This document shows, piece after piece, positions 1 through 64,000 of a stretch of DNA of 64,000 nucleotides. Positions within the stretch are counted from its first letter, which is position 1. Each line of letters begins with the position of its first letter. The stretch is from assembly GCA_030649895.1 (NCBI GenBank), contig JAUSEX010000030.1:592-64591 (forward strand). Reading direction: 5' to 3'. Made by a program: the position numbers and the translations under genes. This DNA comes from Candidatus Omnitrophota bacterium. GTDB taxonomy: Bacteria > Omnitrophota > Gorgyraeia > Gorgyraeales > Gorgyraeaceae. The notes beneath the pieces were generated by a model, which ran no database searches, had not been told where the DNA came from, and was given only the letters and a program-made list of their open reading frames with translations.

Positions 1-1119
1 ATTGAAAAAAATAATTTCTTTTCCAGCATCCAATACGCTTATATATTTTTTCTTATAACATTCTGCATGAATATGTTTGTCATATATAAAGGTATTTCAG
101 GCGGAATTGAAAAATTATGCAAAATTGCCCTCCCGAGCCTCATTATATTCGCGATAATTCTGACTGTAAGGGTTCTGACGCTAGGAACTCCTGACCCGTT
201 AAAACCAGGCTGGAATATAACAAACGGACTTGGGTTTTTATGGAACCCGGATTTCAGCGCTTTAAAAAGCGCAAAAGTCTGGCTTGCAGCTGCGGGCCAG
301 ATATTTTTTACATTAAGCGTCGGCATAGGCGTAATACTCACCTATGCGAGTTATTTGAAAAAGACAGACGACGTGGTGCTCTCGGGCCTCACATCTGCCA
401 GCGCAAATGAATTCGCAGAAGTAATACTTGGATCATCTATTGTAATACCGGTTGCATTTGCATTTTTCGGGCCTATCGAGATCCAGGCAATCGCAAAAGG
501 AGGCGCGTTTAATTTAGGCTTTGTCACAATGCCTTTAATATTCGAAAAAATAAACCTGGGTGCGTTTTTCGGGTGCATCTGGTTTTTACTCCTGTTTCTC
601 GCGGGAATCACATCCTCCATATCTTTGGCGCAGCCAAGCATAACTTTTCTTGAAGATGAATTTAACATCTCCAAGAAAAAGGCTGTTATTATTTTCGGCA
701 TCGTGGCTTTTATCCTATGCCAGCCCGCCATATTCTTTTTGAAAAACGGCGTTGTGAACGAGCTGGATTTCTGGGGAGGGACGTTCTGCCTGGTATTATT
801 CGCGGCGGTAGAGACCATACTTTTTGGATGGATATTCGGGATTGAAAAAGCCTGGGAGGAAATACATCACGGCGCAGATATGCAAGTGCCTAAAATATAT
901 AAATTTATAATAAGATATATAACGCCTCTATTTTTATTTTTAATACTTGGCTTCTGGCTGTATCAGGAAGGTATTTCTACAATATTAATGAAAAATATCT
1001 CTCAAAGCGACAAGCCTTATATCTTGGGCACAAGGCTTATGCTCCTGGGTATGTTTATCACATTGGCAATGCTCGTAAAGATTGCCTGGCGAAAGAGAAA
1101 AACTAAAATTAAAAAATGA
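1..1119 (+). CDS. Sodium-dependent transporter of the NSS/SNF family. 5'-partial; the reading frame is open to the window start.
   Basis: Multi-TM protein with NSS-like conserved stretches (WLAAAGQIFFTLSVGIGVILTYASY; GxxF TM segments). No stop codon upstream of the first Met in frame 1, so the gene begins before the window. Confidence 0.6.
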   Translation: MEKNNFFSSIQYAYIFFLITFCMNMFVIYKGISGGIEKLCKIALPSLIIFAIILTVRVLTLGTPDPLKPGWNITNGLGFLWNPDFSALKSAKVWLAAAGQIFFTLSVGIGVILTYASYLKKTDDVVLSGLTSASANEFAEVILGSSIVIPVAFAFFGPIEIQAIAKGGAFNLGFVTMPLIFEKINLGAFFGCIWFLLLFLAGITSSISLAQPSITFLEDEFNISKKKAVIIFGIVAFILCQPAIFFLKNGVVNELDFWGGTFCLVLFAAVETILFGWIFGIEKAWEEIHHGADMQVPKIYKFIIRYITPLFLFLILGFWLYQEGISTILMKNISQSDKPYILGTRLMLLGMFITLAMLVKIAWRKRKTKIKK

Positions 1120-1215
1120 ATACCTTTGGCTGGTTATTTCTAATTATATCCTGGGGAATTATCATACCTCTCACCATATTCTACTTCGCAAAAGTCCTGT
1201 CTAAAAAGAAATAAC
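1117..1215 (+). CDS. Small hydrophobic peptide (32 aa), possibly a transporter small subunit. Its ATG overlaps the NSS gene stop in an ATGA arrangement.
   Basis: ORF MNTFGWLFLIISWGIIIPLTIFYFAKVLSKKK. One TM helix with a basic tail, translationally coupled to the transporter. It is below the 60-aa ORF-track cutoff. Confidence 0.35.
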
Positions 1216-1224
1216 CGTTGTCTA

Positions 1225-1410
1225 TTAACTTATAATTATCGCTTCAACAGGGCATTCATCTTTGGCCTGTTTTGCGTTTTCTTCGCCAGCAGCAGGAACT
1301 ACGTTTACTTTTGCAATCACCTTGTCGTCTTTCATTTCAAAAATCTCAGGGCAGGTATTAACGCACAGCCCGCAGCCAACGCACAGATCTTCATCTACTC
1401 TTACTTTCAT
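1225..1410 (-). CDS. Small single-cluster 4Fe-4S ferredoxin
   Basis: CVGCGLCVNTCP motif plus a distal Cys-Pro. 61 aa, acidic. Preceded by the recurrent leader cassette and a GGAGG Shine-Dalgarno. Confidence 0.8.
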   Translation of the reverse strand: MKVRVDEDLCVGCGLCVNTCPEIFEMKDDKVIAKVNVVPAAGEENAKQAKDECPVEAIIIS

Positions 1411-1414
1411 ATTT

Positions 1415-1445
1415 CCTCCAAAATTTACAAAGCAAATTCTATCCC
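1415..1445 (-). promoter_or_regulatory. Recurrent dyad leader cassette, degenerate copy, upstream of the ferredoxin gene
   Basis: Gene-sense sequence is GGGATAGAATTTGCTTTGTAAATTTTGGAGGaaatATG. The layout matches the copies at 10189, 16773, 28266, 52612 and 63367. Confidence 0.5.
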
Positions 1446-1542
1446 AAGCTGCCCTTATTTATAATTCATGCGACGAGGGACCTTTTTGGTTAAATTATCC
1501 AAATATGATATATTCTAGCCTATTCCTTGTCAACTAATTTAT

Positions 1543-1597
1543 TAGGGACAGCGACCATTTTTCTATAAAAGAAAAATGGTCGCTGTCCCTATTTTCT
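1543..1597. terminator. Perfect 14-bp stem hairpin (gggacagcgaccat / atggtcgctgtccc) followed by a T-rich run
   Basis: Inverted repeat read directly from the sequence. It sits between the ATPase gene end and the ferredoxin promoter. Confidence 0.6.
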
Positions 1598-1598
1598 A

Positions 1599-2723
1599 TT
1601 ATTCAGAAGCAATTCTTGTAATAAATTCAGAAAACATCTGGTCGGGTATATAAAAACCGTTAGCCTCAGACCTTTTTACAAGGCCTTTTACCTCCAAACG
1701 GTAAAGAAAATTCTTTATATTAGCTATAGGGAACTTCTTCGCCCGCTTCCCGACTATCATCATCGTGGTAAAATCTCTGATCGTTATCGGCTTTTTCTCT
1801 TCTGCAAGTATCCTCAATAAATCTTTTTCCCTGTCACTGGCCTTTGACAAAAGATATTCAAAATAATCCCTGCCCAGCTCTTTCAATGTTTTGTTTAGAG
1901 CGCTATCCCAGGCCCTCAGGCTTACCTCCCCCTCTATCTGACTATCGTAAAGATGGCTCGCCAAAAGCTGCACTTCATACGGATGGCCTCCGGTATATTC
2001 AAAAATATTTTTCCTTACGCTGTCTTCAAAAACTACGCCCGTGCCTTTCAGGGTCATGTCTATAGTAGCCATCGCTTCTGTCTCTTTTAAATTTTCCGCG
2101 CTTAGCCTTTTCCTGAAAAATCTTCCGACAGGATCATGCTTATCTATAAAAGACGCCCAGCCCGCAGGCGTGGATGAAAGTATAAATAAAAATCTTGTCT
2201 CTTTTATAATATCATCGCTGCTTAAAACAGCCCTTAGGATATCTACGGTATTCGACACCTCCATAAAATTCTGAGCATCATCCAGGAGCACAACCGCTAA
2301 TTTTGTATCAAGCGCCTTCCATAACTCAAGCAAGAACTTTGTAAACTGGACCTGGGCATTTGATAAGGATTTTCTTTTTGCGAAAAGGTCCAGGAGGCCT
2401 TTTCGAGCCGCGTCTACTTCCGGAAAACCCAAGACCATTTCTTCGGCTATCAGGTGGATAGCGTCGAGAGCTTTATTTTTTTCTGTAAATCTGGAAATGC
2501 CGCAAAAAGCGGCTGGAAACCCGTTTTCCTGGCTTATGCGCTTGAACTGTTTCAATAAAGACGTCTTTCCTGCTCCCCATTCCCCCAAAACAACCAGATG
2601 GCTCGGCCTTACGCTGGCCGCATCATCCAGATTTGATTTAAAAATCTCTAATTCCGGATTCCTGCCGCCAAATATTTTCGGCTCCCAGCCGGATTGAGGC
2701 GTAAAAGGATTAGGAGATATCAT
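1599..2723 (-). CDS. AAA+ ATPase of the archaeal-ATPase/DUF234 type with a C-terminal winged-helix-like region
   Basis: Walker A GEWGAGKTS and Walker B VVLLDDAQ. Its start overlaps the end of the nth gene, so it is the last gene of a TauE-nth-ATPase operon. Confidence 0.6.
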   Translation of the reverse strand: MISPNPFTPQSGWEPKIFGGRNPELEIFKSNLDDAASVRPSHLVVLGEWGAGKTSLLKQFKRISQENGFPAAFCGISRFTEKNKALDAIHLIAEEMVLGFPEVDAARKGLLDLFAKRKSLSNAQVQFTKFLLELWKALDTKLAVVLLDDAQNFMEVSNTVDILRAVLSSDDIIKETRFLFILSSTPAGWASFIDKHDPVGRFFRKRLSAENLKETEAMATIDMTLKGTGVVFEDSVRKNIFEYTGGHPYEVQLLASHLYDSQIEGEVSLRAWDSALNKTLKELGRDYFEYLLSKASDREKDLLRILAEEKKPITIRDFTTMMIVGKRAKKFPIANIKNFLYRLEVKGLVKRSEANGFYIPDQMFSEFITRIASE

Positions 2724-3352
2724 ATCTTTCCTTTAAAAGCTGACGGGCACAGCTTATTTATCCCGCATTCAGCGCAAAGCGGTTTCCTGGCATTGCAAAT
2801 CTTTCTTCCATGTAAAATCATAAGGTGCGAGACTATGCCCCAGTCTTCGGCCGGAACCAATTTCATAAGGTCCTCTTCTATCTTACCGGGATCTGTATTT
2901 TTTGTTAAGCCAAGCCGCTGCGACAATCTTCTTACGTGAGTGTCGACCACTACGCCTGCCGTAATCCCGAATCCTGACGATAAAATAACATTCGCTGTCT
3001 TCCTGCCTATGCCCGGAAGACTGATCAGTTCTTCCATTGTCCTTGGCACATTGCCTTTGAATTCATTTAAAATTTTCTTCGCGGAGCCTATGATGCCTTT
3101 CGCCTTATTTTTGTAAAAACCCGTTGAATATATGTCTTTCTCAAATTCTTTAATATCTGCTTTTGCAAAACCGGCTACGCTCTTATATTTTTTAAATAAC
3201 GCGGGCGTTACGCGATTCACCCTCGCATCCGTGCATTGCGCTGAAAGGATAGTGGCCACGAGAAGCTGCCAGGTATTTTTAAACCTAAGCGCTGTTTTCG
3301 CTTCAGGGTATTGGTTTTTTAAAATCCTTATTATTCCTTTGGTATCTTTCAT
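2720..3352 (-). CDS. nth: Endonuclease III (DNA glycosylase/AP lyase)
   Basis: HhH-GPD motif LPGIGRKTANVIL and the C-terminal 4Fe-4S Cys ladder CNARKPLCAECGINKLC. Confidence 0.85.
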   Translation of the reverse strand: MKDTKGIIRILKNQYPEAKTALRFKNTWQLLVATILSAQCTDARVNRVTPALFKKYKSVAGFAKADIKEFEKDIYSTGFYKNKAKGIIGSAKKILNEFKGNVPRTMEELISLPGIGRKTANVILSSGFGITAGVVVDTHVRRLSQRLGLTKNTDPGKIEEDLMKLVPAEDWGIVSHLMILHGRKICNARKPLCAECGINKLCPSAFKGKI

Positions 3353-3708
3353 TTACCCAATAACATATATATAGAAATAAATAGAAGCATAACTGCAAAT
3401 ATTTTTTTAAGCACTGGGCTTGGAATACCCTGCATAAGAGTTGCGCCTATAAAACCTCCCACAATAAACCCGAAAGCTATAAATAAAGCTACCTTTACAT
3501 TTACATCTCCTGACTTGTAATATTTTATAACAGCAAGAACGCCTACGGGCAAAAGCAGCGAGGCGAGGGCTGTGCCCTGGGCCAAATGCTGGGAAAATTT
3601 GAATATATACACAAGCGCCGGGATCAATATTATGGCCCCTCCTATCCCGAAGAACCCAGAGGATATCCCAGACACAAGCCCGATTAATATACTTAATATA
3701 TTGTCCAT
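3349..3708 (-). CDS. TauE/SafE (TSUP) family membrane protein, half-size
   Basis: GxGGxxxxxP motif (GIGGAIILIPALV) and four predicted TM helices. Its stop overlaps the nth start. Confidence 0.5.
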   Translation of the reverse strand: MDNILSILIGLVSGISSGFFGIGGAIILIPALVYIFKFSQHLAQGTALASLLLPVGVLAVIKYYKSGDVNVKVALFIAFGFIVGGFIGATLMQGIPSPVLKKIFAVMLLFISIYMLLGK

Positions 3709-3744
3709 GTTTACTTTGTTTATTGTATATGGTAGATTATAACT

Positions 3745-5193
3745 ATGATTATAAAGAGAGACATTGATATTATCAAGGGATATTTTGAGGACTGCTCAGG
3801 CCTTCTCGGCGGTTATGCAGACAGGGTCATAGTGCCAGAGAATGAAAAAGAAACCAAGGAAATACTACTCGAGGCGTGCGCTAAAAACATCCCTGTTACT
3901 ATATCCGGGGGCGGCACAGGCGTAACAGGCGCGAGAGTCCCTTTCGGAGGATGGGTCGTCGCAACAGAAAGCCTTAATAAAATAATAGATATAAACGAAA
4001 AAAAATTTACCGCCACGCTCCAGCCAGGAGTAAGGCTTTCTGACCTGGATGCCCATCTTTCAAAGAAAGGCCTTACGTATTTACCTGACCCCACGGAGCC
4101 GAACGCGTTTCTGGGAGGGACTATATCCACGAACGCCTCAGGCGCAAAAGGCTTCAAATACGGCCCTACGCGTAACTATATAAAAAGATTAAGGATGCTC
4201 CTCTCTACAGGAGATATTATTGATATAAAACGCGGGGACTGCTTTTTAAAGAAAGGTAAAATTTTTGCGCTCAAATTAAAAGATAAAGAAATAAAAATCA
4301 GGGTCCCTGATTACGCGATGCCCGGTATAAAAACAGCTGCCGGATATTACATAAAAGATGACATGGACCTAGTAGATCTGTTTATAGGCCACGAAGGGAC
4401 TCTTGGCTTCATACTTGAAGCTGAAATAGCGCTAGGCAGAAGGCCCGAAGAGATAATGAGCTTTTTCAGCTTTTTCGCTTCAGAAAATGACGCTATAAAC
4501 TTTGTAGGCGACGCCAAGAAACTTAGCGCGATGTCTTTGGAATACATGGACAGCCATTCTCTTTCGCTATTAAGGGTAAAATACCCGAATATCCCGCTCT
4601 CAGCAAAAGGTCTTATATATTTTGAACAGGATTACAAAAAAGAATTTGAATCAGAGGCCATAGACTCCTGGTCCAAGCTTCTTGAAAAACATAATGCGCT
4701 CATGGAAGACTCGTATTTCGCAGATTCCGACAAAGAGAGGGTAAAATTAAAAGAATTAAGGCACGCCTTGCCTGATTCCGTAAACGAGATTGTGAAAAAA
4801 AATAAAATGCCTAAGCTTGGCACGGATATCGCTGTGCCTGATAATAGATTCAAAGAGATGCTGGATTTTTATCACGACAAACTAAAATCCTCGAATATAT
4901 ATTACGTCATATTCGGCCATATAGGCGAAAGCCATATGCATGTAAACATGCTGCCTAAAACAGAAGAAGAATTCAGGGAAAGCCGCCTGGTTTATGCGGA
5001 ATTCGTAAAAAAAGCCGTAAGCTTAGGCGGCACTGTTTCAGCGGAACACGGCATAGGAAAATTAAAACACCACTTCTTGGAAATAATGTACGGGAAAGAA
5101 AACATGAAACAGATGGCCCTTCTTAAGAAATCCCTGGACCCATCGTGCGTATTGGGACTTGATAACATATTCCCGAAGGAACTCCTGAAATGA
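3745..5193 (+). CDS. FAD-linked oxidase of the GlcD / D-lactate dehydrogenase family
   Basis: PCMH-type FAD-binding N-terminus (SGGGTGVTGARVP ... LPDP) and a C-terminal FAD-oxidase domain (EHGIGKLK). Confidence 0.75.
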   Translation: MIIKRDIDIIKGYFEDCSGLLGGYADRVIVPENEKETKEILLEACAKNIPVTISGGGTGVTGARVPFGGWVVATESLNKIIDINEKKFTATLQPGVRLSDLDAHLSKKGLTYLPDPTEPNAFLGGTISTNASGAKGFKYGPTRNYIKRLRMLLSTGDIIDIKRGDCFLKKGKIFALKLKDKEIKIRVPDYAMPGIKTAAGYYIKDDMDLVDLFIGHEGTLGFILEAEIALGRRPEEIMSFFSFFASENDAINFVGDAKKLSAMSLEYMDSHSLSLLRVKYPNIPLSAKGLIYFEQDYKKEFESEAIDSWSKLLEKHNALMEDSYFADSDKERVKLKELRHALPDSVNEIVKKNKMPKLGTDIAVPDNRFKEMLDFYHDKLKSSNIYYVIFGHIGESHMHVNMLPKTEEEFRESRLVYAEFVKKAVSLGGTVSAEHGIGKLKHHFLEIMYGKENMKQMALLKKSLDPSCVLGLDNIFPKELLK

Positions 5194-6281
5194 AAATCAT
5201 AATAGCTGTGCCTGATTTTACGCGCGAAGCGCATTTAAAAAATATACTGCCTGGCCTTTTGGCTAAGCTCAATAAAAAAGGAGCGGCTTATAAAAATATA
5301 AAAATACTCATAGGCACAGGCCTTCACAGGCACCCCACAAAAAAAGAAATAAAATATAACCTGGGAAACATACCAACCGCGGTTAATGTGCATTCGCACG
5401 ATTATAAAAACGTATTTTACGCCGCCAGATCAAAAAGAGGGGTACCTGTTTACCTGGACAAGCTGTTGAGGGGGGTTGATTCGATAATAACCATAGGCGT
5501 AGTAGAGCCGCATCTTTACGCAGGTTATAGCGGAGGCGTAAAAGTCCTGTCCATAGGCCTGGCGGGAGAAAAAACAATAAACGCAACGCACCATCCGAGA
5601 TTCTTGGATCATCCCGGCACCGGGATATGCTCCATTAAAGGCAATCCTTTCCAGGCATTCATACAGGAAACAGCTTCTATGCTTCCTGTTGAATATTCTA
5701 TAAACATAGTTAATGATGAAAATGGTAAAATACTAAAAATATTCGAAGGAAAACCAGGCCCGTGTTTCAAAAAAGCTGTCAATTATTCCAGGGTGATCTT
5801 TGAAAAAAATATAAAAAAATACCTGGATGTGATAATATGCGACATACCGCGTTCAAAAGGCGCCAATATATATCAGGCGTCGCGGCCGTTTAATTATATT
5901 GTAAATACCGGTAATCCGGTCGTAAAAAACAGCTCCCTTATACTTGTAAAAGCTACCCTGGAAGAAGGTTTCGGAAAAGGGCTTGGCGAAAAACGCTTTA
6001 TGAAAAAGATGTTGGGAATGAAAAACCCGGATAAGCTGATAGAAGAAATCAAAAAAGGCGGATGCCTGGCAGGAGAACACCGCGCTTACATGGTATCCAA
6101 AGCGCTCAAAAAGGCAAAGCTTGGTTTTATATCGAAAAACGCCGGGCTTTATAAAAATAAAGGTCTTCCGTTTTTATTCTTTGAAGGCCATGGCGAAGCT
6201 AAAAAATATATAAAAGAAAACTACAAAAATCCTGCGACATACCGCTTGAAAAACGCTTTTACAACTATCCTCAACTACTAA
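5190..6281 (+). CDS. LarA-like (DUF2088, lactate-racemase N-terminal domain) protein
   Basis: DFTR ... GTGLHRHPTKKEI matches the LarA N-domain signature (D-x-TR, ATGxHR). Translationally coupled to the FAD oxidase (ATGA overlap). Confidence 0.5.
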   Translation: MKIIIAVPDFTREAHLKNILPGLLAKLNKKGAAYKNIKILIGTGLHRHPTKKEIKYNLGNIPTAVNVHSHDYKNVFYAARSKRGVPVYLDKLLRGVDSIITIGVVEPHLYAGYSGGVKVLSIGLAGEKTINATHHPRFLDHPGTGICSIKGNPFQAFIQETASMLPVEYSINIVNDENGKILKIFEGKPGPCFKKAVNYSRVIFEKNIKKYLDVIICDIPRSKGANIYQASRPFNYIVNTGNPVVKNSSLILVKATLEEGFGKGLGEKRFMKKMLGMKNPDKLIEEIKKGGCLAGEHRAYMVSKALKKAKLGFISKNAGLYKNKGLPFLFFEGHGEAKKYIKENYKNPATYRLKNAFTTILNY

Positions 6282-6967
6282 AAATCCCTGCTTATCCCGG
6301 CGCTAAGCTCTTCCCCGTCAAAAAAATCGCACTCTATATTCAATCTGGTGTCTTTTTTAACCAGATAGTCAAGACCGATAACAGCCCCTAGCATCTTTTC
6401 AGACTTTATGCGTTTCCTGTCGTGCTCGTTTACCCATTTTATATAATCAACTGTTCCGTATCTGGCTCCTGCATAAGGCGTCAGATTGCCTATATCCTTT
6501 GATATCAACGCCGAACCCTGCCAGTCATCTATGATCACCCTGTGGTCATTACTGGTTGGAGACGCCATGGGAGGATGAACGCTTATATGCTGAAAACCTG
6601 CTACGGTTTTTATCCCAAGCTCTTTATTCTCGTAGCCTTTTATCCTGAAACCATATGCTCCCGCGAAGCCGCTGTTAAAATTTAAATTCCCAGGGTCTGA
6701 ATTACGCCAGGCTACATCCCCCATGCCTATTTTCCCGTCAAAACATATCCAGTCAAGCACGCCCATGCTGCATGTCAAAAAATACCTGCTCCCGCTTGTT
6801 GAGCCCTGATTATTATCAAGATTTCTGTCTATAAGAAAATCCCCTTCCATCCCCAATATCCATTGTTTTTGCTTTGGCATATGGGTGCCATAACTTGGCG
6901 CTGCATAAGAAACCCCTGGATACAGCATCCCTAAAACTATTAAAACAAAAAAACCCCTTTTAAGCAT
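6278..6967 (-). CDS. Secreted outer-membrane beta-barrel-like protein
   Basis: N-terminal signal peptide (cleavage near VSYA-AP). Alternating amphipathic beta pattern and a C-terminal aromatic residue (…SRDF). Confidence 0.4.
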   Translation of the reverse strand: MLKRGFFVLIVLGMLYPGVSYAAPSYGTHMPKQKQWILGMEGDFLIDRNLDNNQGSTSGSRYFLTCSMGVLDWICFDGKIGMGDVAWRNSDPGNLNFNSGFAGAYGFRIKGYENKELGIKTVAGFQHISVHPPMASPTSNDHRVIIDDWQGSALISKDIGNLTPYAGARYGTVDYIKWVNEHDRKRIKSEKMLGAVIGLDYLVKKDTRLNIECDFFDGEELSAGISRDF

Positions 6968-6981
6968 AAATTAACTCCCCT

Positions 6982-7782
6982 CTAAAACAATCTCTTCCCT
7001 TTTTCCGCAAGCTCTTTCAAATCAGGCCATAATTTTTTACCTTTCAGCATCACCACTATCAATTTGCGCTTATTATCGTATATTATATAACCGGCAAAGC
7101 ACTGCCCGGCCTTTATTGTATAACCTGTTTTTCCCAGTATAGCATAGGACGTCTCTTTCCACAGGCTTTTATTGTGATTCTTGAGTTTTATTCTCCTGCC
7201 GGTATTAAGCTCGGAAATCTCGGTCCGCTTTGTTTCCAGTATTTCCGCCAATTTTTTATTTTTCATAGCTTCCCTCATTATCAAAGCCAGGTCATAGGCG
7301 GTAATATACTGGTTTTTTGCGGGTAGCCCGTTAGATGTCTTGAAATTCGTATTGCGGCAGCCAAGCTTTCTGGCCATCTCGTTCATCATATTCGTAAATT
7401 CTTTTTCGCTCCCGGCAACGCTTACAGCCAGCGCGACCGTAGCGTCGTTGCCGGAATTCAGCAAAGCAGCTTTCAGCATATCCTCAGTAGTGTAAACCTC
7501 TCCGGTTTTTATATCCACCCTGCTTGGCGGCATCCAGGTGGCAGACTTTGGGACAATAACTTTTTTATCAAGGCTGGACTTCTTCATCACTACAAGAGCT
7601 GTCATTATCTTTGTGGTAGATGCAGGCGCAAGTTTAACATGCGGATTTTTTGAATACAGGACTTTTTTATTCCATGCATTCATAAGCACTGCGGAATACG
7701 CGGTAACGTAAATAACCTCTTTTGCGAAAAGATTTGTAGTGAAAAATATTACGGATACAACTACCAGGATTTTTCGGGACAT
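6982..7782 (-). CDS. D-alanyl-D-alanine carboxypeptidase (serine-type, PBP5-like)
   Basis: SxxK (ASTTKIM), SGN (LNSGND) and KTG (GKTGYT) motifs, with a signal peptide. Confidence 0.8.
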   Translation of the reverse strand: MSRKILVVVSVIFFTTNLFAKEVIYVTAYSAVLMNAWNKKVLYSKNPHVKLAPASTTKIMTALVVMKKSSLDKKVIVPKSATWMPPSRVDIKTGEVYTTEDMLKAALLNSGNDATVALAVSVAGSEKEFTNMMNEMARKLGCRNTNFKTSNGLPAKNQYITAYDLALIMREAMKNKKLAEILETKRTEISELNTGRRIKLKNHNKSLWKETSYAILGKTGYTIKAGQCFAGYIIYDNKRKLIVVMLKGKKLWPDLKELAEKGKRLF

Positions 7783-8055
7783 TTAATCTTGATGTATCTT
7801 GCGGATTTCTTCGTTGACGTCTCCCAGGGCGGATTTTGCGCGTTCAAGCTCAGCGGCAAGCCTGGCTGTTATAAGCAGATGCTTATAAGAAAGCAGACTG
7901 AACCCCAGATTTAAAAGCGCCAATAAAAACAGGTACACATTAACCTTGGTATTAAGCAGAAAATATACAAAGAAAAATATACCAAGCATGATAAGCAGTC
8001 TGTTTACCCTGGTAACTACAGCTATAAAAATTTCTTCGCTTGTGATCTTTGCCAT
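7783..8055 (-). CDS. Small membrane protein of unknown function
   Basis: Two hydrophobic helices and a C-terminal coiled tail. It abuts the carboxypeptidase gene. Confidence 0.3.
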   Translation of the reverse strand: MAKITSEEIFIAVVTRVNRLLIMLGIFFFVYFLLNTKVNVYLFLLALLNLGFSLLSYKHLLITARLAAELERAKSALGDVNEEIRKIHQD

Positions 8056-8099
8056 ACACAGCCTTTTTTATAATATACAGTATACACGAAAAATAAAAC

Positions 8100-9704
8100 T
8101 CAACAAGTGGTAAATTTATTTGTTATAGGCATGCGCCTGTCCTTCCCAAAAGCCGCAGAGGTTATCTTGACGCCCGGAGGCGCCTGGCGCCTTTTATGCT
8201 CGCTGCAATCTATCATATCCAGCACCTTTTTCACTGTATCCTTGCGCCCTAATTTTTTTACTATATCCTCGAATCCTTTATTTTTTTCAATATAAAGGTC
8301 TATCACGCTGTCTAAAAAATCATAAGGCGGCAGCGTATCCTGATCTTTTTGATCCAACCTTAATTCAGCCGTGGGAGCCCTTTTAAAAACGCTCTTGGGT
8401 ATAATATCCTTTCCTTCCCTTTTGTTTACATATCCAGCCAGGTCATAAACAAGCCTTTTAGGCACGTCTTTTATCACGCTGAACCCCCCTGCCATATCTC
8501 CATAAAGAGTGCAGTAGCCTGCGCTGGTCTCGCTTTTATTTCCCGTATTAAGAACCAGATAGCCGAATTTATTAGAGAACGCCATGAGCATATTCCCGCG
8601 TATCCTGGCCTGGATATTTTCCTCCGCTATATCAGGCTCCAGGCCTTTAAAATACGGGCTTAACGCGTCTAAATAGGATTCAAATATACCGTCTATCGGC
8701 GCCTTTCTGAATTCTATGCCTAGATTTTTTGCTATTATTTCCGAGTCTTTCTGCGTCTCTTTCGAAGAATACCTGGATGGCATGCTAAGGCCGAGGACAT
8801 TGTCCATTCCAAGCGCGTCTTTGGCAATGCAAGCCACCAGCGCCGAATCTATCCCTCCGCTCAGGCCTAAAGCTGCTTTGGTGAAATTATTCTTGCGTAA
8901 ATAGTCTTTCACGCCTAATACAAGCGCAGAATAGATCTCTTTATCTCTCGGGATAGGTTTAATTTCCTGCGCGCTTTTCTCCGCCCCCAAATCAAATACC
9001 AGCAGATCTTCTTCGAACGCCTTTCCTTCTACGGCAACCTTTCCGTATTTATTGAACAAAACGCTTCTGCCGTCAAATACCAGCTCATCCTGCCCCCCTA
9101 CAAGGTTACAATATACTACGGGTATCCCGAGTTTTTTCGCTTTATCTCCGATAATTTTCTCGCGGTCTTTGATCTTGTCAATATGGTACGGCGACGCGGA
9201 TATGTTTATCAGAAACTGCGCCCCTTTTACCCTTAGCCCTTCACTCTTCACCCACATGTCTTCGCATATATTTACGCAAAAACGCAAATCTTTTATTTTT
9301 ATTAATTTATTATATCCTCCGGGCTTAAAGTATCTTTTCTCGTCAAAAACACCGTAATTAGGCAGGTGCATCTTGTGATATACGTAAACTATTTTTTTAT
9401 TGTGAATGACCGCGGCGCTATTGTAAATGGATCCGTTTTTCTTATCCACAAATCCTAATACCGCGATAATACCGCATATATCTTTGGTTATTTCTTTCAG
9501 GGATTTTATATTTTCTTTTATGAAATACGGCTTTAAAAGAAGATCTTCCGGAGGATAGCCTGTTATGCTGAGCTCCGGAAATACAATCAGATCCGCACCT
9601 TTTCCGGCTGCTTCTTTTGCGCAGGACAATATCTTCTTTTTATTGCCTTCCAGGTCGCCGACTATGGTATTTATCTGGCCTATTGCTATCCTGACGTTTT
9701 TCAT
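8100..9704 (-). CDS. nadE: Glutamine-dependent NAD+ synthetase
   Basis: N-terminal carbon-nitrogen hydrolase domain (IAIGQIN…FPEL) and a C-terminal NAD-synthase PP-loop (GLSGGIDS). Confidence 0.85.
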   Translation of the reverse strand: MKNVRIAIGQINTIVGDLEGNKKKILSCAKEAAGKGADLIVFPELSITGYPPEDLLLKPYFIKENIKSLKEITKDICGIIAVLGFVDKKNGSIYNSAAVIHNKKIVYVYHKMHLPNYGVFDEKRYFKPGGYNKLIKIKDLRFCVNICEDMWVKSEGLRVKGAQFLINISASPYHIDKIKDREKIIGDKAKKLGIPVVYCNLVGGQDELVFDGRSVLFNKYGKVAVEGKAFEEDLLVFDLGAEKSAQEIKPIPRDKEIYSALVLGVKDYLRKNNFTKAALGLSGGIDSALVACIAKDALGMDNVLGLSMPSRYSSKETQKDSEIIAKNLGIEFRKAPIDGIFESYLDALSPYFKGLEPDIAEENIQARIRGNMLMAFSNKFGYLVLNTGNKSETSAGYCTLYGDMAGGFSVIKDVPKRLVYDLAGYVNKREGKDIIPKSVFKRAPTAELRLDQKDQDTLPPYDFLDSVIDLYIEKNKGFEDIVKKLGRKDTVKKVLDMIDCSEHKRRQAPPGVKITSAAFGKDRRMPITNKFTTC

Positions 9705-9764
9705 ATAGTGCCTCTTATATTAACATACCTCATAAAAATACGCAAATATGCACAACTAACCTGC

Positions 9765-10184
9765 TCATCTCAGTAAAAACACGCCTAGTATCACAAAACC
9801 TATGCCCAGGCCCTTGACAATGGTAAAGCTCTCCCCGAAAAACAAGAGCCCAAGCAAAAAAGAAACCAATGGATACGTAGCGGCAACCGGGACCATCTTA
9901 GACACTTCCCCGTGTTTCAGCGCGCTGTAAAAAAATATCTGGCCCAGGATGCTGGCGAGGATGCCTCCCATAAATAGAAATACTATTGTCCTGGGGTCCG
10001 CCTTCAAAGCCGCTTTTAAAACGCCTATATTAAAAATAGACATTACAACAGCTCCTAAAATAATCCCGGAAGAGCGCACCAGTACGCCCGATAAAGGCTC
10101 TATATTTTTAAGTCCCATCTTTTCCACTATAGGCGCTATGCCCCACACTATAGCTGCCAGTATCGCAAAATAAAAACCCTTCAT
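9765..10184 (-). CDS. Small EamA-like (DMT superfamily) membrane transporter
   Basis: Four TM helices. The likely true start is the ATG at 10184 (MKGFYF…), which sits behind the leader cassette and GGAGGG. The ORF track extends to a TTG codon at 10196. Confidence 0.5.
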   Translation of the reverse strand: MKGFYFAILAAIVWGIAPIVEKMGLKNIEPLSGVLVRSSGIILGAVVMSIFNIGVLKAALKADPRTIVFLFMGGILASILGQIFFYSALKHGEVSKMVPVAATYPLVSFLLGLLFFGESFTIVKGLGIGFVILGVFLLR

Positions 10185-10188
10185 AATA

Positions 10189-10218
10189 CCCTCCAAATTT
10201 GCGAAGCAAATTTGATCC
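10189..10218 (-). promoter_or_regulatory. Recurrent dyad leader cassette, variant with 8-3-8 arms
   Basis: Gene-sense sequence is GGATCAAATTTGCTTCGCAAATTTGGAGGGtattATG, with perfect inverted arms AAATTTGC / GCAAATTT. Confidence 0.5.
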
Positions 10219-10468
10219 GGAGACAGCGTTAAGAAATGCGAATGAATATGAGCATTTTAGCTGCCGAAGGACCTCTCGCTTAAATATTAGCTATACTATA
10301 CCAGATATTATTAGACAATTCAACAATGTCAGTTTTCTGGTTGTGCGCTATTTGAATAGTCAGGCAACGCATTAAGCAACCGCCAGTCTTGGCAGAGGCT
10401 CCTTATAGCGTTATCTAACATTGAAAGTATTACAGCCGATCTTCTGGTTGTTATGGTATAATGTTTTC

Positions 10469-11350
10469 ATGTTTAAAGCCGGAAAAGTGGCTATTATTGG
10501 AAGGCCGAATGTCGGAAAGTCCACGCTTCTGAATGTCCTGGTAAAAGAAAAGGTCTGCATTGTATCTGAAAAGCCCGAGACAACCCGTGATAATATACAA
10601 GGCATTATATCAGACAAAGAGTTCCAGGTAGTATTCGTAGACACCCCTGGCATGCACAGGCCAAAAAACCTACTCGGAAAATTAATGGTGCGTAAGGCCC
10701 AGGCCTCTCTCACGGAAACAGATTTAAATCTTGTTCTTATAGACGCGCACAGCGGCATAACAAAAGAGGACATAGAAATATTCAATCTCATGCCGGTAAA
10801 ATTAAATATCCTTATCATAAATAAAATAGACGGGATTGACAGACGACATATTCTGCCTATTATTGAAAAAGCCCGCAAATTTAATTTTAAGGAAATACTG
10901 CCTATATCAGCTTTAAAAAAAGACGGCATAGACCTTGTATTTAAAAAAATACTGGAGTACCTTCCTGAAGGTTTTCCGTTTTTTCCGGATGACCAGCTAA
11001 CTGATAAAAGCGAAAGTTTTGTAGTGCAAGAACTTATCAGAGAGAAAACCCTGGAAATAACTTATCAGGAAGTTCCTCATTCCATAGCAGTTACCGTGGA
11101 GGAGTTTCAAGAAAAAAAGGATAGGAATAATAATGATATTATCTACATAAGGGCCACTATATATTGCGAAAAAGAAAGCCAAAAAGGCATTATTATAGGA
11201 GATGGCGGTAAAATGCTTAAAAGAATAGGCGAGGTTTCACGAAAAGATATAGAGAATTTCCTGCAGAAAAAAGTCTTCCTGGATTTATGGGTCAAGGTCT
11301 ACAAAAACTGGAGAAAAGACCCGTTCGCATTAAAAAATCTTGGGTATTAA
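10469..11350 (+). CDS. era: GTPase Era
   Basis: G1 motif GRPNVGKST, G3 DTPG, G4 NKID and a C-terminal KH domain. The start is chosen at MFKAGKVAIIG. The ORF track begins earlier at 10421. Confidence 0.85.
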   Translation: MFKAGKVAIIGRPNVGKSTLLNVLVKEKVCIVSEKPETTRDNIQGIISDKEFQVVFVDTPGMHRPKNLLGKLMVRKAQASLTETDLNLVLIDAHSGITKEDIEIFNLMPVKLNILIINKIDGIDRRHILPIIEKARKFNFKEILPISALKKDGIDLVFKKILEYLPEGFPFFPDDQLTDKSESFVVQELIREKTLEITYQEVPHSIAVTVEEFQEKKDRNNNDIIYIRATIYCEKESQKGIIIGDGGKMLKRIGEVSRKDIENFLQKKVFLDLWVKVYKNWRKDPFALKNLGY

Positions 11351-11352
11351 AA

Positions 11353-12066
11353 TTACAGACCTAGAAATTGAATGGCCAATCCGCAAAGCAATATGCTCCC
11401 GCCCGCTAACGCGTGAGTATAACGCTCAAGCTTTCCCATGGGTATAAACCTAATACCGAGAGCGGAAACCATTACTATAGTGGACATCGTGGCTATCGTT
11501 ACAAATCCGAAAATTGCCGTTACCCAGAAAACCCCTGTCATGCTATTTTTTGCCGCTGGGTACATAAGAAGAGGTATTAAGGGTTCACATGGCCCGAATA
11601 CAAATATAGTAAATAACACCCATGGCGTTATATTAGCTTTGGTCTCGCTCTCATGCACATGCGCATGTTCATCCGCATGAGAATGATCATGGGTATGCGT
11701 TGCGTGATCTATGTGGATATGCGGATGCGCGTGAGGCTTATTTTTCCATGCCCTATGCAAGCCCCAGACCAGGTATGTAAATCCGAATATAACCAATAAC
11801 CAGCCTGCAATATTCCCTCTAAACGATTCCAGCGCCTGTAATTTCATCACCTCGATCCCTAAAATAATACCGATAAAACCTAAGACAACGGAACTCATAA
11901 TATGCCCTATGCCGCATAAAAAAGTTACAACAGCTGTTTTCAGCATAGGCCATTTTCTCGCTTTCGCCATCACGATAAACGGCAGATAATGGTCTGGCCC
12001 GAAAATAGTATGCATAAAACCTATTGTAGCTGCGGTAACATATAAAGCTATAAATCCATTACCCAT
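11353..12066 (-). CDS. NicO/RcnA-like metal (Ni/Co) transporter with a His-rich loop
   Basis: Six TM helices, H-x5-DH in TM1 and a central loop HAHPHIHIDHATHTHDHSHADEHAHVH. Confidence 0.45.
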   Translation of the reverse strand: MGNGFIALYVTAATIGFMHTIFGPDHYLPFIVMAKARKWPMLKTAVVTFLCGIGHIMSSVVLGFIGIILGIEVMKLQALESFRGNIAGWLLVIFGFTYLVWGLHRAWKNKPHAHPHIHIDHATHTHDHSHADEHAHVHESETKANITPWVLFTIFVFGPCEPLIPLLMYPAAKNSMTGVFWVTAIFGFVTIATMSTIVMVSALGIRFIPMGKLERYTHALAGGSILLCGLAIQFLGL

Positions 12067-12072
12067 AAAGAC

Positions 12073-12115
12073 CTCGAACAGCCGGACGAATCAACATCGT
12101 TGACCTGTCCAGCTG
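12073..12115. terminator. Nested GC-rich hairpin between two tandem minus-strand genes
   Basis: gaacagc…gctgttc outer stem with an inner tcaac-atc-gttga palindrome. Confidence 0.4.
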
Positions 12116-12121
12116 TTCTGA

Positions 12122-15100
12122 TTATGCTAAATTAATGTCTATCCTTTTCACTTTCCTATCCCTTATATCTGACGCGTATGGCGAGCCGATAATACCTTGC
12201 TGGATATCAACTTTCCTTCCGTCATCGTATTCTATGGTCATAGAACATGCCCTCGCGGAAGATTTGCCTACAGTGTCTTTCATCATTGGATTATGATAAA
12301 CTATCAGGGTTTTGCCTAAAAATTTAAACGCGTATGTATTTTTTGGAAAGCCTTTGGCTGGCTTTCTTGTAAAAAGCCATGAGGGAAGCATAGGGTTGAA
12401 TCTTAAATTTAGTTTTCCTTTTTCATTTACAAAAAACGGCTCTTTCCCAGCGCTCATTAGTAACCATATATTTAACATCTCTGCCGTAGAGCCGCTCAGG
12501 CGCGCCACAAAACCCTTGCCGCGCATCTTCGCGTCAGGGAAAACGCTGGAAACTATAAAAGATGAATTTTCAAAGATGCTTCTTCCGTACCTCTCTGGCT
12601 TCTGAAACGGTATCAAGGCATTTTTAAAATCCTCAAAAAATTCTTCATAAAGGCCTTTCTTCAATATCTCCAGGAGATACTTGTACTCCATGTGAAGAAA
12701 GATCGATTCATTTTCCAGCCACCCTGGAGTGAATATGCTGGAACGGCCAATCTCTTTAGATACATCCCCAAGAGGTTCATTGATTTTATACATCTTCAGC
12801 TTGACGTCATATATTTTTGTTTTCTTAAGAGACTTATATAAGGCCTTTGCCTTTTCAGGATCGCCTTCCACTTTCAAGGCCCTGACAGGACCTTCTAAAA
12901 ATAAAGGCAGCCTTATGCTTTTAAATGCCGTCGGCTTTACCAGGCTCACGCCTTTTACAGGATCCACCCTGTTCAACGGTTCATATTTTGTAACTTCATT
13001 TATAAAATATGTGGTATATGCCCCTTTGGCCGGGTCATATGCCTTTTTAACCGCGCTGTCTATCTTAAAAAGAAAAATATCCATTATTTCTTTTAATTCT
13101 TTGGCGCTGAATGCCCTCTCTATTCCGCTAAACCCGGATTTTATCTTTTGCCTGTATTCTTCTTTAACAGAATTAGCTTCATCCCAGTAAAAGAAATCCG
13201 AACGCCTTTCTTTTATCAGGCTCTCTATATTTTTCAAAAGGTCGTAAAGCTCTTCGGGAAGGCTAAGTTTATAACTCTCGCCCAACCCAAGCTTATCGAT
13301 AGACTCCTGCATAAATACAACCTGGCGCTTTAATTCAAAAACCTCAGGGGTTGATGAACCGCACAACCCTGGTAAACCGTTCATTGAATCGCACCATCCT
13401 GGCTTATCAGCCTCCATCTCTATGCCAATGCCTGAAGCGTCTAAAGAAGCAATCTTGTTTCCTGCCAGGCACAGCATTTTAACAAGAAGTGTTGTCCTGT
13501 AAATCTCTTCGGTGTTCCTCCCTCTGACTACATGAGGCTCTCTTTCTCTTTTTCTTATAACGCCTTCTTTCCCGCTGTCTTTTTCCAGGGAATGATACTG
13601 CCTGACCACTCCCTCTCTTACCAAAAGATATCTCTCGGACCTTGGCTTCACGCAAAATGAATTATCATAGAACGTAAATTCTTTTTTATCCAGAAGTATT
13701 TCTTTTAATCTCTCGGGGTATACCTTTAAAAAACTTTCAACAAGGTCCAGATTATAAGTCCAGTGGTCTATCCAGAAACCTTCTCCGTGTTCCGCGTCAT
13801 ACATGGCTACGCAATTCCCGGAGAGCGCCTGTAAGAAATCATGCCAGCCTGTCTTAAGTTTTATACCCAGTCTTTCCATATCCATAAAGAGCCTGCCCGG
13901 GGTAAAACCGATAGATACAAGCGGCTTTATCCTGTCTATGTCTTTTTCCTCCACCTTTCCACTGAGGCTATCCTTTAAATGCACGCCCTCTTTTAACGCA
14001 AACCTCAGGCCCTTTAAAATCAGCGGATTGTAGCCGTCTGCCTGCTGAAGGCCATAAAAATACAGTATATTAAAATCTTTTATCTCCGGGTTAAAGAATA
14101 CATCGTTCCTGCGATTCTGGTTAGTATCTCTGAAATTTCCGTCCCCTTGTGAAAAATAATTCGGCTCCAGCAGAAACCTATTATAGTCCCTTTCCAGATC
14201 TCCATGCTTCCTAGAATAAACATAAAATACGCGAGAATAATGGTTAGAACAGACTATAGGAAAGCCTCCCCTTAGGACATTGTCCAGAAATACCTGGCCG
14301 CAGTACCTGTCGTATTTTTCATCGGAACTGGCGGTGAAGATATTGTCCTCCAGGCCCTTTATAAGATTTTTATTTTCTTCCCTTTTAGCGATAAAGAAAA
14401 CCTCGTCTCTTAACCCTCGCATAGACGCATTCAGATCTTCTTTTGAACTCATATGGCCTACCAGAGAGTATAATTTAAACTCTTTCCCTGGTTTTAATTC
14501 AACCGATGCGCACGCCATTGCGCAGGGAAGCTTATTCTGCGCCATCTGCCGCCTGGAAAAACCGCATCCTTTCGCTTTTACAAAATTTACAGGATACGTG
14601 AAGTCAGTAATCTGGCCGAATATTATCTCTGGGTCTACAATAACAGGAAGCGCTTCGCATTTTGCCTTGCCTTGCGAAGAAGACGCAATGTAAAAATTTC
14701 CCTCTTTTATAAAGACCACCTCTGAGACATCCTTCGGGTCAACTTTGAGTCTGTAGAAAGGCGCGTTCTTTTCCAGGTTTTCAACCAGCATCCACGCCTC
14801 TATAGTGCGCCTCATTTTCTGCAGGAAAAAATTTGCCGTACCGTAAGGTATGATAAGCGGCGTCCCGTCCAGCATATCTAAAGACACGTTCTTTTTGGAT
14901 ATATTTTTGATCGTTACGATCCTGGCAAGGCCCGCGAAAGGCTCGTTAGGTATAGTAAAATATTCCACTCCTATCTGAAGCCCGAGTTCCGGGTTTGTCT
15001 CCTGTATCCTTAACTCGTGAGAACCAATGATCATCTTTTGCCCGGTTGAATGAAATCTATGCTGCGAATGAGGCTGAAAAGGCTCATAAAATATAGGGCT

Positions 15101-15373
15101 TTTTTTATTCTTTATTTTAATGAAGGTGCGAAAACCCTGGAGAGTGGCAAGCTGATAAGCCCTGTTTGCCGGTAGAAATTCCATCATAGAGCTGTCTTTG
15201 CCTTTTACTCCAAAACTGCAGATACCCTGGCCCCTATTGACATAGAACACCCACATTGGTATGCCGAAAAGTCCTGCTATGCCTGGTAAAAAATTAGAAA
15301 AAGCCCCTGCCTCGTGATAATTTTCTATCACAAATTCGTTATCCGGATTAATATAATACTTTACTTTGTCCAT
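12122..15373 (-). CDS. Very large (1083 aa) glycoside hydrolase/phosphorylase-like protein of the six-hairpin, GH94/GH36-like superfamily
   Basis: Size and a C-terminal beta-sandwich resembling the window-end GH94-like fragment. It is adjacent to a GH5 glycosidase. Exact family could not be assigned by eye. Confidence 0.35.
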   Translation of the reverse strand: MDKVKYYINPDNEFVIENYHEAGAFSNFLPGIAGLFGIPMWVFYVNRGQGICSFGVKGKDSSMMEFLPANRAYQLATLQGFRTFIKIKNKKSPIFYEPFQPHSQHRFHSTGQKMIIGSHELRIQETNPELGLQIGVEYFTIPNEPFAGLARIVTIKNISKKNVSLDMLDGTPLIIPYGTANFFLQKMRRTIEAWMLVENLEKNAPFYRLKVDPKDVSEVVFIKEGNFYIASSSQGKAKCEALPVIVDPEIIFGQITDFTYPVNFVKAKGCGFSRRQMAQNKLPCAMACASVELKPGKEFKLYSLVGHMSSKEDLNASMRGLRDEVFFIAKREENKNLIKGLEDNIFTASSDEKYDRYCGQVFLDNVLRGGFPIVCSNHYSRVFYVYSRKHGDLERDYNRFLLEPNYFSQGDGNFRDTNQNRRNDVFFNPEIKDFNILYFYGLQQADGYNPLILKGLRFALKEGVHLKDSLSGKVEEKDIDRIKPLVSIGFTPGRLFMDMERLGIKLKTGWHDFLQALSGNCVAMYDAEHGEGFWIDHWTYNLDLVESFLKVYPERLKEILLDKKEFTFYDNSFCVKPRSERYLLVREGVVRQYHSLEKDSGKEGVIRKREREPHVVRGRNTEEIYRTTLLVKMLCLAGNKIASLDASGIGIEMEADKPGWCDSMNGLPGLCGSSTPEVFELKRQVVFMQESIDKLGLGESYKLSLPEELYDLLKNIESLIKERRSDFFYWDEANSVKEEYRQKIKSGFSGIERAFSAKELKEIMDIFLFKIDSAVKKAYDPAKGAYTTYFINEVTKYEPLNRVDPVKGVSLVKPTAFKSIRLPLFLEGPVRALKVEGDPEKAKALYKSLKKTKIYDVKLKMYKINEPLGDVSKEIGRSSIFTPGWLENESIFLHMEYKYLLEILKKGLYEEFFEDFKNALIPFQKPERYGRSIFENSSFIVSSVFPDAKMRGKGFVARLSGSTAEMLNIWLLMSAGKEPFFVNEKGKLNLRFNPMLPSWLFTRKPAKGFPKNTYAFKFLGKTLIVYHNPMMKDTVGKSSARACSMTIEYDDGRKVDIQQGIIGSPYASDIRDRKVKRIDINLA

Positions 15374-15387
15374 GTTTGATAATTCTA

Positions 15388-16578
15388 TCAGAAGGAAGAA
15401 AACCTGGCAAGTAAATTAAGAAGCTGGTTTTCTTTTGTAAAATTAGGCGTTTTCCAGGATTCCGTTATTTCCTTTTTATGGCCTTTCCATAAGGCGTAGA
15501 AATTTTCAAAGCCATACACGGGCCCCTGGCGATTAATCCAGGCAGGATTTGCCAGATACCTATAAATTCCGTCCGGAAACACGCTATTGCCTATAGCCTT
15601 ATATGTCCAGTATGTCCAGTGAAAACCGAATTCCTTAAAACATTTTAAGGTATCCTTTACCCAACCCAGCTCTCCGTAACATCCGGGGCATCTGGAATTT
15701 ACGCCAAACTCCCCTGCAAAAATCGGAACATTCCATTTCCTGGAATAACTATAATAGCCTTCCAGCCTTTTCCTTATCCTGTTTATATCCCAGTATTCCC
15801 CCATTATGTTGCCGGGGTACTTGAGGCCTTTGTGAAGATTAAAAGTAAACTCCAGCGGATGGTAAAAATGAACGCTATAGGACAGGTTATCCGCGAAAGG
15901 CTCTCCTATATGCTCCAGGACCTGGGACCATATGTTGCCTTCCAAAAATATTATATGATTTTTATCTATGTCTCTTATACGTTTTACGGCTTTTATATAA
16001 AAATTGCGCAATATCTTTCCTGCATCCGCGCTCTTTATGACAGGTTCGTTCAAAATATCATATCCTGCAACTGCGGATTCAGCATTGAATTCATCCGCCA
16101 GTATTTCCCACAGCCTGAAAAACCTTTCCTGATTTTTTTTACTCGCCCACAGCTCCGCTTTCCCTTCGCTATCCGCATGCCAGTCCTCATTCTGCGAGCC
16201 AGGAGCAGCGTGCATATCTAAAATGCAGTGAATATCATATTTTTTGCACAGTTTTACAGCGTTTTTCAGGATAGTCAACCCATTTTTTTCTTCCAGCAAC
16301 CTGTAATTAAAAGGAAGTCTGACGCAGTTAAAACCCGAGGAAGAGATATCCTTGAAATCCGACTCTTGTATGAAATTATTCCTGTAAAGCTCCGCGAATC
16401 TGTCTAATTCTTTTTGGCCCCAACGTTTTTTAAACTCTCTTTTAAAAATCCTCTCGGGTATATTCCTTCCCTGAAGGATATACCCCTCCATCATAAGCCA
16501 CCCGCCAAGATTCGCGCCATGGAGGAAAATCTGCCTGCCTTCAGAATTTATGATATTTGCGTCTTTTATGGTTAGCAT
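15388..16578 (-). CDS. Glycoside hydrolase family 5 (cellulase / beta-mannanase-like)
   Basis: A catalytic NEP motif (ILNEP) within a TIM-barrel-like GH5 pattern, and a nucleophile Glu region (FAGEFG). Confidence 0.65.
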   Translation of the reverse strand: MLTIKDANIINSEGRQIFLHGANLGGWLMMEGYILQGRNIPERIFKREFKKRWGQKELDRFAELYRNNFIQESDFKDISSSGFNCVRLPFNYRLLEEKNGLTILKNAVKLCKKYDIHCILDMHAAPGSQNEDWHADSEGKAELWASKKNQERFFRLWEILADEFNAESAVAGYDILNEPVIKSADAGKILRNFYIKAVKRIRDIDKNHIIFLEGNIWSQVLEHIGEPFADNLSYSVHFYHPLEFTFNLHKGLKYPGNIMGEYWDINRIRKRLEGYYSYSRKWNVPIFAGEFGVNSRCPGCYGELGWVKDTLKCFKEFGFHWTYWTYKAIGNSVFPDGIYRYLANPAWINRQGPVYGFENFYALWKGHKKEITESWKTPNFTKENQLLNLLARFSSF

Positions 16579-16684
16579 CTGAAAAGTATCTAAAGGGACG
16601 GTTTTTTAACATACCTAAACTTCTCGACCTCGCAGGAATCCAGCTTTTGGCTGGCCACCTACGAGGTCGATTTAAAAAAGCAGT

Positions 16685-16768
16685 TTAAGCTCGTGCCCGG
16701 GAGCTAAGACTGCAGCCCTCTTTACAATGAGCCACAGGCCTTAACATATAATGAACAGTGACTTTCAT
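16685..16768 (-). CDS. Mini-ORF (27 aa, MKVTVHYMLRPVAHCKEGCSLSSRARA) carrying the leader cassette and Shine-Dalgarno
   Basis: It has a GGGAGG-N4-ATG start preceded by a half-copy of the dyad cassette. It lies in a 320-bp structured intergenic region. Confidence 0.2.
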   Translation of the reverse strand: MKVTVHYMLRPVAHCKEGCSLSSRARA

Positions 16769-16772
16769 AATG

Positions 16773-16799
16773 CCTCCCAAATTTTGCGAAGCCCGGATC
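16773..16799 (-). promoter_or_regulatory. Recurrent leader cassette, half-copy
   Basis: Gene-sense sequence is GGATCCGGGCTTCGCAAAATTTGGGAGGcattATG. Confidence 0.35.
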
Positions 16800-16901
16800 T
16801 TTTGACGAGTCTTCGCAGTGCGTCCGCCTTAAAAAAGGGCGGGACGAAACAAGCTTTGATCCCGAACCACTCGTATACTCCGGTATATGCGGCAAAGGAC
16901 C

Positions 16902-17531
16902 TCACTTAAATATAAACCCTGTCTCCTTGGACCAGAACAAAAGGTCCAGCTCGTCCATGGGTATCTTTATTTTATCACAAAAATCCTTTAATTTACTTTC
17001 TATCCTGAGATATTCTTTTTTAGTCAGGGATTTTGGTATTTCTTTTATCACGCCGTAAGCCTTTAAATTTTTCAGCACATGCACGTCCAGTATTGCCAGG
17101 TTTTTCCCGAATCCTATATTCCTTAAAAAATGGCTAGCCTCTTTATAGCCTATGCCCTTTATATTTTCAACAAACCATTCCCTGGTCTTTAATATATCTT
17201 TTCCGTCTATATGATCCTTTATCCGTAAACAGCCGTTCTTTTTAAACAAATCCCTGGCACTTACAATAAACTCCGCCTTCTTATTCAGGAATCTTGCAGC
17301 CTTCAGGTGCGGGCTTATAGCTTTTGGATGGCCGTCAAAAAGAAGGCCTGTCTTTTTTAACTCTTTTATGGCCTTATCGCACTCCACTGCCTCTGCCTGA
17401 GGAGTCAACAAACAAAAACAAAGCTCTGAAAAAACGTGTTTATCGTCTTTTTTGTAACTACACTCGAAATCTCTGAGTCTATTTTTAATTAACTCTTTAT
17501 TTTTCTTATAATGTTTCTTTAATTCTTTCAT
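16902..17531 (-). CDS. 8-oxoguanine DNA glycosylase, archaeal/Ogg2 type
   Basis: Roughly 209-aa HhH-GPD protein with the Ogg2-like pattern (…GIGYKEASHFLRNIG…ILDVH). Confidence 0.6.
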   Translation of the reverse strand: MKELKKHYKKNKELIKNRLRDFECSYKKDDKHVFSELCFCLLTPQAEAVECDKAIKELKKTGLLFDGHPKAISPHLKAARFLNKKAEFIVSARDLFKKNGCLRIKDHIDGKDILKTREWFVENIKGIGYKEASHFLRNIGFGKNLAILDVHVLKNLKAYGVIKEIPKSLTKKEYLRIESKLKDFCDKIKIPMDELDLLFWSKETGFIFK

Positions 17532-17761
17532 ATCCCAAGGGCTTTTGATATAGCGTCTTTATCGAAACCCACTATTATCTGGCCGTCTATATTCAAGACA
17601 GGCACTCCCATCTGGTCCGAGAGATCCACCATCTCTTGACTGGCCTTGCGATCTATGCCCACGTCTATATTTTCGAACTGTATATTATTTTTCTTTAAAA
17701 ATTCTTTAGTCATCGCGCAATAAGAGCAGGTGGAAGTGGAATATACTTTAACCTTAGGCAT
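17528..17761 (-). CDS. Glutaredoxin-like (NrdH/Grx) small redox protein
   Basis: CSYC active site and a thioredoxin fold of about 77 aa. ATGA overlap with the ogg gene. Confidence 0.75.
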   Translation of the reverse strand: MPKVKVYSTSTCSYCAMTKEFLKKNNIQFENIDVGIDRKASQEMVDLSDQMGVPVLNIDGQIIVGFDKDAISKALGI

Positions 17762-17771
17762 AACGCGCCTC

Positions 17772-18341
17772 CTATTTTGATAATGCTAGTCCCGCTCCCA
17801 GACTAAAAGCCTTTTTCAAATAGCCAGGATGACCAAGTATATCGCCTTTGGCCTCTACAGCCGGACAAAAAAGTTCATATTTGTAATTCACGTTAATGGT
17901 TGCAAAAAAATTCCTGGCTACTTTCTTGGAGTCTTCAAAAAAATCTTTACGCTTAGATCCTTCCACGGAAATAAACGCCCCTGGCATTTTTTTATAGCCG
18001 TTATCTTTTTTCAATATATATTTAGCACGCCACGCGCACTGAAACCTGTCTATCATCATTTTTGACTGGGCGCTGAGGCTCCCGAAGAATACAGGCGAAG
18101 CAAGCACAATAGCGTCAGCCTCTTTTATTTTTTTATACACCGCCTGCATATCGTCATTCACCAGGCATCCGCCGTCATCAGCCATTTTTTCACACTCCTG
18201 GCATGGTACAAATTTCAATTTATTAAGGATGATCTTTTCCGTATCAGCGCCCTTGCTCCCGGCTCCCTGTAAAACCTTATCCAGGAGCAGGTCTATATTG
18301 CCTTCGATTCTAGGGCTGGCGTTTATGCCTAAGATTCTCAT
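17772..18341 (-). CDS. Iron-sulfur flavoprotein / NADPH-dependent FMN reductase family
   Basis: MRILGINASPR… flavodoxin-like N-terminus with a Cys cluster (CQECEK…GGC). The start is chosen at 18341 behind a GGAGG. Confidence 0.6.
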   Translation of the reverse strand: MRILGINASPRIEGNIDLLLDKVLQGAGSKGADTEKIILNKLKFVPCQECEKMADDGGCLVNDDMQAVYKKIKEADAIVLASPVFFGSLSAQSKMMIDRFQCAWRAKYILKKDNGYKKMPGAFISVEGSKRKDFFEDSKKVARNFFATINVNYKYELFCPAVEAKGDILGHPGYLKKAFSLGAGLALSK

Positions 18342-18377
18342 ATTAAGCGCCTCCGCCGCGCATAAAAACATCTCAAC

Positions 18378-18950
18378 CTAATAATTCTCCGCTATTACTT
18401 CGTAATACGCTTTAGGGTGCGCGCACGCAGGGCATTTATCGGGCGCTTCATTGCCTTCATGAATATAACCGCAATTGCGGCATCTCCATTTTACCGCCTT
18501 GTCTTTCTTAAAAACTGTTTTATCTTTCACGTTCTTCCAGAGTTTTCTGTATCTTGCCTCGTGCCCTGCCTCAACCTCTGCAATTTCTTTAAATTGATCC
18601 GCTGCTTCTATCAGCCCCTCTTTGCTGGCAATAGCTTCAAAATCTTTATATATCCTTGTCCATTCCATATTCTCGCCGTCAGCAGCCGCTTTAAGATTAT
18701 CCAGGGTAGCCCCGATGACGCCTGCGGGATAAGAAGCCACGATTTCCACGTCTCCGCCTTCTAGTAATCTGAAGAATCTCTTTGCGTGCTCTTTTTCATT
18801 GTCAGCTGTATCTAAAAATATAGCTGATATCTGCTCATAGCCTTCTTTTTTCGCCGCGCCGGCAAAATATGTATAGCGGTTCCTCGCCTGAGATTCCCCT
18901 GCGAACGCCGCCAAGAGGTTTTTTTCCGTCTGGCTTCCTTTCATCTTCAT
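18378..18950 (-). CDS. rbr: Rubrerythrin
   Basis: Ferritin-like diiron four-helix region (E…EXXH twice) and a C-terminal rubredoxin-like CRNCGY…CPAC. Confidence 0.85.
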   Translation of the reverse strand: MKMKGSQTEKNLLAAFAGESQARNRYTYFAGAAKKEGYEQISAIFLDTADNEKEHAKRFFRLLEGGDVEIVASYPAGVIGATLDNLKAAADGENMEWTRIYKDFEAIASKEGLIEAADQFKEIAEVEAGHEARYRKLWKNVKDKTVFKKDKAVKWRCRNCGYIHEGNEAPDKCPACAHPKAYYEVIAENY

Positions 18951-20113
18951 TTTACCGCCTCCTTTATTTTATTTTTTAGCTCAATCAACTCTTTATCGTC
19001 AGGCACCCACTGTATTTTCAGCCCTTTGACCGGTAATTCAAATTTAGCCGCATCAAGGATATTTTCTATATCGCCTACGCTCTGGCCGCCCCAACCGTAA
19101 GATCCGAATGCCAGGCCCACCCTGTTTTTAGGGGCAAGGCCTTTCATATAAGTCATGAATGCGGAAACCGTGGAAAGCATCCCGTTATTTAAAGTTGGAG
19201 ATCCGACGCATATATATTTCGCGTCAAGTATAGACGTCATTACATTCGATATGTGGCTTGACTGCAGATTTCTTATTTCGCACGGTATATTTTTTTCTTC
19301 AAAGACGTCCTTTATCGCGTGCGCCATTTGTTCCGTGCTATGCCACATCGTATCATATACCACCACAGCCTTCTTTTCGCACTCATTATTGGCCCATTTT
19401 TTATAAAGCGCTGTTATATCCTTTATATGGCTTCGCCAGATAAGGCCGTGGCTCGGCGCAATCATATCCACAGCCAGCCCTGAGACAGCCTCTAACGCTT
19501 TGTTCACCTGGGCGCCATAAGGTAAAACTATATTGGCGTAATATTTCGCAGCTTCTACCCTAGCTTTATCCCATCCGTATTCGTCGTCAAACCTTTCGTT
19601 GGACGCAATGTGCTGGCCAAAAGCGTCATTCGGCAAAAGCAGCTTTTCCTCCGGGATATAAGTAGCCATCGAGTCAGGCCAATGCACCATCTGCATCAAT
19701 ACAAAATTCAGATTCCTCCCGCCTATATTAATCGAATCGCCGGTATTCACTACCTTGAAATTCAGATTTTTCTTAAAATGCTTTTTCAGGCCTTTCTCGC
19801 CGTTCGGAGAGCACACTATAGCGGCGTCCTTCGCTATATCCGCCATATCCAGTATGCTTCCTGAATGGTCCATTTCTGTATGATTTGAAATAATATAATC
19901 TATCTTAGCGGGGTCTATAACGCTCTTTATCCTGTCCAGCATTTCGTTGAACATATAATGCTTAACAGTATCCACAAGCACGATTTTCCGGTCTACAATT
20001 AAATAGGCGTTGTATGTGGAGCCAAGTTCAGTGGAATATCCATGGAAATTCCTCAGGTCCCAGTCAATAGCGCCTACCCAGTATACGCCTTTTTTAATCT
20101 CTAAAGGCTTCAT
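18947..20113 (-). CDS. fprA: Flavodiiron protein (FprA / rubredoxin:oxygen/NO oxidoreductase)
   Basis: Metallo-beta-lactamase-like diiron motif HTEMDHSG and a C-terminal flavodoxin domain. The start is chosen at MKPLEIKKGVYWVG. The ORF track extends to 20131. Confidence 0.8.
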   Translation of the reverse strand: MKPLEIKKGVYWVGAIDWDLRNFHGYSTELGSTYNAYLIVDRKIVLVDTVKHYMFNEMLDRIKSVIDPAKIDYIISNHTEMDHSGSILDMADIAKDAAIVCSPNGEKGLKKHFKKNLNFKVVNTGDSINIGGRNLNFVLMQMVHWPDSMATYIPEEKLLLPNDAFGQHIASNERFDDEYGWDKARVEAAKYYANIVLPYGAQVNKALEAVSGLAVDMIAPSHGLIWRSHIKDITALYKKWANNECEKKAVVVYDTMWHSTEQMAHAIKDVFEEKNIPCEIRNLQSSHISNVMTSILDAKYICVGSPTLNNGMLSTVSAFMTYMKGLAPKNRVGLAFGSYGWGGQSVGDIENILDAAKFELPVKGLKIQWVPDDKELIELKNKIKEAVK

Positions 20114-20134
20114 ATTTATCTCTCTAACCATCTT

Positions 20135-20175
20135 ACGCTTCGTAAGTGCAAGAGATTACACTTACGAAGCGTAAC
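20135..20175. repeat. Perfect 16-bp inverted repeat (ttacgcttcgtaagtg / cacttacgaagcgtaa) between hrb and fprA
   Basis: Read directly from the sequence. The core CGCTTCGTAAGTG recurs at 31262-31320 inside the kor operon. Confidence 0.6.
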
Positions 20176-20875
20176 CGGTTTCTTTTACGAATTCGCTTTT
20201 CTTCGCACCACACACAGGGCATACCCATGAATCAGGGATATCCTCAAACCTGGTACCCGGCTGTACGCCTCCGTCAGGATCTCCCGTCTCAGGGTCGTAT
20301 ACATAATTGCATACAGTGCAGATATATTTTTGCGCTGTCTGTTTTTTCCGACTAACTGCTTCTGATTTTATGAATGTCGGGGCATTCTCAGGCGTAGTCC
20401 CGCGTTTTACCTGATGATAATAATCATAGGTCATGGTTTTTCCTGTATTTAATATCTTTGAATCCGTCATCTCGCCCAGAAAAAGCGTGTGGGTTCCGCA
20501 GTCAAACTGGCTTATGACCTTTGCCTCCAGATAACAAAGCGCGTTTTCCAGCACCACAGGGCATCCTGAACCAAGCTTTACAAATTTTGTATCCTTGAAT
20601 TTATCTTCTACCCTGCCTGATTTGAATCCGAATTTGCCCATAAAGCTTAAGGGTGTTTCCTGCGCCAGCATTGAAACGCTGAACCTCTTGCTTGATTCTA
20701 TATATTCATGCGTAAGGTTTTTCTTGTTAATGCTTATAGCCACAGTTACAGGCTCGCTAGTGATCTGAAAAACAGTGTTGGCTATCTGTCCGTTCAGCAA
20801 ATCCCCTTTACTGGAACTCACTATATACATGCAATAGCCTATATTATGCAGAACACTCGGATCCATCTTAACCAC
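20162..20875 (-). CDS. Flavin reductase domain fused to rubredoxin (high-molecular-weight rubredoxin, Hrb-like)
   Basis: N-terminal FMN-binding split-barrel flavin-reductase-like region and a C-terminal rubredoxin ([10 protein letters not shown]…DWVCPVCG). It lies upstream of fprA, as in Moorella Hrb-FprA. Confidence 0.7.
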
Positions 20876-20905
20876 CTCAACCCCGCGGGAGACCTGCGGC
20901 TTATC

Positions 20906-22198
20906 CTAAGCTTTCAAGATCTTCGCAAGATCATCTTTAGGATTAGAGACCAATCTCAAATCAAACTTTTCCTGAAGCACCCCGAATACATTCTTTGATA
21001 AAAATGCAGGAGGCGTAGGGCCTATGTAGATACCCTTAATATTAAGATACAATAAACTTAAAAGAATCGCAACAGCTTTCTGCTCAAACCACGACAGAAC
21101 CAACGTGAGCGGCAGGTCGTTCACGCCTGTCTTAAAAGCACCTGCCAGCGCTTCTGCGATCTTTATCGCGGAATACGCGTTATTGCACTGGCCCACGTCT
21201 ATCAGTCTTGGGATACCTTCTATATCTCCAAAATCAAGCTTATTGAAACGGTATTTTCCGCACGCAAGCGTAAGTATCACGCAATCTTTCGGAACCAGCT
21301 CTGCGAATTCCGTATAATAATTTCTGCCTGCCTTTGCTCCGTCGCAGCCGCCTATTAAAAAGAAATGTTTTATCTTTCCTGATTTCACGGCGCCTATCAC
21401 TTTATCGGCAATGCCAAGGACTGCGGTATGATGAAAACCTGTCATTATCTTTTTACCGGGCGCCTCAGGCAAACCAGGCAAACTCTTCGCCTTCTCAATC
21501 AACCCGCTGAAATCTTTCCTGTCCTGTATCCGCTTAGATCCCGTAACGCCTGTTATGCCTATTGTAAACAGCCTGTCCAGATAAGTATTTTCCGGCGGTA
21601 TCAAAACGCAGTTAGTAGTAGCTAAAATAGCGCCCGGAAATTCTTTAAATTCTTTTTTCTGCTCCTGCCATGCGCCCCCGTAATTACCAACAAGGTGCTT
21701 GAATTTTTTAAGTTCAGGATATCCGTGAGCCGGCAGCATTTCGCTATGCGTGTACACATTAACCCCGGTACCCTCTGTCTGCTTCAATAATTCATAAAGA
21801 TCCAGGAGGTCATGGCCTGTAATAAGTATGCCCGGCCCCTTTCTTGTTCCCGTCTCAACTTCTACAGGCACAGGATTGCCAAACTTGCCGGTATGCGCTT
21901 TATCCAGAAGCTCCATCACCTTTATATTTATCTGGCCGCACTTTAAAACCAGCCCGATATATTGGTTTATGTCAAAGCTCACGTTTGTAACTGTCTTAAA
22001 TAGCGCCTCATGCATAAAAGCATCCACTTCTTTGTCTATAGCCCCGAGTTCTCTTGCGTGATACGCATATGCAGCTATGCCCTTTAACCCGAATAACAGG
22101 GTATCCTGCAGGCTCTGTATATCTTCATTCTTTCCGCACACGCCTGCCTTTGTGCACCCTGTACCGCCCGCTGTCTGCTCGCATTGATAACAAAACAT
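20906..22198 (-). CDS. hcp: Hybrid cluster protein (hydroxylamine reductase)
   Basis: N-terminal MFCYQCEQT…GCTKAGVCGK Cys motif characteristic of Hcp. About 430 aa. Confidence 0.85.
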   Translation of the reverse strand: MFCYQCEQTAGGTGCTKAGVCGKNEDIQSLQDTLLFGLKGIAAYAYHARELGAIDKEVDAFMHEALFKTVTNVSFDINQYIGLVLKCGQINIKVMELLDKAHTGKFGNPVPVEVETGTRKGPGILITGHDLLDLYELLKQTEGTGVNVYTHSEMLPAHGYPELKKFKHLVGNYGGAWQEQKKEFKEFPGAILATTNCVLIPPENTYLDRLFTIGITGVTGSKRIQDRKDFSGLIEKAKSLPGLPEAPGKKIMTGFHHTAVLGIADKVIGAVKSGKIKHFFLIGGCDGAKAGRNYYTEFAELVPKDCVILTLACGKYRFNKLDFGDIEGIPRLIDVGQCNNAYSAIKIAEALAGAFKTGVNDLPLTLVLSWFEQKAVAILLSLLYLNIKGIYIGPTPPAFLSKNVFGVLQEKFDLRLVSNPKDDLAKILKA

Positions 22199-22250
22199 TT
22201 TACCCCTCCCTGTTATTTCGCTTTTCCGATCGCCGATCGGAAAACGGTTT

Positions 22251-22490
22251 CTACTTTTTATTTTTCTTATATCTTTCGTATTTCTGAGACCCTATACAAT
22301 CCTTTGCCATGCTGCACCAGTCAAGACACGACCCGGGCAAACATCTGCTCGTCTTTTTTTTGCAACAAGGGCAGGTAGTTTCCGTCTCGTCAGACCAAAT
22401 CTCTATTTCTTTGCCGCATGAACATTTAATATTCTCAGGAAATGGCTCTTTCACTCTCTTGGAGCCAGGGCAACCGTCAAAAAAACTCAT
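22251..22490 (-). CDS. Small Cys-rich protein (10 Cys in 79 aa) inside the hcp operon
   Basis: CSCGKE…CPCCKKK…CLPGSCLDWC. Its start overlaps the upstream Fe-S gene stop (ATGA). Confidence 0.4.
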   Translation of the reverse strand: MSFFDGCPGSKRVKEPFPENIKCSCGKEIEIWSDETETTCPCCKKKTSRCLPGSCLDWCSMAKDCIGSQKYERYKKNKK

Positions 22491-23197
22491 TTTATATCCC
22501 CCTGGATACCTACGGTAATTTCCTTTACAAGTATTTTTTTACAGGATAATTTCACTGCCTCGCCCACTATGTGATTCAAGCCAAAACAGCACGGCACTTC
22601 CATGTGCGCGACTGTCACGCTCTTTAGATTATTGACTTTGAAAATCTCAGCCAGTTTTTCTATATACATATCTCCTTCGTCCAGTTTCGGACAGCCTATA
22701 ATAAGAGGCTTGCCTTTTAATAAGTCCTGATGAAAGCCAGGATATGAAAACGCCACGCAGTCAGCAGCTATCAATAAATCCGCATTTTTTAAATACGGCG
22801 CGTCTACAGGTACCAGCTTCAGCTGTATGGGCCAGTTAGCGAGCTCGGATTCCGTCTTCACCATTGGCCCTTCACCCTTCACCACCCTGGGTTTAAGCGT
22901 TTTCACAGCTGTTCCAGGGCATCCGCATGGTAATCTCTTCTCTTCTTTCTTTTTTATATCCTCCAGATGTCTTTTGGTTGCTTCTTCGTCAAAAGATTTT
23001 GCGTCTTTTTCCTCAATGCTGATAGCGCCTTCAAGGCAATGGCCAAGGCACGCGCCTAACCCGTCGCAGTAAATGTCTTTTACTAGCCTGGCCTTCCCAT
23101 TTACTATCTGAAGAGCGCCTTCCGCGCAATTCGGTATGCATAACCCGCACCCTGTGCATTTTTCCTCGTCTATCTTCACTATTTTACGTTTTGCCAT
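22487..23197 (-). CDS. 4Fe-4S ferredoxin-domain protein with a Cys-rich C-terminal domain
   Basis: CTGCGLCIPNC plus further Cys clusters. It lies between the Rrf2 regulator gene and hcp. Confidence 0.5.
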   Translation of the reverse strand: MAKRKIVKIDEEKCTGCGLCIPNCAEGALQIVNGKARLVKDIYCDGLGACLGHCLEGAISIEEKDAKSFDEEATKRHLEDIKKKEEKRLPCGCPGTAVKTLKPRVVKGEGPMVKTESELANWPIQLKLVPVDAPYLKNADLLIAADCVAFSYPGFHQDLLKGKPLIIGCPKLDEGDMYIEKLAEIFKVNNLKSVTVAHMEVPCCFGLNHIVGEAVKLSCKKILVKEITVGIQGDIK

Positions 23198-23205
23198 ATA
23201 AGCTC

Positions 23206-23616
23206 CTACTCAGACAGTTCTTCTATGTTTATATTTTCCAGATCTTTTACAACCCTAGAATTAAGCGCCTTTATCTTTTTTCTGATTTTGCATTCAGGCC
23301 GGTTAGGACATATCTTTCCTTTAAGCAGGCAGTTTGTAAGTTCTATCTCGCCCTGGAATACCCTAATCACGTTTGCAATACTTATCCTCGCGGGTTTGAC
23401 CAAGAAAGAAAAGCCTCCGGATTTCCCTTTGTAGGATAAAAGCATATTTTTTTCTGCCAATTTCTGCAATATTCTCCTCAAGAAAACCTTGGGGAGCTTT
23501 TCTTCTAATACTATTTCCTCTACGGTAAAAACCTTCCTGCCTTCCTGCCTTAAGGCCCTGGCCATTAACACCATAGCCCTCAACGCGTAATCCGTATCCC
23601 TGGTTATAAATCTCAT
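23206..23616 (-). CDS. Rrf2-family (NsrR/IscR-like) transcriptional regulator
   Basis: N-terminal wHTH MRFITRDTDYALRAMVLMA with conserved Cys in the C-terminal half (CPNRPEC). First gene of the hcp operon. Confidence 0.75.
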   Translation of the reverse strand: MRFITRDTDYALRAMVLMARALRQEGRKVFTVEEIVLEEKLPKVFLRRILQKLAEKNMLLSYKGKSGGFSFLVKPARISIANVIRVFQGEIELTNCLLKGKICPNRPECKIRKKIKALNSRVVKDLENINIEELSE

Positions 23617-23633
23617 GCAACTCCTTCTCTTAT

Positions 23634-23652
23634 TGATACTATATTAGTATCA
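23634..23652. promoter_or_regulatory. 19-bp palindrome tGATACTAtatTAGTATCa in the Rrf2/hcp promoter region, a candidate Rrf2 operator
   Basis: Perfect dyad 18-36 bp upstream of the Rrf2 start. The architecture resembles NsrR-type boxes (ATRYAT…ATRYAT). Confidence 0.45.
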
Positions 23653-23687
23653 TTTAGATAACTTGTCAAGTAAAATTACGCGTTAGA

Positions 23688-24323
23688 CTAATCCAACCTC
23701 ACGTATATACAGGACGCCAGCTCCTTGTCCACGGCAAACTGGCTCTTGCCTACCTGGAAAACAAAAGAAGGAAATTTCTGGATAAGCCTTATGCCTGTAT
23801 TAGGCAACGCTCCGATGGCGATTATTTTTTGCAGCATCGCCTGATTTTGCGCCTCTAAATGCGAGATCGTAGCCTTCTTGTTCAATTCCAATTCGCTCAA
23901 CAGCATAATTATTTTTTTAGGCACCCTCTTCACATCCTTACAGCAATCGCCCTCCGGGATAGGCCTCCCATGCGGGCATGTCCTGGGGTGGCCGAGCAAT
24001 ATACAAACATTCTCATCGAGGCCCTTGTGAAGCAAATGTTCGAACTTACAGCTTGCCTCATGCACCAATCTCTTTTTTATATCGAGAACATCCACAAACA
24101 GCCTCTCTGCCAAGCGATGCCGCCTTACGCAATTCTTAGCTTCCTCTCTTCCTTTATTGGTCAGCTTTATCTGACTGTTCCTTATCTCTACATAATCCAG
24201 ATCGGATAATCTTTTGATAATATCGTCGTCTTTCAACACACTGATATCGCACGACTGATTCTTCTTTTCTACCAGTTCCCCCCAAAGCGCCTCCAGTATC
24301 TCCTCTTCCCTGTCCGTAAGCAT
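23688..24323 (-). CDS. DtxR/MntR-family metal-dependent regulator with a C-terminal FeoA-like (SH3) domain
   Basis: N-terminal HTH (EEILEALW…), a metal-binding helical region with His/Cys residues, and a FeoA-like C-terminus. Confidence 0.55.
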   Translation of the reverse strand: MLTDREEEILEALWGELVEKKNQSCDISVLKDDDIIKRLSDLDYVEIRNSQIKLTNKGREEAKNCVRRHRLAERLFVDVLDIKKRLVHEASCKFEHLLHKGLDENVCILLGHPRTCPHGRPIPEGDCCKDVKRVPKKIIMLLSELELNKKATISHLEAQNQAMLQKIIAIGALPNTGIRLIQKFPSFVFQVGKSQFAVDKELASCIYVRLD

Positions 24324-24335
24324 ATCCTTATCTCC

Positions 24336-25784
24336 TTATAATATTACGCCAAGCCTTGTTAAAATAAAATTTACGACGAATGCCACGCTAAATGAAAAAA
24401 ATAATATAAAAACAGATATCCCGAGCCCTGTTTTCCAACCGCGCTCTTTGACGTTCATTAAAAACTGGGCGATACAAGGGAGAAATAATGTCAGCGCCAC
24501 GCAACTTACAACAAGCTGCACACCGTTCAAGAGCCCGTGCTTATTAAGGTCGTACAGCCCTGCTGCGCCATAATCACGCCTAAAAAAACCAAAGAGAAAG
24601 GCCTTACTGGCTTCGGCCGGCAGGCCTATTAATTCTACCGGCTTTTTCAGAAGATTGACCATGAAATCAAATAAATGCGATAGGACCCCCAGCCATATAA
24701 AAATACTCGCCAGCAGAAATAACGGCAATATCTCTATAAAATACCATTTTACCCTGGCAAAGGTCTTGGTGATAACATTTGAAATGCTTGGCATCCTGAG
24801 AGGCGGAACCTCCATATAGAAAGACGGCCTTTCGCCAGGCAAAATCTTGGAGGTCAGGTAACCCACAAATAAAAATATCAAACCGACTATCCCGGCCCAT
24901 ATCAACATCGCTTTAGGGTTGCCTCCCAATAACGCCAGGATAACGCCCATTTGAGCTGAACACGGTATGGCAAGAGAAAGAAGTATGGTTGCAATAATAC
25001 GTTCCCTCTTAGTAGGCAATGTCCTTGTAACCATTGTAGCCATCGTAGCGCAACCAAACCCAAGGACCATCGGTATTACCGCCCTGCCGCTCAGCCCTAT
25101 CTTCTTAAATGTCCTGTCTATAAGCATCGCAAGGCGCGGCAGATACCCGGTATCTTCAATTATAGAAAAAACAATAAAAAAGAAAGTAACTATCGGCAAT
25201 ATAAGCGCAACAGCGTACCTCAAACCAAGCGTAATTACGCCATATTCTCCCACAAGAAGTTCCCGTAAAATCCTCCATGGAACAATATGAGCGGCTGCTT
25301 TTATAAAAAATGGGTTCAGGTATTTTTCAAATATCGTTCCTTCCAGAAAATTCACCACTGTGCCTGCCCCGAACTGGCCTACAAACTTGTACAGGCCCCA
25401 GTAAAGCACTAATAAAAGAATGGGAATGCCTGTTATGGGGTTCATTGTCAACCTGCTTAATCTCTCTCTCAGCTCAATGGTTTCTTTTTTTATCTTTACC
25501 GCTTTCTCTATAATCAATCTCACTTCATTCTGTCTTTCTAATGCCAATTCGTAAGTAATAGGATTCGCAAAATGCGCCTTTGCCTCTTTCACTACTTTCT
25601 GTATATCATCTATAGTATCGCTCTCATTTTTACGCACTATTTCTCTTATTTCCTCATCATCCTGCAGGAGCAAAAGCGCTACAGAACGTTTAGATATAAA
25701 ATAACTTGCCTTGAGCAGGTCGCATATCTTTTCAACTGCTAATTCTATGGAGTACTCTATCGGGCCTTTATAATCCATTGCCAT
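24336..25784 (-). CDS. feoB: FeoB C-terminal part: GDI helical domain plus the membrane Gate/nucleoside-recognition domains
   Basis: About 100 aa of soluble helical domain, then two Gate-motif repeats and about 8 TM helices. It overlaps the upstream G-domain ORF by 17 nt. Confidence 0.7.
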   Translation of the reverse strand: MAMDYKGPIEYSIELAVEKICDLLKASYFISKRSVALLLLQDDEEIREIVRKNESDTIDDIQKVVKEAKAHFANPITYELALERQNEVRLIIEKAVKIKKETIELRERLSRLTMNPITGIPILLLVLYWGLYKFVGQFGAGTVVNFLEGTIFEKYLNPFFIKAAAHIVPWRILRELLVGEYGVITLGLRYAVALILPIVTFFFIVFSIIEDTGYLPRLAMLIDRTFKKIGLSGRAVIPMVLGFGCATMATMVTRTLPTKRERIIATILLSLAIPCSAQMGVILALLGGNPKAMLIWAGIVGLIFLFVGYLTSKILPGERPSFYMEVPPLRMPSISNVITKTFARVKWYFIEILPLFLLASIFIWLGVLSHLFDFMVNLLKKPVELIGLPAEASKAFLFGFFRRDYGAAGLYDLNKHGLLNGVQLVVSCVALTLFLPCIAQFLMNVKERGWKTGLGISVFILFFSFSVAFVVNFILTRLGVIL

Positions 25785-26307
25785 ACGACTTTATCCTCTT
25801 TTTCAATTCTTCTATGCCTTTCCCGGCCGTGGAAACAGTCTCTATAACAGGCACTCCCAGTTCTTTTTCCAACACCTGTATATTTATGCTGACGCCTTCT
25901 TTACGGGCCTCATCCATTATATTAAGCACCAACATAACCGGCAACTCCGCCTCCATTAATTGCAGCGTCAGAGAAAGCATCCTTTCCAGGTTTTTGGCAT
26001 CCACGACATGTATAACAATATCTGGCTTCTCATTAAGCAATATCCTTCTTGCGACTCTTTCTTCTTCCGTGATCGGCAGAAATGAATACATGCCTGGCGT
26101 GTCTATCACCTCATAATCTGTTCCCTCCAGATTCATCCTGCCTCTGGAAACCTCGACAGTCGTGCCGGGATAATTGGAAACAACCACATACTGTCCGGTA
26201 AGCACATTGAATAAAACGCTCTTGCCTACATTAGGATTTCCTACAATAGCTATCTTTTTTATGCTCATGTTATCTGGCAAAAAAACTTTTTCCTGTTTTT
26301 TTAGCAA
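25768..26307 (-). CDS. feoB: FeoB N-terminal GTPase domain as a stand-alone ORF
   Basis: G1 GNPNVGKS, G3 DTPG, G4 NIMD. A probable alternative start lies at 26268 (MSIKKIAIVG). Confidence 0.7.
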   Translation of the reverse strand: MLKKQEKVFLPDNMSIKKIAIVGNPNVGKSVLFNVLTGQYVVVSNYPGTTVEVSRGRMNLEGTDYEVIDTPGMYSFLPITEEERVARRILLNEKPDIVIHVVDAKNLERMLSLTLQLMEAELPVMLVLNIMDEARKEGVSINIQVLEKELGVPVIETVSTAGKGIEELKKRIKSYGNGL

Positions 26308-26905
26308 TCTGTCGCGCTTCTTTTATTTTCTCTCCCTGCACTTCCGGGCCAAGCGCATCCATTGGCTGGCTATTTATAAAGGTAACGTCAATTATACCGG
26401 CCAGGCCGAAGACAGACCTTATATAAGGTTCCTGAAAATCATAAGCATGGCCCGGGCTTCCAGGCGAATAGTCTCCTCCACGGCTTGTAATAACAACCAT
26501 TTTTTTGTTCTTTACAAGCCCTTCCGGCCCTTTGTCCGTATACCTGAAAAGGTATTTTGGCTGAAGAATTACGTCTATATAATGCTTTAGATAATACGGG
26601 ATGCCGAAGTTCCACATAGGGACGCTTATGATATATCCATCTGCTGAAAGAAATCTTTCTATGTGCCTTATGATATCGCTCCATGCCGGCTTTAAATCAT
26701 CGGGTAAGTCTTTTCCCCCGAGCAATATATATTTTCCGTTTATCGCCTTGACAGTAAGCTCTGGAAGCCTTTCTTTTGTAACATCCAGCGTATCTACTTT
26801 ACAATCAGGCGAGGCCTGTTCCAATCCTTCAAAAAATGCCTCCGTGACTTTAAGCGTCCTGGATTCCTCCCCTCTCGGCGTAGCAATAATATGCAAAAGT
26901 TTCAT
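26270..26905 (-). CDS. FMN-dependent NADH-azoreductase-like flavodoxin-fold protein
   Basis: MKLLHIIATPRGEES N-terminus, typical of the AzoR/AcpD family. Confidence 0.6.
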   Translation of the reverse strand: MKLLHIIATPRGEESRTLKVTEAFFEGLEQASPDCKVDTLDVTKERLPELTVKAINGKYILLGGKDLPDDLKPAWSDIIRHIERFLSADGYIISVPMWNFGIPYYLKHYIDVILQPKYLFRYTDKGPEGLVKNKKMVVITSRGGDYSPGSPGHAYDFQEPYIRSVFGLAGIIDVTFINSQPMDALGPEVQGEKIKEARQIAKKTGKSFFAR

Positions 26906-26914
26906 AGCGCCTCC

Positions 26915-27919
26915 TTAATCAAAAAAACCGTCCACCATCGTCCCGCACTCAGGGCATTTAGAATCTTTTATATTGTTTTCAATCACATCGAATGCCGCTC
27001 TCTTTATCAAAATATTTTTACACCTCTGACAAAAGGTATCATTGTCTTCTGATATGTTTCCTAAATAGATATAACGCAAGCCTGCTTTTTCACCTATAAC
27101 TCTGGCTATTTTCAAGGTTTCTACGGGCGTAGGACCTGAATCCAGATACTTGTAATCTGGATGAAACCTGGAGACATGCCACGGGATCTCTTTCCCCACA
27201 CTTGCGATAAATCCTGCCATGTCTTCCAGTTCTTTTTTTGTATCATTCCGGTCCGGAATTATCAAAGTAGTAATTTCAATCCAAATGCCAGATTTTTTCA
27301 TGGCCTTTATAGACTCAAGCACCGGGCTTAGGCTAGCTTTACATAACTTGCTGTAATAATCTTCGCTAAATCCTTTGAGATCCACGTTCGCGCTATCCAA
27401 ATACGGCCCGATCGCCTTAAGCGCCTCAGCTGTCATGTATCCGTTTGTCACAAAATTATTATAAAGCCCTTCTTTTTTAGCAAGTTTGGCAATATCATAA
27501 GCGTATTCAAAAAATATAGTCGGCTCTGTATAGGTATATGAAATGCTTTTACAGCCGCGAGCTTTCGCTTCTCTCACAATATCAGCCGGCTTTATTTCGC
27601 TCCCGGAAACATCATTATCCCTCTTGGAAAGCTGGGATATTTCCCAGTTCTGGCAAAACTGACACTTGAAATTGCACCCGATAGTAGCCAATGAATAAGA
27701 CTTCGTGCCTGGCAAAAAATGATAGAGAGGCTTTTTCTCTATAGGGTCTGCGTGCGAAGCTATTACATCCCCGTATACAAGCGTATATAATTTACCGCTT
27801 ACATTCTGCCTTACCCCGCAAATACCGAATTTGCCTGGAAGGATTTTACAACGATGCGAACATAGATAACAATGCGCCTCGTCATAAGAGCTCTCATACA
27901 GCATCGCCTCTTTTATCAT
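26915..27919 (-). CDS. Radical SAM enzyme, AmmeMemoRadiSam-system / PFL-activase-like
   Basis: N-terminal C…CxxC…C cluster (CYLCSHRCKI…GICGVRQ), then a CNFKCQFCQNWEIS radical-SAM motif. Confidence 0.55.
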   Translation of the reverse strand: MIKEAMLYESSYDEAHCYLCSHRCKILPGKFGICGVRQNVSGKLYTLVYGDVIASHADPIEKKPLYHFLPGTKSYSLATIGCNFKCQFCQNWEISQLSKRDNDVSGSEIKPADIVREAKARGCKSISYTYTEPTIFFEYAYDIAKLAKKEGLYNNFVTNGYMTAEALKAIGPYLDSANVDLKGFSEDYYSKLCKASLSPVLESIKAMKKSGIWIEITTLIIPDRNDTKKELEDMAGFIASVGKEIPWHVSRFHPDYKYLDSGPTPVETLKIARVIGEKAGLRYIYLGNISEDNDTFCQRCKNILIKRAAFDVIENNIKDSKCPECGTMVDGFFD

Positions 27920-28260
27920 TTTGCTAATTTTATCTCTTTTGCTAATTTTCCGCTTATATTACAGTAGGCCTCTATGGATAATACATCGCCCGGCATGGCG
28001 TCAGGTACAAGATAACTCACTGTCTGGTTGGTATTATTATCCTGCCTGCTTATGCTTTGGCTTATTATTTCTTTTCCATTGAGCCCCGCGTTAACTTTAT
28101 AAACAAAATGTTTCCTAACATCGCTTACATTGTGCATAATAATCGCCGTAAGTATTTTCGTCTTCGGCGCATATGTAAGTTTTATGTCCGAAGGCGGATG
28201 AGCATAAGCCAGCGAACAGATAAAGATACATAAAATCGACAGCATGATTATTTTTTTCAT
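27916..28260 (-). CDS. Secreted small protein of unknown function
   Basis: Signal peptide MKKIIMLSILCIFICSLAYA. Start at 28260 behind the leader cassette. The ORF track begins at 28287. Confidence 0.4.
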   Translation of the reverse strand: MKKIIMLSILCIFICSLAYAHPPSDIKLTYAPKTKILTAIIMHNVSDVRKHFVYKVNAGLNGKEIISQSISRQDNNTNQTVSYLVPDAMPGDVLSIEAYCNISGKLAKEIKLAK

Positions 28261-28265
28261 TTTTG

Positions 28266-28297
28266 CCTCGCAAATTTTGTGAAACAAAATTTGATCC
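28266..28297 (-). promoter_or_regulatory. Recurrent dyad leader cassette with perfect 9-3-9 arms
   Basis: Gene-sense sequence is GGATCAAATTTTGTTTCACAAAATTTGCGAGGcaaaaATG. Confidence 0.5.
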
Positions 28298-28312
28298 AGG
28301 GCGGCTATATGT

Positions 28313-29068
28313 TCACATATTTTGCCGCGAAGGACTTTTGTTTAATAAAGGCGTAAATAGATTAAAACAGGTCAAAGCGAAGAGCTCGGGCTCTTTAACG
28401 CCTGCGGCATATAAAATAAAGACCAGCGCGCCTACGCCTGATCCGAATATTATTTTCCCAAACCTTGTCAGGGGAGTAGTCATCGGCTCTATGAGCATTA
28501 TAAATATAAAGAAATAATTCAGGTAGCCTAATATGTCAAAGATTTGCGCATTTTGAATAATAGCCTGGCCTCCGAATAAAATAAAGGATGCGATAAAATA
28601 GCTTATAATAATCTCTAATTTTTTTATTTTAAAAGAAGAATAAACGCCGAAAGGGATAATAATATACCAGAGATATGCGCCTTTCCATTCCGTGGATAAG
28701 CCCAAAAGAAATACCGCCGCTAATATTCCGAATCCCGCAGGATTAAACACGTGCCTTGTTTTAAACCTTATAAGATGCTTGGAACTTATCGCTAATACAG
28801 AGGTCAGGGCTATTATCCACCAGGCATAGGAGCCGGCCATCACATAACTTACTATTAAACCTGTTATGATTGAGCTTTCCGTTAAAACAAATTCCTTTTC
28901 CTTTAAGTAAGTTACGATAGAGTCGACCAGCGCTGCAGCTATTACGCTGATACATATAGCTAATAAAAATCCTGCGTGTTTCTCCAAAAAAGTTATATAC
29001 ACAGAAAATAACAGCAGAAAAATTCCCAATTGAGCTTTTATTGACCTTGTATTCATTCCTTGCCCCAT
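28313..29068 (-). CDS. Integral membrane protein (7-8 TM helices) of unknown function
   Basis: Hydrophobicity pattern only. A possible Rnf/Nqr-like subunit, but no firm motif. Confidence 0.3.
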   Translation of the reverse strand: MGQGMNTRSIKAQLGIFLLLFSVYITFLEKHAGFLLAICISVIAAALVDSIVTYLKEKEFVLTESSIITGLIVSYVMAGSYAWWIIALTSVLAISSKHLIRFKTRHVFNPAGFGILAAVFLLGLSTEWKGAYLWYIIIPFGVYSSFKIKKLEIIISYFIASFILFGGQAIIQNAQIFDILGYLNYFFIFIMLIEPMTTPLTRFGKIIFGSGVGALVFILYAAGVKEPELFALTCFNLFTPLLNKSPSRQNM

Positions 29069-29102
29069 TCAGTCTCTACCCGTTTTCCGAACGGGCAGGT
29101 GT

Positions 29103-30008
29103 TCATTTCAGGCGACCCAGATACCTGAAAGCGCCCAAGGCTGCCTTTGCGCCATCTCCTGCAGCTATCACTATCTGCTTTTCAGGCACGCTCGTCACAT
29201 CGCCTGCGGCAAAAATCCCAGGGACATTGGTCTCATTTGCGCAATTAACCTCGATCTCCCCTCTTTCATTCTTATCCAAACCACTGGCGAACCAGGAATT
29301 CGGTATCATGCCTATCTCTATAAACACCCCTTCTACATCAAGAGCCTGTTTTTTACCCTGAGTATCTACGTTTATACTTTTAACAAACTTTTCTCCTGTT
29401 ATCGATTCTAATCTTGTATTATGCAGGATTTTAACCTTTGGATTATTTTTTAATTTTTCTTGCATGATAGGATCGCCTGTAAACGCGCCTGTTATATTTA
29501 CAAGATAAACCTTACTGGCTATATCCGTCATTTGTATTGCCGCATCGAGAGCGGAATTTCCTCCGCCAAAAACCGCAACATCCTTTTCGGCAAAAAGCGG
29601 GCCATCGCAGGTAACACAATAAGCGACGCCCTTATTTTTATATTCCTTTTCTCCCGGCGCGCCTATTTCTTTCGCCTTTTTACCTGCAGAGATTATCACT
29701 GTCTTTGCCTCGTAACTCGCTTTAGTAGTTTTGATATAAATTATATTGTCCTTTTTCTCCAGTTCCACAACCTCTTCATTTAGATTCAATTGAATCCCGT
29801 ATTTTTCCATATGCTCCTGGAATTTTGCCATAAGGTCCGGCCCTGTTATAAACTGATAACCCGGGTAATTTTCCACATCAGAACTCCATGCTGCTTGGCC
29901 TCCGATATCTTTGGTAATAACCAGGAACTTGATTCTCTTGCGGGCTGCGTATACGCTGGCAGTTATACCTGCGGGACCCGCCCCTATAATAATAAGGTCT
30001 AGGATCAT
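29103..30008 (-). CDS. trxB: Thioredoxin-disulfide reductase-like flavoprotein, copy 1
   Basis: FAD GxGxxG (IIGAGPAG), a redox CVTCDG (variant of CATCDG) and an NAD(P) GGGNSA motif. Confidence 0.7.
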   Translation of the reverse strand: MILDLIIIGAGPAGITASVYAARKRIKFLVITKDIGGQAAWSSDVENYPGYQFITGPDLMAKFQEHMEKYGIQLNLNEEVVELEKKDNIIYIKTTKASYEAKTVIISAGKKAKEIGAPGEKEYKNKGVAYCVTCDGPLFAEKDVAVFGGGNSALDAAIQMTDIASKVYLVNITGAFTGDPIMQEKLKNNPKVKILHNTRLESITGEKFVKSINVDTQGKKQALDVEGVFIEIGMIPNSWFASGLDKNERGEIEVNCANETNVPGIFAAGDVTSVPEKQIVIAAGDGAKAALGAFRYLGRLK

Positions 30009-30475
30009 CTTCGCGCCTTTCTTTTTATATGCCCTGGAATGAGGTCTACGATTTCGTTGATATCCACAACAATCAGGTATGCAGGCATTGGCAAAAACGC
30101 CTCAGGATGCGTTTCGTGGCCTTTCTCACCGTTTATGTTTTTTAATAAGCGGTGCGAAATCCTGGAAGTAATCTTATCTTCCCATAATCTCAATATGCTT
30201 TTACTAACCTTGTTTCTCTGCACGATCCTGGCTTTTCCTTTAAGGCAATACCCCTTAAACTTATGCTCGTCAACAGCAGTTATGCTTATATGCGGGTTGG
30301 CGTTGAGATTTTCATATGTCTTCGCCATGTAAAGATCCAAAAGATAGGCCTTGCCTGATTCATCGATCTGGACTATGCCTTTGCAGGAATTATGAGGATA
30401 TCCTTTCTTATCAATAGTGGATATCACTGTGTAGCGCTGATTATGAAAAAACTGAATTACATCAGGTTTTATCAT
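30005..30475 (-). CDS. Pyridoxamine 5'-phosphate oxidase-like FMN-binding protein
   Basis: Split-barrel flavin-binding fold signature. ATGA-coupled to trxB-like. Confidence 0.45.
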   Translation of the reverse strand: MIKPDVIQFFHNQRYTVISTIDKKGYPHNSCKGIVQIDESGKAYLLDLYMAKTYENLNANPHISITAVDEHKFKGYCLKGKARIVQRNKVSKSILRLWEDKITSRISHRLLKNINGEKGHETHPEAFLPMPAYLIVVDINEIVDLIPGHIKRKARR

Positions 30476-31299
30476 TTGATAATCTTCTTTTTATAAACTA
30501 TGCCGAGCGGTATCTTCGAATCGATATTATAATCCCATTCTTTTATCTTTTCCATGGCTTGAGCGTAATCTTCCGGGTCGTGGTCTTTTAGTTCATAGAC
30601 CCTTTTATTGTAGTAATCGTACATATTGAAAAACGTCACGCATACCTGCAAGATATCCACAAGGCTGAAACCTTCATACGCAATCGCCTCTTTAAATATT
30701 TTCTTAAGAAGCTCTATGCCGTGCGTATATCCCCTGGCGATAAAATTTGCGTGGCTTGCCATCATAAGTTCCAGCGGATTTATAGGAGATTCTGTGGTGC
30801 CTTTTGGCGTAGAGCGGCCTTTGAAGCCTAGCGGCGATGTGGGCGTATACTGGCCCGTGGTCAAACCGTACACTCGGTTATTGTGAATTACGATATTTAT
30901 ATCGATATTTCTTTTTGCCGCGAATATCAAATGTTCCAGCCCTTCCCCGTATGTGTCCCCGTCCCCTGCAAACCCTATTACCTTGAGTTCCGGGTTCGCG
31001 AGTTTTATCGCCTCGCAAACAGGCACCACCCTGCCGTGCAAAGAGTAAAAACTGTTCACGTTCAGATAGTCTGCTATTTTAGCGTGACAGCCTATACCTG
31101 AAACAATCACTATCTTTTCCCGCGGAAAACCTTCTTCTATTATTACACCAAGCACTGCCTTAATGGCGTTTAATATCGCGAAATTCCCGCATCCCAGGCA
31201 CCATGTATTCTTTGCATTCGTAGTTAAGCTATTCGACACTGTCATTTTTCTAGTTGTTACTTTAATTACACTTCGTAAATGTAAGCGGAACTTTGCCAC
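30472..31299 (-). CDS. korB: 2-oxoacid:ferredoxin oxidoreductase beta (TPP-binding) subunit
   Basis: CLGCGNFAI… and the GDG TPP-binding loop (GFAGDGDTYGEG). Confidence 0.8.
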   Translation of the reverse strand: MAKFRLHLRSVIKVTTRKMTVSNSLTTNAKNTWCLGCGNFAILNAIKAVLGVIIEEGFPREKIVIVSGIGCHAKIADYLNVNSFYSLHGRVVPVCEAIKLANPELKVIGFAGDGDTYGEGLEHLIFAAKRNIDINIVIHNNRVYGLTTGQYTPTSPLGFKGRSTPKGTTESPINPLELMMASHANFIARGYTHGIELLKKIFKEAIAYEGFSLVDILQVCVTFFNMYDYYNKRVYELKDHDPEDYAQAMEKIKEWDYNIDSKIPLGIVYKKKIIK

Positions 31300-31320
31300 G
31301 TTTACACTTACGAAGCGTTT
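31262..31320. repeat. Intercistronic hairpin/repeat sharing the CACTTACGAAGCG core with the 20135-20175 element
   Basis: acacttcgtaa…tacacttacgaagcg lies between the korA stop and korB start. Confidence 0.45.
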
Positions 31321-32968
31321 ATCTTGCTTTTATCTTTTGCTCCAGTTCGGCAGGCGTAAAAGGCCGGCCATCGTATTTCAACACCCTGTCATCTACGTCT
31401 ATTCCGTGAAATTTAACAAAATCAGCCAATTGGCCCGCAGCGTTGTTCTCAACGCATATTATTTTTTTAACGCCCTTGATAGCTTCCTTGAACTGTTTTA
31501 AAAGAAACGGGGAAAATACCGTTGGCTGCACCACTCTTAACCCAAGCTTATCGCCTACCTCTACGCATACGCCCTTATTCGAACCCCAGCATAAAATAGC
31601 CGTAGAGGCGTCTTTTTTAGCGTAAACCTTCACGGTCTCATACTGCTCCAGCTCTTCAAGCAGATACTTTGCCTTCCGGAGCCTTTTGTCCTGCATTGCC
31701 GTTGTTAAATCTTTATCCTCTGTTGTAATACCAGCCTCGTCATGTTCATAACTGTTAACTTTTACTACAGCGCCTTTTTCGGAGGGAAATGCAAGAGGCG
31801 AAATCCCGTTTTTAACATTTTCATATCTTTTATATTCACCCGATTTACTCCACAATAAAGGTTCAGGCCCATTTATCTCGCCTGCCAGGCCTATATCAAA
31901 ACTATAAGCCCCTTCATTCAAAGTTTTATCGCATAAGATAATCGCCGGTATCTGATATTTCCACGCTAAATTCATGGATAAAGCTGACCAATAATACACC
32001 TCTTCCGCGTCTCCTGGCGCAACCACAAAGCGCGTAAATTCTCCCTGCCCTGCGCTCAAAGCAAAATTCAACTCTGTCTGGCCTGTATAGGTAGGGAGGC
32101 CTGTGCTTGGGCCTGGCCGCTGCCCCAGCAAAACCACTACAGGCAGCTCCGCCATCCCGCTGAAACTTAAACCCTCCGTCATCAGGCAAAATCCACCGCC
32201 GGATGACCCAACAGCAACTCTCGTGCCTGCGTACGAAAAACCCATTGCCATCAACATTACAGCTATTTCATTTTCCGGATGAATTATATTTAATGAAAAT
32301 TCTTCGCTAACAGCCGCCAGGTAATGCAGAACTCCGGATACAGGCGTCATAGGATAAGCTATGTACGTCTTCATCCCGCCTTTAATAAAACCCTTGCCTA
32401 TCGCCTCGTTCCCTGTAACAACAGGCAATATTCTTTGATCCAATTTTTCTATTTTAATGACCTCTTCCAGCCTGTCAAACCCCAGAAATGCCACTTTTAG
32501 ATTCAAATCCAGCTCTCTCGTAATGTTTTCTCTAAAAATCTTTTCCAGAATACCCTTTTCTACACCTATAGACTTGCACATCGCGCCTATAATGCAGGAA
32601 TTGCGCATCAGGTCTATCGCTTTTACCTCTTTGATTATTTCGCCTATGGGAATTCCAAATCCTAAATCTGATTTGACAGCACCAGAATCGTAAATAATGA
32701 TGGCTTTGGCGCTTAATCTGGACTTATGCAAATCTATACTATCCTGATTTAACGCGAGAAGGACATCTACAATATTTTCGTGAGCGGCTATTTTATTCTT
32801 GGCGCACCTTATTATTGAAAAGGTATGGCCACCTCTTATTACAGAAGGGTAATCGCGGTAAATATAAATTCGGTATCCAAGTTGGGCAAGGATTTCTCCG
32901 ATAATCAAGCTTGACTTATCGACACCATCCCCTGCCTTCCCAGCAATAAGTATTGAAAAGTCTTTCAT
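31319..32968 (-). CDS. korA: 2-oxoacid:ferredoxin oxidoreductase, fused gamma-alpha subunit
   Basis: N-terminal gamma-like domain (ILIAGKAGDGV…) followed by the alpha subunit with transketolase-like Pyr domains. Confidence 0.75.
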   Translation of the reverse strand: MKDFSILIAGKAGDGVDKSSLIIGEILAQLGYRIYIYRDYPSVIRGGHTFSIIRCAKNKIAAHENIVDVLLALNQDSIDLHKSRLSAKAIIIYDSGAVKSDLGFGIPIGEIIKEVKAIDLMRNSCIIGAMCKSIGVEKGILEKIFRENITRELDLNLKVAFLGFDRLEEVIKIEKLDQRILPVVTGNEAIGKGFIKGGMKTYIAYPMTPVSGVLHYLAAVSEEFSLNIIHPENEIAVMLMAMGFSYAGTRVAVGSSGGGFCLMTEGLSFSGMAELPVVVLLGQRPGPSTGLPTYTGQTELNFALSAGQGEFTRFVVAPGDAEEVYYWSALSMNLAWKYQIPAIILCDKTLNEGAYSFDIGLAGEINGPEPLLWSKSGEYKRYENVKNGISPLAFPSEKGAVVKVNSYEHDEAGITTEDKDLTTAMQDKRLRKAKYLLEELEQYETVKVYAKKDASTAILCWGSNKGVCVEVGDKLGLRVVQPTVFSPFLLKQFKEAIKGVKKIICVENNAAGQLADFVKFHGIDVDDRVLKYDGRPFTPAELEQKIKAR

Positions 32969-32983
32969 AAATTAGGTTATCGC

Positions 32984-33379
32984 TTATTCTGCTGTTAAGT
33001 CTTTAGAACTTTGCCATAAGCCATGTATGCTGCAATAAGAAGACGCTAAAATTACTCCTGATTTTTCTGTTTTGAACCTAAGGCCTGCTTCCGGGGCAGT
33101 ATAAACAGTGCTAGTATCTACGCCCTGGCCTGACTCTCCGTGTGACGTGAACTCAAACCTCCCTACCTGATATGGAAATTTTTCTCCTAGCGGAAGAAAA
33201 TAGATCTCTATCCAGCGGATATGATGGGCCGTAGTATTCGGATGCGCGATCTCTTTTCCGACGCTTGCTTTAATACTAACAGCTTCGCCTTTTTTTATCT
33301 TTTCAGGCGACTCAATCACAGGTACGTGTTTTTCCTTTTTCCAGTCAGCGCTTTGCAATAAATCCTTTAACTCCGCCAT
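32984..33379 (-). CDS. sor: Superoxide reductase (1Fe-SOR / neelaredoxin type)
   Basis: EKHVPVI, HPNTTAHHIRWIE and CSIHGLW iron-ligand motifs. Confidence 0.8.
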   Translation of the reverse strand: MAELKDLLQSADWKKEKHVPVIESPEKIKKGEAVSIKASVGKEIAHPNTTAHHIRWIEIYFLPLGEKFPYQVGRFEFTSHGESGQGVDTSTVYTAPEAGLRFKTEKSGVILASSYCSIHGLWQSSKDLTAE

Positions 33380-33398
33380 AAGTGCCCCCTACATTAAA

Positions 33399-33536
33399 TT
33401 ATAATTCTTCAAACTGATCTTTGCCTACTCCGCATTCCGGACATACCCAATCTTCCGGTAAATCCTTAAACGTTACGTTACTGTTGTCCACTGGATCATA
33501 AATATAGCCGCACACAATGCACCTATACTTTTTCAT
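33399..33536 (-). CDS. rub: Rubredoxin (45 aa), missed by the 60-aa ORF cutoff
   Basis: [15 protein letters not shown]…[17 protein letters not shown], with a GGAGG Shine-Dalgarno 7 nt upstream. Confidence 0.85.
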
Positions 33537-33548
33537 CTTCACCTCCTT

Positions 33549-34064
33549 CTATCCCACAACAGCCTTTAATGCTTCTAGCGCCCGTTCGTAATCAGGCGGA
33601 GACGATAGTTCCGGCACAATCTGAACATATCTGATAACATCTGCCTTATCCAGTATGAATATAGCCCTCGCCAGAAGCCTCATCTCTTTTATCAATACCC
33701 CGAACTTTTGGCCGAAATCAGCGTCTCTATGATCTGACAATGTTTTTACCGCCTTTATCTCATTTGCCTGACAGAATCTTTTCTGCGCAAAAGGCAGGTC
33801 CATTGAAATAAATATGATCACCAGGTCTCTGGAAAGCTTTGCAGCCTCGTCGTTAAACCTTTTTATCTCCAGGTCGCATACAGGGGTGTCCAGAGACGGT
33901 ACGGAAGCTATCAGTTTTATCTTATTCTTGAAACTTGAAAGGGTTATTTCTTCCAGGCTGGTATTCAGCGCCTTAAAATCCTGCGCCTTCTGGCCTGCCT
34001 TTGCTTCCTCTCCTGACAACGTTACCGCGCTCCCCTTTACCGTTACCACGTTTTTTCTGTCCAT
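33549..34064 (-). CDS. tpx: Thiol peroxidase (atypical 2-Cys peroxiredoxin Tpx)
   Basis: SVPSLDTPVC peroxidatic Cys motif. About 171 aa. Confidence 0.8.
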   Translation of the reverse strand: MDRKNVVTVKGSAVTLSGEEAKAGQKAQDFKALNTSLEEITLSSFKNKIKLIASVPSLDTPVCDLEIKRFNDEAAKLSRDLVIIFISMDLPFAQKRFCQANEIKAVKTLSDHRDADFGQKFGVLIKEMRLLARAIFILDKADVIRYVQIVPELSSPPDYERALEALKAVVG

Positions 34065-34177
34065 ATCAACCCTCCGAAATAATAAGCGCTGTAATAATAT
34101 AGTTATATGATACCATTTTAGTATCTTAAAAGCAACATTAAATTTGACTAAAGTATTACAAATTTAGCCAAAAAAAT

Positions 34178-34207
34178 AAGGCCCGGATCTTTACGATACC
34201 GGGCCTT
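34178..34207 (-). terminator. Rho-independent terminator of csp (aaggcccgg…ccgggcctt plus a T-run on the minus strand)
   Basis: 9-bp GC stem followed by TTTTTTT in gene orientation. Confidence 0.7.
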
Positions 34208-34232
34208 ACTGGCTAACTAATTTTCCGTTGGG

Positions 34233-34433
34233 TTATACCTTTGTTACGTTGACAGCCTGTTCGCCCTTAGGACCATTCTGTATGTCAAATTCCACTTCCT
34301 GGCCTTCTTCTAAAGACTTATAGCCTTCTCCCTGTATAACGCTGTGATGTACGAATACATCCTTACCGTTCTCAGGCGTAATAAATCCATAACCTTTCTG
34401 GTTATTGAACCACTTTACTTTTCCTCTCGCCAT
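34233..34433 (-). CDS. csp: Cold-shock protein (CspA family)
   Basis: [14 protein letters not shown] (RNP1) and VFVHH (RNP2). A long structured 5' UTR of about 160 nt lies upstream. Confidence 0.9.
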
Positions 34434-34596
34434 TACTCACTACCCCCTTTCTTTAAGATTATAGCAAATAATGGCAGAAACGAAAACGCCGCAAGGTTAG
34501 TACTCGTTACCTTACGGCTCCTGACATCTAATCCCTTATTTACTACTACTTTACTGATTGTAGTTAGTATAGCACTTTTCCTATATTTGTCAATAA

Positions 34597-35862
34597 CTAT
34601 TTTAACGGCTTCTTTTGAACAGCTGCCTCTATGATCTCCAGGTCCTTTTTGATCCCAGGCTCATCAGGCTCCAATTCCATTGCCTTCTGAATATATTGAT
34701 AAGCTTCTTTGAACTTCTTTGACTTATACAAAAGCTCTGCCTTTGTACTGAGAATAAGGCCGTTATCCGGGTTCAGCGCAATAGCCTTATCGATTATCCT
34801 TAACCCTTCCTTGATATTTTTCCCGGTTTCAAAATACGAATAAGCCTTGTTATTGTAGGCTGCGGCCAGGAGCTCTGCGGCGTATCTGTCGTTAACGCCT
34901 CGATCAAATGCGTATTCAAGCCTTTCTATCCCTTTATCGCATTCCTCCATAACTAAAAATATATTGCCTGCGCAATAAGCCAATTTTGAATTCCCTGGAT
35001 CTACTTTATACGCCTTATTAACCCAATCCATGGCATCTTTGAAATACGCTTTCTTATTGACCTTTAACCCAAGATGCATATAGGTATTGGCTATAGATAT
35101 ATAAGTAGGGATATAATCAGGTTTTAACTCCCGGGCTTTATTAAAAGATTCCATTATCACAGGCAAATTCTTTTCCATATCACCGTAAGAAAAATCCCTT
35201 ATAATTGTTCCAAATACCCTGTGAGCCATATAGCTGTCAGGATTGGCTTTTACAGCCTCCTTAAAAAGCTCTTTTACCTTATTTATATTATTAAGTTTAC
35301 TAGCGCAGGATATGTAAGCATCATAATAAAAATCAGCCTCTTCATCCAGTTTACTCAACATCTTGAACTCCACTCCAGCTTTTTTATACTGGCCTTTCAG
35401 AATATAATAGTTCAATAAATGCAAACGGCTGGTGATATTTTTAGGATTAAACTTGAGCGATTTGATGGCCGGTTTTCGGATATAATCCGCTTTTCCCAGG
35501 TTAAGGTATTCTCTTGCGAGATTCCCGTAAACCATATCCCATTCGCTTCTTTCAGGGGTATATTTTATTTCTGATTCCAGGGCTTCCAGCGCCTTTTCGT
35601 AGTCTCCCGTATAATCATAAAAAAAAGCAAGCATTGCGTAATTAATGTTATTTCTAGGATTTTTTTTAACCTCTTCCTGAACTTTATCAGCCGCTTTATG
35701 CGCTTCCTCAGGCAATGCTTGTCCGGACAAAAATTTTTCTAAGCTGGCTATTTTAATGACAGAATCGTCTGCTAAAGCCGGGACACCTATGCAGGCTAGT
35801 AAATGCGCAGCGAAGAGCACGGCTATCGCAAAAATAATTTTATTCGTTTTAATTATACCCAT
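34597..35862 (-). CDS. Secreted TPR-repeat protein
   Basis: Signal peptide plus multiple 34-aa TPR-like repeats (W-LG-Y / A-F-A-P patterns). Confidence 0.6.
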   Translation of the reverse strand: MGIIKTNKIIFAIAVLFAAHLLACIGVPALADDSVIKIASLEKFLSGQALPEEAHKAADKVQEEVKKNPRNNINYAMLAFFYDYTGDYEKALEALESEIKYTPERSEWDMVYGNLAREYLNLGKADYIRKPAIKSLKFNPKNITSRLHLLNYYILKGQYKKAGVEFKMLSKLDEEADFYYDAYISCASKLNNINKVKELFKEAVKANPDSYMAHRVFGTIIRDFSYGDMEKNLPVIMESFNKARELKPDYIPTYISIANTYMHLGLKVNKKAYFKDAMDWVNKAYKVDPGNSKLAYCAGNIFLVMEECDKGIERLEYAFDRGVNDRYAAELLAAAYNNKAYSYFETGKNIKEGLRIIDKAIALNPDNGLILSTKAELLYKSKKFKEAYQYIQKAMELEPDEPGIKKDLEIIEAAVQKKPLK

Positions 35863-35980
35863 AAATTGTCGCGTAAACTATATCGCATTCCGCACGATTC
35901 CTGTATCCCTTTTGCGCTCGCTATCCTCATAATTAATAATATTAAAATGCATTAACTTTACTACTTATTGGAATGAAATT

Positions 35981-36202
35981 TTAATCTCTCCAGAAATATA
36001 ACGCTGCAGTTAAAACAATGCCAATAAGATAAACAGCTATCGTTCCTGATAAGAAATAAGGATACGCCATTAAGGCGATACCTATAATCATGGACCGCCA
36101 CGCTGCATTCTTCTTGCCATAAATAAAAGCCACAAATCCAATCGCACCGAAAATAGCACAAGCAGTTATATTAGCTATATTGTAATCTTCGGCTTTAAAC
36201 AT
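35981..36202 (-). CDS. Small 2-TM membrane protein
   Basis: Hydrophobicity only. Confidence 0.3.
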   Translation of the reverse strand: MFKAEDYNIANITACAIFGAIGFVAFIYGKKNAAWRSMIIGIALMAYPYFLSGTIAVYLIGIVLTAALYFWRD

Positions 36203-36219
36203 AGAGAATCCTATACCAA

Positions 36220-36678
36220 TTAAGAGTGTTTTTTCCGCCGGGCGTGAAATGGTTTTTTCTTTCTACTCTGGGTAAACTCCCTTTCTTCCGGCCTGTTGTC
36301 GTATTTTACTTTAAACGAACCACCTTCTTCCTTGCGTTTCGAGAAACACTCCTTACAGTATACCGGGCGGCCCGCGCTGGGTTTGAAAGGCACTTCGCAT
36401 TCTTGTTTGCAGTCTGCGCAAACCACCTGAGTAAATGTCCTTTCCCTGAAACTGTTGTCCTGCCTTCCGCTGTCATTACGGCGAGAGTTGTCAAAACGCT
36501 GAAAAGGTTTTGAGAAGTGCTTTTCTTCGGAAGGCCTCTCCGAAGACCTGCCAATCAGGATATCTATCTTCTTCTCCAGATTAGCCAGCTGCTCCTGCAT
36601 TTTTCCTGCTAAATCCGCTAGACCCGGCTCAACCTGCGCCGGGGATGAAGAACCTTTGCGTTTAAAAGTTTTTTTCAT
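36220..36678 (-). CDS. Basic, low-complexity protein with a C-terminal CxxC…CxxC zinc ribbon
   Basis: CADCKQECE…CKECF. N-terminal coiled segment. Lys/Arg-rich tails. Confidence 0.35.
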   Translation of the reverse strand: MKKTFKRKGSSSPAQVEPGLADLAGKMQEQLANLEKKIDILIGRSSERPSEEKHFSKPFQRFDNSRRNDSGRQDNSFRERTFTQVVCADCKQECEVPFKPSAGRPVYCKECFSKRKEEGGSFKVKYDNRPEEREFTQSRKKKPFHARRKKHS

Positions 36679-36699
36679 ATTACTCCTTTTTTGTCCAGT

Positions 36700-37968
36700 T
36701 TATTTCCATACAAACCAGATAAACAGGTACGCTACGGTTACAGCTACGATTGTAAACGGCAGCCCTATCTTTACAAAATCTTTAAATCTGACTTCGTAAC
36801 CTTCTTTTTTTAATAACCCGCATGCGACAATATTCGCAGACGCGCCTATGGGAGTGATATTGCCGCCTAAGCTGGCCCCTATAAGGAGGCCGAATAAAAA
36901 TAAAAAAGGGTGTATATTAAGCTGGGTTGCCATGGAAACAGCAACCGGAAGCATGGCTGCTAAAAAAGGCACGTTATCTATAAATGCCGAAAGGAACATG
37001 GCCATAAAAACTAACAAGGTATACCCCAAAAATATATTGGTGCCCACAAGCCCTGAAAGAAAATTAGAAATTATTCCGATCCAGCCGGTTAATGTTATGC
37101 CGCCCACTAGGATAAACACCGCCATGAGGAAAAATGTCGTATCCCAATCCAGAGATTTTATGCCTTCTACAGCTGAGCCCTTGTTTATTAATTTTTCCCA
37201 GGCTATAGAAATAACGCCGAATACCACGCAGATTATCCCTGCCATGTATGAAAAACCTGTATCAAAAAAAGAAGACAACGCCAATAAAAGAATAAGGCTT
37301 ACCAAAAGGATTGTAGGCACCCAAGATTTTACCTTTTCAACAGGCGCTATTTCCACTTTTTCTTTGTGGCCCCTGAATATATAATATAAAATAAAAAACG
37401 AAGCAATGGCCGCTAACTCAACGGCAAAAAATATGCTGGGCCTGCCTTTATAGAAGAAAAAATCCATAAAGCTCATCTTCGCAAAACCGCCCAGAAGCAT
37501 GCTGGGTGGATCTCCTATCAATGTAGCTGTGCCCTGCAGGTTGCTTGAGATAGCTATGGCTATCATCATATTCATAGGGTTTATCTTTATTTTTTTTGCC
37601 AGCGCTATAGCAATGGGCGCAACTATCAAAACAGTGGCTACGTTTTCCACGAATGCCGATATAAACCCGGTCATGGCGCATATTAATAATATCGACCAGG
37701 CAGTATTTTTCGCCTTATCTACTATTATCTCCGCAATATACGCGGGTACCCTGCTTTCCATAAAGATGTCGGCAACCACCAGCGTTCCTACAAATATTCC
37801 CATTACGTTCCAGTTTATCGCGTAAAAAGCCTGCTTCAGAGAAATCGACTGCAAGACAATAAGCAATACAGCTCCAAGAACAGCTATAACAGTCCTCTTC
37901 TTAGGCAAAAATATAAAAAGCATGTAACAGGCAATAAATATCAATAAAGCTATTATCTTACTAGGCAC
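36700..37968 (-). CDS. ArsB/NhaD-superfamily anion permease (citrate-transporter-like)
   Basis: About 12 TM helices in two repeated halves. No specific substrate motif recognised. Confidence 0.5.
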   Translation of the reverse strand: MPSKIIALLIFIACYMLFIFLPKKRTVIAVLGAVLLIVLQSISLKQAFYAINWNVMGIFVGTLVVADIFMESRVPAYIAEIIVDKAKNTAWSILLICAMTGFISAFVENVATVLIVAPIAIALAKKIKINPMNMMIAIAISSNLQGTATLIGDPPSMLLGGFAKMSFMDFFFYKGRPSIFFAVELAAIASFFILYYIFRGHKEKVEIAPVEKVKSWVPTILLVSLILLLALSSFFDTGFSYMAGIICVVFGVISIAWEKLINKGSAVEGIKSLDWDTTFFLMAVFILVGGITLTGWIGIISNFLSGLVGTNIFLGYTLLVFMAMFLSAFIDNVPFLAAMLPVAVSMATQLNIHPFLFLFGLLIGASLGGNITPIGASANIVACGLLKKEGYEVRFKDFVKIGLPFTIVAVTVAYLFIWFVWK

Positions 37969-37976
37969 ATTACCCC

Positions 37977-38330
37977 CTATTTCTTCTCACCTTTATCCGT
38001 AAGACATTTTTTGCTGCGCACAGGGCAATTCTTTTTCATCTCTTCCATCGCATTCTTCATCGCTTCCATGTCTATCTTCACTTCGGTTTCCTTTACAATA
38101 TTCAATTGCGCGTCATATTTTATGAGCCTGCTGCCTATCATCAACACTACCCCGCCATCCTGGGTCGCCAGGAGTTTTTTGTCGTTCATCATCTTCACCA
38201 TATGGCACATCGGACAATTCATGTCATCTTTTTTATCCGATTTTCTCTCTCCCGTATCTCTGGCAAAAGATACGGATAAAAAAGATATACAGACTACTGC
38301 CGCGAGAAGCATAAAAAATATTTTCTTCAT
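37977..38330 (-). CDS. Secreted Cys/Met-rich small protein, a possible metal-binding partner of the ZIP transporter
   Basis: Signal peptide MKKIFFMLLAAVVCISF, with CPMCHMVKMM and CPVRSKKC motifs. Confidence 0.35.
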   Translation of the reverse strand: MKKIFFMLLAAVVCISFLSVSFARDTGERKSDKKDDMNCPMCHMVKMMNDKKLLATQDGGVVLMIGSRLIKYDAQLNIVKETEVKIDMEAMKNAMEEMKKNCPVRSKKCLTDKGEKK

Positions 38331-38346
38331 CCTGCACCCCTTTCTT

Positions 38347-39099
38347 TTATCCAACGAAAACCAATAAAGCCATTATGCCGATACCCAACATGATTGCGAC
38401 AAGCTGCATTAACGACGTGGAAATCTTTACGTGGTCTTCCTTGTGAAGTTCGGGTATTAAATCAGACCCGCCTATATATAAAAACCCGCCTGCTGTTACA
38501 GGCAATAGATATGTAGCGAAGCCTTTCATCCTGGATTCCAGGGTAAGGGCTATTATTGCGCCGACTACAGCTGTAAGCGCTGAAATAAAATTTAAAAATA
38601 ACGCCTTTTTTATAGACAAGCCGCTATAAACCAGTATTCCGAAATCTCCTATCTCCTGCGGGATCTCATGAAGTATTACGGCAAGGGTGGTTGCAATGCC
38701 CATTGGAACAGACACGGCAAAACTGCCTGCCACTATCATACCATCCAGCATATTATGCACGCCGTCTCCTATTACATTCAGCATGACTACGGGATGGACA
38801 TGTTCTTTGGAAGTAGGTACATGGCAATGCCTCCAGCGTATGAATTTTTCAAGGATAAAAAAAATAAAAAAACCTAACAGGACATATAGCGAGGTTTTAA
38901 TATTTATTCCCAGGGCTTCAAATGACTGAGGCAGAAGGTGTATAAAAGCGTCGCCGAATAATCCGCCCACTGCAAAACTCACCATAAATAAGAGCATCGC
39001 CCTGAGCCTTGTCTTATTCAGCGAAAGCGTGGCTACGCCTATAAGAGAAATCAGGCTTATTACAATAACGCTCCCTATTGCCCAAGCCCAAACTTTCAT
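38347..39099 (-). CDS. zupT: ZIP-family metal (Zn/Fe) transporter (ZupT-like)
   Basis: HNxxDG and HEIPQEIGDF signature motifs. Start chosen at 39099. Confidence 0.75.
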   Translation of the reverse strand: MKVWAWAIGSVIVISLISLIGVATLSLNKTRLRAMLLFMVSFAVGGLFGDAFIHLLPQSFEALGINIKTSLYVLLGFFIFFILEKFIRWRHCHVPTSKEHVHPVVMLNVIGDGVHNMLDGMIVAGSFAVSVPMGIATTLAVILHEIPQEIGDFGILVYSGLSIKKALFLNFISALTAVVGAIIALTLESRMKGFATYLLPVTAGGFLYIGGSDLIPELHKEDHVKISTSLMQLVAIMLGIGIMALLVFVG

Positions 39100-39100
39100 A

Positions 39101-40015
39101 TTATCCTTTTCCGAGAAAGTGCTGGCAGGCAAACGCCGCAGTAGCTCCGTCTCCACAGGCAGTTACCACCTGCCTTAGCAGCTTTTTGCGGCAGTCGCCG
39201 CACGCAAATACGCCTGGTTTTAGAGTTAGGCAATTATCGTCTGTAATTATATATCCGCTTTCGTCCAGCGGCAGCGCATCCTTCAAAAAACCGGTATTTG
39301 GAGCATACCCTACAAATATAAAAACGCCATCGCATAAAACTTCTGTTTCTACGCCGGTTTTTACATTTTTTACTTTTACAGACGCAACCTTGGCAGGGCC
39401 TGTAATCTCAGAGATAATCGCATCCCATACAAATTCTATTTTTTTATTGTTAAACGCCCTTTCCTGCAAGATCTTTGTCCCGCGCAAAGCGTTTCTTCTA
39501 TGTATAACAGTGACTTTTTTCGCAAATCTCGTTAGAAAAATCGCTTCCTCAAGCGCGGTATCGCCTCCGCCCGCTACCACCACTTCTTTATTTTTAAATA
39601 ATGCGCCGTCGCAGGTAGCGCAGTACGATACGCCCTTGCCTCTAAATTTATCCTCGCCTGGCACCCCTAATCGCTTAGGCCTTGCCCCGCTCGCGATAAT
39701 CACGGCCCTGCCGGAATAAGTTTTATCATCTGTCTCTATCAGCCAGAAGGGCCTATTTTCTTTGATGCCCTTTACCTCGTTTATAATAAATTCCGTTCCG
39801 AATTTTTCAGCCTGCTTCTTAAACTTCTCTATCAATTCAAATCCATTGACACCATCGGGAAATCCCGGGTAATTTTCAATCTGGTCTGTGGTAACAGCCT
39901 GGCACGCTACGGAATAGCTCTCTATAAGGAGCGTATTCAGCCCTGCCCTTGAAGTGTATATCCCGGCGGTAAGGCCTGCCGGCCCTCCGCCTATAATAAT
40001 GACATCGTAGTCCAT
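39101..40015 (-). CDS. trxB: Thioredoxin-disulfide reductase, copy 2
   Basis: GGGPAG FAD motif and canonical CATCDG redox centre. Confidence 0.8.
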   Translation of the reverse strand: MDYDVIIIGGGPAGLTAGIYTSRAGLNTLLIESYSVACQAVTTDQIENYPGFPDGVNGFELIEKFKKQAEKFGTEFIINEVKGIKENRPFWLIETDDKTYSGRAVIIASGARPKRLGVPGEDKFRGKGVSYCATCDGALFKNKEVVVAGGGDTALEEAIFLTRFAKKVTVIHRRNALRGTKILQERAFNNKKIEFVWDAIISEITGPAKVASVKVKNVKTGVETEVLCDGVFIFVGYAPNTGFLKDALPLDESGYIITDDNCLTLKPGVFACGDCRKKLLRQVVTACGDGATAAFACQHFLGKG

Positions 40016-40073
40016 AGTATTATTTATTATACCAAATTTCAGACTGGTTTAGGAGAAATATCTTTATTCTTTC

Positions 40074-41033
40074 TTAACTCAATATTTTTTGCAACGCGTT
40101 AAATAGATACCCTATAAGAATAATAGCCAAAGTTGTTACGCTGAAAAAAATCGCTATTAATTTCAGCTTCATCGCCCTTCTTAACATGATTGCCTCAGGC
40201 AAGCTTAGCGCCGCTACAGCCATCATAAACGACAAGGCAGTGCCAAGAGGAAAACCCTTTTGGAACAAAACAATCGCGATAGGTAAGATCGCAGCGCAGC
40301 TCCCATACATGGGAACGCCTAGAAGCGCAGCGATAGGTACGGAAAATATGCCTGCCTTGCTAATTATCGCCTGGACCGCTTCCTGCGGGACATAATTATG
40401 AATCAGGGCTCCAAGCCCAACTCCGATCAATATCCAGATCCAGAGTTTGCGCACGATGCTGATCGATTCCTGAACCCCGAAAAGCACCCTCTGCCTGATA
40501 CCTTTATATTTTATCTCTGATATATCCTGCGAATTTTCAGCTGCAATGTCTTTTTCAAGATATTTTTCCAATTTCATCCTGCCAAGGATAACCCCTGAAA
40601 TAATACCGATGGCCATACCGCTTATTACATAAGCCAGCGTAATCTTCCAGCCGAAAAACCCTAGCATTAAAACTACCAGATATTCGTTAACCAGCGGAGA
40701 CGTAATAAGAAACGAAAAGGTTACGCCCAGTGGTATCCCGGCTTTAAGAAAACTTATAAAAATCGGTATTGAAGAACATGAGCAAAATGGCGTAATTGCC
40801 CCGAAAAGCGACGCAAAGAAGTTGCCCCAGCCCCTGGTTCCGGCGATCCAGGCTTTGATTTTCCGCTGCGAAATAAAACTCCTCAAAAATCCTATCATTG
40901 CTATCAACGCGAACAAAAGCAGCATGATCTTAACAGAATCGTAAATAAAAAAGTTTACACTCAATCCCAACTTAGAACCAGAATCAAGCTTTAAAACAGA
41001 GTACGTCAACCAATCAATAATCAACTGCAGCAT
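40074..41033 (-). CDS. arsP: DUF318 permease, ArsP-like
   Basis: TPFCSCSSIP motif characteristic of ArsP-type organoarsenical efflux permeases. About 8 TM helices. Confidence 0.55.
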   Translation of the reverse strand: MLQLIIDWLTYSVLKLDSGSKLGLSVNFFIYDSVKIMLLLFALIAMIGFLRSFISQRKIKAWIAGTRGWGNFFASLFGAITPFCSCSSIPIFISFLKAGIPLGVTFSFLITSPLVNEYLVVLMLGFFGWKITLAYVISGMAIGIISGVILGRMKLEKYLEKDIAAENSQDISEIKYKGIRQRVLFGVQESISIVRKLWIWILIGVGLGALIHNYVPQEAVQAIISKAGIFSVPIAALLGVPMYGSCAAILPIAIVLFQKGFPLGTALSFMMAVAALSLPEAIMLRRAMKLKLIAIFFSVTTLAIILIGYLFNALQKILS

Positions 41034-41173
41034 GATTTATCCCCAGGCTTACTATTATTACAGCAGCTCTTGCTGTTCTTTGCCTTTTCTTCTATTTTCT
41101 TATCTAACTTATCGAATAATATCGCGAAGAAAGATTTCTTACTGCTTTTTTTTGCGTTATTATTGTCCTTCAT
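41031..41173 (-). CDS. Small Lys-rich peptide with two CC pairs (about 50 aa), coupled to the ArsP-like permease
   Basis: MKDNNNAKKSSKK…SKSCCNNSKPGDKSCCS. Its stop overlaps the permease ATG. Below the ORF-track cutoff. Confidence 0.25.
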
Positions 41174-41205
41174 GAATCCCCTCCTTTTTTTATACAGTCA
41201 TGGCC

Positions 41206-41511
41206 TTATGTATTTTTTCCGCTTCCTACCCTGCAACAGCCCCCTTCAATATGTATAGCCTTGATACTCACCAGGGCGTCCGCTATCTTTTTATGCGCTG
41301 AACTTAAAATCCTGGAGAACGTAGGCCTGGATATCTTCATCAGTTTCGCGGCATCAACATGCTTCAATTCTTCCAGGCAGGCAAGCCTGACCGCCTCAAA
41401 TTCATCAAGAGTCACATGAACACCTTTCAATCTTTTCAGGGGCTTGCATGACGGCCTGAAACATCTTTCCCCGGGAACGCATTTTACCCATCTCGTCTTT
41501 TTAGGCCTCAA
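41206..41511 (-). CDS. DUF134/UPF0251 DNA-binding protein (sigma-70 region-4-like HTH)
   Basis: MRPKKTRWV…PTFSRIL…IEGG conserved pattern of the family. Confidence 0.6.
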   Translation of the reverse strand: MRPKKTRWVKCVPGERCFRPSCKPLKRLKGVHVTLDEFEAVRLACLEELKHVDAAKLMKISRPTFSRILSSAHKKIADALVSIKAIHIEGGCCRVGSGKNT

Positions 41512-41589
41512 AAAGTAGCCCCCTTAGTTATGAACGTATGCTCATAACAGTTTAGCATACCAGGTGCAGCTGTCTACTAAATTTTTATA

Positions 41590-42240
41590 CTATTGAATTC
41601 TCGGGCCGAATATGCCTGCGCCTATCCTGACAAGGCTTGCGCCTTCCTGAATAGCAATATGGTAGGAATCGCTCATGCCCATGGAAAGGTATTTTATGTC
41701 GTAGTTTATCTTTATTCTATCGAAAAGCTGCCTAGCGGCTTTGAAATACTGCCTGTAATCTTCCGGGTTTTCAAAAAAAGGGCCCATTGTCATGAGGCCT
41801 ACGGGTTTTATATTTTTAAATCCTGACATATCTTTTATGAGGTTTTCTGTGTCTTCCGGCAGGACGCCTGATTTATTTTCTTCTTTTCCCGAATTGACTT
41901 CTATTAATACAGGCATTACTTTTTTTATCTCAGCGCAAGCCTTATCTATCGCCGCAGCTATCTCAACCGAATCAATTGTCTCTATCATGTCAAAAATCCT
42001 GACCGCCTTTTTGACTTTATTCTTCTGGAGATGGCCTATAAAATGCCATTTTACTTTTGAGCCTATTGCCCTGAACTTTTCTTCCGCCTCCCGCGTATAA
42101 TTTTCGCCTACTATTTTTACGCCGCCCTCTATCGCCTCTAAAATCTCTTCTACGCTCCTGGATTTAGTTGCGGCTACAAGCTCTACGTGGCCAGGAAGAC
42201 TGGTTAATATATCCCGAATATTATCTCTTATCCTTGCCAT
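41590..42240 (-). CDS. yggS: YggS-family PLP-binding protein
   Basis: LVAATKSRSVEEI… and a TIM-barrel alanine-racemase N-domain-like pattern. Confidence 0.7.
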   Translation of the reverse strand: MARIRDNIRDILTSLPGHVELVAATKSRSVEEILEAIEGGVKIVGENYTREAEEKFRAIGSKVKWHFIGHLQKNKVKKAVRIFDMIETIDSVEIAAAIDKACAEIKKVMPVLIEVNSGKEENKSGVLPEDTENLIKDMSGFKNIKPVGLMTMGPFFENPEDYRQYFKAARQLFDRIKINYDIKYLSMGMSDSYHIAIQEGASLVRIGAGIFGPRIQ

Positions 42241-43000
42241 GCCTTCTATCAGCATCCTCTTTATCCATGGCCTTTACTGGTTTTTTCTTGGCCCAATAGA
42301 CATAGTTCACGGACATGCCCTTAAAGTATCTCCTTATAATATCCATCTCAGGCTTTGGAAGAGACTTTTCGGCGCATTCCCTCAAAGGCGTGTTTATCTG
42401 GACTTCTTTTATGCCGAGCTTTTGCGCCATCTTGACTATCTCTTTTGCGTAAGTCTTATTTTTCCCGACAAACATAATCTGAAGCGCAAGTCTTCCTTTG
42501 TAGATTTCGCTGAATCTTTTTATGCCTTTTACCACATCTCCGAATCTTATGCCCGGGTCAGGCCTGTTGATCTCCCTGAAAAGGTCTTCTGCGTTGGCGT
42601 CGAGCTTCAGCAGGACGAAGTCCGCCAGCAAAAGGTCATCTTGCACGTCGCTTTTATTTATCAAGGACGCGTTGGTTATAACGGCAATCTTTTCTTTTCT
42701 TATTTTTCTGATGCGCTTTATCATGTCGCCCAGATTCCTGGCCAGGGTAGGCTCTCCGTTCCCTGAAAAGGTAATATAGTCCATCTTTGCGTTTTTAGGC
42801 AGGGCTGCGATTTCCTTAGCGACAGCTTCTGTAGAAATAAAAACTTTTCTTCCGGAATTAAAAAGCTTGGTCTCCCCTATCTGGCAATAGGAGCAGTCAA
42901 ACGTGCAGATCTTATCTGTCTGCGATAAGGGATCCACACCCAAAGACCTTCCGAGTCTCCAGGAATATACGGGCCCGTAAATATACTTGAATTTTTTCAT
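42221..43000 (-). CDS. Radical SAM protein of unassigned subfamily
   Basis: CTFDCSYCQ CxxxCxxC motif preceded by GPVYSWRLGRSLG. Confidence 0.5.
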   Translation of the reverse strand: MKKFKYIYGPVYSWRLGRSLGVDPLSQTDKICTFDCSYCQIGETKLFNSGRKVFISTEAVAKEIAALPKNAKMDYITFSGNGEPTLARNLGDMIKRIRKIRKEKIAVITNASLINKSDVQDDLLLADFVLLKLDANAEDLFREINRPDPGIRFGDVVKGIKRFSEIYKGRLALQIMFVGKNKTYAKEIVKMAQKLGIKEVQINTPLRECAEKSLPKPEMDIIRRYFKGMSVNYVYWAKKKPVKAMDKEDADRRHGKDKR

Positions 43001-43031
43001 ACTTTCTATTATAACATACTAGGAGGCAAAT

Positions 43032-43583
43032 ATGTCGAAAAAAGCCATTATATTAATTGCGACAGGTTTTGAAGAAATAGAAGCGGTAATCGCGATAGAC
43101 ATCTTAAGAAGAGCGGGGATCGCTGTCACCGTTGCCGGACTTGACAGTATCAGTGTCGCTGGCTCGCACGGGATAACAATAGCCGCGGATAAAAAATTAA
43201 GCGACGCAGGGGATGATTTTGACGCTGTAATTCTCCCGGGAGGGATGCCCGGGGCGCTCCATCTTCATAATTCAAGCGAGGTAAACGATTTTATTAAAAA
43301 CATGAACGCCAAAGGGGTTTTAATTGCAGGCATATGCGCAGCTCCTAGCGTGGTCATGGCGCCGATAGGCCTGTTGGACAATAAGGCAGCCACGTGTTAT
43401 CCCGGAAACCAGATCGATTTCGCTAAGTGCGTAAAATACAAAAACAAAGCTGTTGTAGCGGACGGAAATATTATAACAAGCCAGGGGCCAGGCACTGCGA
43501 TGGAATTCGCTTTTACAATAGTTGAAAAAATTATAGGTAAGGCTGCCGTAAAAAAATTAAGGAAGCATACGCTTGCGGATTAA
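43032..43583 (+). CDS. DJ-1/PfpI family protein
   Basis: Class I glutamine-amidotransferase-like fold with the nucleophile elbow AICAAP. Confidence 0.7.
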   Translation: MSKKAIILIATGFEEIEAVIAIDILRRAGIAVTVAGLDSISVAGSHGITIAADKKLSDAGDDFDAVILPGGMPGALHLHNSSEVNDFIKNMNAKGVLIAGICAAPSVVMAPIGLLDNKAATCYPGNQIDFAKCVKYKNKAVVADGNIITSQGPGTAMEFAFTIVEKIIGKAAVKKLRKHTLAD

Positions 43584-44809
43584 CCGCCTCCGGCGGCCCA
43601 GCCTGTTGAAAAAGCCGCCTGCAGATTATATCCGCCAGTCCTGCCGTCTATATCAATGACTTCGCCTGCGAAATAAAGGCCTTTTACAATCTTGGATTCC
43701 ATGGTTTTAGGGTCTATTTCTTTCACTGATATCCCGCCGCAGGTAACCATTGCCTCCCGTATCGGCTTCACAGCCTCCACAATCAGCTTAAAGCCTTTTA
43801 ATTTTTCTAAAATAACGCTTTTTTCCTCTTTTGAAACCTGGGCCAATCTTTTATCTTTTTCCACAGGCACAGCTTCTAAGATCCTTTTTACAAGCCTGGC
43901 GGGAACGAACTCCTTAAGGGCATTGCTTATTTTCTTGGCTGGGTTATTTTTGAATTCCTCCTGAAAAGCTAACCCCAGTTCATGATGATTCAGGTTTGGC
44001 TTAAAATCTATCGAGAGAAAAACTTCTTTTCCGGAATCCAGCGTATCGTACACTATATGGCTCATGTGAAGCATGACCGGGCCCGATATTCCGAAATGCG
44101 TAAATATCATCTCCCCTCTGTCTTTATGAATAAGTCTGTCATCGGCGTAAACGCTGATCTCGGCGTCTTCAAACGACACGCCCTGCCACTCTTTTAAAAA
44201 ATTATTCTTTAATATAATTCCCGTAAGGCCGGGCTTTGGTTTTATAACAGTGTGGCCTAATTTTTTTGCTATATGAAAACCAAAACCCGTTGAGCCTGTC
44301 TGGGGATAAGATAAACCACCCGTTGCGAGGATTATTTTCTTTGCGTTGTATGCGGAATTATCTTTCGTTGGGATCTCAAAAACATCGCCCTGTTTTATTA
44401 TATCCGAAACCTCTTTTCTGTATAAGATCTGACACCCTGAATCTTTGACATATTTTACGAGTATGCGAAGTACATCCCCTGCCCTGTCTGTTACCGGAAA
44501 AACCTTTCCATTGTTCTCTACCTTAAAATCAAGGCCTCTTTTCCTGAAAAACCTCAAAAGCTCCTTATTGAAAAATACGCTGAATACGTTTCGCAGAAAT
44601 TTTCCGGATTCTGAAAAATTATTTATAAAATCTTCCAAGTTTTCGCAGCTATTTGTAATATTGCATCTGGTGTTTCCTGATAATAGGAGTTTTTTGCCTG
44701 AGGAATCTGTTTTTTCCAAGAGGAGGGTCTTATTGCCGAGTTCTGCTGAGCGGCCAGCTGCCATCATTCCGGCAGGGCCAGCGCCTATAACTATTACGTC
44801 AAACATCAC
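43580..44809 (-). CDS. HI0933/BaiN-like FAD-dependent oxidoreductase
   Basis: N-terminal DVIVIGAGPAGMMAAG and C-terminal GGYNLQAAFSTGWAAG signatures. Confidence 0.7.
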   Translation of the reverse strand: MMFDVIVIGAGPAGMMAAGRSAELGNKTLLLEKTDSSGKKLLLSGNTRCNITNSCENLEDFINNFSESGKFLRNVFSVFFNKELLRFFRKRGLDFKVENNGKVFPVTDRAGDVLRILVKYVKDSGCQILYRKEVSDIIKQGDVFEIPTKDNSAYNAKKIILATGGLSYPQTGSTGFGFHIAKKLGHTVIKPKPGLTGIILKNNFLKEWQGVSFEDAEISVYADDRLIHKDRGEMIFTHFGISGPVMLHMSHIVYDTLDSGKEVFLSIDFKPNLNHHELGLAFQEEFKNNPAKKISNALKEFVPARLVKRILEAVPVEKDKRLAQVSKEEKSVILEKLKGFKLIVEAVKPIREAMVTCGGISVKEIDPKTMESKIVKGLYFAGEVIDIDGRTGGYNLQAAFSTGWAAGGG

Positions 44810-45393
44810 GCCCTGATTTCTTTTAGAATACTGACGCCTAATTTTTTAAACATCTCTTTTAGTTTAGCCATGGGGAGGCCTAGCACATTAAAATAAGAGC
44901 CTTGTATGTCATCAAAGATAAACGAGCCTGCACCTTCTATTGAGAATCCGCCCGCCTTGTCGTATGGCCCAAGCAATTTAAAATATTCCGGGATTTCTCT
45001 GTTCTTAAGCTTTTTTACAGTCACCAGGGATTTTTCATAATCTGAAATCAAGTTTTCTTTTTTAACGTCTACTAAGCAGAGGCCTGTATAGACCGCTATA
45101 GTCTTGCCTGACATTTCTTTCAACATTTTTTTAGCGTGGCTCGCGTTTTCAGGCTTACCGATTACTTTACCGCCTAATAACACCACTGTATCCGCGCCTA
45201 TCACATACCCGGATTTAAACCTTTTAGCGACTGTTTCAGCCTTTATGCGGGCGTTTATCATAGCAACCTGCTCAGGCAACTTACTCACAGTCATATATTC
45301 TACGGCGTTACTCGCAACCACCTTATGCCTGATGCCGCACGAAGCAAGTATCTCCCGTCTTCTTTTTGAGCTGGACGCTAATATAATACTCAT
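44806..45393 (-). CDS. maf: Maf-like nucleoside triphosphate pyrophosphatase
   Basis: ILASSSKRRREIL N-terminus. About 195 aa. Confidence 0.75.
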   Translation of the reverse strand: MSIILASSSKRRREILASCGIRHKVVASNAVEYMTVSKLPEQVAMINARIKAETVAKRFKSGYVIGADTVVLLGGKVIGKPENASHAKKMLKEMSGKTIAVYTGLCLVDVKKENLISDYEKSLVTVKKLKNREIPEYFKLLGPYDKAGGFSIEGAGSFIFDDIQGSYFNVLGLPMAKLKEMFKKLGVSILKEIRA

Positions 45394-46847
45394 GGCTTAA
45401 AAAGGAAGTTTTTGAAGGCCCACGGGTTTTTATTGTCAAGGTACGCGTCAGGATTTTCTTTGAAAAATACCTGATAGTTTTTAAAAGGCGTCCAGTCCGA
45501 AGGCTCTGAAATAAATTTTCCAAGATATGGCTTTGCGATCTTAAGTATGTATTCGTAAGGAAGTTCGTCCGGCTCAAGCACTCCCTGATCAGGATTTTCT
45601 ATAGCCCACATAATCCCTGACACAACCCCTATTGCAACCTGCATAGTAGTTGCGTTCTGATGCTTTACCAGCTTTCTGGAGTCGTTTATAGTCAAAATGC
45701 TTCCTGTCCACCAGGAGTTGTAACGATGGCCCATGATAAGCGCGCCCAGCGTATCCGAGCCATTAATTATCTCATCATTCATAATCCTTGTCTTCGGCTG
45801 TAATTCGTAATTCCTGCACCTAAGCTCATGAATAGACGACATGGTATCGTTGGATGGCATATACGCGTAATGAACGGTAGGCCTGTAGATAGCCCTCCCT
45901 TTCCTCCATATAGTAAGCCTGTCTGAAATTGTAAACGCCTCGGCGTGCCTTACAACCATGCCTACTATCTCGCAGTGAGGCACCCATGACCTCACCCATG
46001 TATTCATCCCCATACGAGAAAGAAATATCTGGTTCCTCGGGCCAACTTCCGGAACATTAGCCAGATCCGGCAATTCATTCTCGTGAGTCCCCCATCCTAT
46101 TTCAGCCGGAGAAGTCGCCTCTTCTCTAAGCCCCTCTATGCTCCATGTCCCTACAAATTCATCAACCTCTTTCGGTTTATCGGTAATCTGCGTATCGCGC
46201 TCGCTGCAATGTATGACCTTTATCCCGAGCTTTGCGCTAAGTTCAGGAAATTTATCCTCTTTCAGAAACCTCTCAATAATTCTCTCGTCTTTTTTCAGCA
46301 CAACTTTGTCTTTCAAAACCCTGCAGGCTATATCCACAATACCTTTTTTCGTAAAATGCGAAATAAGCCCCGGGTTCGCGCCATGATCCAGCACAGCTGT
46401 GGTAGTTTTCTGATCAGTGTTCCATCTGGAGATAAGCCTCCAGATCTCCATCTGCTTGTAATAAAGGGATTTTTCAAAAGGCGTCTTCTTTTCGATATTG
46501 GCGTAAGGATCCCATTCTTCAACCGAGGTGTTGACATAAAGAACTTTATTGTCATGGCACCAGCTTAGCATGCTCACAGAATCCACATTCCACGAAAGAT
46601 CTACGATAAGCCCGCCCGAAGCAACATGCTTAGAGAGGGTCCTGGCTATGTTTACTGGGGTAATTTTTTCCTGAAAATACTTTACGCCTTTATTGACCCA
46701 CGGCATTATCTCTTCGTGTTTATCCGCAAAGTCTATGACAGTAACATTTTTGTAAGGGATATCGATATGCTTCAGGAGAATCGGCAGGGTGCATCTTCCC
46801 ACTGAACCATAGCCTACCATTAAGATTTTATTTTTGAATTTCATCAT
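45390..46847 (-). CDS. Saccharopine-dehydrogenase-fold enzyme, homospermidine-synthase-like, paralog 1
   Basis: N-terminal Rossmann motif VGYGSVGRC. About 485 aa, consistent with bacterial HSS rather than the roughly 400-aa CANSDH. About 50% identical to the neighbouring paralog. Confidence 0.5.
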   Translation of the reverse strand: MMKFKNKILMVGYGSVGRCTLPILLKHIDIPYKNVTVIDFADKHEEIMPWVNKGVKYFQEKITPVNIARTLSKHVASGGLIVDLSWNVDSVSMLSWCHDNKVLYVNTSVEEWDPYANIEKKTPFEKSLYYKQMEIWRLISRWNTDQKTTTAVLDHGANPGLISHFTKKGIVDIACRVLKDKVVLKKDERIIERFLKEDKFPELSAKLGIKVIHCSERDTQITDKPKEVDEFVGTWSIEGLREEATSPAEIGWGTHENELPDLANVPEVGPRNQIFLSRMGMNTWVRSWVPHCEIVGMVVRHAEAFTISDRLTIWRKGRAIYRPTVHYAYMPSNDTMSSIHELRCRNYELQPKTRIMNDEIINGSDTLGALIMGHRYNSWWTGSILTINDSRKLVKHQNATTMQVAIGVVSGIMWAIENPDQGVLEPDELPYEYILKIAKPYLGKFISEPSDWTPFKNYQVFFKENPDAYLDNKNPWAFKNFLFKP

Positions 46848-46970
46848 GACTTATGATTAACAGTTTACAACAATTTTAAATTTAAGTCAAACGTTGTAAA
46901 ATTTTGTTTGATTAAAAAAATATTTTTGATAAAATAAACCTATCGATTTTTTAAAGCTTTGGGAGGCGCG

Positions 46971-48416
46971 ATGAAGTTCGCAGGAAAAATTCTTGTAATA
47001 GGGTGTGGTTCTGTTTCGCAATGCGCAATACCGCTCGTATTAAAAATTATAGATGCCCCGCCGGAAAATATCACCATAATGGATTTTACGGATAACAGGC
47101 CCCGCGTAAAGGACAGCCTGGATAGAGGCGTACGTTACGTGATTGACCGCATTACCCGCGAAAACTATCCGAATCTTCTAAAAAAATACGCAGGCCCGGG
47201 CGATCTCATAATTGATCTGGCGTGGAATATAGACTGTATAGAAATGCTTCAGTGGTGCAGGGATAATAAGGTGCTATACGTAAATACGTCCGTCGAGGTC
47301 TGGGATCCTTACTCAATAGACGCCAAAGACCCGAGAAACCTGACCCTTTATGTCAGGCAGATGGAAATACGCAAGCTCGTTAAAAAATGGGGCGACAACA
47401 ATGGCGCCACAGCTGTCGTAGACCACGGGGCAAACCCCGGGCTTGTGTCTCATTTCACAAAAATCGCCTTAGAAGATATTGCCAAAAAAATTATTTCGGA
47501 CAAATCGAAAGATAAACGCGTAAAAGCATTAAAAGACGCGCTGAATAACAAAAATTATCCTGAACTCGCGAGAAATGCCGGGGTCAAAGTCATACACATA
47601 AGCGAACGCGATACGCAGATTACCGATAAACCGAAAGAGGTTGATGAATTTGTCAACACCTGGAGCATCGAAGGATTTTTTGAGGAAGGCATAGCCCCTG
47701 CGGAGATGGGCTGGGGAACTCATGAAAAAAATATCCCCGAGAAGGCCTGTTTTCACAAGTCTGGCCCTAAAAATCAGATTTGTCTGAAAAGCATGGGCGT
47801 AAACACCTGGGTGCGTTCGTGGGTGCCTGATTGCGAGATAGTGGGAATGGTCATCCGCCACGGCGAAGCGTTTGGGATATCTGACAGGCTCACGGTATGG
47901 AATAATAAAGGAAAAGCTGTTTACCGGCCTACTGTCCATTACGCGTATTGCCCTGCAGACGCTGCTATAATCTCCCTGCATGAGCTCGAGATGAGGCGTT
48001 ACAACCTTCAAGAAAAACAAAGGATAATGAATGACGAGATCATAAAAGGAGAAGACAGGTTAGGGGTCTTGCTTATGGGCCATGATTTTAATTCATGGTG
48101 GATAGGAAGCCTTCTGGACATCGAAGAGGCGAGAAAACTCGTGCCTCATCAGAACGCAACCACGCTACAGGTCGCAATATCAGTAGTGGCTGCTGCCGGA
48201 TGGATGATTGAAAATCCGAATAAAGGCTTTAATCTCCCTGACGACCTGCCGCACGAAGACATAATGAAAATTTCAAGGCCGTACCTCGGGCCCTTTGTTT
48301 CAAAACCAGTTGACTGGACTCCGTTAAAGAACTATGATAATACTTTCAGGACGCTTGGCCTTGAAAAACCAAAGCTTAAAGATGTTTGGCAGTTCACGAC
48401 ATTTTTAATACCTTAG
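46971..48416 (+). CDS. Saccharopine-dehydrogenase-fold enzyme, homospermidine-synthase-like, paralog 2
   Basis: IGCGSVSQC Rossmann motif. Colinear with paralog 1 along its length (ERDTQITDKPKEVDEFV… is shared). ATG at 46971 behind a GGGAGG. Confidence 0.5.
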   Translation: MKFAGKILVIGCGSVSQCAIPLVLKIIDAPPENITIMDFTDNRPRVKDSLDRGVRYVIDRITRENYPNLLKKYAGPGDLIIDLAWNIDCIEMLQWCRDNKVLYVNTSVEVWDPYSIDAKDPRNLTLYVRQMEIRKLVKKWGDNNGATAVVDHGANPGLVSHFTKIALEDIAKKIISDKSKDKRVKALKDALNNKNYPELARNAGVKVIHISERDTQITDKPKEVDEFVNTWSIEGFFEEGIAPAEMGWGTHEKNIPEKACFHKSGPKNQICLKSMGVNTWVRSWVPDCEIVGMVIRHGEAFGISDRLTVWNNKGKAVYRPTVHYAYCPADAAIISLHELEMRRYNLQEKQRIMNDEIIKGEDRLGVLLMGHDFNSWWIGSLLDIEEARKLVPHQNATTLQVAISVVAAAGWMIENPNKGFNLPDDLPHEDIMKISRPYLGPFVSKPVDWTPLKNYDNTFRTLGLEKPKLKDVWQFTTFLIP

Positions 48417-48418
48417 CC

Positions 48419-49546
48419 ATGAAAAATAAATCCGGCGGCATAGAAAATCTGATACGTAGAATGCTGAAAAAACACTCATCTCCTCTTATGCTGATACAGG
48501 AAGACGTGCTTGAGAGGCAATTCAGGGCTTTCCGTAAAGCCCTGCCTGAAGTCACGCCTTACTACGCTATCAAAGCAAATCCTTATCCCGGAATAATTAA
48601 AAAGTTTATTGAATTAGGCGCTGGCTTCGACGTAGCAAGCGCCAACGAGATGAATGTTGTCCTGGAACTCGGAGCAAGCCATGACAAAATAATTTTCGCC
48701 AATACTATAAAATCCCACGAAGATATGCGATCCGCCTGCAAGAAAAAAGTAAAGCTCATGACCTTTGACAATGAGTCGGAATTATACAAAATAGCGAAGG
48801 CCTGCCCGGGCGCAAAAGTCATCATAAGGATCAAGGTGGCAAATATCGGCAGTATCGTAGAGCTCTCTCTTAAATTCGGGGCTGATCCGGAGCAATCGAT
48901 ATCCCTGCTGAAAAAAGCAAGGTCTTTGGGGCTGAAGCCCATGGGCGTAAGTTTTCATGTCGGATCGCAATGCACTAACTCCGAAAATTATTTACAGGCC
49001 CTTGAGGTGTCTTCCGTGATATTCAACGAAGCGAAACAATCAGGGATATTTTTGAACATACTGGATATAGGCGGCGGATTCCCTATAAAACATTTTGACG
49101 CTGACAACCATCTTACATTTGAGCGCATGGCAAGCCAAATAAGGAAAAAATTGCAGAGACTCTTTGACAAAAACGTGAAGTTCATCGCTGAGCCTGGCAG
49201 ATTTTTTGCAGGCCCTGCCGGAATACTCGTAACACAGGTAATAGGGAGGGCTTTTAGAAATAATAAAAACTATTACTACCTCAACGACGGGCTATATGGA
49301 GATTTTTCCGGCATAGTATTTGATCATTGTAAATATGAATTCAAGACCTTAAAAAGAGGCCAAAGATTCTTAAGCACCCTGGCTGGGCCTACGTGCGATT
49401 CATTTGATACGATTTCCTTAAGCGAAGACCTTTCTGAGCTTGATGTGGGCAATGTAGTCTACGTGAAAAATATAGGCGCTTATTCATGTGCAAGCGCTGT
49501 GCCAAACTTCAACGGCTTTAAGCCTGCAAAGATCGTAATGTGCTAG
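48419..49546 (+). CDS. Group IV PLP decarboxylase, carboxynorspermidine-decarboxylase (NspC)-like
   Basis: PYYAIKANP PLP-Lys motif and GGG loop (GGGFP). About 376 aa from the ATG at 48419. Confidence 0.6.
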   Translation: MKNKSGGIENLIRRMLKKHSSPLMLIQEDVLERQFRAFRKALPEVTPYYAIKANPYPGIIKKFIELGAGFDVASANEMNVVLELGASHDKIIFANTIKSHEDMRSACKKKVKLMTFDNESELYKIAKACPGAKVIIRIKVANIGSIVELSLKFGADPEQSISLLKKARSLGLKPMGVSFHVGSQCTNSENYLQALEVSSVIFNEAKQSGIFLNILDIGGGFPIKHFDADNHLTFERMASQIRKKLQRLFDKNVKFIAEPGRFFAGPAGILVTQVIGRAFRNNKNYYYLNDGLYGDFSGIVFDHCKYEFKTLKRGQRFLSTLAGPTCDSFDTISLSEDLSELDVGNVVYVKNIGAYSCASAVPNFNGFKPAKIVMC

Positions 49547-49561
49547 TATATAGCCTATCCG

Positions 49562-49603
49562 ACTCCGTGAATCGCCGTACAGGGCGACTCACGGAGTCGG
49601 ATA
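49562..49603. terminator. GC-rich nested hairpin between convergent genes (ccgactccgtga…tcacggagtcgg)
   Basis: 12-bp outer and 5-bp inner inverted repeats. It overlaps the 3' end of the minus-strand gene. Confidence 0.5.
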
Positions 49604-51298
49604 TTGGTCAAAAAATAAAATACTCCCTACATCGCGAAGCATCCCATCGCATAATTCCACTGCTTTCTTGTCTCTCTTTTTTATAAAATCTCTTATCGCG
49701 TAGCCGTCAGGATGACTTTTTAACACTCCTGTAAAAAATACTTTATCTTTATGGACTCCTGATGCGCCGCCTATAAAACCAGTATCGTAGCCGGGTAATT
49801 TTATATGCCCGGGGGTTACAAGCAGGCTGTTTTTACCCCAGACATCATTTATAGACTTATCGGATGTAATAATACTCTCTCCATCCACAGGCGCAATGGA
49901 ACATTTCGCGTATCCCTGTTTTACTTTTATAAATTTCGCGCTTAGCCTTTCTATATGCTTTTCGATTTTCCCGTCATAGCGGATTATGGATTTTCCAAGG
50001 CTGCATGCGTCGTAAATAATATCCGCGGGATAGGCGGAAGATTTGATGTATTCACCTTTAATGCATTCATAGCCGTTATCTTTTAAAAGCCCTGCTATTT
50101 TTTCCAAATGCGGCTCGTAAATAATTTTTTTACCGTAAGAAAATAACATCATATCAGGATGGCCCCTTACAGGCTTTGCTAATTTTGGATGCATAGGGGC
50201 TTCTGTTATATAATATCCCATCTTCTTTAATCTTATTTTCGCCTTACTGGGCATCCTTGGATCAATAATGGCAATGGATTTTCTTATGTCTTTAACCCTT
50301 ACCATTGTCCACCTACGGGGTGAGCCAGATGGCTCACCCCGTAGGTGGACAGGTGCTCCATAATATTTTTCTAAATATTTTTTTTCTAATCCCCTGTGCC
50401 CGGATATTAGATTAAACATATTTTTAGGCGCGCGTATTTCTATTATTTTGCGATTAGGTATTTTTTTAGCGCCCAAAATATCTCTTATCCTATTGCGCAT
50501 CTGTCTTGCGCGCGCCATCTCTCCAAAGCTCGCATGATATGGCCCCGCGAGGATTATTTTCTTTGAGTTCAAGCACTCTGAAGGATGGAGACCTATGCGT
50601 ATTACTTTCACAGCCCCTTTTTCAAAAATATCTGAAACGCAGGCAGACCACTCTATCGCATCCTCCAACGATAATGGCTTGTACCTGCCTTTTTTAAATA
50701 AATCTCCAAGCCCTGTGCCTTTTAAAACAATAGCAGGATAAATGCGGGCTGTCTTCGGCTCTAATTCTATAAGCTTTTCAGCTGTTCTTATTGATTTTTC
50801 AAGCGTATCCCCTGGCAACCCAAGCATCACCTGGACTCCCAGGTCAAGGCCTGATTTTTTTATAATGCGGGAGGCATTTCTGATTATTTTAAAATCCATC
50901 GCTCTCCTGGATTTTTTTAAAACTTCCGCATCAAGCGATTGCACCCCCAGCTCTACCAGGCAACCCCCCATTTTTTTAAACAACTTCATTGATTTTTCGG
51001 AAATGGCTTCAGGATGAGTAGACATCCTCAATCCTTGTATTTTTTTGCTTTTTACGTAAGGGTAAACCGCTTCGAGATATCTCTGCTGAAGAGATTCAGG
51101 CATAAGCGTAAACGTGCCGCCAAAAAAGGCAAGCTCTGTTCTTTCGTTACGGGAAATAGTGCCAAGATTTCTTTCTATAGAGGACTTTATTTCTTCTGTG
51201 GAAGGCAATTTATCCGCGCCTGATATTTTATGCTGATCACAGTAAATGCACCTGTATGAACAGCCGGCGTGTGGAATAAATATGGGTATGATTTTCAC
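49589..51298 (-). CDS. Radical SAM (Elp3/YhcC-like) domain fused in frame to a roughly 240-aa C-terminal domain of unknown function
   Basis: IFIPHAGCSYRCIYCDQ radical-SAM N-terminus. The domain junction is encoded by a perfect palindrome (50306-50351), immediately followed by MVRV… preceded by an AGGTGG Shine-Dalgarno. Confidence 0.5.
   Translation of the reverse strand: MKIIPIFIPHAGCSYRCIYCDQHKISGADKLPSTEEIKSSIERNLGTISRNERTELAFFGGTFTLMPESLQQRYLEAVYPYVKSKKIQGLRMSTHPEAISEKSMKLFKKMGGCLVELGVQSLDAEVLKKSRRAMDFKIIRNASRIIKKSGLDLGVQVMLGLPGDTLEKSIRTAEKLIELEPKTARIYPAIVLKGTGLGDLFKKGRYKPLSLEDAIEWSACVSDIFEKGAVKVIRIGLHPSECLNSKKIILAGPYHASFGEMARARQMRNRIRDILGAKKIPNRKIIEIRAPKNMFNLISGHRGLEKKYLEKYYGAPVHLRGEPSGSPRRWTMVRVKDIRKSIAIIDPRMPSKAKIRLKKMGYYITEAPMHPKLAKPVRGHPDMMLFSYGKKIIYEPHLEKIAGLLKDNGYECIKGEYIKSSAYPADIIYDACSLGKSIIRYDGKIEKHIERLSAKFIKVKQGYAKCSIAPVDGESIITSDKSINDVWGKNSLLVTPGHIKLPGYDTGFIGGASGVHKDKVFFTGVLKSHPDGYAIRDFIKKRDKKAVELCDGMLRDVGSILFFDQYPTP
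50306..50351. repeat. Perfect 21-bp-arm GC-rich inverted repeat (tgtccacctacggggtgagcc-agat-ggctcaccccgtaggtggaca) embedded in frame in a CDS
   Basis: Read directly from the sequence. The arms are roughly 65% GC against a much lower-GC background. It encodes …HLRGEPSGSPRRWT… at the domain linker. Confidence 0.7.
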
Positions 51299-51625
51299 TT
51301 ATTGCTTATGGAATAGGACCGTAAAAACCATTACAAGCGTAAAAAAGAAAAAATTTATATAGGTAAACGTCTTATAGACTACATCAGGGCTTTGTATGCC
51401 GGCTGGAAACATCGCCAGGAAGCAAAACCATACGCCCAGCGCCCATGGAATACTGAGGTCCTTGGATGAGCGGCGTTTTATAATCCTCACTATAAGAGGG
51501 ATATTCCAGAGAGGCAACATAATACTTGCTATGAGAGCTATTTTTTGTATCATTTCAAAAGATAACTTCTTAACTCCCCGCCAGAGAACTATTGGCGGGT
51601 CGTTCGAAAAATATTGTTCGAGCAA
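51299..51625 (-). CDS. Small membrane protein (3 TM helices) of unknown function
   Basis: Hydrophobicity only. Confidence 0.3.
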   Translation of the reverse strand: MLEQYFSNDPPIVLWRGVKKLSFEMIQKIALIASIMLPLWNIPLIVRIIKRRSSKDLSIPWALGVWFCFLAMFPAGIQSPDVVYKTFTYINFFFFTLVMVFTVLFHKQ

Positions 51626-51634
51626 AGTCGAGAA

Positions 51635-52606
51635 TTATGCCTTGCCTGCGGAGCCCAGGACATGCTCGTTTTTGTGTTTATACATTTTTACAAGTTCATC
51701 CCTCGCAGGGCCCAAGTATTTACGCGGGTCAAATTCTTTGGGATTTAAGGCAAATACCTCTCTTATCTTGGCTGTCATTGCCAAGCGGCCGTCTGAATCA
51801 ATATTTATTTTACAGACAGCGGATGTGGTGGCTTTTCTCAACTGTTCTTCGGGAACTCCAGCTGTATTTTCAAGCTTTCCGCCGTATTTATTTATAAGGT
51901 CTACGTATTCTTTTGTGACGGAACTCGCGCCGTGCAGGACTATCGGAAAACTAGGTATTCTTTTCTCAACCTCTTCCAATATATCAAATCTCAGAGGCGG
52001 AACGCTTTCTCCTGGTTTTAATTTAAATTTATACGCGCCGTGGGAAGTGCCTATGGAGATCGCAAGGCTGTCAACGCCTGTTTTCTTTACAAAGTCCTCC
52101 ACCTCTTCGGGATGAGTGTAATGGCTGGCTTCATGGCTGACTTCGTCTTCTATCCCCGCCAATACTCCGAGCTCGCCTTCCACTGTAACGTCGTATCTAT
52201 GCGCATATTCAACTACTTTTTTAGTAAGGACCACATTGTCTTCGTACGTATGCGCTGAGCCGTCTATCATGACAGAAGAAAATCCTGACTCTATGCAAGA
52301 AACGCAGAGTTCGTAAGTATCTCCGTGGTCCAGGTGAAGCGCCACAGGGATGTTGGAGCCGGCTGATTTTATTATTTCCATAGAGCCCATTGCCATGTGC
52401 CTCAGCAAGATCTGGTTTGCGTATTTCCTGGCGCCTGAAGAAACTTGTAGAATAACAGGAGACTTCGTCTCTATGCAGGCGGTGACTATTGCCTGGAGCT
52501 GCTCCATGTTATTAAAATTATAGGCTGGAATAGCGTATTTGCCAGCCATTGCCTTTTTAAACATATCCCTTGTGTTAACCAGCCCTAAATCTTTGTAAGA
52601 ATGCAT
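51635..52606 (-). CDS. fba: Class II fructose-bisphosphate aldolase
   Basis: LHLDHG…, GAS and HGAS Zn-binding motifs. Start at 52606 behind the leader cassette. Confidence 0.8.
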   Translation of the reverse strand: MHSYKDLGLVNTRDMFKKAMAGKYAIPAYNFNNMEQLQAIVTACIETKSPVILQVSSGARKYANQILLRHMAMGSMEIIKSAGSNIPVALHLDHGDTYELCVSCIESGFSSVMIDGSAHTYEDNVVLTKKVVEYAHRYDVTVEGELGVLAGIEDEVSHEASHYTHPEEVEDFVKKTGVDSLAISIGTSHGAYKFKLKPGESVPPLRFDILEEVEKRIPSFPIVLHGASSVTKEYVDLINKYGGKLENTAGVPEEQLRKATTSAVCKINIDSDGRLAMTAKIREVFALNPKEFDPRKYLGPARDELVKMYKHKNEHVLGSAGKA

Positions 52607-52611
52607 AAAAT

Positions 52612-52648
52612 CCTCCCAAAAAAATTTTGTGGAACAAAATTTGATCCC
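52612..52648 (-). promoter_or_regulatory. Recurrent dyad leader cassette with perfect 9-3-9 arms
   Basis: Gene-sense sequence is GGGATCAAATTTTGTTCCACAAAATTTTTTTGGGAGGattttATG. Confidence 0.5.
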
Positions 52649-52730
52649 GAGCAAGCCTAATAATGCGACAGATAGAAGTATTACAGACGAAACAAAGGAC
52701 CTTTTTGATTTCGTTTATTATACCACCATA

Positions 52731-53702
52731 CTAAACATTGGTCAATTTTCTAAAAGACCGGATAATCTCCAGCATTTCTTCTTTTGTCCTGGCGCGGAAA
52801 GCCTTTTCCCTGAAAGGCCTGACACTTGGCACTCCCTTTGTGTACCACGCGAAAAATTTATGAAACCTTCTTACGCCATGAGCTTCGTCATAGAAATCAA
52901 TATAAGAATTCATATGCTCTATCATGATATCAGCTATCTCGTCAATGCCTGGTTTTTTTATTATCTTTTTATTTTTTAGGAACGCCTTTATCTGCTCGAA
53001 GATCCAGGGATTCCCAAGCGCGCCGCGCGCCACCAGAAGGCCATCGCATCCTGTTTCATCCAGCATTCTTTTAGCCAACTCCGGACTAAACACATCCCCG
53101 CTTCCGATAACGGGTATGCTCAGGGCCTTTTTTACATCCTTTATGGCGCCGTAATCCACTTCTCCGCTGTAACCTTGCTCCCTGTTCCTTCCGTGGATAA
53201 ATAAAGCGCTTACGCCTGCGTCCTGGCTCGCAAGAGCCGCATCTTTTGCGTTTATAGAAGAGCTGTCCCAGCCTGTGCGTATTTTTACAGTAACAGGCTT
53301 GGTAGAATTTTTGACAATAAGTTTTAAAAGCTTATTCAGCTTCTCGGGGTCTTTTAATAATGCAGCGCCTTCGCCGCGCCTTGCAACTTTTTTCACAGGA
53401 CAAGCTGCGTTAAAATCCAGGATATCGTATTCGTAAGAGCCAAGCACGTTCAACGCCCTGGATATAAATTCTTCTTCGCAGCCTATAATCTGTATGCCTA
53501 GAGGCCTGTCCTCAGCGCTCGTAGAAAGCATTTTCTTGGTCTTTTTCATTTTATAGCTTAAGGATCTGACATTTATCATTTCTATAAAGCCAAGCTCGCA
53601 TCCGAACCTGCGGGTTAAAAGCCTGAAAGGCAAATCGCTTACCCCGGCCATAGGCGCAAGTATGAGATTTGATCTTAATTTTAACTTCCCGATTTTAAAC
53701 AT
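52731..53702 (-). CDS. dus: tRNA-dihydrouridine synthase
   Basis: LAPMAGVSDLPFR N-terminus and a TIM-barrel FMN-binding pattern. Confidence 0.8.
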   Translation of the reverse strand: MFKIGKLKLRSNLILAPMAGVSDLPFRLLTRRFGCELGFIEMINVRSLSYKMKKTKKMLSTSAEDRPLGIQIIGCEEEFISRALNVLGSYEYDILDFNAACPVKKVARRGEGAALLKDPEKLNKLLKLIVKNSTKPVTVKIRTGWDSSSINAKDAALASQDAGVSALFIHGRNREQGYSGEVDYGAIKDVKKALSIPVIGSGDVFSPELAKRMLDETGCDGLLVARGALGNPWIFEQIKAFLKNKKIIKKPGIDEIADIMIEHMNSYIDFYDEAHGVRRFHKFFAWYTKGVPSVRPFREKAFRARTKEEMLEIIRSFRKLTNV

Positions 53703-53744
53703 ATCTCTTATTTTACCTCATACCATTGATTTTTTGTAAATTAT

Positions 53745-54806
53745 ATGCTATATTATGATTCTTATATGAAAACTAAAAAGCCGCCAAGAAAAAATAAAAA
53801 AAGCCACAAGTCGTACAGGGATCTGAAATCCACGCTTTCTCTTGAAAGAGAACTCCTTCAGAACCTTTTAGACAATATCCCTGACGCCATATACTTTAAA
53901 GATGCCGACAATAGGATCATCCGGGTAAACAAATTTTACGCTGAAGGCTTTAATCTGTCCCCTGAAGACATCGTAGGCAAGACTGATTTCGACTTCTTCC
54001 CCAAAGACCAGGCGCAGAGGATGTTCGAGGACGACATATATGTGCTTAAGACCGGCAGGCCTATTATAGGTAAAATCGAGCGCACGCTGTTGCCTAACGG
54101 CACGCATAACTGCGTCACCACCACAAAGATCCCGATAAAAAATAAAGAAGGCAAAGTCATCGGCACCCTGGGGGTAACAAGGGATATAACAGCTTATGAC
54201 AACACCGAGCGCACAAACCTTGACATGATAATAAACTCCCTCAAGGTCCTGGATAAAATACTTGAGACCAAAGACCCGTATACATTCGGCCACACAAGGC
54301 GCGTCTCTCTTATTGCCGAAAGAATAGCCAAAGAGCTCGGATGGGAAGAAAGCAGGATCCTGGAATTAAAGATGTCCGCGGAACTGCACGATATAGGTAA
54401 AATTCTGATACCTCTTGAGATACTCAATAAGCCCGGAAAGCTATCAGACCTGGAATATAAAATGGTGCAGGAACATGTACAGCAAAGCTATGACATGCTT
54501 ATACCTTACTCATTCCCTTCGCAGCTGCCCGAGGCGATATACCAGCATCACGAGAGGCTGGACGGGAAAGGCTATCCCAGAGGCCTGGCAGCTGATAAAA
54601 TTTTACCGGAAGCGAAAATACTGGCTATATGCGACGTCCTGGAAGCCATGATATCGCACAGGCCTTACAGACAGGCATTGGGCATGGACGTAACGCTGCA
54701 TGAGTTAAGAGACAACGCGGGCAATAAATACGACAAGGAAGTCGTAGACGTCGTTTTAAGAATAATCGGCGAAAATAACAACAAGCCTTTTTGGTCAAAT
54801 TCATAA
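53745..54806 (+). CDS. PAS-domain HD-GYP phosphodiesterase
   Basis: PAS N-terminus, HD…HDIGK and HHERLDGKGYPRGL HD-GYP signature. Confidence 0.75.
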   Translation: MLYYDSYMKTKKPPRKNKKSHKSYRDLKSTLSLERELLQNLLDNIPDAIYFKDADNRIIRVNKFYAEGFNLSPEDIVGKTDFDFFPKDQAQRMFEDDIYVLKTGRPIIGKIERTLLPNGTHNCVTTTKIPIKNKEGKVIGTLGVTRDITAYDNTERTNLDMIINSLKVLDKILETKDPYTFGHTRRVSLIAERIAKELGWEESRILELKMSAELHDIGKILIPLEILNKPGKLSDLEYKMVQEHVQQSYDMLIPYSFPSQLPEAIYQHHERLDGKGYPRGLAADKILPEAKILAICDVLEAMISHRPYRQALGMDVTLHELRDNAGNKYDKEVVDVVLRIIGENNNKPFWSNS

Positions 54807-56143
54807 CATCCTCTGCATCTCCATATAAAAAGATATTACTTATAATGTCGCCCCCCTTCTGGCCGAAGATGCCGCCTATAGGCATAGGTTGTCTACAGGC
54901 ATTCCTGACGGATAATGACATCGGCTGCGATATATTGGATATAAATAATATATTTTATAATCTTAGTGCCGGCGAACTTAAAAAATCGTGGCTAGTGAGC
55001 TGCAATACATTTCTGGAAGAAAACATTTTCGAGCTGATGCAGAAAAACCATCCTGAAAAATTCAAATCTCTTGTGGATAAAATGCTGGCGTATGAAGTAA
55101 TAGGGTTCTCTTGTTTCAAAAGCAATATTCACAGCACGCTAAAATTTGCAAAACTCCTCAAATCCAGGAATAAAGATATAAAAATAATATTCGGCGGGCC
55201 TGAGATGACAAGAGAATATTTCAAAAAATCCCGTAAGATTAAAGACGCGGCTGACTTTACAGTGGTCGGTGAAGGCGAGAAAGGGCTTCTGAGCTATATT
55301 AAAAACCCTTCTGCGAAAAATAGAATAACGTTATTTTCAGAAATGACTAACTTGGATAAAACAGCCTTCCCCGTCTATAAAGGCCTTGATATGGCTTCGT
55401 ATCCGCGTAAAAACAGCGCCTCCATGCTGTTTTCAAGGGGATGCGTGAGAAAATGCAGGTTTTGCTCTGAAAGGCTTCTTTATAAAAAATTCAGGGTAAG
55501 GCGCGTTAAAAACGTGATCGAAGAAATCCGATATCATAAATCAAAAAATAAAATAGAGTGCTTCGTATTCCACGACTCTCTTGTAAACGGCGATCTCAAA
55601 AAACTCGAAGAGCTCTGCGCCAAGATAATCAAAAACTTCCGGTCTGTCAACTGGGAAGCGCAGATTGCAGTGCGTAACGACATGAACCAGGCGCTATTGG
55701 AAAAAATGAAAAAAAGCGGGTGCTATAACCTGTTCGTAGGCCTGGAATCAGGTTCCAGCAGGACATTAAAAAATATGAATAAAGGTTTTACGCCGGAAGA
55801 TGCTGTGAGGTTTTTTAAAAAATTAAATAAGGCTGGTTTATTTTTCGGGGTAAGCGTTATAATAGGCTACCCAGGGGAAACAGAGGCGGAATTCGGGGAA
55901 AGCCTGGACTTTATTATAAAAAATAAACCTCTTATACCGAAAATCGAACAGGTAAACCCGTTCACTTATTACGATGGCATAAGCGCTGGAAAAATCGCTG
56001 AGAAAAATGCCTTAAAAAGGCTGGATATTTTTATAAAGGAAATAAAAGCGCATGGCTTCAAATACACCAACGCCTTTTTGGGTAATCTTATAGAAAAAAA
56101 CCTTCCCGCTCCAACCTTCCTGCTCGGAAAACAGGACGGTTAG
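54791..56143 (+). CDS. B12-binding-domain radical SAM enzyme (class B)
   Basis: KKILLI… cobalamin-binding Rossmann N-domain and SRGCVRKCRFCSE radical-SAM motif. TTG start at 54791 overlaps the HD-GYP gene end; an ATG alternative lies at 54845. Confidence 0.65.
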   Translation: MVKFITSSASPYKKILLIMSPPFWPKMPPIGIGCLQAFLTDNDIGCDILDINNIFYNLSAGELKKSWLVSCNTFLEENIFELMQKNHPEKFKSLVDKMLAYEVIGFSCFKSNIHSTLKFAKLLKSRNKDIKIIFGGPEMTREYFKKSRKIKDAADFTVVGEGEKGLLSYIKNPSAKNRITLFSEMTNLDKTAFPVYKGLDMASYPRKNSASMLFSRGCVRKCRFCSERLLYKKFRVRRVKNVIEEIRYHKSKNKIECFVFHDSLVNGDLKKLEELCAKIIKNFRSVNWEAQIAVRNDMNQALLEKMKKSGCYNLFVGLESGSSRTLKNMNKGFTPEDAVRFFKKLNKAGLFFGVSVIIGYPGETEAEFGESLDFIIKNKPLIPKIEQVNPFTYYDGISAGKIAEKNALKRLDIFIKEIKAHGFKYTNAFLGNLIEKNLPAPTFLLGKQDG

Positions 56144-56154
56144 AACAGCTAAAT

Positions 56155-56997
56155 ATGATCGAATACAAAGAAGTTAAAATCTCCAGGATACTTAATCCTA
56201 CAGGTATTGACCTCGGCGAATACGTTATAAATCCCTTCATGGGATGCGAATATTCCTGCCTTTACTGCTACGTAAGGTCTAACAAGGTCATAGCTAAGCG
56301 CGAAGGCGAATGGGGTAAATATGTGGATATAAGAATAAACGCTCCGGATTTATTGGAAAAAGAGCTGCTGGCGAAAAAACCGAAATGCGTGCTTTTAGGC
56401 TCCACCACAGACTGTTTCCAGCCGATCGAAACAAAATATATGGTTACAAAAAAGATCCTGGAGATTCTGAATAAACATAAAGTATATTACCATATACTTA
56501 CAAGGTCCCCTGCTGTTGCGGAATACGCGGATTTACTGAAACAGGGCTTTTGTAAAAAAATCTACTTTACGATAAATAACATTACGCCTGAGCTTAAAAA
56601 TAAACTTGAGCCAAAAAGTCCGGGGTTCGAGCCAAGGATCAAAGCCATTAACAAAATGCTGAATGAAGATATATCCGTAATCCCTTATTTCTCGCCCATC
56701 CTGCCCTGGATATCTGACTTCAAAGACATCTTCAGCCGCTTTCCAAAATCAAATTCAGTGGAATTTGAAGGTTTAAACATGAATCTCGTCAATATAAACG
56801 ATATAATATCCGGGGTATCCTCTATCTATCCCGCCCTAAGGCCGGGATACGAGGAACTGCTCAAAGACAGGACCTTTTACGATTCCTTCTGGGCTAGTAT
56901 AAAAAAAGATATAATTAGAGAAGCAATAAAGGCAAAAAAGAATTATAATATATACATTCACAACTTCCGCGGTTACTTCACCAACAAATACAACTAG
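56155..56997 (+). CDS. Radical SAM protein, SplB-like (COG1533 family)
   Basis: INPFMGCEYSCLYCYV CxxxCxYCY motif near the N-terminus. Confidence 0.55.
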   Translation: MIEYKEVKISRILNPTGIDLGEYVINPFMGCEYSCLYCYVRSNKVIAKREGEWGKYVDIRINAPDLLEKELLAKKPKCVLLGSTTDCFQPIETKYMVTKKILEILNKHKVYYHILTRSPAVAEYADLLKQGFCKKIYFTINNITPELKNKLEPKSPGFEPRIKAINKMLNEDISVIPYFSPILPWISDFKDIFSRFPKSNSVEFEGLNMNLVNINDIISGVSSIYPALRPGYEELLKDRTFYDSFWASIKKDIIREAIKAKKNYNIYIHNFRGYFTNKYN

Positions 56998-57051
56998 AAA
57001 ATCAACAATGTTGTTTCTCTGGTTGTTTGAGGAATAATAAAGAGAAAAGCC

Positions 57052-58155
57052 ATGAAAAGCGAAGTATTTTTTATAGAGGTTAAGCCCTCCGATCCGGAAG
57101 CAAGGCGCAACGCGCTTCAGAAATTGCTCGAAAGGGTAAATCCATTCAGCGATTACAAAAAGGACGAGTTTATTCCTCTGAAACTAACCATCGGAGACAG
57201 TCAATGTGTTTATAACGTGCACCCGGAGCTGGTAAAGATAATAGTATCCGAAATAAAAAAATTTAAGGCAAAGCCTTTTTTATTCGACACAAACGTTATA
57301 TATAAAGGAGAGCGGCTGAATGCAATAGACCATTTGGCCCTGGCGCAGAGCAAGGGATTCGGCTACACAAAAGTAGGCGCGCCTTTTATAATAGCTGACG
57401 GGGCCTTTGGCCAGGACGGGAAAGAGCACGCGATAGATTCTGATTATATTAAAAAAATAAAAATCCCTTCTTTTATAGGCTCCCTAGACAGCCTTGTGGT
57501 GTTATCGCACGCTACAGGCCATATTTTATCAGGTTACGCCGGCGCCATAAAAAATATCGCGATGGGCATGGTTTCAAAGCCTTCTAAGCAAGTCCAGCAT
57601 TCATCCTTGAAGCCTCACGTGATTGAAAAAAAATGCACCAGCTGCGGGTGCTGTATAAAGATATGCCCTGCCCAAGCCATATCTAGTGACACTTTACGTT
57701 CGCCGAATAAAGCTCCGTTCGACAAACATAAAGCGTCACATGCAGTTATTGACCAGACAAAGTGCATCGGGTGCGGGGAATGCCTATCGGCGTGCAAATT
57801 CGACGCTGTATTCATAAACTGGTCTGAAGACCACGATGTATTCGCAAAGCGCCTGATAGATACGGCGCATTTCATCCTTTCAAAGTTTAAAAATAAACTT
57901 TTTATAACATTCGGCTTTGACATCACGAAGGAATGCGACTGCATATCAACTAAAAATGAGCTGATATTTTCTGAAAATATAGGTATCCTCGCGTCTCATG
58001 ATCCCCTAGCCATAGATAAGGCAATGGTCGATCTTGTAAATAGCGATAAGGATCTATTCAAAGAAACGGGCCTGCTGGACACGCATAAGACAATATTTGA
58101 ATACGGGCGGAAAAAAGGACTTGGCAATACTGACTATATCCTTGTAAAAATATGA
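57052..58155 (+). CDS. DUF362-domain protein with an inserted 2x[4Fe-4S] ferredoxin domain
   Basis: CTSCGCCIKICP and CIGCGECLSAC motifs within a DUF362-like scaffold. Confidence 0.5.
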   Translation: MKSEVFFIEVKPSDPEARRNALQKLLERVNPFSDYKKDEFIPLKLTIGDSQCVYNVHPELVKIIVSEIKKFKAKPFLFDTNVIYKGERLNAIDHLALAQSKGFGYTKVGAPFIIADGAFGQDGKEHAIDSDYIKKIKIPSFIGSLDSLVVLSHATGHILSGYAGAIKNIAMGMVSKPSKQVQHSSLKPHVIEKKCTSCGCCIKICPAQAISSDTLRSPNKAPFDKHKASHAVIDQTKCIGCGECLSACKFDAVFINWSEDHDVFAKRLIDTAHFILSKFKNKLFITFGFDITKECDCISTKNELIFSENIGILASHDPLAIDKAMVDLVNSDKDLFKETGLLDTHKTIFEYGRKKGLGNTDYILVKI

Positions 58156-58847
58156 CAAAATTCGAAACGTTGTTCGGCATAAAAGAATCCGAGGTGAAAA
58201 ATACATGCGTGCTGATGCCTCTGATACCTAAAGGTTCGTTGGAATGCCTCGGCGTAAAAAAATTTTCCAAAGGCAGGGTGTATTCTTCTGGCAATTCATC
58301 CTCTTTTACTCTGATAAATACGCTCATGGGCGCAGCGTTCACAGGAGACGCGGCGCTCTATCTCAGCCAGACAAATTGTAAAAACCTCATCCTTTTCGGC
58401 TCATGCGGCCTCGTAAAACCATGCGAAAACCTTGATATAGGAAGCCTTGTGGCGCCTATTGAATGCTATTCCATGGAAAGCTTCTCGGACCTGTTATTAC
58501 AAGACCATAAATTTAAGACATTTTATCCGGACGACGGCCTGTTAAGATCATTTTTAAAAACTAACACATCGGTCCTGGAAGTAAACTGCGCGACCCTGGG
58601 CTCTTTAAAGCTGGAAGAAGACTACCTGAGCTTGTTTTCAGAAAAAAATATCCAGGTGGTGGATATGGAATGTTCGGGTTTCTTCTCGGCAGCCACCCAG
58701 AAAAATCTTAAGGCCATGGCGATCTTCTACATCTCTGACATAATAAACGAAAAACCTTTTTACAGCCCTCTCATCGATGAAGACCGGGTAAGGCTATCGT
58801 CTTCTATTAAAGAAGGCATATATTCCATATGCAACTTCATAAAATAG
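58152..58847 (+). CDS. PNP/UDP-1 phosphorylase-superfamily protein, MTA/SAH-nucleosidase (futalosine-hydrolase)-like
   Basis: VDMECSGFFSAA resembles the MTAN catalytic region. ATGA-coupled to the upstream DUF362 gene. Confidence 0.45.
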   Translation: MTKFETLFGIKESEVKNTCVLMPLIPKGSLECLGVKKFSKGRVYSSGNSSSFTLINTLMGAAFTGDAALYLSQTNCKNLILFGSCGLVKPCENLDIGSLVAPIECYSMESFSDLLLQDHKFKTFYPDDGLLRSFLKTNTSVLEVNCATLGSLKLEEDYLSLFSEKNIQVVDMECSGFFSAATQKNLKAMAIFYISDIINEKPFYSPLIDEDRVRLSSSIKEGIYSICNFIK

Positions 58848-60127
58848 CCTCTTATTTTCCATGCTTCGGCGTAAACAAAAGACAGGAAATCGAACGGCTT
58901 GTTTACGAAATATCCAAAAGAGACAAAATAAGCCCGGAAAAAATACTCAGTCCTGTTTATTCCGATAATTTCGAATCTTTAAAAAACAGGCTTATCAAAA
59001 TAAGATTTCCGTACGCCTCCAAATATAACAAGACTATAAGGCCATACCTGCCTAAGATAGCGATAAAACCTGCCGATAAGTTTAATCCCGGAGATTCGGA
59101 GTTCAACCCCGCCAGGATATTTATCGAAAAATCAGCTGCTTCATCCGGCCTTAAAAACAACTTCAGAAAATCTTTCCCTGAAGCGAAATTTACGGAAATA
59201 TCCTCGCTGAAAGACTTTATCCGGGACAATAAAACATCAGGCCCGTCCTCTTACAACAAAAGGCGCGACAATGTTTTTATCACAAATGAAAAATATGACT
59301 TCTTTAAAAAATGCCCATGCACAAAAGGCGCAGTCGGATGCGGATATCATATATTTAACCTGGGTTTCGGCTGCGTATTTGACTGCACATACTGCTACCT
59401 CCAGGAATATAACAATGCGCCCGGGCTTATATTCCCTGCGAATATCAATAAATTTTTCGAAAGATTCAGGCGCTACAAAAAACTAAAGATGCGCATCGGA
59501 ACAGGAGAATTTTCAGACTCGCTGATGCTGGACCATATAACAGAATATTCTGTAGATATAATAGAATTTTTTAATAAGCATGAGGATGTTACTTTTGAAT
59601 TCAAAACAAAAAGCGCGAATATATATAATATTTTAAAATCAAGGCATTCAGGAAATATCGTAGTCTCCTGGTCTTTAAATCCTCAGGGCATAATAGACAA
59701 AAACGAATTTTTTACAGCGTCTTTGAGCGAGAGGCTGGACTCAGCTGAAAAATGCGCCCAGGCAGGCTACAAGGTAGGGTTTCATTTTGATCCTGTGATT
59801 TATTTTAATGGATGGGAGAAAGAATACCAAAGCGTAATAGACTTATTATTCAATAAAATAAACCCCAAAGATATAGCGTGGATAAGCATGGGCACATTCA
59901 GGCTTAAGCCTGAATTAAAACCACTGATAGAAAACCGTTTTCCGGATAACAAGATTCTGGACGAGGAACTTTTGGCGGGGTATGATAATAAATTAAGGTA
60001 TCCTTACGGCCTGAGATACACTATATATAAAAGTCTGCTCAATAGCTTTAAAAAATATTCTAAAAAGCTTCCGATCTATCTCTGCATGGAAGAAATTTCT
60101 ATCTGGCAAGACCTTAAGTCCGCCTGA
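58829..60127 (+). CDS. Spore-photoproduct-lyase-like radical SAM enzyme with a roughly 170-aa N-terminal extension
   Basis: GCVFDCTYCYLQ closely matches the SplB cluster motif (C-x-x-D/H-C-x-Y-C-Y-L-Q). Confidence 0.55.
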   Translation: MQLHKIASYFPCFGVNKRQEIERLVYEISKRDKISPEKILSPVYSDNFESLKNRLIKIRFPYASKYNKTIRPYLPKIAIKPADKFNPGDSEFNPARIFIEKSAASSGLKNNFRKSFPEAKFTEISSLKDFIRDNKTSGPSSYNKRRDNVFITNEKYDFFKKCPCTKGAVGCGYHIFNLGFGCVFDCTYCYLQEYNNAPGLIFPANINKFFERFRRYKKLKMRIGTGEFSDSLMLDHITEYSVDIIEFFNKHEDVTFEFKTKSANIYNILKSRHSGNIVVSWSLNPQGIIDKNEFFTASLSERLDSAEKCAQAGYKVGFHFDPVIYFNGWEKEYQSVIDLLFNKINPKDIAWISMGTFRLKPELKPLIENRFPDNKILDEELLAGYDNKLRYPYGLRYTIYKSLLNSFKKYSKKLPIYLCMEEISIWQDLKSA

Positions 60128-60141
60128 CAGGCGGACTTAAG
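60109..60141. terminator. Perfect 14-bp-stem hairpin (accttaagtccgcc-tgaca-ggcggacttaaggt) overlapping the stop codons of both convergent genes
   Basis: Read directly from the sequence. A candidate bidirectional terminator. Confidence 0.6.
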
Positions 60142-61549
60142 GTAAAACCTTTATAGCTCTTTCAGGCCGCGTGGGGCACTTATTCTGGCAAATCCCGCAT
60201 CCCACGCATAAAGAAATATCCACGTAAGGCTTGCGAATCTTTTTTCCCGCAATCGTTTCTTCATAGGTCTTGATAGCTTTGCTGGCTACGGGACAATGTT
60301 CTTCGCACACGATACATTCTCTATTCTGCGACAATGGGAGGCATATATTTTTATCAATAATCGCCGAGCCAAGTTTTTGCTCCTTTTTTTGAGCCAAGCT
60401 TAAATTAGGTATTGCGCCTGCGGGGCAAACTTGTCCGCAAAGATTACAATTATATTCGCAATATCCTATCTCAGGCACAAGATGAGGCGCCCATATGCCT
60501 GCGAGGCCTGATTCGAATATCGCAGGCTGCAGGCCGTTGGTCGGGCAGATCTTCATGCAATTACCGCACCTTATGCATTTATTTAAAAATTCATGCTCAT
60601 TTTTAACCCCAGGCGGCCTGATAAGCTTTTTTTTAGCAGAGCCTTCCCTTCCCTTAAACCCTAAGAATAAAAACGAGGACGCTATCAAAAATAAAAAATC
60701 TTTGCGCGATATAGAACCTTCGCTTCCGGAGCGCTTTGCGGTATTTTTAATGGGCCAGGAAAATTTTGTGGCCAGATCAGGGCAATCATATATACAATCC
60801 ATACAAAGGATGCACTCTTCTTTTCTATAGCCCGAGTCTTCTTTTATAGCGGACATACGGCAGTTGATGCTGCATCTCATACAATGCATGCATTTATCAA
60901 TATGCCTGCTCAACAAACAAAACCTCGCGGTAAGCGCGTATATCGCTCCAAGCGGGCAAAGGATGCGGCACCAGAATCTTTTTGTTATAAGCGCAAGCCC
61001 GCAGATTATAACAAAAAAACTTAAAGTGATAAATGAATGCGGGAAATAAAATATCTTTGTCCCAAGTATTGATAATTTCAGCATGCGGTAAAAATCATAG
61101 AGCGGCGTGTAAAAATTAAGACCCTTTATAAGAAAAATAAACGCCTTGTCCATGGCCAGGGTAAAAGACGGTATAAAATTTAAAGAAATAAACCTTGCTG
61201 TGATAACAAGCGGGTCAAAAATCCATACAATCTGAATACCTATAAACGCAAAAACAACAATAAGGCCCAGGATAAAATACTTAATATTTCTGAAAAGGCC
61301 CATATCCCTGTTTTTCGCTTTTATTCCGCATGCATCAATAATAGTCCCGAGCGGGCAAACCCATCCGCAAAAAAATCTTCCTATTATAAAGGTCATGGCG
61401 AGCATCGTCAAAGAAAACAGGCTGAATACCGAGACCAGCGGGTCTATTTTAAAAAACGCGGCTGCGTGCGGGGTCAGCCACAAAAGATAAATAAATAACA
61501 TCAGAAAAGATATCTGGCTAAGCCTTCTGAATAAAATTAATTTTTTCAT
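60137..61549 (-). CDS. Membrane-bound polyferredoxin, NapH/MauN-like
   Basis: N-terminal TM helices with CxxC, plus multiple CxxCxxCxxxCP ferredoxin motifs (CIRCGNCMKICP, CVGCGICQNKCP). Confidence 0.6.
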   Translation of the reverse strand: MKKLILFRRLSQISFLMLFIYLLWLTPHAAAFFKIDPLVSVFSLFSLTMLAMTFIIGRFFCGWVCPLGTIIDACGIKAKNRDMGLFRNIKYFILGLIVVFAFIGIQIVWIFDPLVITARFISLNFIPSFTLAMDKAFIFLIKGLNFYTPLYDFYRMLKLSILGTKIFYFPHSFITLSFFVIICGLALITKRFWCRILCPLGAIYALTARFCLLSRHIDKCMHCMRCSINCRMSAIKEDSGYRKEECILCMDCIYDCPDLATKFSWPIKNTAKRSGSEGSISRKDFLFLIASSFLFLGFKGREGSAKKKLIRPPGVKNEHEFLNKCIRCGNCMKICPTNGLQPAIFESGLAGIWAPHLVPEIGYCEYNCNLCGQVCPAGAIPNLSLAQKKEQKLGSAIIDKNICLPLSQNRECIVCEEHCPVASKAIKTYEETIAGKKIRKPYVDISLCVGCGICQNKCPTRPERAIKVLP

Positions 61550-61550
61550 C

Positions 61551-62537
61551 CTAAACCTTAATAGTCAATATGTCCGCCTTGGCAATTTCAGCGTAGTCGC
61601 CTTTTCCCAGGTCATGCTTGACAGCGTAATCCACATAGCTCACGGATAAAGGTTCAACCCCCATTAATACGCACGCGTACGAGTCGCACAATACAGGGTC
61701 CGTGCCCACTATCAGGGTTTTCATATCTACAACATCTTCAAGATTTCCTCCTGTTGGCCCGTTTTTCTTAAGCACCCTATAAGCGTCTATTACTGCAAGG
61801 TCTGGTTTTATGAAATCCGTGAGATGCGCCAGTTTTATCCCCATGTCAAAGTGTATCAACCCTCTATTGCCGCTACAAACCCCCATCAGATTTTTCATGG
61901 ACAGCGTAAGGCCGGCGAGACGGTGATGCTTTAACACGGGTACATTTATAAATGTGTCGCATTCCAGGGCATCCCTGAAAACAGGCCATCCTTCCATAGG
62001 ACTCTGGTAATCAAACCTTGCCTTCACTACGTTCCAGTCATCGGGAGAATAGACATTAGCGCCTTTTTCCTTTGCAATCTTTTCTATGCCGCTATTTTTA
62101 TAACAGCGCTTTGGGTCGTTACAGGGGTTATCGAATACATTTACCCTTTTTGCGCCTGAGTTAAAGCACATATCCACAAGCGCTCCGACAACCTGAGGGT
62201 TTGTATTGGCTGCCTGTTCAGGAGTACGGTCCCACCCTATATTAGGCTTTATAAGCACAACGCTATTTTTCTTTACAAATTTATCCATCCCTCCTATCGC
62301 TTCCATTGCTTTCATTGTCATTAGATAAGGGTCATCGCCTTTTGCCACAACCAGATCATGCAGGCCTTTTATTTTTTTAACTGTCCTTCCCGTAGAAATT
62401 TCCTCTTTGCCAAACGCGAATTTAAATAAGGCGTTATTTAACATAAGGCTTCCCGCGCCTATCCCGCATAGCTTTAAAAATCCTTTTCTTGTAATTTTTT
62501 TCTTAGGAAGTCGTTCAAATATTGATTCTACTTTCAT
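61551..62537 (-). CDS. Tat-signal DUF362 protein
   Basis: TRKGFLKLCGIGAG twin-arginine-like signal (RK variant) followed by a DUF362 domain. Confidence 0.5.
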   Translation of the reverse strand: MKVESIFERLPKKKITRKGFLKLCGIGAGSLMLNNALFKFAFGKEEISTGRTVKKIKGLHDLVVAKGDDPYLMTMKAMEAIGGMDKFVKKNSVVLIKPNIGWDRTPEQAANTNPQVVGALVDMCFNSGAKRVNVFDNPCNDPKRCYKNSGIEKIAKEKGANVYSPDDWNVVKARFDYQSPMEGWPVFRDALECDTFINVPVLKHHRLAGLTLSMKNLMGVCSGNRGLIHFDMGIKLAHLTDFIKPDLAVIDAYRVLKKNGPTGGNLEDVVDMKTLIVGTDPVLCDSYACVLMGVEPLSVSYVDYAVKHDLGKGDYAEIAKADILTIKV

Positions 62538-63259
62538 ACCTTCCTCCTGACTATCCGTGACGCCAGTATGCCTGCTTCATAAAGCGCAAGCATAGGGATA
62601 GCAAATATCAGCATGTTCACGATATCCTGCGTAGGCGTAATAATTGCCGCTATTATAAAGATCGCCACTATGGCGTATTTTCTGTTTTTCCTGAAAAATT
62701 CCGCATTCAATATTCCGATATACGACAAAAGCGCCATAATAACCGGTATCTGGAATATCCCGGCTCCTATCAAAAGCAAGGCCCCTGCAAATGAAAAATA
62801 TTTATCTATGCTTATCATGGGCACTGCCGCGCCGTTCGCGAAACTGATAAGAAACTTAAGCGCAAAAGGCAGCGCCAGAAAGTAAGAAAATATTATGCCC
62901 AGTATTGAAAGCAGGAATGATATTATCAGCCAGCTTGCTATGGCCTCCCTTTGATCCTGCTGCACCGCGGGCATTAAAAATAACCCTATTTGGAATAAAA
63001 TAAAAGGCAGGGAAATCATAAAACCTGCCAGGATAGAAAGCCTCAGATACGTTGTAAAAACTTCCGTAGGGGATGTAAATATAAAATTTTCTATTATGCC
63101 TAAAGCCGGTAATCTCAGGATATCAGATATTTTATTCACAAAAGTAAAAGAAAAAATAGCGGCCAGTACAAAAAAAACTAGGCTCGCGATAATCCGCTTG
63201 CGCAACTCTTCCAGATGCTCTATGATTGACATCTTGTTTGGATATATGTCAGTAGCCAT
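62534..63259 (-). CDS. tatC: Twin-arginine translocase subunit TatC
   Basis: Six TM helices and a conserved N-terminal helix (HLEELRKR). Confidence 0.8.
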   Translation of the reverse strand: MATDIYPNKMSIIEHLEELRKRIIASLVFFVLAAIFSFTFVNKISDILRLPALGIIENFIFTSPTEVFTTYLRLSILAGFMISLPFILFQIGLFLMPAVQQDQREAIASWLIISFLLSILGIIFSYFLALPFALKFLISFANGAAVPMISIDKYFSFAGALLLIGAGIFQIPVIMALLSYIGILNAEFFRKNRKYAIVAIFIIAAIITPTQDIVNMLIFAIPMLALYEAGILASRIVRRKV

Positions 63260-63366
63260 TTTTTATCCTTTCAATTTAAAAGATATGGGTATATTATAGT
63301 ATAATATACAAGGTTTGAGAATTAAAAAGAGTTCCTTTCTCCGGCACCTTTAAAAACTGGGCACCT

Positions 63367-63399
63367 GGGATAAAATTTTGTTTCACAAAATTTGGGAGG
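63367..63399 (+). promoter_or_regulatory. Recurrent dyad leader cassette with perfect 9-3-9 arms
   Basis: GGGATAAAATTTTGTTTCACAAAATTTGGGAGGcgtttATG. Confidence 0.5.
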
Positions 63400-63404
63400 C
63401 GTTT

Positions 63405-63530
63405 ATGGCTGTAAAAAAAATCGGTGAAAAGTACAGGTGTAATGTCTGCGGCAATGAAGTGATTGTCACAAAGGCGGGCGGCGGAGAGCTGGTGTGCTGC
63501 AACCAGCCCATGGAAAAAACAGCAGGTTAA
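63405..63530 (+). CDS. dsr: Desulforedoxin-like small Fe(Cys)4 protein (41 aa), missed by the ORF cutoff
   Basis: MAVKKIGEKYRCNVCGNEV…GGGELVCCNQPM has the Dx CxxC…CC signature. Confidence 0.75.
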   Translation: MAVKKIGEKYRCNVCGNEVIVTKAGGGELVCCNQPMEKTAG

Positions 63531-64000
63531 ACTAACTGAACGTCTATTATATTCAAAGCCTTCCCTGCCAGGCCGAAAAATTCTTCTCTTTTTACAGGTA
63601 ATATTTTTACGGCCTTGCCATTTATAGAGATATTGCCTATCTTATACTCGCCGTAATCGAGATTATCCGGATTGAAATAATTTACCCGTATAGTTTTACC
63701 AGCAAAAGTCGTATTGACTGAAATTTTTTTGGATTTTCCGAACTGCGACTTCATCAGCTTCGGATCTATCGCGAGGCTGCCCATGTCCCCTCTTACCCCG
63801 AATACCTGGGTAAGCATGGTAAATAAAAACCAGCTGGCTGAGCCGGTCAAATAATGATACATGCCCCTGCCCTCGGAATTAAAGTACTCTGGGATGCCCG
63901 GATAAATCTTACTGATGCCGGTATTCAGGCACATATTGCCTATGGAATTTATAACCTCGTGCCCTTCCCTGACAAATCCCCTCTTATAAAGCGCATACGC
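63527..64000 (-). CDS. C-terminal fragment of a GH94/GH65-like glycoside phosphorylase/hydrolase. 5'-partial; it continues past the window end.
   Basis: C-terminal beta-sandwich pattern (GSASWF…) like that of the 12122-15373 protein. Reading frame open to position 64000. Confidence 0.4.
   Translation of the reverse strand, partial: AYALYKRGFVREGHEVINSIGNMCLNTGISKIYPGIPEYFNSEGRGMYHYLTGSASWFLFTMLTQVFGVRGDMGSLAIDPKLMKSQFGKSKKISVNTTFAGKTIRVNYFNPDNLDYGEYKIGNISINGKAVKILPVKREEFFGLAGKALNIIDVQLV

What the first reader, a model, noticed from the sequence alone, without database searches (positions are those of the whole stretch)
50306..50351. Perfect 21-bp GC-rich palindrome inserted in frame at the domain junction of a radical-SAM fusion gene
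Seen in sequence: tgtccacctacggggtgagcc-agat-ggctcaccccgtaggtggaca lies inside the 569-aa minus-strand ORF. It translates without a stop to …HLRGEPSGSPRRWT…. Its distal arm supplies an AGGTGG Shine-Dalgarno 4 nt before an internal ATG (MVRVKD…), where the C-terminal domain of unknown function begins. The GC content is far above the local background. This resembles in-frame palindromic mobile elements (Rickettsia RPE-like or REP/MITE insertions) that create linker peptides. Alternatively it is a read-through intergenic hairpin that fuses a YhcC/Elp3-like radical SAM gene to a downstream gene. Either way it records a recent gene-fusion or gene-splitting event, with possible dual expression of the C-terminal domain.
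Basis: seen in the sequence. Interest (0 to 1): 0.7.

Follow-up and report, generated by a model that had tools for sequence, protein, structure and literature searches.

The report
In-frame REP-type palindrome in a gene linker
The 46-bp perfect palindrome is one copy of a family of small transposase-associated hairpin repeats (REP/REPIN type) that litter Omnitrophota genomes and are sometimes tolerated in frame inside genes; it does not mark a recent gene fusion.

Summary
The palindrome is real. Window 50306-50351 has 22-nt perfect arms and a 2-nt loop, 63% GC against 42% background, and folds at -51 kcal/mol (z = -9.3). It lies in frame in a 569-aa rSAM+DUF6873 ORF and encodes residues 317-331. 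It is not a fusion scar: more than 100 homologs down to 33% identity carry the same fusion.

It belongs to a dispersed repeat family, "family A". One Omnitrophota MAG holds 16 copies, and all 34 copies examined have at least 17 bp of unbroken stem. About 8 of 28 copies lie in frame in Pfam-verified genes, including IleRS, AlaRS, Fmt, a MiaB-like enzyme and MtnA. In L120 two family A copies bracket a Y1/HUH transposase whose best NCBIfam hit is "REP-associated tyrosine transposase". Four homologs are each bracketed by their own palindrome type.

At this same linker position, orthologs carry at least five unrelated palindrome types, degraded or deleted copies, or none. Family A orthologous copies covary. 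The internal ATG is not conserved.

Intragenic in-frame REPs are already known (Opitutus, Rickettsia RPEs). This is a variant in a new phylum, with unusually long perfect stems. Moderate interest.

The parts
50306..50351 (.). Family A palindrome (REP/REPIN-type element). It has 22-nt perfect arms and a 2-nt loop. Each arm contains a nested small palindrome, CACC-TACGG-GGTG. On the + strand the element is followed by GGT (50352-50354), which completes the family's usual AGGT terminus.
   Evidence: Family membership.
49589..51298 (-). Host ORF of 569 aa, a radical SAM (Elp3/MnmL-like) + DUF6873 fusion protein. The element encodes residues 317-331 (VHLRGEPSGSPRRWT).
   Evidence: P0001 is 100% identical, from a Candidatus Omnitrophota MAG.
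50504..51277 (-). Radical_SAM (residues 8-174) plus Radical_SAM_C (residues 181-265) domains.
   Evidence: PF04055 E = 3.1e-19; PF16199 E = 5.7e-15.
49616..50269 (-). DUF6873 domain (residues 344-561).
   Evidence: PF21778 E = 1e-59, full-length profile match 1-228.
50303..50305 (-). Internal ATG (Met332) immediately after the element. It is not conserved among orthologs.
49556..49603 (.). Family B palindrome with 21-bp arms (one mismatch) and a 6-nt loop, at the 3' end of the same ORF. Its arm supplies the last four codons (YPTP) and the TGA stop. It sits between the two convergent genes. The same family occupies the linker site in L010, L011 and L015.
60111..60143 (.). A-like short-form palindrome, ACCTTAAGTCCGCCTG-A-CAGGCGGACTTAAGGT, at a convergent gene junction. 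It has the same outline as the outer and nested part of family A, with ACCT...AGGT termini.
1541..1593 (.). Another long palindrome (24-bp stem, one mismatch) at a convergent gene junction. It contains TAGGGACAG, reminiscent of family E. It is unique in the data held.
20133..20174 (.). Long palindrome (19-bp stem, one mismatch) between two tandem minus-strand genes, overlapping the 3' end of the upstream one.

Best explanation
The palindrome is one copy of a REP/REPIN-type repeat ('family A'). These are short GC-rich hairpin elements, propagated in Omnitrophota genomes by a cognate single-copy Y1/HUH tyrosine transposase (RAYT-like) that acts on hairpins in single-stranded DNA. Most copies lie just past gene 3' ends. 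A substantial minority survive inside genes when they land in a permissive loop or linker, in one of the two stop-free frames.

Here the copy sits in the junction between the rSAM module and the DUF6873 domain of an old fusion protein. It adds 15 Gly/Pro/Ser/Arg-rich residues, and those residues include the least confidently modelled stretch of that junction.

Shown: repeat-family membership; copy number in relatives; in-frame copies in other genes; the RAYT bracketed by the same repeat; the age of the fusion; turnover and decay at this site; and paired (complementary) changes in the arms.

Inferred: that the RAYT mobilises the element; that the insert is close to neutral for the protein; and that arm complementarity is kept mainly by DNA-level processes. 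Candidate processes are hairpin-templated correction (template switching at quasipalindromes) and conversion or re-seeding from other copies, rather than selection for an mRNA function in this gene.
For: Repeat family:
- The pattern GGTGAGCCANNTGGCTCACC gives 16 copies in MAG JAPLMD01, 5 in CAKKRB01, 2 in JAGVFL01 and 1 each in three other Omnitrophota. Non-Omnitrophota genomes give one or two sites each, of the order expected by chance.
- Full-length copies reach 58 bp and share the outline ACCT(T)GGTCCACCTG-N-CAGGTGAGCCA-NN-....
- All 34 copies have at least 17 bp of uninterrupted stem, although the stem sequence varies between copies.

Transposase link:
- L120:4906-5535(-) is bracketed by family A copies at 4841-4898 and 5562-5609. 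It hits Pfam Y1_Tnp at 32.1 bits (cut-off 23) and NCBIfam NF047646 REP_Tyr_transpos at E = 8.5e-17. It carries HIH and YIHLNP motifs.
- 3,261 homologs score E <= 1e-10. In the top-120 list, all those whose source name gives a specific taxon are Omnitrophota.
- Four homologs that I fetched are each bracketed by their own palindrome type; L150 has family C, which also occupies this linker in L008, L012, L013 and L037.

In-frame tolerance:
- Copies lie inside IleRS (L092, L119), AlaRS (L140), a MiaB-like enzyme (L100), MtnA (L127), LpxL-ELM1 (L145) and Fmt (L088), with Pfam matches spanning the insert.
- Only the two stop-free frames are used.

Old fusion.

Same-site turnover: families A, B, C, D and G, degraded A copies, an A copy with 24 nt deleted, and an empty site.

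Structure model: pLDDT is below 50 at residues 326-331, inside the element-encoded peptide.

Literature: the REPIN/RAYT definition (PMC8049555); intragenic in-frame REPs and REP termini that supply stop codons are already described (PMC3733652).
Against: - No RAYT and no second long family A copy were found in the 64-kb window. The source genome is not among the reference genomes scanned, so copy number and transposase presence in the source genome itself are untested.
- The RAYT scores below NCBIfam's curated cut-off (61.4 against 80 bits).
- The RAYT-flanking copies lack the classical GTAG tag.
- Stems of 19-30 bp are much longer than the 5-13 bp reported for GTAG REPs.
- Occupation of exactly the same linker position by at least five palindrome types, together with clear covariation, is also what selection for a hairpin at this position would produce.
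- No transposition event was observed, because no closely related filled and empty pair was available.
Confidence: 0.82

Rival explanations
1. The hairpin is a selected mRNA (or DNA) structure at the domain boundary. It might act as a translational pause that lets the Fe-S/rSAM module fold, as an RNase or exonuclease barrier, or as a processing site. Repeat elements would simply be the raw material recruited for that role.
For: - Nearly all long-linker orthologs carry a strong hairpin at the same position, although the sequences are unrelated (families A, B, C, D and G).
- Among orthologous family A copies, 6 stem pairs changed on both sides, in 13 cells. None of 500 shuffles reached the covariation score, and slid controls gave 0-2.
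- Hairpin-stem sequence diverges about as fast as the flanks while pairing stays perfect in five lineages.
Against: - The same elements occur at many unrelated intergenic and intragenic sites.
- Degraded copies (L003-L006), a centrally deleted copy (L147) and an empty site (L028) persist in intact genes.
- A whole subfamily of about 500 aa lacks the segment altogether.
- All 34 copies everywhere have perfect stems. Perfection is therefore a property of the repeat, not of this site.
- There is no Rfam match and no T-tract.
Confidence: 0.1
2. The palindrome is a relic of an intergenic terminator-like hairpin that became coding when two adjacent genes (rSAM and DUF6873) fused recently. The C-terminal domain would still be expressed separately from the internal SD+ATG.
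For: - In this window, long hairpins otherwise sit at gene 3' ends.
- Stand-alone rSAM homologs of about 335 aa exist in other phyla (P0109, P0115-P0118).
- AGGTGG-ACA-ATG is present in this genome.
Against: - The fusion is present in more than 100 homologs down to 32-39% identity, including non-Omnitrophota.
- Orthologs without a hairpin are still fused (L028, L147).
- The ATG is not conserved.
- The SD-like motif is part of the repeat consensus and is sequestered in the stem.
- The only rSAM-only close relative examined (L027) arose by deletion of DUF6873, not from an unfused ancestor.
Confidence: 0.03
3. It is an assembly or chimera artefact of a metagenome-assembled genome, such as a fold-back join at a palindrome.
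For: Perfect palindromes can cause assembler artefacts, and the source is a MAG.
Against: - The reading frame and both flanking domains are intact and collinear with orthologs.
- The identical protein is on record from two sources, NCBI and Logan.
- Orthologous palindromes occur at the same codon position in more than 20 independent assemblies.
Confidence: 0.01

Closest known systems
REP/REPIN elements with their RAYT (REP-associated tyrosine transposase), as in Pseudomonas and Enterobacteria
   Same: - It is a short GC-rich palindromic repeat in multiple dispersed copies, mostly just downstream of genes or between convergent genes.
- The transposase gene is a Y1/HUH enzyme bracketed by the cognate repeat, and each transposase homolog has its own repeat type.
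- Each arm holds a small nested palindrome, so the whole element looks like two inverted REP units forming one long hairpin. That is the REPIN architecture (definition in PMC8049555).
- REP ends can supply stop codons to neighbouring ORFs, as with the window's family B copy (PMC3733652).
   Different: - Stems are 19-30 bp and essentially perfect, against 5-13 bp for GTAG REPs.
- The spacer is only 0-6 nt.
- The RAYT-flanking copies have no GTAG tag. Instead ACCT/AGGT termini are about 10-fold enriched.
- The transposase scores below NCBIfam's RAYT cut-off.
- About 30% of family A copies are intragenic and in frame.
- The host phylum, Omnitrophota, has no description of such elements in the library searched.
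Intragenic GTAG/CGTC REPs (Di Nocera, De Gregorio & Rocco 2013, PMC3733652), most numerous in Opitutus terrae
   Same: REP units or dimers lie wholly inside ORFs of known proteins. They encode roughly 10-30 extra residues and are argued to sit in flexible linkers or loops. The window element is exactly this situation.
   Different: Sequence family, tag and stem length all differ. In addition, here the same linker position is occupied by several unrelated repeat families across orthologs.
Rickettsia palindromic elements (RPEs)
   Same: Palindromic repeats are inserted in frame in many unrelated, functional genes, adding a peptide segment compatible with the fold.
   Different: RPEs are about 100-150 bp, belong to Rickettsia-specific families, and have no known dedicated transposase. 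The element here is 46-58 bp and has a cognate RAYT-like gene.
Quasipalindrome correction by template switching (own knowledge: Ripley 1982; Dutra & Lovett 2006; not checked here)
   Same: This is a DNA-replication mechanism that copies a change from one arm of an inverted repeat into the other. It would produce the 'compensatory' pairs and the loop flips (AGAT/ATCT) seen here without any selection.
   Different: It is a mutational process, not an element family. Whether it operates here is an inference.

Membership tests
REP/REPIN-RAYT system | Short palindromic repeat present in many dispersed copies per genome | tested here: met
   There are 16 copies with the exact 20-nt apical core in MAG JAPLMD01 and 5 in CAKKRB01, with further copies in metagenome loci. 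Caveat: for the source genome only the 64-kb window could be read. It holds one long family A copy, one A-like short form and one family B copy.
REP/REPIN-RAYT system | A cognate Y1/HUH tyrosine transposase gene flanked by the same repeats | tested here: met
   The L120 RAYT-like ORF is bracketed by two family A copies. It scores 32.1 bits on Pfam Y1_Tnp (above the cut-off of 23). Its NCBIfam REP_Tyr_transpos hit has E = 8.5e-17 but is below the curated cut-off, 61.4 against 80 bits. Four homologs are each bracketed by a pair of their own palindromes. None was found in the window itself.
REP/REPIN-RAYT system | Conserved GTAG (or GGAG) tetranucleotide at the 5' end of the REP unit | tested here: inconclusive
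   The window copy and the CAKKRB variants contain CGTAGG, but inside the stem. The copies that flank the RAYT (CTG-N-CAGG variants) have no GTAG. ACCT/AGGT termini are enriched instead: 27 of 76 and 21 of 76, against a background of about 3%.
REP/REPIN-RAYT system | REPIN architecture: two inverted REP units forming one long hairpin | tested here: met
   Each arm carries a nested palindrome: CACCTG-N-CAGGTG in most copies, CACC-TACGG-GGTG in the window. The inner loops flip between copies. Short single-unit forms also exist: window 60111-60143 and the L027 remnant.
REP/REPIN-RAYT system | Transposase-dependent mobility of the repeat | not testable with these tools
   This needs biochemistry (RAYT binding and cleavage of hairpin ssDNA) or closely related genomes with filled and empty sites.
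Rickettsia palindromic elements (RPE) | In-frame insertion into ORFs of unrelated functional genes | tested here: met
   In-frame copies lie in IleRS, AlaRS, Fmt, a MiaB-like enzyme, MtnA, LpxL-ELM1 and this rSAM-DUF6873 gene.
Rickettsia palindromic elements (RPE) | RPE sequence families of about 100-150 bp, CGTC-tagged short forms, Rickettsia lineage | tested here: not met
   The element is 46-58 bp, has no CGTC tag and is found in Omnitrophota (RPE description).
Intrinsic (Rho-independent) terminator | GC-rich stem-loop immediately followed by a U/T tract | tested here: not met
   The terminator-like scan of 49300-51700 does not report either palindrome. On the mRNA strand the sequence after the stem is ACAAUGGUAAGGG.
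MITE | Terminal inverted repeats around a non-palindromic core, 70-300 bp, with target-site duplications | tested here: not met
   The whole element is the hairpin, with a loop of 0-6 nt. No direct repeats flank the copies.
Any curated RNA family (Rfam 15) | Match at the gathering threshold | tested here: not met
   There are 0 matches in the whole window.

The most novel reading that the evidence does not exclude
The hairpin at this position is not merely tolerated but exploited. Omnitrophota would keep a strong REPIN-derived stem-loop exactly at the rSAM/DUF6873 boundary, replacing one repeat family with another over time. The mRNA or ssDNA structure would do something there: pause translation for co-translational folding or Fe-S loading, protect the transcript, or provide a built-in recombination joint that lets the C-terminal domain be shed, as in L027. 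In that reading a selfish repeat family would have been co-opted as a modular in-frame domain-boundary element.
Probability: 0.1. Interest if true: 0.75.

Novelty: new variant of a known kind. Interest (0 to 1): 0.45.

Why it matters
**For annotation.** The odd Gly/Pro/Arg-rich segment in this protein is repeat-derived. So are many similar insertions and C-terminal tails in Omnitrophota proteins. They should not be read as fusion scars, internal starts or new motifs.

**For mobile-element biology.** The result extends REP/REPIN-RAYT systems to Omnitrophota. The variant here has unusually long, perfect stems and a possible ACCT/AGGT terminal tag. A high fraction of copies lie in frame inside essential genes, including aminoacyl-tRNA synthetases.

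**For protein evolution.** The data give a natural series at one site: insertion, family replacement, decay, internal deletion, and loss of a whole domain between two repeat positions. It shows how such repeats can create linkers and remodel domain architecture.

Tried and rejected
- **Other copies in the window.** Searching for the 21-mer arm with up to 3 mismatches found only the two arms themselves.
- **Known RNA families.** Rfam over the whole window gave no hits.
- **Terminator.** Neither this palindrome nor the one at the gene's 3' end has a T-tract.
- **RAYT in the source.** tblastn with the L120 RAYT against the window and all held loci found no hit in the window or the other Omnitrophota loci.
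- **Extending the source contig.** One look-up had no record. The other returned a Logan contig lying inside the window. The copy census in the source genome therefore could not be done.
- **Source genome in reference genomes.** The window's own 46-mer was not found.
- **Extra sequence conservation.** Stem identity between orthologs is about equal to coding-flank identity, for example 0.75 against 0.76 for WIN-L002. There is no extra sequence constraint; only pairing is kept.
- **Gene tree against palindrome family.** The NJ tree is star-like and poorly resolved. Families appear interspersed, but the number of replacement events cannot be stated.
- **Internal translation start.** Rejected, because the ATG is not conserved and the SD-like motif is part of the repeat.
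- **Recent fusion.** Rejected.
- **Frameshift site.** By inspection, there is no X_XXY_YYZ slippery heptamer upstream in frame.
- **'Empty' orthologs as naive sites.** P0011 (L147) turned out to be a family A copy with its central 24 nt deleted, and P0008 (L148) carries a different hairpin.
Full report
**1. The observation**

The palindrome is at window 50306-50351 as described. It has 22-nt perfect arms and a 2-nt loop. GC is 63%, against about 42% locally. The mRNA strand folds at -51 kcal/mol, z = -9.3 against 200 shuffles. No arm-like 21-mer occurs in shuffles of the window.

It lies in the minus-strand ORF 49589..51298 (569 aa). It is read in frame as V317-HLRGEPSGSPRRW-T331, followed by Met332. 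The host protein is Radical_SAM (8-174) + Radical_SAM_C (181-265) + DUF6873 (344-561). Its rSAM part is closest to the MnmL/YtqA and Elp3 models. The protein is 100% identical to a Candidatus Omnitrophota MAG protein that is also on record from an independent Logan assembly.

**2. Not a fusion scar**

The same three-domain architecture is found in more than 100 homologs of 494-634 aa. They range from 79% down to 32-39% identity and include non-Omnitrophota, such as Mobilitalea. The fusion is therefore old.

The ATG after the palindrome is present only in the window, L001/L097 and L147. The AGGTGG is part of the repeat consensus, wherever the repeat occurs.

**3. What sits at this site in orthologs**

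I fetched 80 related loci and extracted the linker DNA between conserved anchors. At the same codon position, orthologs carry the following.

| Type | Loci | Sequence or note |
|---|---|---|
| Family A, perfect | window, L001, L002, L007, L019 | as in the window |
| Family A, degraded | L003-L006 | pairing partly lost |
| Family B | L010, L011, L015 | ATCCGACTCCGTGAGTCGCC... |
| Family C | L008, L012, L013, L037 | CCGTTCGCCGATCGG... |
| Family D | L016, L017, L020 | CCCGTCCGCC-TAA-GGCGGACGGG |
| Another type | L009, L148 | |
| Family A, central 24 nt deleted | L147 | |
| No hairpin | L028 | short linker |

Family B is the same family as the palindrome at the 3' end of this very gene in the window (49556-49603). 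That copy supplies the codons YPTP and the TGA stop.

An NJ tree of the proteins is poorly resolved, but the families look interspersed on it.

Among orthologous family A copies, the stem sequence diverges about as fast as the coding flanks. Changes nevertheless come in complementary pairs: 6 pairs changed on both sides, in 13 cells. None of 500 shuffles reached the covariation score, and slid controls gave 0-2. The loop dinucleotide flips between reverse complements, TC against GA, which gives Ser against Asp.

**4. It is a dispersed repeat**

A hairpin census of 484 kb of Omnitrophota loci found 81 hairpins with a stem of at least 14 bp. They fall into recurring families at intergenic sites, gene ends and intragenic sites.

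I scanned 185,579 reference genomes with the apical core GGTGAGCCANNTGGCTCACC.

| Genome | Copies |
|---|---|
| MAG JAPLMD01 | 16 |
| CAKKRB01 | 5 |
| JAGVFL01 | 2 |
| Three other Omnitrophota | 1 each |
| Non-Omnitrophota genomes | about 40 stretches, one or two sites per genome |

My estimate of the number expected by chance is about 9-25 for 18 specified bases in 596 Gb, so the non-Omnitrophota hits are of that order.

Full-length copies reach 58 bp. Each arm has a nested palindrome. All 34 copies have at least 17 bp of unbroken stem, even though they differ at positions the search did not constrain.

In this window the other long palindromes sit at convergent or tandem gene junctions. One of them, 60111-60143, is an A-like short form.

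**5. In-frame copies in other genes**

Eight of 28 family A copies in the reference Omnitrophota genomes lie deep inside long ORFs. Pfam matches span the insert in each case.

| Host gene | Locus |
|---|---|
| IleRS | L092, L119 (same site in two genomes) |
| AlaRS | L140 |
| MiaB-like rSAM | L100 |
| MtnA | L127 |
| LpxL-ELM1 | L145 |
| Fmt | L088 |
| Ortholog of the window gene | L097 |

Only the two stop-free frames are used: VHLxGEPxGSPxRWT and STCQVSQLAHLTGG. The third frame contains TGA.

A different family (E, GTAGGGGACAGGCA|TGCCTGTCCCCTAC) sits in frame at a second site of the rSAM-DUF6873 gene in L008, L013, L024 and L030.

**6. Transposase link**

In L120 an ORF bracketed by two family A copies hits Pfam Y1_Tnp above its cut-off. 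Its best NCBIfam hit is 'REP-associated tyrosine transposase' at E = 8.5e-17, which is below that model's curated cut-off.

The family has 3,261 members at E <= 1e-10. In the top-120 list, all those whose source name gives a specific taxon are Omnitrophota.

Four homologs at 64-70% identity are each bracketed by a near-identical pair of their own palindromes. One lies between a conserved promoter-like box and the start codon. The other lies just after the stop codon. L150 carries family C, and L152 carries a 54-bp palindrome with an A-like outer stem.

This is the REP-RAYT arrangement described in the literature (PMC3733652; PMC8049555). ACCT/AGGT termini are about 10-fold enriched at the ends of these palindromes, although family A dominates that sample.

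**7. Protein context**

An AlphaFold model built on alignment A1 has mean pLDDT 82.8. It drops below 50 at residues 326-331, inside the element-encoded peptide, and the mean for residues 321-330 is 53. This fits a tolerated junction insert.

**8. Side effects on the gene**

In L027, with the same gene neighbourhood, the ORF runs to a remnant of the family A palindrome. It then abuts the stop codon of the convergent neighbour, and DUF6873 is gone. In L002 both the linker and the 3' end carry family A copies. Recombination between two such copies is therefore a plausible cause of the deletion; this is an inference.

**9. Mechanism and its rivals**

Best supported: this is a REPIN-type selfish or domesticated repeat. 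A RAYT-like enzyme copies it through single-stranded hairpin intermediates, and it is kept in frame here because the junction tolerates it.

The perfect arms and the paired changes can be explained in two ways without invoking function:
- hairpin-templated correction, that is template switching at quasipalindromes (my own knowledge, not tested here);
- exchange with other copies.

Support for this view is that every copy everywhere is perfect, not only this one.

The main rival is selection for a hairpin at this boundary. It is not excluded, given the recurrent occupancy of the site. It is weakened by degraded, deleted and empty sites in intact genes and by the roughly 500-aa subfamily that lacks the whole segment.

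**10. Novelty**

Intragenic in-frame REPs are already documented, most abundantly in Opitutus terrae, and as RPEs in Rickettsia. I found no description of such elements in Omnitrophota in the library.

Four things differ here:
- the long perfect stems;
- the absence of a GTAG tag on the RAYT-flanking copies;
- the high in-frame fraction, including aminoacyl-tRNA synthetases;
- the multi-family turnover at one linker.

I rate it a new variant of a known kind, of moderate interest.

Noticed in passing
L027:1380-1412 (syntenic with window 49546-50351): The rSAM ORF (343 aa, P0086) ends in a remnant of the family A palindrome (GTCCACCTG-A-CAGGTGGAC), 2 nt from the stop codon of the convergent neighbour. 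The entire DUF6873 domain is deleted. The endpoints are where relatives such as L002 carry two family A copies.
   Followed up: partly
L147:1263-1325 (P0011): This ortholog looked 'empty' but retains both outer ends of family A (GTCCACTTACG...GGATCAATGG). The central 24 nt are deleted, and the deletion preserves the reading frame.
   Followed up: yes
L008:11552-11579, L013:2650-2677, L024:11335-11364, L030:3063-3090 and 3342-3369: A different GTAG-tagged palindrome (family E, GTAGGGGACAGGCA|TGCCTGTCCCCTAC) is in frame at a second site of the same rSAM-DUF6873 gene, encoding ...GDRHACP... It occurs twice in L030. It also lies in another gene in L009:4052.
   Followed up: partly
L092:5000-5039, L119:2479-2518, L140:5586-5633, L088:3481-3524, L100:1572-1615, L127:686-723, L145:5209-5260: Family A copies lie in frame inside IleRS (same site in two species-level genomes), AlaRS, Fmt, a MiaB-like enzyme, MtnA and an LpxL-ELM1 fusion.
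   Followed up: yes
L150:1380-1435, L151:1385-1440, L152:1130-1181, L153:1395-1450 (approximate): A conserved promoter-like box (TTTTTGAAAGAAA...ATGTGTCaTATATAG) lies upstream of the 5' palindrome of every RAYT homolog examined. The 5' palindrome would therefore be in the RAYT 5' UTR.
   Followed up: no
76 distinct GC-rich palindromes in the Omnitrophota loci and the window: ACCT lies within 6 nt of the 5' end in 27 of 76, and AGGT within 6 nt of the 3' end in 21 of 76, against about 3% background. This suggests a terminal tag analogous to GTAG/CGTC. The sample is dominated by family A.
   Followed up: partly
A1 columns 305-404; P0025-P0040, L023-L026, L029-L031: A subfamily of about 500 aa lacks the roughly 75-residue segment between Radical_SAM_C and DUF6873, including the palindrome site. 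On the NJ tree these short forms are not one clade, so there may have been repeated deletions.
   Followed up: no
Family A copies generally, e.g. window 50328-50329 against L001:7020-7021: Loops come as reverse-complement pairs (AGAT/ATCT, AAAT/ATTT) or are themselves palindromic (AATT). The inner 5-nt loop of the nested palindrome also flips (TACGG against CCGTA). This is flip-flop inversion of hairpin loops.
   Followed up: partly
A1: P0016 columns 95-119, P0040 columns 502-528, P0022 columns 545-576 and the linker: Other orthologs carry 25-32-residue Gly/Pro/Arg/Ala-rich inserts at further sites, with shared motifs such as 'PRALA[RH]G'. These are probably more in-frame repeat units or dimers. 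Their DNA was not examined, apart from L009.
   Followed up: no
window 22218-22255: A small family C-like palindrome (TTTTCCGATCG-C-CGATCGGAAAA) lies in the intergenic gap between ORFs 20906..22198 and 22487..23197. The same unit occurs in L029:4076 and L109:7122.
   Followed up: no
window 6000-46000: GC skew is persistently negative (cumulative -3.9 across the window), and almost all ORFs of 120 aa or more between about 6 kb and 47 kb are on the minus strand.
   Followed up: no
window 46959-49546 and L027:1410-4072: There is conserved synteny. The rSAM-DUF6873 gene is convergent with a pair of genes that look like a polyamine pathway: an Orn/DAP-decarboxylase-like gene and a saccharopine-dehydrogenase-like gene. 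A small membrane protein lies upstream. The identifications are by sequence inspection only.
   Followed up: no

Follow-up and report, generated by a model that had tools for sequence, protein, structure and literature searches.

The six-gene block described here, from a genome of Candidatus Omnitrophota, is a modular composite built around a conserved core rather than one pathway of six steps. Two genes make up this core, one for a purine nucleosidase of the PNP fold and one for a long-form radical SAM enzyme of the spore photoproduct lyase (SPL) fold. In Omnitrophota, a gene for a DUF362 protein with two [4Fe-4S] clusters is translationally coupled ahead of the core pair, and its product is probably the electron carrier for the core. 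A pair of radical SAM genes, joined in some relatives by one for a TtcA-like PP-loop enzyme, and a PAS-HD-GYP gene are optional, lineage-specific additions. The window, i.e. the whole stretch of 64,000 nucleotides that was analysed, contains exactly six ORFs between positions 53745 and 60127, all on the plus strand (Table 1). The ORF listing bears out the tight, co-directional spacing noticed in an earlier sequence-only reading: the first two genes overlap by 16 nt, gaps of 11 and 54 nt follow, and the last two junctions are overlaps of 4 nt (DUF362 stop and nucleosidase start) and 19 nt. Promoter and terminator signals did not rise above shuffled controls, and no Rfam elements were found in the window.

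Table 1. Genes and protein features of the six-gene block, in positions of the window.
Feature	Position	Strand	Basis
PAS + HD-GYP (HD_5) signalling protein, lineage-specific neighbour outside the conserved core	53745..54806	+	Pfam, motifs
Radical SAM enzyme of class B, with B12-binding domain, accessory module gene 1	54791..56143	+	Pfam
COG1533-type radical SAM enzyme, 280 aa, CEYSCLYCY, accessory module gene 2	56155..56997	+	Pfam, NCBIfam
DUF362 protein with inserted 2x[4Fe-4S] ferredoxin domain	57052..58155	+	Pfam, motifs
PNP_UDP_1-fold purine nucleosidase, predicted hydrolase type, partner in core	58152..58847	+	Pfam, AlphaFold
SPL-fold radical SAM, long form, uncharacterised group, core enzyme	58829..60127	+	SPL PF20903
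N-terminal helical extension of SPL-like protein, residues 1-95	58829..59113	+	Profile, hhalign, model
Cys-rich loop CPCTKGAVGC of SPL-like protein, residues 162-171	59312..59341	+	Alignment
Radical SAM cluster motif CVFDCTYC, Cys182/Cys186/Cys189 of SPL-like protein	59372..59395	+	Alignment to SPL
Cys419 of SPL-like protein, within invariant YLCME motif	60083..60085	+	Alignment

Conservation was assessed in 80 species-level genomes with the SPL-like gene, and denominators below 80 are the assessable loci. The 80-locus lists are ordered by similarity, so the proportions apply to the nearest relatives. In 55 of 71 loci the nucleosidase gene immediately precedes the SPL-like gene, with an overlap called in nearly all, and the pair is also found in eight Elusimicrobiota/Endomicrobia loci. 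In some Elusimicrobia, PNP_UDP_1 and SPL domains are fused in a single chain, as in P0257 (668 aa) and P0270 (649 aa); the 90%-identity cluster of P0257 has a member of identical length on 13 contigs from several Elusimicrobia accessions. The DUF362-ferredoxin gene is directly upstream of the nucleosidase gene in 33/63 loci, essentially in Omnitrophota only. The COG1533-type gene occurs in 13/53 loci, each time accompanied by DUF362-ferredoxin, and together with the B12-binding radical SAM gene in 12/53; wherever this pair is near the core, it sits directly upstream of DUF362-ferredoxin. PAS-HD-GYP is encoded ahead of the core in 15 of the 48 loci that could be assessed; 8 of these lack the two radical SAM genes, and the pair occurs without HD-GYP in 6 loci. 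The complete set is confined to 7 of the 48 species-level genomes that could be assessed, every one a close relative within Omnitrophota. Several Omnitrophota relatives have the six genes in unchanged order (e.g. L008, L009, and L022), and in L001/L010, L007, and L011 a TtcA-like gene is added. The flanks of the six-gene relatives (Dus, aldolase, TatC) are likewise syntenic and, because they are unrelated to the block, shared ancestry explains the arrangement. Neighbourhood conservation, set beforehand as a test, was only half passed, and the proposal of one compact six-gene pathway was not upheld, given the rarity of the full set and the independent variation of the radical SAM pair and HD-GYP. 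Any c-di-GMP control that the HD-GYP gene might suggest is indistinguishable here from inherited synteny.

The domain calls of all six proteins were confirmed with Pfam and NCBIfam. The first protein scores 144.9 bits against HD_5 and 76.6 bits against PAS_4, and the HDIGK and HHERLDGKGYP motifs are visible in its translation. The second matches B12-binding (42.8 bits) and Radical_SAM (82.7 bits), and its best NCBIfam models (ladderane-type, PhpK, and HpnJ) reach 97–108 bits against cut-offs of 360–600. Its start is uncertain: the automated gene call gives 424 aa from 54869, and homology to orthologues begins at residue 12–15 of the 450-aa ORF, which places the start at ∼54791–54827, abutting or overlapping the HD-GYP stop. 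The third matches Radical_SAM (47 bits), with ‘mobile pair protein B’ (112 bits, cut-off 410) and the PA0069 family (101 bits, cut-off 360) as best NCBIfam models. It had been paired with the core enzyme as one of two ‘SplB-like’ proteins; both are radical SAM enzymes, but only the cluster-motif region is common to them. The DUF362 protein (DUF362, 103.8 bits, plus Fer4 families) has two CxxCxxCxxxC ferredoxin motifs. Every NCBIfam equivalog cut-off was missed and literature searches gave no match, in agreement with the view that no described pathway fits the gene set, and the mqn pathway was rightly set aside, as no Mqn signature is present. In PADLOC, the two upstream radical SAM proteins gave weak, sub-threshold matches to candidate models and the other four gave none.

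The core radical SAM enzyme belongs to Pfam family SPL (PF20903) and carries the motif CVFDCTYCYLQ. It was asked beforehand whether it clusters with bona fide DNA-repair SPL or has the canonical residues of that enzyme, and it stands apart: it scores 126 bits against the NCBIfam SplB model (cut-off 400), and its family profile gives true SPL 113 bits versus 280 bits or more for the 150 listed representatives of the family. The three cluster cysteines align with SPL Cys90/Cys94/Cys97 and are invariant in the family, equivalents of the SAM ligands Ser142, Asp143, Lys174, and Ser195 are kept, and so are Arg273 (Arg358), Lys309 (Lys388), Tyr96 (Tyr188), and Tyr339 (Tyr417, which aligns with the C-terminal Tyr of canonical SplB). 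According to the study from which the residue roles in SPL are taken, Arg273 and Lys309 bind phosphate and Tyr339 contacts pyrimidine O4/N3 (PMC3467042). The Cys-rich loop sits where a loop of SPL holds the 3′ thymine, and Cys162 occupies the aligned position of Ser76 in G. thermodenitrificans SPL, which is that of the clostridial-type catalytic Cys. Cys162 and Cys171 are invariant in 156/156 family sequences, and Cys164 or Cys170 is likewise present in all 156, in a complementary pattern with never neither. Cys419, the fourth of the extra cysteines and two residues after the Tyr339 equivalent, is invariant in long and short forms. From the description of the SPL structure, these extra cysteines may lie close together and form a second metal or Fe-S site.

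The nucleosidase (PNP_UDP_1, 40.1 bits) is about equidistant from AMP nucleosidase, DeoD, HpnG, and MTAN in NCBIfam (21–28 bits, all far under the cut-offs). Its AlphaFold model (pLDDT 95) matched PNP/MTAP/MTAN folds at TM ∼0.75, hexameric PNP/MTAP enzymes being the best, so that the specific likeness to MTAN or futalosine hydrolase once suggested is absent. Met172-Glu173 and the catalytic Asp196 are conserved, whereas the phosphate-binding Arg87 of DeoD corresponds to Leu81 and no Arg is invariant across the family, which points to a hydrolase rather than a phosphorylase. Scavenging of 5′-deoxyadenosine is the most economical reading of its role, as was proposed at the outset, but for the SPL-like enzyme alone and not for three radical SAM enzymes, judging by the adjacency and the fusions. 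In the short-form group, mostly Binatia, a nucleosidase is present in just 4/80 loci; the core reaction seemingly needs none, as expected of a scavenger and not of a pathway step. Against this reading, we know of no described fusion between a radical SAM enzyme and a nucleosidase that scavenges its by-product.

Long and short forms have every active-site invariant in common. The N-terminal extension of the long form, previously put at 170 aa and called novel, measures ∼95 aa, is predicted as four helices (pLDDT ∼90), and has identifiable homologues. Its profile matches nothing but residues 185–280 of the proteins whose genes precede short-form SPL-like genes, and the extension is homologous to the C-terminal domain of these partner proteins (hhalign probability 96.7%, E 3.5e-10). 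In 26/55 short-form loci the protein encoded directly upstream is ParB/Noc-like, with GxxR and ENxxR motifs kept, and this is a lead towards nucleic acid; 21/55 partners are wholly without the ParB N-terminal and HTH parts, so DNA targeting is not universal. A GT2 glycosyltransferase neighbours 20/42 short-form and 7/80 long-form loci and is absent from the window, and its family is the same one in two distinct gene arrangements. Five loci have an aldo-keto reductase in place of the nucleosidase or alongside it. Genes for NDP-sugar enzymes are found close to some loci (an epimerase in L060, DegT-type aminotransferases in L005).

Our tentative proposal, to which we give somewhat less than an even chance, is radical chemistry of the SPL type with a pyrimidine nucleotide or a nucleic acid as substrate. 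SAM would be bound on the CxxxCxxC cluster of the SPL-like enzyme, where motif and ligands are conserved. The 5′-deoxyadenosyl radical would attack a substrate containing a pyrimidine nucleotide, most probably in nucleic acid, held through its phosphate by Arg358 and Lys388 and through pyrimidine O4/N3 by Tyr417. Cys162 could serve as hydrogen donor, aided by the putative second metal or Fe-S site. 5′-Deoxyadenosine would then leave, with SAM probably consumed rather than regenerated because the Bacillus-type SPL Cys141 is an invariant Glu in this family and the SPL Tyr98 relay position is Tyr, Phe, or Ile. This 5′-deoxyadenosine would be hydrolysed to adenine and 5-deoxyribose by the nucleosidase, whether coupled or fused, and DUF362-ferredoxin would deliver or remove electrons. 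The shorter hairpin without Arg304/Tyr305 counts against this proposal, as do Glu227, His319, and Asp321, gains of acidic or polar residues that a DNA-binding pocket does not usually have. Repair plus scavenging alone leaves GT2 and the aldo-keto reductase unexplained; sugar or ribosyl chemistry fits them better.

In an unlikely alternative, the SPL-like enzyme would add the 5′-deoxyadenosyl radical to an unsaturated carbon of its substrate (cf. MqnE/MqnB, HpnH/HpnG). The nucleosidase would then strip off adenine, and the C-linked 5-deoxyribosyl group left behind would undergo aldo-keto reductase reduction, GT2 glycosylation, or B12-radical SAM rearrangement. To our knowledge, described PNP_UDP_1 nucleosidases genomically tied to one radical SAM enzyme, in the futalosine and hopanoid side-chain pathways, all serve adenosyl-adding enzymes, and here the link is tight up to gene fusion. 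GT2, the role of HpnI, recurs beside both forms, the reductase can stand in for or beside the nucleosidase, Cys162 could quench the adduct radical, and there are weak matches to HpnJ (B12-radical SAM, 97 bits) and HpnG (nucleosidase, 21.7 bits). However, all Hpn and Mqn matches are far under cut-offs, the SPL fold has nothing but the common radical SAM barrel to link it with HpnH or MqnE, and nearly all short forms do without an adjacent nucleosidase despite identical active-site invariants. The partner and ParB-like proteins are unaccounted for, and GT2 and the reductase are minority neighbours of long forms.

Clearly less probable is the earlier model of one small-molecule pathway, with a nucleotide-like metabolite undergoing B12-dependent radical C-methylation and two SPL-like C-C lyase steps, c-di-GMP regulation through PAS-HD-GYP, and a nucleosidase serving all three radical SAM enzymes. 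Tight spacing, the order kept among relatives (with or without TtcA-like), and the fixed place of the radical SAM pair speak for it; the rarity of the full set amid syntenic flanks, the independent variation of HD-GYP and the pair, a nucleosidase that tracks the SPL-like gene only, and the distant relationship of the two ‘SPL-like’ proteins speak against it. A slighter chance still attaches to sugar-nucleotide tailoring, in which Tyr417, Arg358, and Lys388 would fix a UDP-, dTDP-, or CDP-sugar by its pyrimidine and diphosphate for radical chemistry on the sugar, and GT2 would transfer the product: the recurrent GT2 family, the NDP-sugar enzymes, the retained binding residues with loss of the DNA-flipping tip, and the new acidic and His residues suit it, but neither a nucleotidyltransferase nor any other gene for sugar activation is conserved in the neighbourhoods, the window has no GT2, the ParB-like partners are unexplained, and we know of no SPL-fold enzyme acting on sugar nucleotides.

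Equally remote is an ordinary spore-photoproduct or related thymine-dimer repair lyase in non-spore-formers, beside a housekeeping purine nucleosidase whose adjacency means nothing mechanistically. The entire SPL fold and family membership, the clostridial-type Cys with the Tyr96, Arg273, Lys309, and Tyr339 equivalents, and the ParB-like DNA-binding partner of many relatives favour it. Against it, the bit scores set the protein apart from SplB, no splA gene is present, the hosts are non-sporulating and many are from the dark subsurface, the protein has a putative extra four-cysteine site, and nucleosidase fusion speaks against chance adjacency. The hairpin of SPL is thought to flip the lesion out of DNA. 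Also against such a lyase, this hairpin is 6 residues shorter in the SPL-like protein and lacks the Arg304/Tyr305 tip, and the lesion-base contacts Arg193 and Glu268 of SPL are without equivalents, whereas the phosphate- and pyrimidine-binding residues of SPL are kept.

The six genes share one strand and are tightly spaced, the extremes at their junctions being a 54-nt gap and a 19-nt overlap (table below). Searches with Pfam and NCBIfam models bore out every domain that the sequence-only reading had named in the six products. No NCBIfam equivalog or subfamily cut-off is reached by any of the six proteins; for the five enzymes every NCBIfam match lies below its cut-off, and with the PAS-HD-GYP protein two generic domain models reach theirs. 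The view that this gene combination is no described pathway holds, since no equivalog is reached and literature searches (DUF362; SPL with Omnitrophota, nucleosidase, or ParB) returned no description of the spore photoproduct lyase (SPL)-like group or its partners. No Rfam element was found in the window, which gives no support to a riboswitch or RNA leader, and promoter and terminator scans of the window gave no signal above shuffled controls.

Positions of the genes discussed, in the window and in loci (L) of relatives
Sequence	Positions	Strand	Feature
Window	45390-46847	-	Saccharopine-dehydrogenase-like protein (485 aa), homospermidine-synthase-like
Window	46959-48416	+	Paralogue of the preceding gene (485 aa), homospermidine-synthase-like
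Window	48386-49546	+	Ornithine/arginine decarboxylase
Window	49589-51298	-	ELP3-like radical SAM (Radical_SAM + Radical_SAM_C) fused to 228-residue DUF6873
Window	53745-54806	+	PAS + HD-GYP
Window	54791-56143	+	B12-binding + radical SAM (B12-rSAM)
Window	56155-56997	+	COG1533-type radical SAM, motif CEYSCLYCY
Window	57052-58155	+	DUF362 with two ferredoxin motifs
Window	58152-58847	+	Nucleosidase (PNP_UDP_1)
Window	58829-60127	+	SPL-family radical SAM (SPL-like enzyme), motif CVFDCTYCYLQ
Window	60137-63259	-	Membrane polyferredoxin (Fer4_5, NapH-like), second DUF362 protein, TatC
L001	5351-6076		TtcA-like PP-loop gene
L019	11336-12169		GT2 downstream of long-form gene
L080	8378-9298		Aldo-keto reductase
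L092	1391-2356		Unannotated domain adjoining or fused with SPL-like gene
L164	748-1662		GT2 upstream of short-form gene
L167	6420-6983		Unannotated domain adjoining or fused with SPL-like gene

Conservation was surveyed by scanning one genome per species, which gave 303 stretches encoding a relative of the SPL-like enzyme; the best 80 of the 303 were analysed. These loci carry the long form, with an N-terminal extension, and come mainly from Omnitrophota; the rest are from Elusimicrobiota/Endomicrobia, Auribacterota and a small number of MAGs with odd labels, MAG taxonomy being sometimes unreliable. Neighbours were found by tblastn and iterative HMM searches of locus ORFs, with simple ORF calling, and denominators are loci with enough upstream sequence. 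Both this set and the 80 short-form loci treated below are the most similar matches, and proportions describe nearest relatives. In 55 of 71 assessable loci the SPL-like gene is directly preceded by the nucleosidase gene. DUF362-ferredoxin is present in 33 of 63, PAS-HD-GYP in 15 of 48, and the B12-rSAM with the COG1533-type radical SAM in 12 of 53; HD-GYP occurs without the radical SAM pair in eight loci, and the pair without HD-GYP in six. From these counts and the independent occurrence of HD-GYP and the pair it follows that the block is modular. Its core is the nucleosidase and SPL-like genes, to which DUF362-ferredoxin is added in Omnitrophota, and the other genes are optional. The neighbourhood is therefore conserved as far as the core pair is concerned, but not as a whole: all six genes occur in only 7 of 48 assessable loci, and the relatives concerned are close ones, with synteny that extends into unrelated flanks (Dus, aldolase, Fer4_5, TatC). 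A B12-rSAM near the core in one Elusimicrobiota locus (L060) was rejected as support for a conserved link, because it is a paralogue fused to TPR in another genomic setting.

The SPL-like enzyme was compared with SPL using residue roles from PMC3467042, HMMER alignments, and an alignment with full-length SplB of Bacillus velezensis and Clostridium botulinum. The cluster cysteines (CxxxCxxC) are kept as Cys182, Cys186 and Cys189, and the SAM ligands Ser142, Asp143, Lys174 and Ser195 of SPL are kept in the family as Ser229, Asp230, Lys261 and Ser282. Tyr96 (here Tyr188), Arg273 (Arg358), Lys309 (Lys388) and Tyr339 (Tyr417) are likewise kept. In SPL, the phosphate inside the lesion is proposed to be bound by Arg273, counted also among the SAM-binding residues, and Lys309, and Tyr339 binds O4 and N3 of dihydrothymine (PMC3467042). 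Only Tyr339 remains of the dihydrothymine-base contacts: the Arg193 position is Ser or Ala, and the Glu268 region is deleted or Gly355. At the Tyr98 position Tyr, Phe or Ile is found. The Bacillus-type Cys141 position is occupied by an invariant Glu227, and an invariant Cys162 falls exactly at the clostridial-type catalytic cysteine position (74/76). In the MAFFT alignment with full-length SplB the hairpin is 6 residues shorter, WGRYGI including the tip Arg304/Tyr305 being gone, although this result is alignment-dependent. Equating Arg390-Tyr391 with the hairpin tip was ruled out, as the full-length alignment pairs Lys388 with Lys309 and places a 6-residue deletion. The window protein scores 125.9 bits with TIGR04070, the SplB equivalog model (cut-off 400), and 60.5 bits with TIGR03886, the SPL-family protein model (cut-off 437.55). 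The separation from bona fide SPL on which the sequence-only reading depended is thus upheld, by the equivalog score and by the loss of Arg193 and Glu268. By Pfam the protein is assigned to the SPL family, and by the equivalog model and lesion-binding residues it is predicted not to be SplB.

Cys162, Cys171 and Cys419 are invariant in 156 long- and short-form sequences, each of which also has Cys164 or Cys170, never neither. The cysteine-bearing loop and the C-terminus correspond to segments that both contact the bound lesion in SPL. These invariant cysteines and the lesion-contacting role of their SPL segments make a second, four-cysteine site likely, which would hold a second metal or Fe-S centre in the old substrate pocket. 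Cys162 may alternatively be a metal ligand rather than a hydrogen donor. PDB searches with N-terminal and C-terminal pieces of the protein returned noise only.

The window protein is part of a much larger family, whose profile matches 2685 representatives at E at most 0.001 and 775 at E 1e-30 or better. Many of them are short forms of 350-390 aa without the extension, scoring 280-380 bits, against 113 bits for true SPL with the same profile. Short forms fall below both NCBIfam SPL cut-offs (TIGR04070 scores 85-148 bits), and one subgroup is mainly from Candidatus Binatia MAGs. Group members are labelled 'spore photoproduct lyase', 'radical SAM protein' or 'hypothetical protein' at source. Among 80 metagenomic short-form loci (L087-L167), 55 could be assessed for the gene directly upstream, and in 47 of these it encodes a partner protein. 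The partner is ParB/Noc-like in 26 of the 47, with a ParB_N domain and the GxxR and ENxxR motifs kept (68.7 bits over 200 residues with the Noc model, cut-off 315); in the other 21 it is the C-terminal domain alone, about 180 aa and without a Pfam match. A profile built from residues 1-95 of the window protein matches solely partner proteins, at their residues 185-280, and hhalign aligns the window extension with the partner domain at a probability of 96.7% (E 3.5e-10). Because of these matches, the N-terminal extension, described earlier as novel and 170 aa long, is best seen as the partner's C-terminal domain fused to the enzyme: an extension exists, but it comprises about 95 aa and has homologues. 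This unannotated domain of about 170 aa has three forms, alone, at the C-terminus of ParB/Noc-like proteins and at the N-terminus of long-form enzymes, and it always adjoins or is fused with an SPL-like radical SAM gene.

The short-form loci sit amid housekeeping genes such as murI and secA, and no close relatives of the SPL-like protein were found on phage or plasmid records. On both counts, anti-phage defence and a mobile element were rejected; PADLOC gave nothing meaningful either, since its candidate models were matched weakly and at superfamily level by the two upstream radical SAM proteins and not at all by the other four. Two unannotated human-gut phage contigs (MT835770.1, MT835514.1) encode SPL-family proteins that share 25-30% identity with that of the window.

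Nucleosidase and SPL-like enzyme are strongly linked. The 19-nt overlap is between their genes, overlaps are called in nearly all loci, and eight Elusimicrobiota loci retain the pair, with nucleosidases that share only 29-36% identity with the one in the window. When 1.84 billion representative proteins were searched with the SPL-like family profile, two single-chain fusions from Elusimicrobia were recovered, P0257 (668 aa) and P0270 (649 aa), with the Pfam order PNP_UDP_1 then SPL and chains composed of nucleosidase, adaptor domain and SPL-like enzyme. The fusion is not an assembly artefact, because a 668-aa member of the 90%-identity cluster of P0257 occurs on 13 contigs and in several Elusimicrobia accessions. 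To our knowledge, no other radical SAM enzyme is fused to a nucleosidase.

The nucleosidase matches Pfam PNP_UDP_1 at 40.1 bits, and its AlphaFold model (pLDDT 95) resembles hexameric PNP/MTAP, DeoD and MTAN about equally (TM about 0.75, 15% identity). The ribose-binding Met172-Glu173 and Asp196 are invariant in the family and align with the Met-Glu pair and Asp204 of DeoD. In the HMMER alignment, which covers the part behind the N-terminal residues, the phosphate-binding Arg87 of DeoD is replaced by Leu81, and among 44 family members no arginine is invariant or near-invariant. Measured against the DeoD phosphate arginines (Arg24, Arg87 and Arg43 of the neighbouring subunit), the enzyme thus falls short at Arg87 and in family-wide arginines. 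Since Arg87 is Leu81 and no arginine is conserved, the enzyme appears more likely to be a phosphate-independent purine nucleosidase than a phosphorylase. A specific likeness to MTAN or futalosine hydrolase, suggested earlier, found no support: the MTAN model NF005522 gives 20.9 bits (cut-off 161), no futalosine hydrolase model is among the NCBIfam matches listed, and in sequence DeoD-type PNP and AMP nucleosidase are nearer. Model scores place it as a PNP_UDP_1 member outside every named subfamily.

Among the upstream genes, the HD-GYP protein (HD_5, 144.9 bits, Pfam) has the HDIGK and HHERLDGKGYP motifs, the sequence features of HD-GYP c-di-GMP phosphodiesterases, an activity that is predicted only. 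The B12-rSAM (B12-binding 42.8 bits, cut-off 32.1; Radical_SAM 82.7 bits; Pfam) is classed by its domains as a class B (cobalamin-type) radical SAM enzyme and belongs to none of the named subfamilies: NCBIfam models for HpnJ, PhpK, ladderane-type enzymes, RiPP C-methyltransferases and BchE give at best 78-108 bits, with cut-offs of 281-600. The public automated call starts this gene at 54869 (424 aa) and loses 26 N-terminal residues; orthologues conserve about half of these, among them the KKILLI strand in the B12-binding domain. As orthologue homology starts at residue 12-15 of the 450-aa ORF, the gene abuts or overlaps the HD-GYP gene. In three relatives (L001, L007, L011) a TtcA-like PP-loop gene (tRNA 2-thiocytidine synthetase model, 190 bits, cut-off 272) lies between HD-GYP and B12-rSAM, an insertion which is a hint of RNA as a possible target of the accessory radical SAM pair. 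DUF362 belongs to the same Pfam clan as the LarA N-terminal domain, according to one paper.

Several further features of the window were recorded. The polyferredoxin/DUF362/TatC trio is convergent with the cluster, recurs in 11-14 related Omnitrophota loci and may be an exported redox module. Its DUF362 protein has an N-terminal region ahead of the DUF362 domain, with a possible predicted export signal, and no detectable BLASTP similarity to the DUF362-ferredoxin of the cluster. The ELP3-like fusion gene is conserved in 13 related loci. The divergent saccharopine-dehydrogenase-like paralogues and the adjoining decarboxylase resemble a polyamine cluster in which one enzyme is duplicated.

Taken together, these features suggest a joint reading, which we favour tentatively and at somewhat less than even chances. 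The SPL-like enzyme would carry out SPL-type hydrogen abstraction on a pyrimidine-nucleotide-containing substrate, most probably nucleic acid, with a cysteine-mediated completion assisted by the auxiliary cysteine-bound site. SAM would be consumed, because the SAM-recycling relay of SPL is absent; the coupled nucleosidase would hydrolyse the 5'-deoxyadenosine by-product, and DUF362-ferredoxin would serve as electron carrier. A scavenger role fits the near absence of the nucleosidase beside short forms, which share every active-site invariant; a nucleosidase homologue is divergently adjacent in four short-form loci. The truncated hairpin and the acidic residues gained in the pocket point against the joint reading, as do the many partners without a ParB part and two unexplained neighbours. 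The first of these is one GT2 glycosyltransferase family, found upstream in 20 of 42 short-form loci and, in a different gene order, in 7 of 80 long-form loci, where it closely follows the long-form gene (L019, L064, L070, L052, L048, L038, L054). The second is an aldo-keto reductase (YdjG-like, 213 bits, cut-off 550), which adjoins the long form in five loci (L080, L065, L066, L076, L086), directly upstream of the SPL-like gene and usually replacing the nucleosidase.

Both neighbours keep alive an adenosyl-transfer route like that of MqnE/MqnB or HpnH/HpnG, which we nevertheless regard as unlikely. A single six-gene pathway under c-di-GMP control, as first proposed, is improbable, given the few loci with the complete set and the syntenic unrelated flanks of these relatives. 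The GT2 and aldo-keto reductase genes would also suit an enzyme tailoring sugar nucleotides, for which we see very little likelihood. Equally slight are the chances of a plain SP repair enzyme: the group is very probably not a classical repair enzyme, since lesion contacts are lost, a putative four-cysteine site is added and the partners are its own.

A more elaborate version, to which we assign the lowest probability as a whole, takes the SPL-fold group, the partner and GT2 as an oxygen-independent DNA (or RNA) base-modification system. The ParB-like clamp or fused adaptor domain could position the two-cluster enzyme on a pyrimidine; hydrogen could be abstracted, e.g. from the thymine methyl, to yield the allyl radical that occurs in SPL as well. 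At the auxiliary cysteine-bound cluster the radical could then be oxidised or functionalised, GT2 could glycosylate the product, and the nucleosidase could clear the stoichiometric 5'-deoxyadenosine. If true, base-J-type hypermodification would have an anaerobic counterpart.

The SPL-like group is an uncharacterised, widespread SPL-fold branch with a distinctive putative metal site, conserved partners and a probably new function. As far as we know, the spore photoproduct lyase fold has until now been associated with a single reaction, and its large sister group comprises thousands of sequence clusters from Omnitrophota, Elusimicrobiota, Binatia and others. Identifying the substrate would add a reaction to those known for radical SAM enzymes, possibly one that strict anaerobes carry out on nucleic acids, and correct a widespread annotation. 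The fused nucleosidase offers a natural test case for built-in 5'-deoxyadenosine removal versus a further adenosyl-transfer pathway.

Several known systems resemble parts of this arrangement. MtnN/Pfs, the MTA/SAH/5'-deoxyadenosine nucleosidase, relieves product inhibition of radical SAM enzymes and has in common with the window nucleosidase the fold, the Met-Glu ribose pair and the catalytic Asp. With no phosphate site, hydrolysis is expected, and 5'-deoxyadenosine removal appears the best fit for its role; what sets it apart from MtnN/Pfs, besides its low MTAN score, is its dedication to one radical SAM enzyme, to which it is in some cases fused. In queuosine salvage, the nucleoside hydrolase QueK and the radical SAM queuine lyase QueL follow the same pairing logic. 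An analogue of this pathway was rejected: QueL (Q186P0, filed under IPR006638) and QueK (IPR023186) belong to neither SPL nor PNP_UDP_1, and no preQ1 riboswitch (Rfam, window) or queuosine transporter was found. The futalosine pathway pairs MqnE with MqnB or MTAN, and the hopanoid side-chain pathway pairs HpnH with HpnG, followed by HpnI (GT2) and HpnJ (B12-type radical SAM). Both tie a PNP_UDP_1-fold nucleosidase genomically to one radical SAM enzyme, and the wider neighbourhoods of SPL-like loci share GT2 and a B12-domain radical SAM with the hopanoid genes. Orthology is lacking, however (HpnG 21.7 bits versus 187, HpnJ 97 versus 578, no HpnH match), and MqnA, MqnC, MqnD and MqnE have no match, so that the mqn pathway was rightly set aside; with all matches sub-threshold, both pathways were rejected. 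The radical SAM partner here also has the SPL fold, and adenosyl transfer is a proposal. ParB/Noc proteins, which bind DNA in a CTP-dependent manner, share ParB_N, GxxR and ENxxR with half of the short-form partners, but these fall below the Noc cut-off and have a different, unannotated C-terminal domain; in the window the ParB N-terminal domain is not encoded. The closest comparison is with SplB (Bacillus/Geobacillus, Clostridium; PDB 4FHC/4FHD; TIGR04070), which shares CxxxCxYC, the SAM ligands, the clostridial-position Cys and the Arg273/Lys309/Tyr339 equivalents at 23% identity and 126 of 400 bits. The two differ in the Cys141 to Glu replacement, the non-conserved Tyr98, the lost Arg193 and Glu268 and the shortened hairpin. 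Whereas SplB is found with SplA in spore formers, the SPL-like group occurs in hosts without spore formation, together with a nucleosidase, a ParB-related protein and GT2, and has four extra conserved cysteines and an N-terminal domain of about 95 aa that are absent from SplB.

Follow-up and report, generated by a model that had tools for sequence, protein, structure and literature searches.

The window analysed here, i.e. the whole stretch of 64,000 nt under study, comes from a Candidatus Omnitrophota bacterium (GCA_030649895.1, JAUSEX010000030.1, positions 592-64,591, forward strand) and harbors a short AT-rich dyad directly 5' of the Shine-Dalgarno (SD) sequence of six genes. An initial annotation had reported these six copies, all of which were recovered where it had placed them and on the strand of the respective gene, and the products named for four of the genes, a desulforedoxin, a class II FBP aldolase, an EamA protein and a ferredoxin, were confirmed by Pfam. 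The three dyads described as perfect 9-3-9 arrangements (28272-28292, 52622-52642 and 63373-63393) match exactly and are the three perfect matches to the pattern AAATTTTGYNNNRCAAAATTT in the window; with up to three mismatches allowed, four matches are obtained, a number reached in 0 of 100 shuffles. A covariance model derived from relatives recovers exactly six sites in the window and none besides, all of them on the strand of the downstream gene, with the SD beginning 0-4 nt past the dyad.

The dyad is the 3' hairpin, termed P3, of a larger folded repeat of Omnitrophota bacteria, which spans 70-130 nt, immediately precedes the ribosome-binding site in many genes and also contains a helix (P1) and a second hairpin (P2). 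The earlier idea of a transcribed AU-rich hairpin or shared expression cassette pointed in the right direction, but it captured only one part of this element; likewise, the GGAT(C/A) box regarded as part of a 30-nt leader is present, but the unit measures 68-128 nt, since the box pairs, as the 3' side of a helix, with AAAAGGUCCYUYG located 35-60 nt further 5'.

The desulforedoxin leader occupies 63325-63393 (+; covariance model 44.2 bits, E 7e-7), with the P1 strands GUUCC at 63331-63335 and GGGAU at 63367-63371 and P3 at 63373-63393 read from the sequence. Positions 63367-63407 read GGGATA-AAATTTTGTTTCACAAAATTT-GGGAGG-CGTTT-ATG, of which 63394-63407 (+) form the SD and start, namely GGGAGG at 63394-63399, a 5-nt spacer and the ATG at 63405-63407 of a 41-aa desulforedoxin (Pfam Desulfoferrod_N, E 7.5e-18). 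The A-rich flank of this copy is present and its P2 has decayed; the whole copy folds with a z of -0.28, while P3 alone gives -3.5 kcal/mol and a z of -3.0. A putative sigma-70-like promoter, TTAAAA-18-TATAAT, assigned purely by consensus match, lies at 63276-63305 (+), and its predicted -10 box ends 25 nt 5' of P1. The fba leader (52622-52706, -; 50.9 bits, fold z -2.6) combines the P1 helix GGUCCU:GGGAUC with a long P2 and P3 at 52622-52642, followed by UUUU, the SD at 52612-52617 and the ATG at 52604-52606 (-) of the class II FBP aldolase gene (Pfam F_bP_aldolase). Its sigma-70-like candidate promoter at 52717-52745 (-), TTGACC-17-TATAAT, agrees with the consensus at 11/12 positions and carries a TG extension, and the predicted -10 box ends 15 nt 5' of P1.

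The best-preserved copy in the window is the leader of a 114-aa secreted protein (28272-28341, -; 70.2 bits, E 4e-12, fold z -4.5), which starts just past the stop codon region of an upstream RnfD-like gene and places P3 at 28272-28292, an SD-like GCGAGG at 28266-28271 and the ATG at 28258-28260 (-). In the leader of the EamA gene (10195-10278, -; 42.5 bits, fold z -3.0; Pfam EamA), P3 is symmetrically shortened to AAAUUUGC-UUC-GCAAAUUU (10195-10213, -) and is followed by the SD GGAGGG at 10189-10194 and the ATG at 10182-10184 (-), and a promoter-like site is predicted at 10295-10323 (-). The ferredoxin leader (1420-1487, -; 45.7 bits, fold z -0.7; Pfam Fer4_13) consists of P1 GUCCC:GGGAU, a weak P2 and a variant P3, GAAUUUGC-UUU-GUAAAUUU(U), with G.U pairs; the SD GGAGG at 1415-1419 and the ATG at 1408-1410 (-) lie downstream, and a promoter-like site, TTGACA-17-TATCAT, is found at 1505-1533 (-). 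The sixth copy (16779-16906, -; fold z -2.0), of which 16773-16799 had been described as a half copy, is a full one whose last hairpin carries an insertion. P1 and P2 are intact (16847-16906, the part matched by the covariance model at 27.6 bits) and start where the upstream Ogg gene has its stop codon, P3 is split by about 58 nt including a GC-rich hairpin, and its 3' arm CAAAAUUU at 16779-16786 precedes the SD at 16773-16778 and a 27-codon mini-ORF with its ATG at 16766-16768 (-). Of all parts, P3 is kept best in the window, remaining intact even where P1 and P2 have decayed, as in the copies at 63325 and 1420 with their decayed upstream hairpin (fold z -0.3 and -0.7).

Architecture and covariation of the repeat

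From 5' to 3', the element is constructed of an A-rich flank, P1, a UC/UC internal loop, P2, P3 and a junction G that runs straight into the GGAGG of the gene. The consensus flank aaaAaG leads into the paired GUCCC of P1, a 6-bp helix (GGUCCC:GGGAUC) with one conserved G.U pair, which is separated by the 2x2 loop from P2, a hairpin of variable sequence with 5-15 bp, whereas P3 is a weak AU-rich hairpin of the form AAAUUUUG-YUUCR-CAAAAUUU. The two ends of the element, AAAAGGUCCC... and ...CAAAAUUUG, are no inverted repeats of each other, and P1 itself (GUCCC/GGGAC) is nearly its own reverse complement. The sequence of P1 and of the internal loop is kept beyond the need of pairing, the 5' side of the loop being UC in 105/118 copies and the 3' side UC(G/A) in 101/118. 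Besides the six copies in the 64-kb window, the element was found in more than 116 stretches of Omnitrophota genomes, at a density of about one copy per 10 kb and before roughly 1 gene in 10, and all copies are intergenic or within RNA genes.

Structural counts were made on 118 copies from Omnitrophota genomes and positional counts on 120; most external copies were gathered through the exact P3 pattern, so that the sequence conservation of P3 among them is partly a matter of ascertainment. Across the 118 copies, 95.1% of the cells at pair positions are paired, and 17 of the 20 pairs have changed on both sides. Doubly changed cells number 257 as against 69 in shuffles, none of 500 shuffles reaching the observed value, and sliding the pair partners by one column lowers the pairing to 53-61%. 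The P3 arms covary as well, with 57 copies having U-A as the apical pair and 52 having C-G, and the variants display compensatory changes of whole arms, G.U pairs and symmetric one-base deletions or indels. At position 2 of P1, G.U is present in 96 copies and A-U in 18.

The strand of the structure is indicated by this G.U and by the P3 loop, which is UUC in about 100 copies vs GAA in about 7, while wobble pairs outside the conserved G.U gave no strand signal (65 G.U vs 58 A.C). Folding energies of the forward and reverse strands differ by only -1.06 kcal/mol, a comparison confounded by the UC/UC loop, which on the reverse strand becomes a stabilising tandem GA, and direct pair counts were used in its place. 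A conserved structure backed by covariation thus lies on the sense strand of the 5' UTR, as is characteristic of a cis-regulatory leader RNA, and the element is probably transcribed within the mRNA of the downstream gene and would exert its effect on that RNA.

These counts bear directly on the initial suggestion that the dyad is the operator of a dimeric DNA-binding regulator, laid over the translation start region and serving a global redox/anaerobiosis regulon. It was prompted by the perfect 9-3-9 DNA dyad in three window copies and by the redox proteins among several downstream genes, and comparative genomics had been proposed to discriminate between RNA and protein; the compensatory changes in 17/20 pairs decide for RNA structure. 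The arms of a palindromic transcription-factor operator would not be expected to compensate each other, to contain G.U pairs or to undergo symmetric one-base deletions that shift the half-site spacing, nor would its loop be strand-biased. Moreover, the dyad is always coupled to the covarying upstream RNA helix, and copies reside downstream of promoter-like sites, straight after stop codons inside operons, and inside or beside stable RNA genes. The downstream genes are functionally unrelated, which also removes the ground for the regulon, and an operator is the least probable of all the explanations considered.

The gene spectrum is broad: 89 downstream proteins were assigned to 110 Pfam families, whose sole common theme is that most are highly expressed housekeeping functions. 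They include EF-Tu, S7, S19, L7/L12, L19, L20, GreA, GlnA and GAPDH, together with Fba, DnaK, GroES, thioredoxin, AhpC and OmpA, and single operons may contain several copies, e.g. before both S7 and EF-Tu in L069. With copies beside tRNA genes and 5S rRNA and inside RNase P RNA as well, no functionally coherent gene set was found.

Register with the Shine-Dalgarno sequence

The element adjoins an SD and start codon in 95 of 120 copies, and all 95 are single and in the sense of the gene. Within this set the G-run of the SD begins 0-2 nt after P3, and the start codon follows 8-15 nt after P3. GGGAGG comes next in 65% of element copies, whereas the corresponding figure for 404 other genes with an SD is 5% (odds ratio 32, p 4e-28). 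A general habit of hairpins to lie against the SD was ruled out, a peak at offsets 0-1 being absent from the 404 control genes. The dominant fold does not sequester the SD, and the predicted unpaired probability of the SD is 0.43 with the real element vs 0.36 with a shuffled one (p 6e-4). The small size of this gain, together with the dispensability of the element at 20/52 orthologous junctions, speaks against a functional reading. Two further candidates were dropped, namely an anti-SD role of the 5' box CCCUC, which from reading of the sequence forms at most 4 bp of pairing, and a CsrA-type GGA site, the GGA of GGGAUC being buried in P1.

A role as sensor RNA (riboswitch or RNA thermometer), in which the AU hairpin beside the SD responds to a global signal, could draw on the marginal stability of P3 (-3.5 kcal/mol) and on the ability of its 5' arm and loop (UUGCUUC) to pair instead with GGGAGG in some copies. 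Against this stand the free SD of the dominant fold and the long hairpin, which offers no conserved pocket and the 2x2 loop as its sole loop feature. A density of about one copy per 10 kb before unrelated genes, before tRNA genes and inside RNase P RNA is furthermore unlike any ligand sensor, and such a function is considered very improbable.

As regards transcription, promoter-like sites are located 15-25 nt 5' of P1 in four window copies, and -10 boxes end 10-15 nt before P1 in many external ones. The predicted promoters would leave 9-18 unpaired nt ahead of P1, which fits poorly with a classical 5'-terminal stabiliser unless the RNA is processed first. About 40 copies begin within -7 to +5 nt of an upstream stop codon. 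The sense strand carries no overlapping terminator-like site, and the long hairpin is followed by C-AAAUUUU, so the element is not an intrinsic terminator.

Copies at RNA genes, gain and loss

The initial annotation had allowed that the element might prove part of a larger dispersed repeat unrelated to gene starts. A repeat it is, occurring also at tRNA genes, 5S rRNA and RNase P RNA, but the tie to gene starts holds for the 95/120 SD-adjoining copies. Other copies are positioned beside tRNA genes or 5S rRNA or within the RNase P RNA gene, where they occupy a peripheral arm, once as an inverted doublet. P3 is separated by 1-3 nt from tRNA 5' ends and, for tRNA genes on the opposite strand, by -1 to +2 nt from their 3' ends, a positioning conserved in the Cys-Leu-Val tRNA cluster of several genomes, and it precedes the 5' end of 5S rRNA by about 5 nt. 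Inverted doublets are found in tRNA spacers as well as in RNase P RNA, and also as core-only, divergent pairs, and tandem and nested copies occur.

Comparison of orthologous junction pairs revealed that 32/52 retain the element and 20/52 are without it, the insert being placed in every case precisely between the SD and the preceding stop codon or promoter. Where it is absent, the stop-SD-ATG spacer measures only 15-25 nt, and some of these junctions carry unrelated hairpins and others none. Retention is seen where the genomes compared are saturated at four-fold degenerate sites (identity 0.31-0.50), and at such junctions P2 is randomised (identity 0.28-0.6) yet still pairs. Within one genome, identical P2 subtypes are present at several genes, and close orthologues have exchanged P2 or P3 as whole modules.

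The copies in RNase P RNA, the inverted, nested and tandem arrangements, the recurring P2 subtypes and the upstream ORFs that read into the element are typical of a propagating repeat, and the element is, like REP/REPIN sequences, a high-copy, noncoding, short imperfect palindrome. A repeat of the REP/REPIN, BIME or MITE type that is solely selfish or neutral and survives only where harmless therefore has to be weighed; it might spread by DNA or single-stranded DNA hairpins or by microhomology-mediated copying, and its SD register would reflect limits on where it can insert, or joining through the common GGAGG, rather than function. Gain and loss at orthologous junctions favor this possibility, and a spacer of 15-25 nt leaves one harmless slot, between the stop codon and the SD. 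The reverse complement is a GC hairpin followed by a U-run, i.e. a terminator, and selection against this alone could explain the orientation lock. The module swaps, the decay of some window copies, and a same-architecture core dispersed in high-GC soil metagenome contigs point the same way.

On the other side, the SD register is equally exact in about 15 promoter-proximal copies that have room elsewhere, the element persists across lineages with saturated synonymous sites while P2 changes by compensation, P3 stays intact where P1 and P2 decay, and copies are enriched ahead of highly expressed genes. The marks of known mobile repeats were not seen either: terminal inverted repeats are absent, six comparisons of filled and empty junctions gave no consistent target-site duplication of the MITE kind, and no GTAG or CGTC tag of the REP/REPIN kind stands beside the stem. 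A search for a Y1 transposase/RAYT homologue by tblastn with two Y1 transposase queries in 0.86 Mb around copies gave nothing better than E 0.05, which is a weak test. On balance, an origin as a merely selfish repeat is regarded as unlikely, albeit with appreciable weight.

The soil repeat has the core GUCCC-UC-G[hairpin]C-UC-GGGAU, followed by GACA, and its neighbours are unrelated housekeeping genes without transposase enrichment. A core-only metagenome scan returned mostly this repeat and chance matches in high-GC coding DNA, only L130 being of the leader type, and so yielded no unbiased set of Omnitrophota copies; viral contigs gave zero matches to the exact pattern.

The positions at RNA genes raise the further possibility that a lineage-specific RNA-binding protein or endoribonuclease recognises the element and cleaves or marks the RNA there, as 'punctuation' at the boundaries of RNA units. 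Such a factor would release monocistronic mRNAs starting at P3 and the SD, would assist the maturation of tRNA and 5S rRNA, and would take the sequence-conserved P1 and UC/UC loop as its target. In accordance with it, P1 and the loop are conserved beyond the need of pairing, P3 lies tight against tRNA ends and the 5S rRNA 5' end, several copies are present within single operons, and the near-identity of P1 to its reverse complement would allow a symmetric enzyme that binds double strands to read it in both orientations. However, RNase P substrates do not usually have a hairpin 1-3 nt away from the tRNA 5' end, a stem of 13-20 bp is short for RNase III, and the copies inside mature RNase P RNA argue against obligatory cleavage. 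This explanation appears rather improbable.

Known systems and a possible role as a leader cassette

The element is lineage-specific and modular, found in Candidatus Omnitrophota, and no catalogued family matches it. Rfam 15 gave 0 matches in the window at the gathering threshold and, at an E-value threshold, touched two copies at chance level only (E >=0.65, 13-17 bits vs thresholds of 41-92). A search of the literature on Omnitrophota/Omnitrophica RNA motifs, Velamenicoccus and SD-adjacent REP-like elements found no description of it.

REP/BIME sequences are high-copy imperfect palindromes of enterobacteria and pseudomonads, which are extragenic but transcribed (PMC3479197, PMC12306157). The Omnitrophota element resembles them in its location within operons, in its mosaic, tandem and inverted arrangements, in being gained or lost among relatives, and in subfamilies that differ by compensatory changes. 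It differs in that it has no GTAG/CGTC tag and no RAYT gene was found in 0.86 Mb around copies, in being twice as long and built of two different hairpins, and in its orientation lock to the downstream gene, where it abuts the SD; the typical place of REPs is after genes. Correia elements (CREE/NEMIS) of Neisseria, which measure about 100-150 bp and are often located just upstream of genes, are co-transcribed, and their hairpin is processed by RNase III, resulting in altered mRNA stability. They possess terminal inverted repeats, a TA target duplication, an IHF site and sometimes promoters, and have no fixed SD register; the Omnitrophota element, a repeat of comparable length upstream of genes, shows a fixed SD register, and none of these other features was seen in it. 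MIRUs of Mycobacterium tuberculosis are direct tandem repeats with small ORFs for translational coupling, which likewise fill intercistronic operon gaps with borders touching the upstream stop and the downstream start region, but they are not covarying hairpins.

Functional analogies are offered by single elements. In phage T7, RNase III sites of the R1.1 type between cistrons consist of a lower stem, an internal loop and an upper stem. The plastid intercistronic expression element (PMC2230500) is likewise a short structured sequence placed between cistrons, and both kinds of element give rise to stable, translatable monocistronic mRNAs. With its own lower stem, internal loop and upper stem, the Omnitrophota element has an architecture (6-bp P1, 2x2 loop, P2) compatible with an RNase III-type intercistronic processing signal. 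Cleavage has been demonstrated for the T7 and plastid elements and is hypothetical for the present one; those elements, in turn, are neither repeated across a genome nor present in tRNA spacers or RNase P RNA. The ompA 5' UTR and the synthetic RiboJ present a stable hairpin and then a small hairpin directly 5' of the ribosome-binding site, with the SD single-stranded whatever sequence lies upstream. This two-hairpin layout is shared, but hp1 of ompA sits at the very 5' end of the transcript, in contrast with the 9-18 free nt predicted before P1, nothing ribozyme-like is found to correspond to the self-cleaving RiboJ, and both are single cases rather than a repeat family.

Taken together, our preferred reading, which is held tentatively at a probability of about 0.45, is that of a dispersed, transcribed structural cassette, REP/BIME-like, which would act in cis on the mRNA as an insulator, stabiliser or processing boundary. 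As a self-folding boundary module, the cassette may keep the ribosome-binding site out of upstream structure and separate cistrons, and it probably presents a stable hairpin or a recognition site to the machinery of RNA decay and processing, a design that by analogy recalls the ompA 5' UTR, the T7 and plastid intercistronic processing elements and the RiboJ insulator. It belongs at the same time to a dispersed repeat family gained and lost at single gene junctions, modules of which also reside in tRNA spacers, the 5S flank and the RNase P RNA arm.

Omnitrophota are uncultivated, ultra-small and reportedly very active bacteria, in which, to our knowledge, nothing is known of the control of gene expression. 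If the element acts on RNA, a major feature of their transcripts, including those for the translation apparatus and central metabolism, would so far have gone unannotated; should it enhance or insulate expression, it would be a natural counterpart of engineered RBS insulators. If it is selfish, the exact docking at the SD and the tolerance in RNase P RNA would be unusual for bacterial repeats, and it would bear on the evolution of operon spacers. A more speculative and improbable extension envisages a phylum-specific 'punctuation and docking' system in which a dedicated factor defines the boundaries of mRNA ribosome-binding sites, tRNA and 5S rRNA, and which spreads by homing to the 5' edge of SDs. 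Each landing would then endow a gene with a ready-made strong initiation context (P3 and GGGAGG), and such SD-targeted propagation of a structured leader would represent a new kind of mobile regulatory element.

Irrespective of its role, the element offers a lineage marker. In about 15 cases the upstream ORF reads into it, so that gene callers can be misled at these junctions.

An extended, structured leader element

The initial annotation had described a leader composed of an AU-rich dyad abutting the Shine-Dalgarno sequence (SD), recurring before gene starts. The recurrence is genuine, and there is more to it than the annotation stated: the dyad and its SD were correctly seen, and the dyad is only the tail of a larger element. 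Alignment of the six upstream regions in the window exposes a second conserved box, AAAAGGTCCTTYG, which precedes the GGAT box by 35-60 nt. The element is a new, uncatalogued dispersed structured repeat, which matches no family in Rfam 15 and was not found described in the literature searched.

The copy at 63367-63407 reads GGGATA-AAATTTTGTTTCACAAAATTT-GGGAGG-CGTTT-ATG. A pattern search of the window returned three perfect matches to AAATTTTGYNNNRCAAAATTT, at 28272, 52622 and 63373, and four matches in total when up to three mismatches were allowed (shuffle mean 0.84; four reached in none of 100 shuffles). The three degenerate copies reported earlier were found in the window sequence too, Pfam agreed on the desulforedoxin, class II fructose-bisphosphate aldolase (fba), EamA transporter and ferredoxin genes, and a covariance model built from 66 copies returned exactly the six sites and no others, a density of about one copy per 10 kb. 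The fba, desulforedoxin, EamA and ferredoxin copies are promoter-proximal, and the remaining two, at 28341 and 16906, begin at the stop codon of the gene before them.

External copies were collected by a scan for GGATNAAATTTTGNNNNNCAAAATTT with one genome per species, which gave more than 116 stretches among the matches listed, nearly all from Candidatus Omnitrophota assemblies. A handful of contigs with Planctomycetia or Nitrospirae labels also contain the full element; matches in other phyla were dismissed as chance, the upstream box being absent from them. Two of these loci are syntenic with the window at about 80% protein identity, which places the window in the same phylum, and the window copies are the more diverged. 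From approximately 100 distinct copies, the consensus was deduced as aaaAaG-GUCCC-UC-G[variable hairpin]C-UC-GGGAU-C-AAAUUUUG-Y-UUC-R-CAAAAUUU-G-GGAGG-N5-9-AUG, in which the helix GGUCCC:GGGAUC (P1) is separated by a UC/UC internal loop from the variable hairpin (P2) and followed by the AU-rich hairpin (P3, the dyad).

This fold is borne out by covariation across 118 aligned copies, where standard pairs occupy 95.1% of pair cells as against 84% in shuffles and both-sided changes occur in 17 of the 20 pairs. Doubly changed cells number 257 compared with 69 in shuffles, a count reached by none of 500 shuffles, and pairing falls to 53-61% when partners are shifted by one column. In P1, GGUCCC accompanies GGGAUC and GGUCCU accompanies AGGAUC (C-G in 92 copies, U-A in 17); the closing pair of P2 alternates among G-C, A-U and G.U, and at the apex of the dyad U-A occurs in 57 copies and C-G in 52. 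Copies that the pattern missed and the model recovered display covariation of whole dyad arms, e.g., GAAUUUUAC/GUAAAAUUC, GAUUUUUAU/GUAAAAAUC, AAAUCCGC/GCGGAUUU and AAUUUCGCC/GGCGAAAUU. Pairing is likewise retained in the window variants, by symmetric one-base deletions in the EamA copy and by G.U pairs in the ferredoxin copy. A protein operator read as two half-sites is therefore ruled out, and the operator or regulon proposed initially was wrong, since the arms covary as pairs and the downstream genes are unrelated.

Three features indicate that the relevant strand is the one in the sense of the downstream gene: the G.U at P1 position 2 (96 of 118 copies), the P3 loop (UUC in about 100 copies, GAA in about seven) and the orientation of the SD-adjoining copies, all 95 of which lie in the sense of the gene. 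Wobble pairs besides the conserved G.U carried no strand signal (65 G.U vs 58 A.C), and forward and reverse folding energies are confounded as a strand test because the UC/UC loop becomes a tandem GA on the reverse strand.

Docking on the Shine-Dalgarno sequence, and copies at RNA genes

The unusual property of the element is its exact docking on the SD. In 95 of 120 copies the dyad is followed after 0-2 nt by the G-run of an SD and after 8-15 nt by a start codon. GGGAGG comes next in 65% of copies, compared with 5% among 404 SD-bearing control genes from the same loci (odds ratio 32, p = 4e-28), and the controls do not preferentially set hairpins of any kind against the SD; the register is thus a property of the element rather than of the genomes. 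Comparison of filled with empty orthologous junctions suggests that the element end ...AAAUUU-G would join a resident GGAGG, leaving spacer and start codon unchanged. At the 5' border, about 40 copies start -7 to +5 nt from the preceding stop codon, the preceding ORF terminates within the element in about 15, and the others lie downstream of promoter-like sites, the -10 box (identified by consensus matches) ending 10-25 nt before P1. In these promoter-proximal copies, which could have been placed elsewhere, the SD register is equally exact.

The alternative offered by the initial annotation, a transcribed hairpin or shared cassette, was broadly right; we infer that the element is transcribed with its gene and would act on RNA as a self-contained boundary. 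The P1-loop-P2 hairpin may absorb the upstream context and present a defined structure or site to the decay or processing machinery, while the weak P3 (predicted at -3.5 kcal/mol) and the junction G would hold GGGAGG in a constant context. An insulating effect has modest support, the predicted unpaired probability of the SD being 0.43 for the real element vs 0.36 for a shuffled one. A classical 5'-terminal stabiliser role would fit poorly, because the predicted promoters leave 9-18 free nt before P1.

Copies also adjoin RNA genes. A tRNA gene lies 1-3 nt downstream of at least three of the 120 copies (about six with hand-read cases), at least eight adjoin a tRNA 3' end on the opposite strand with a gap of -1 to +2 nt (about ten with hand-read cases), and the remainder are tandem partners or lie beside other RNA genes; one 5S rRNA gene begins about 5 nt after a dyad-only copy. 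Several genomes share the tRNA 3'-end arrangement in a conserved Cys-Leu-Val tRNA cluster, where reverse-oriented copies begin directly at the tRNA 3' ends in external loci L032 (3641-3710 and 3795-3862), L028 (2592-2665), L037 (6908-7044) and L088 (7216-7290). A narrower form of the boundary function, in which a nuclease or binding protein dedicated to the element recognises it, would explain why copies lie so close to tRNA and 5S ends and why the UC/UC loop is conserved in sequence; we consider it unlikely. On the tRNA strand, the cluster copies read P3 followed by GUCCC-GA-G[hairpin]C-GA-GGGGC, with a tandem G.A loop and a better-paired P1, and L037 harbors a back-to-back pair between two tRNA genes.

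In two genomes, copies reside in the bacterial class A RNase P RNA gene, within an expanded region after the conserved ACAGAGA that we take to be the P12 arm: a single reverse-oriented copy at L109:1086-1150 (gene 874-1384) and an inverted doublet at L059:161-303 (gene 1-506). The latter RNA also contains, earlier, a module of the core (P1, UC/UC loop and P2 without the AU hairpin), AAUCCCUCG...CUCGGGAU.

Turnover, constraint and downstream genes

Identity at four-fold degenerate sites among relatives is 0.31-0.50, which denotes deep divergence, and many orthologous junctions retain the element at that distance with P2 randomised in sequence and its pairing kept. Among 52 orthologous junction pairs, the element is present in both genomes in 32 and in only one in 20; empty junctions carry a stop-SD-ATG spacer of 15-25 nt or unrelated hairpins. 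At the TatC/DUF362 junction of the window (62534-62540, minus strand) the genes overlap by ATGA, and in L030 a 115-nt copy, entered by the TatC reading frame, separates them. Upstream of the hybrid-cluster-protein gene hcp (20906-22198), the window spacer (22220-22265, minus) holds a small unrelated hairpin, UUUUCCGAUC-GGC-GAUCGGAAAA, about 17 nt before GGGAGG, and the orthologous spacer of L113 holds a full copy. Within a single genome, several genes can carry the same P2 subtype, close orthologues differ by whole P2 or P3 modules, one subtype nests a reverse-oriented core within P2, and tandem copies and core-only divergent doublets occur, all of which is the behaviour of a propagating repeat family.

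The main rival to the boundary function, a selfish REP/BIME-like repeat surviving only in harmless slots, explains much of this gain and loss, module swapping and tandem or nested behaviour; we regard it as rather unlikely. Two features argue for some host-function constraint on the element: the dyad is preserved in window copies whose P1 and P2 have decayed, and the register is exact where other positions are available. The element lacks the tag characteristic of REPs, and a Y1 transposase was not found near copies in 0.86 Mb searched, a weak test. A MITE was rejected (no inverted ends, no target duplication), as was a sense-strand terminator, and viral contigs gave no match to the exact pattern.

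The redox theme suggested for the downstream genes proved unsupported, as 89 downstream proteins are distributed over 110 Pfam families. They include EF-Tu, the ribosomal proteins S7, S19, L7/L12, L19 and L20, GreA, NrdR, glutamine synthetase, GAPDH, DnaK, GroES, thioredoxin, AhpC, OmpA-family proteins and MoxR ATPases, their common denominator being that many are, presumably, usually highly expressed.

Variants, related repeats and neighbouring structures

In one variant, an additional folded module (about 45 nt), CCUCGGYGCCGAG-CGCUCUGAUAGC-CGGCAC...CGAGG, separates the 3' UC loop from GGGAU and creates a three-way junction (L030:431-545, L026:2790-2903, L048:222-334, L014:1114-1191). The core-only doublets (L076:1240-1400, 1640-1800 and 6339-6461; L104:5441-5547; L051:6426-6568; L002:1785-1835) combine ACCCCUCG...CUCGGGGU with the same core module as in L059, without the AU hairpin; they occupy ribosomal-protein operon spacers, each have another conserved hairpin, ATGACTTACG...CGTAAGTCAT, alongside, and resemble BIMEs in their mosaic arrangement. 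At junctions orthologous to L072:235 and L095:1379, where other genomes carry the element, other long palindromes stand directly before the SD in L104 (CTCGACTCGCTTCGCTCG...CGAGCGAAGC...GAGTCGAG) and L054 (AAAAGTCAAAAC...GTTTTGACTTTTT), and several different families of repeats seem to have settled in this one position.

In high-GC contigs from soil and peat (among L117-L236, e.g., L222:6440-6730, L128:5027-5197, L226:4055-4164, L154:1463-1494), a core-only metagenome scan disclosed another dispersed repeat, which shares the core GUCCC-UC-G[hairpin]C-UC-GGGAU and continues with GACA instead of the AU hairpin, in the form cAG-GTCCCTCG-[hairpin]-CTCGGGA-TGACA. It matches no Rfam family, often forms tandem or inverted arrays beside unrelated housekeeping genes, and in L222 has an Acido-Lenti-1 RNA some 260 nt away. 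The two repeats may have their core in common through shared ancestry, through an enzyme that recognises both, or by a coincidence arising from the search pattern.

In the window, the sixth copy precedes a 27-codon mini-ORF (16768-16685, minus), followed by a long inverted repeat at about 16615-16665 and a GH5 cellulase gene (15388-16578); the segment 16600-16770 (minus) may be a leader-peptide arrangement or the debris of two recombined copies. The ferredoxin promoter is closely preceded by a perfect inverted repeat of 20 bp, AGGGACAGCGACCATTTTTC...GAAAAATGGTCGCTGTCCCT, bordered by T-runs at either end (1544-1590), which looks like a bidirectional terminator.
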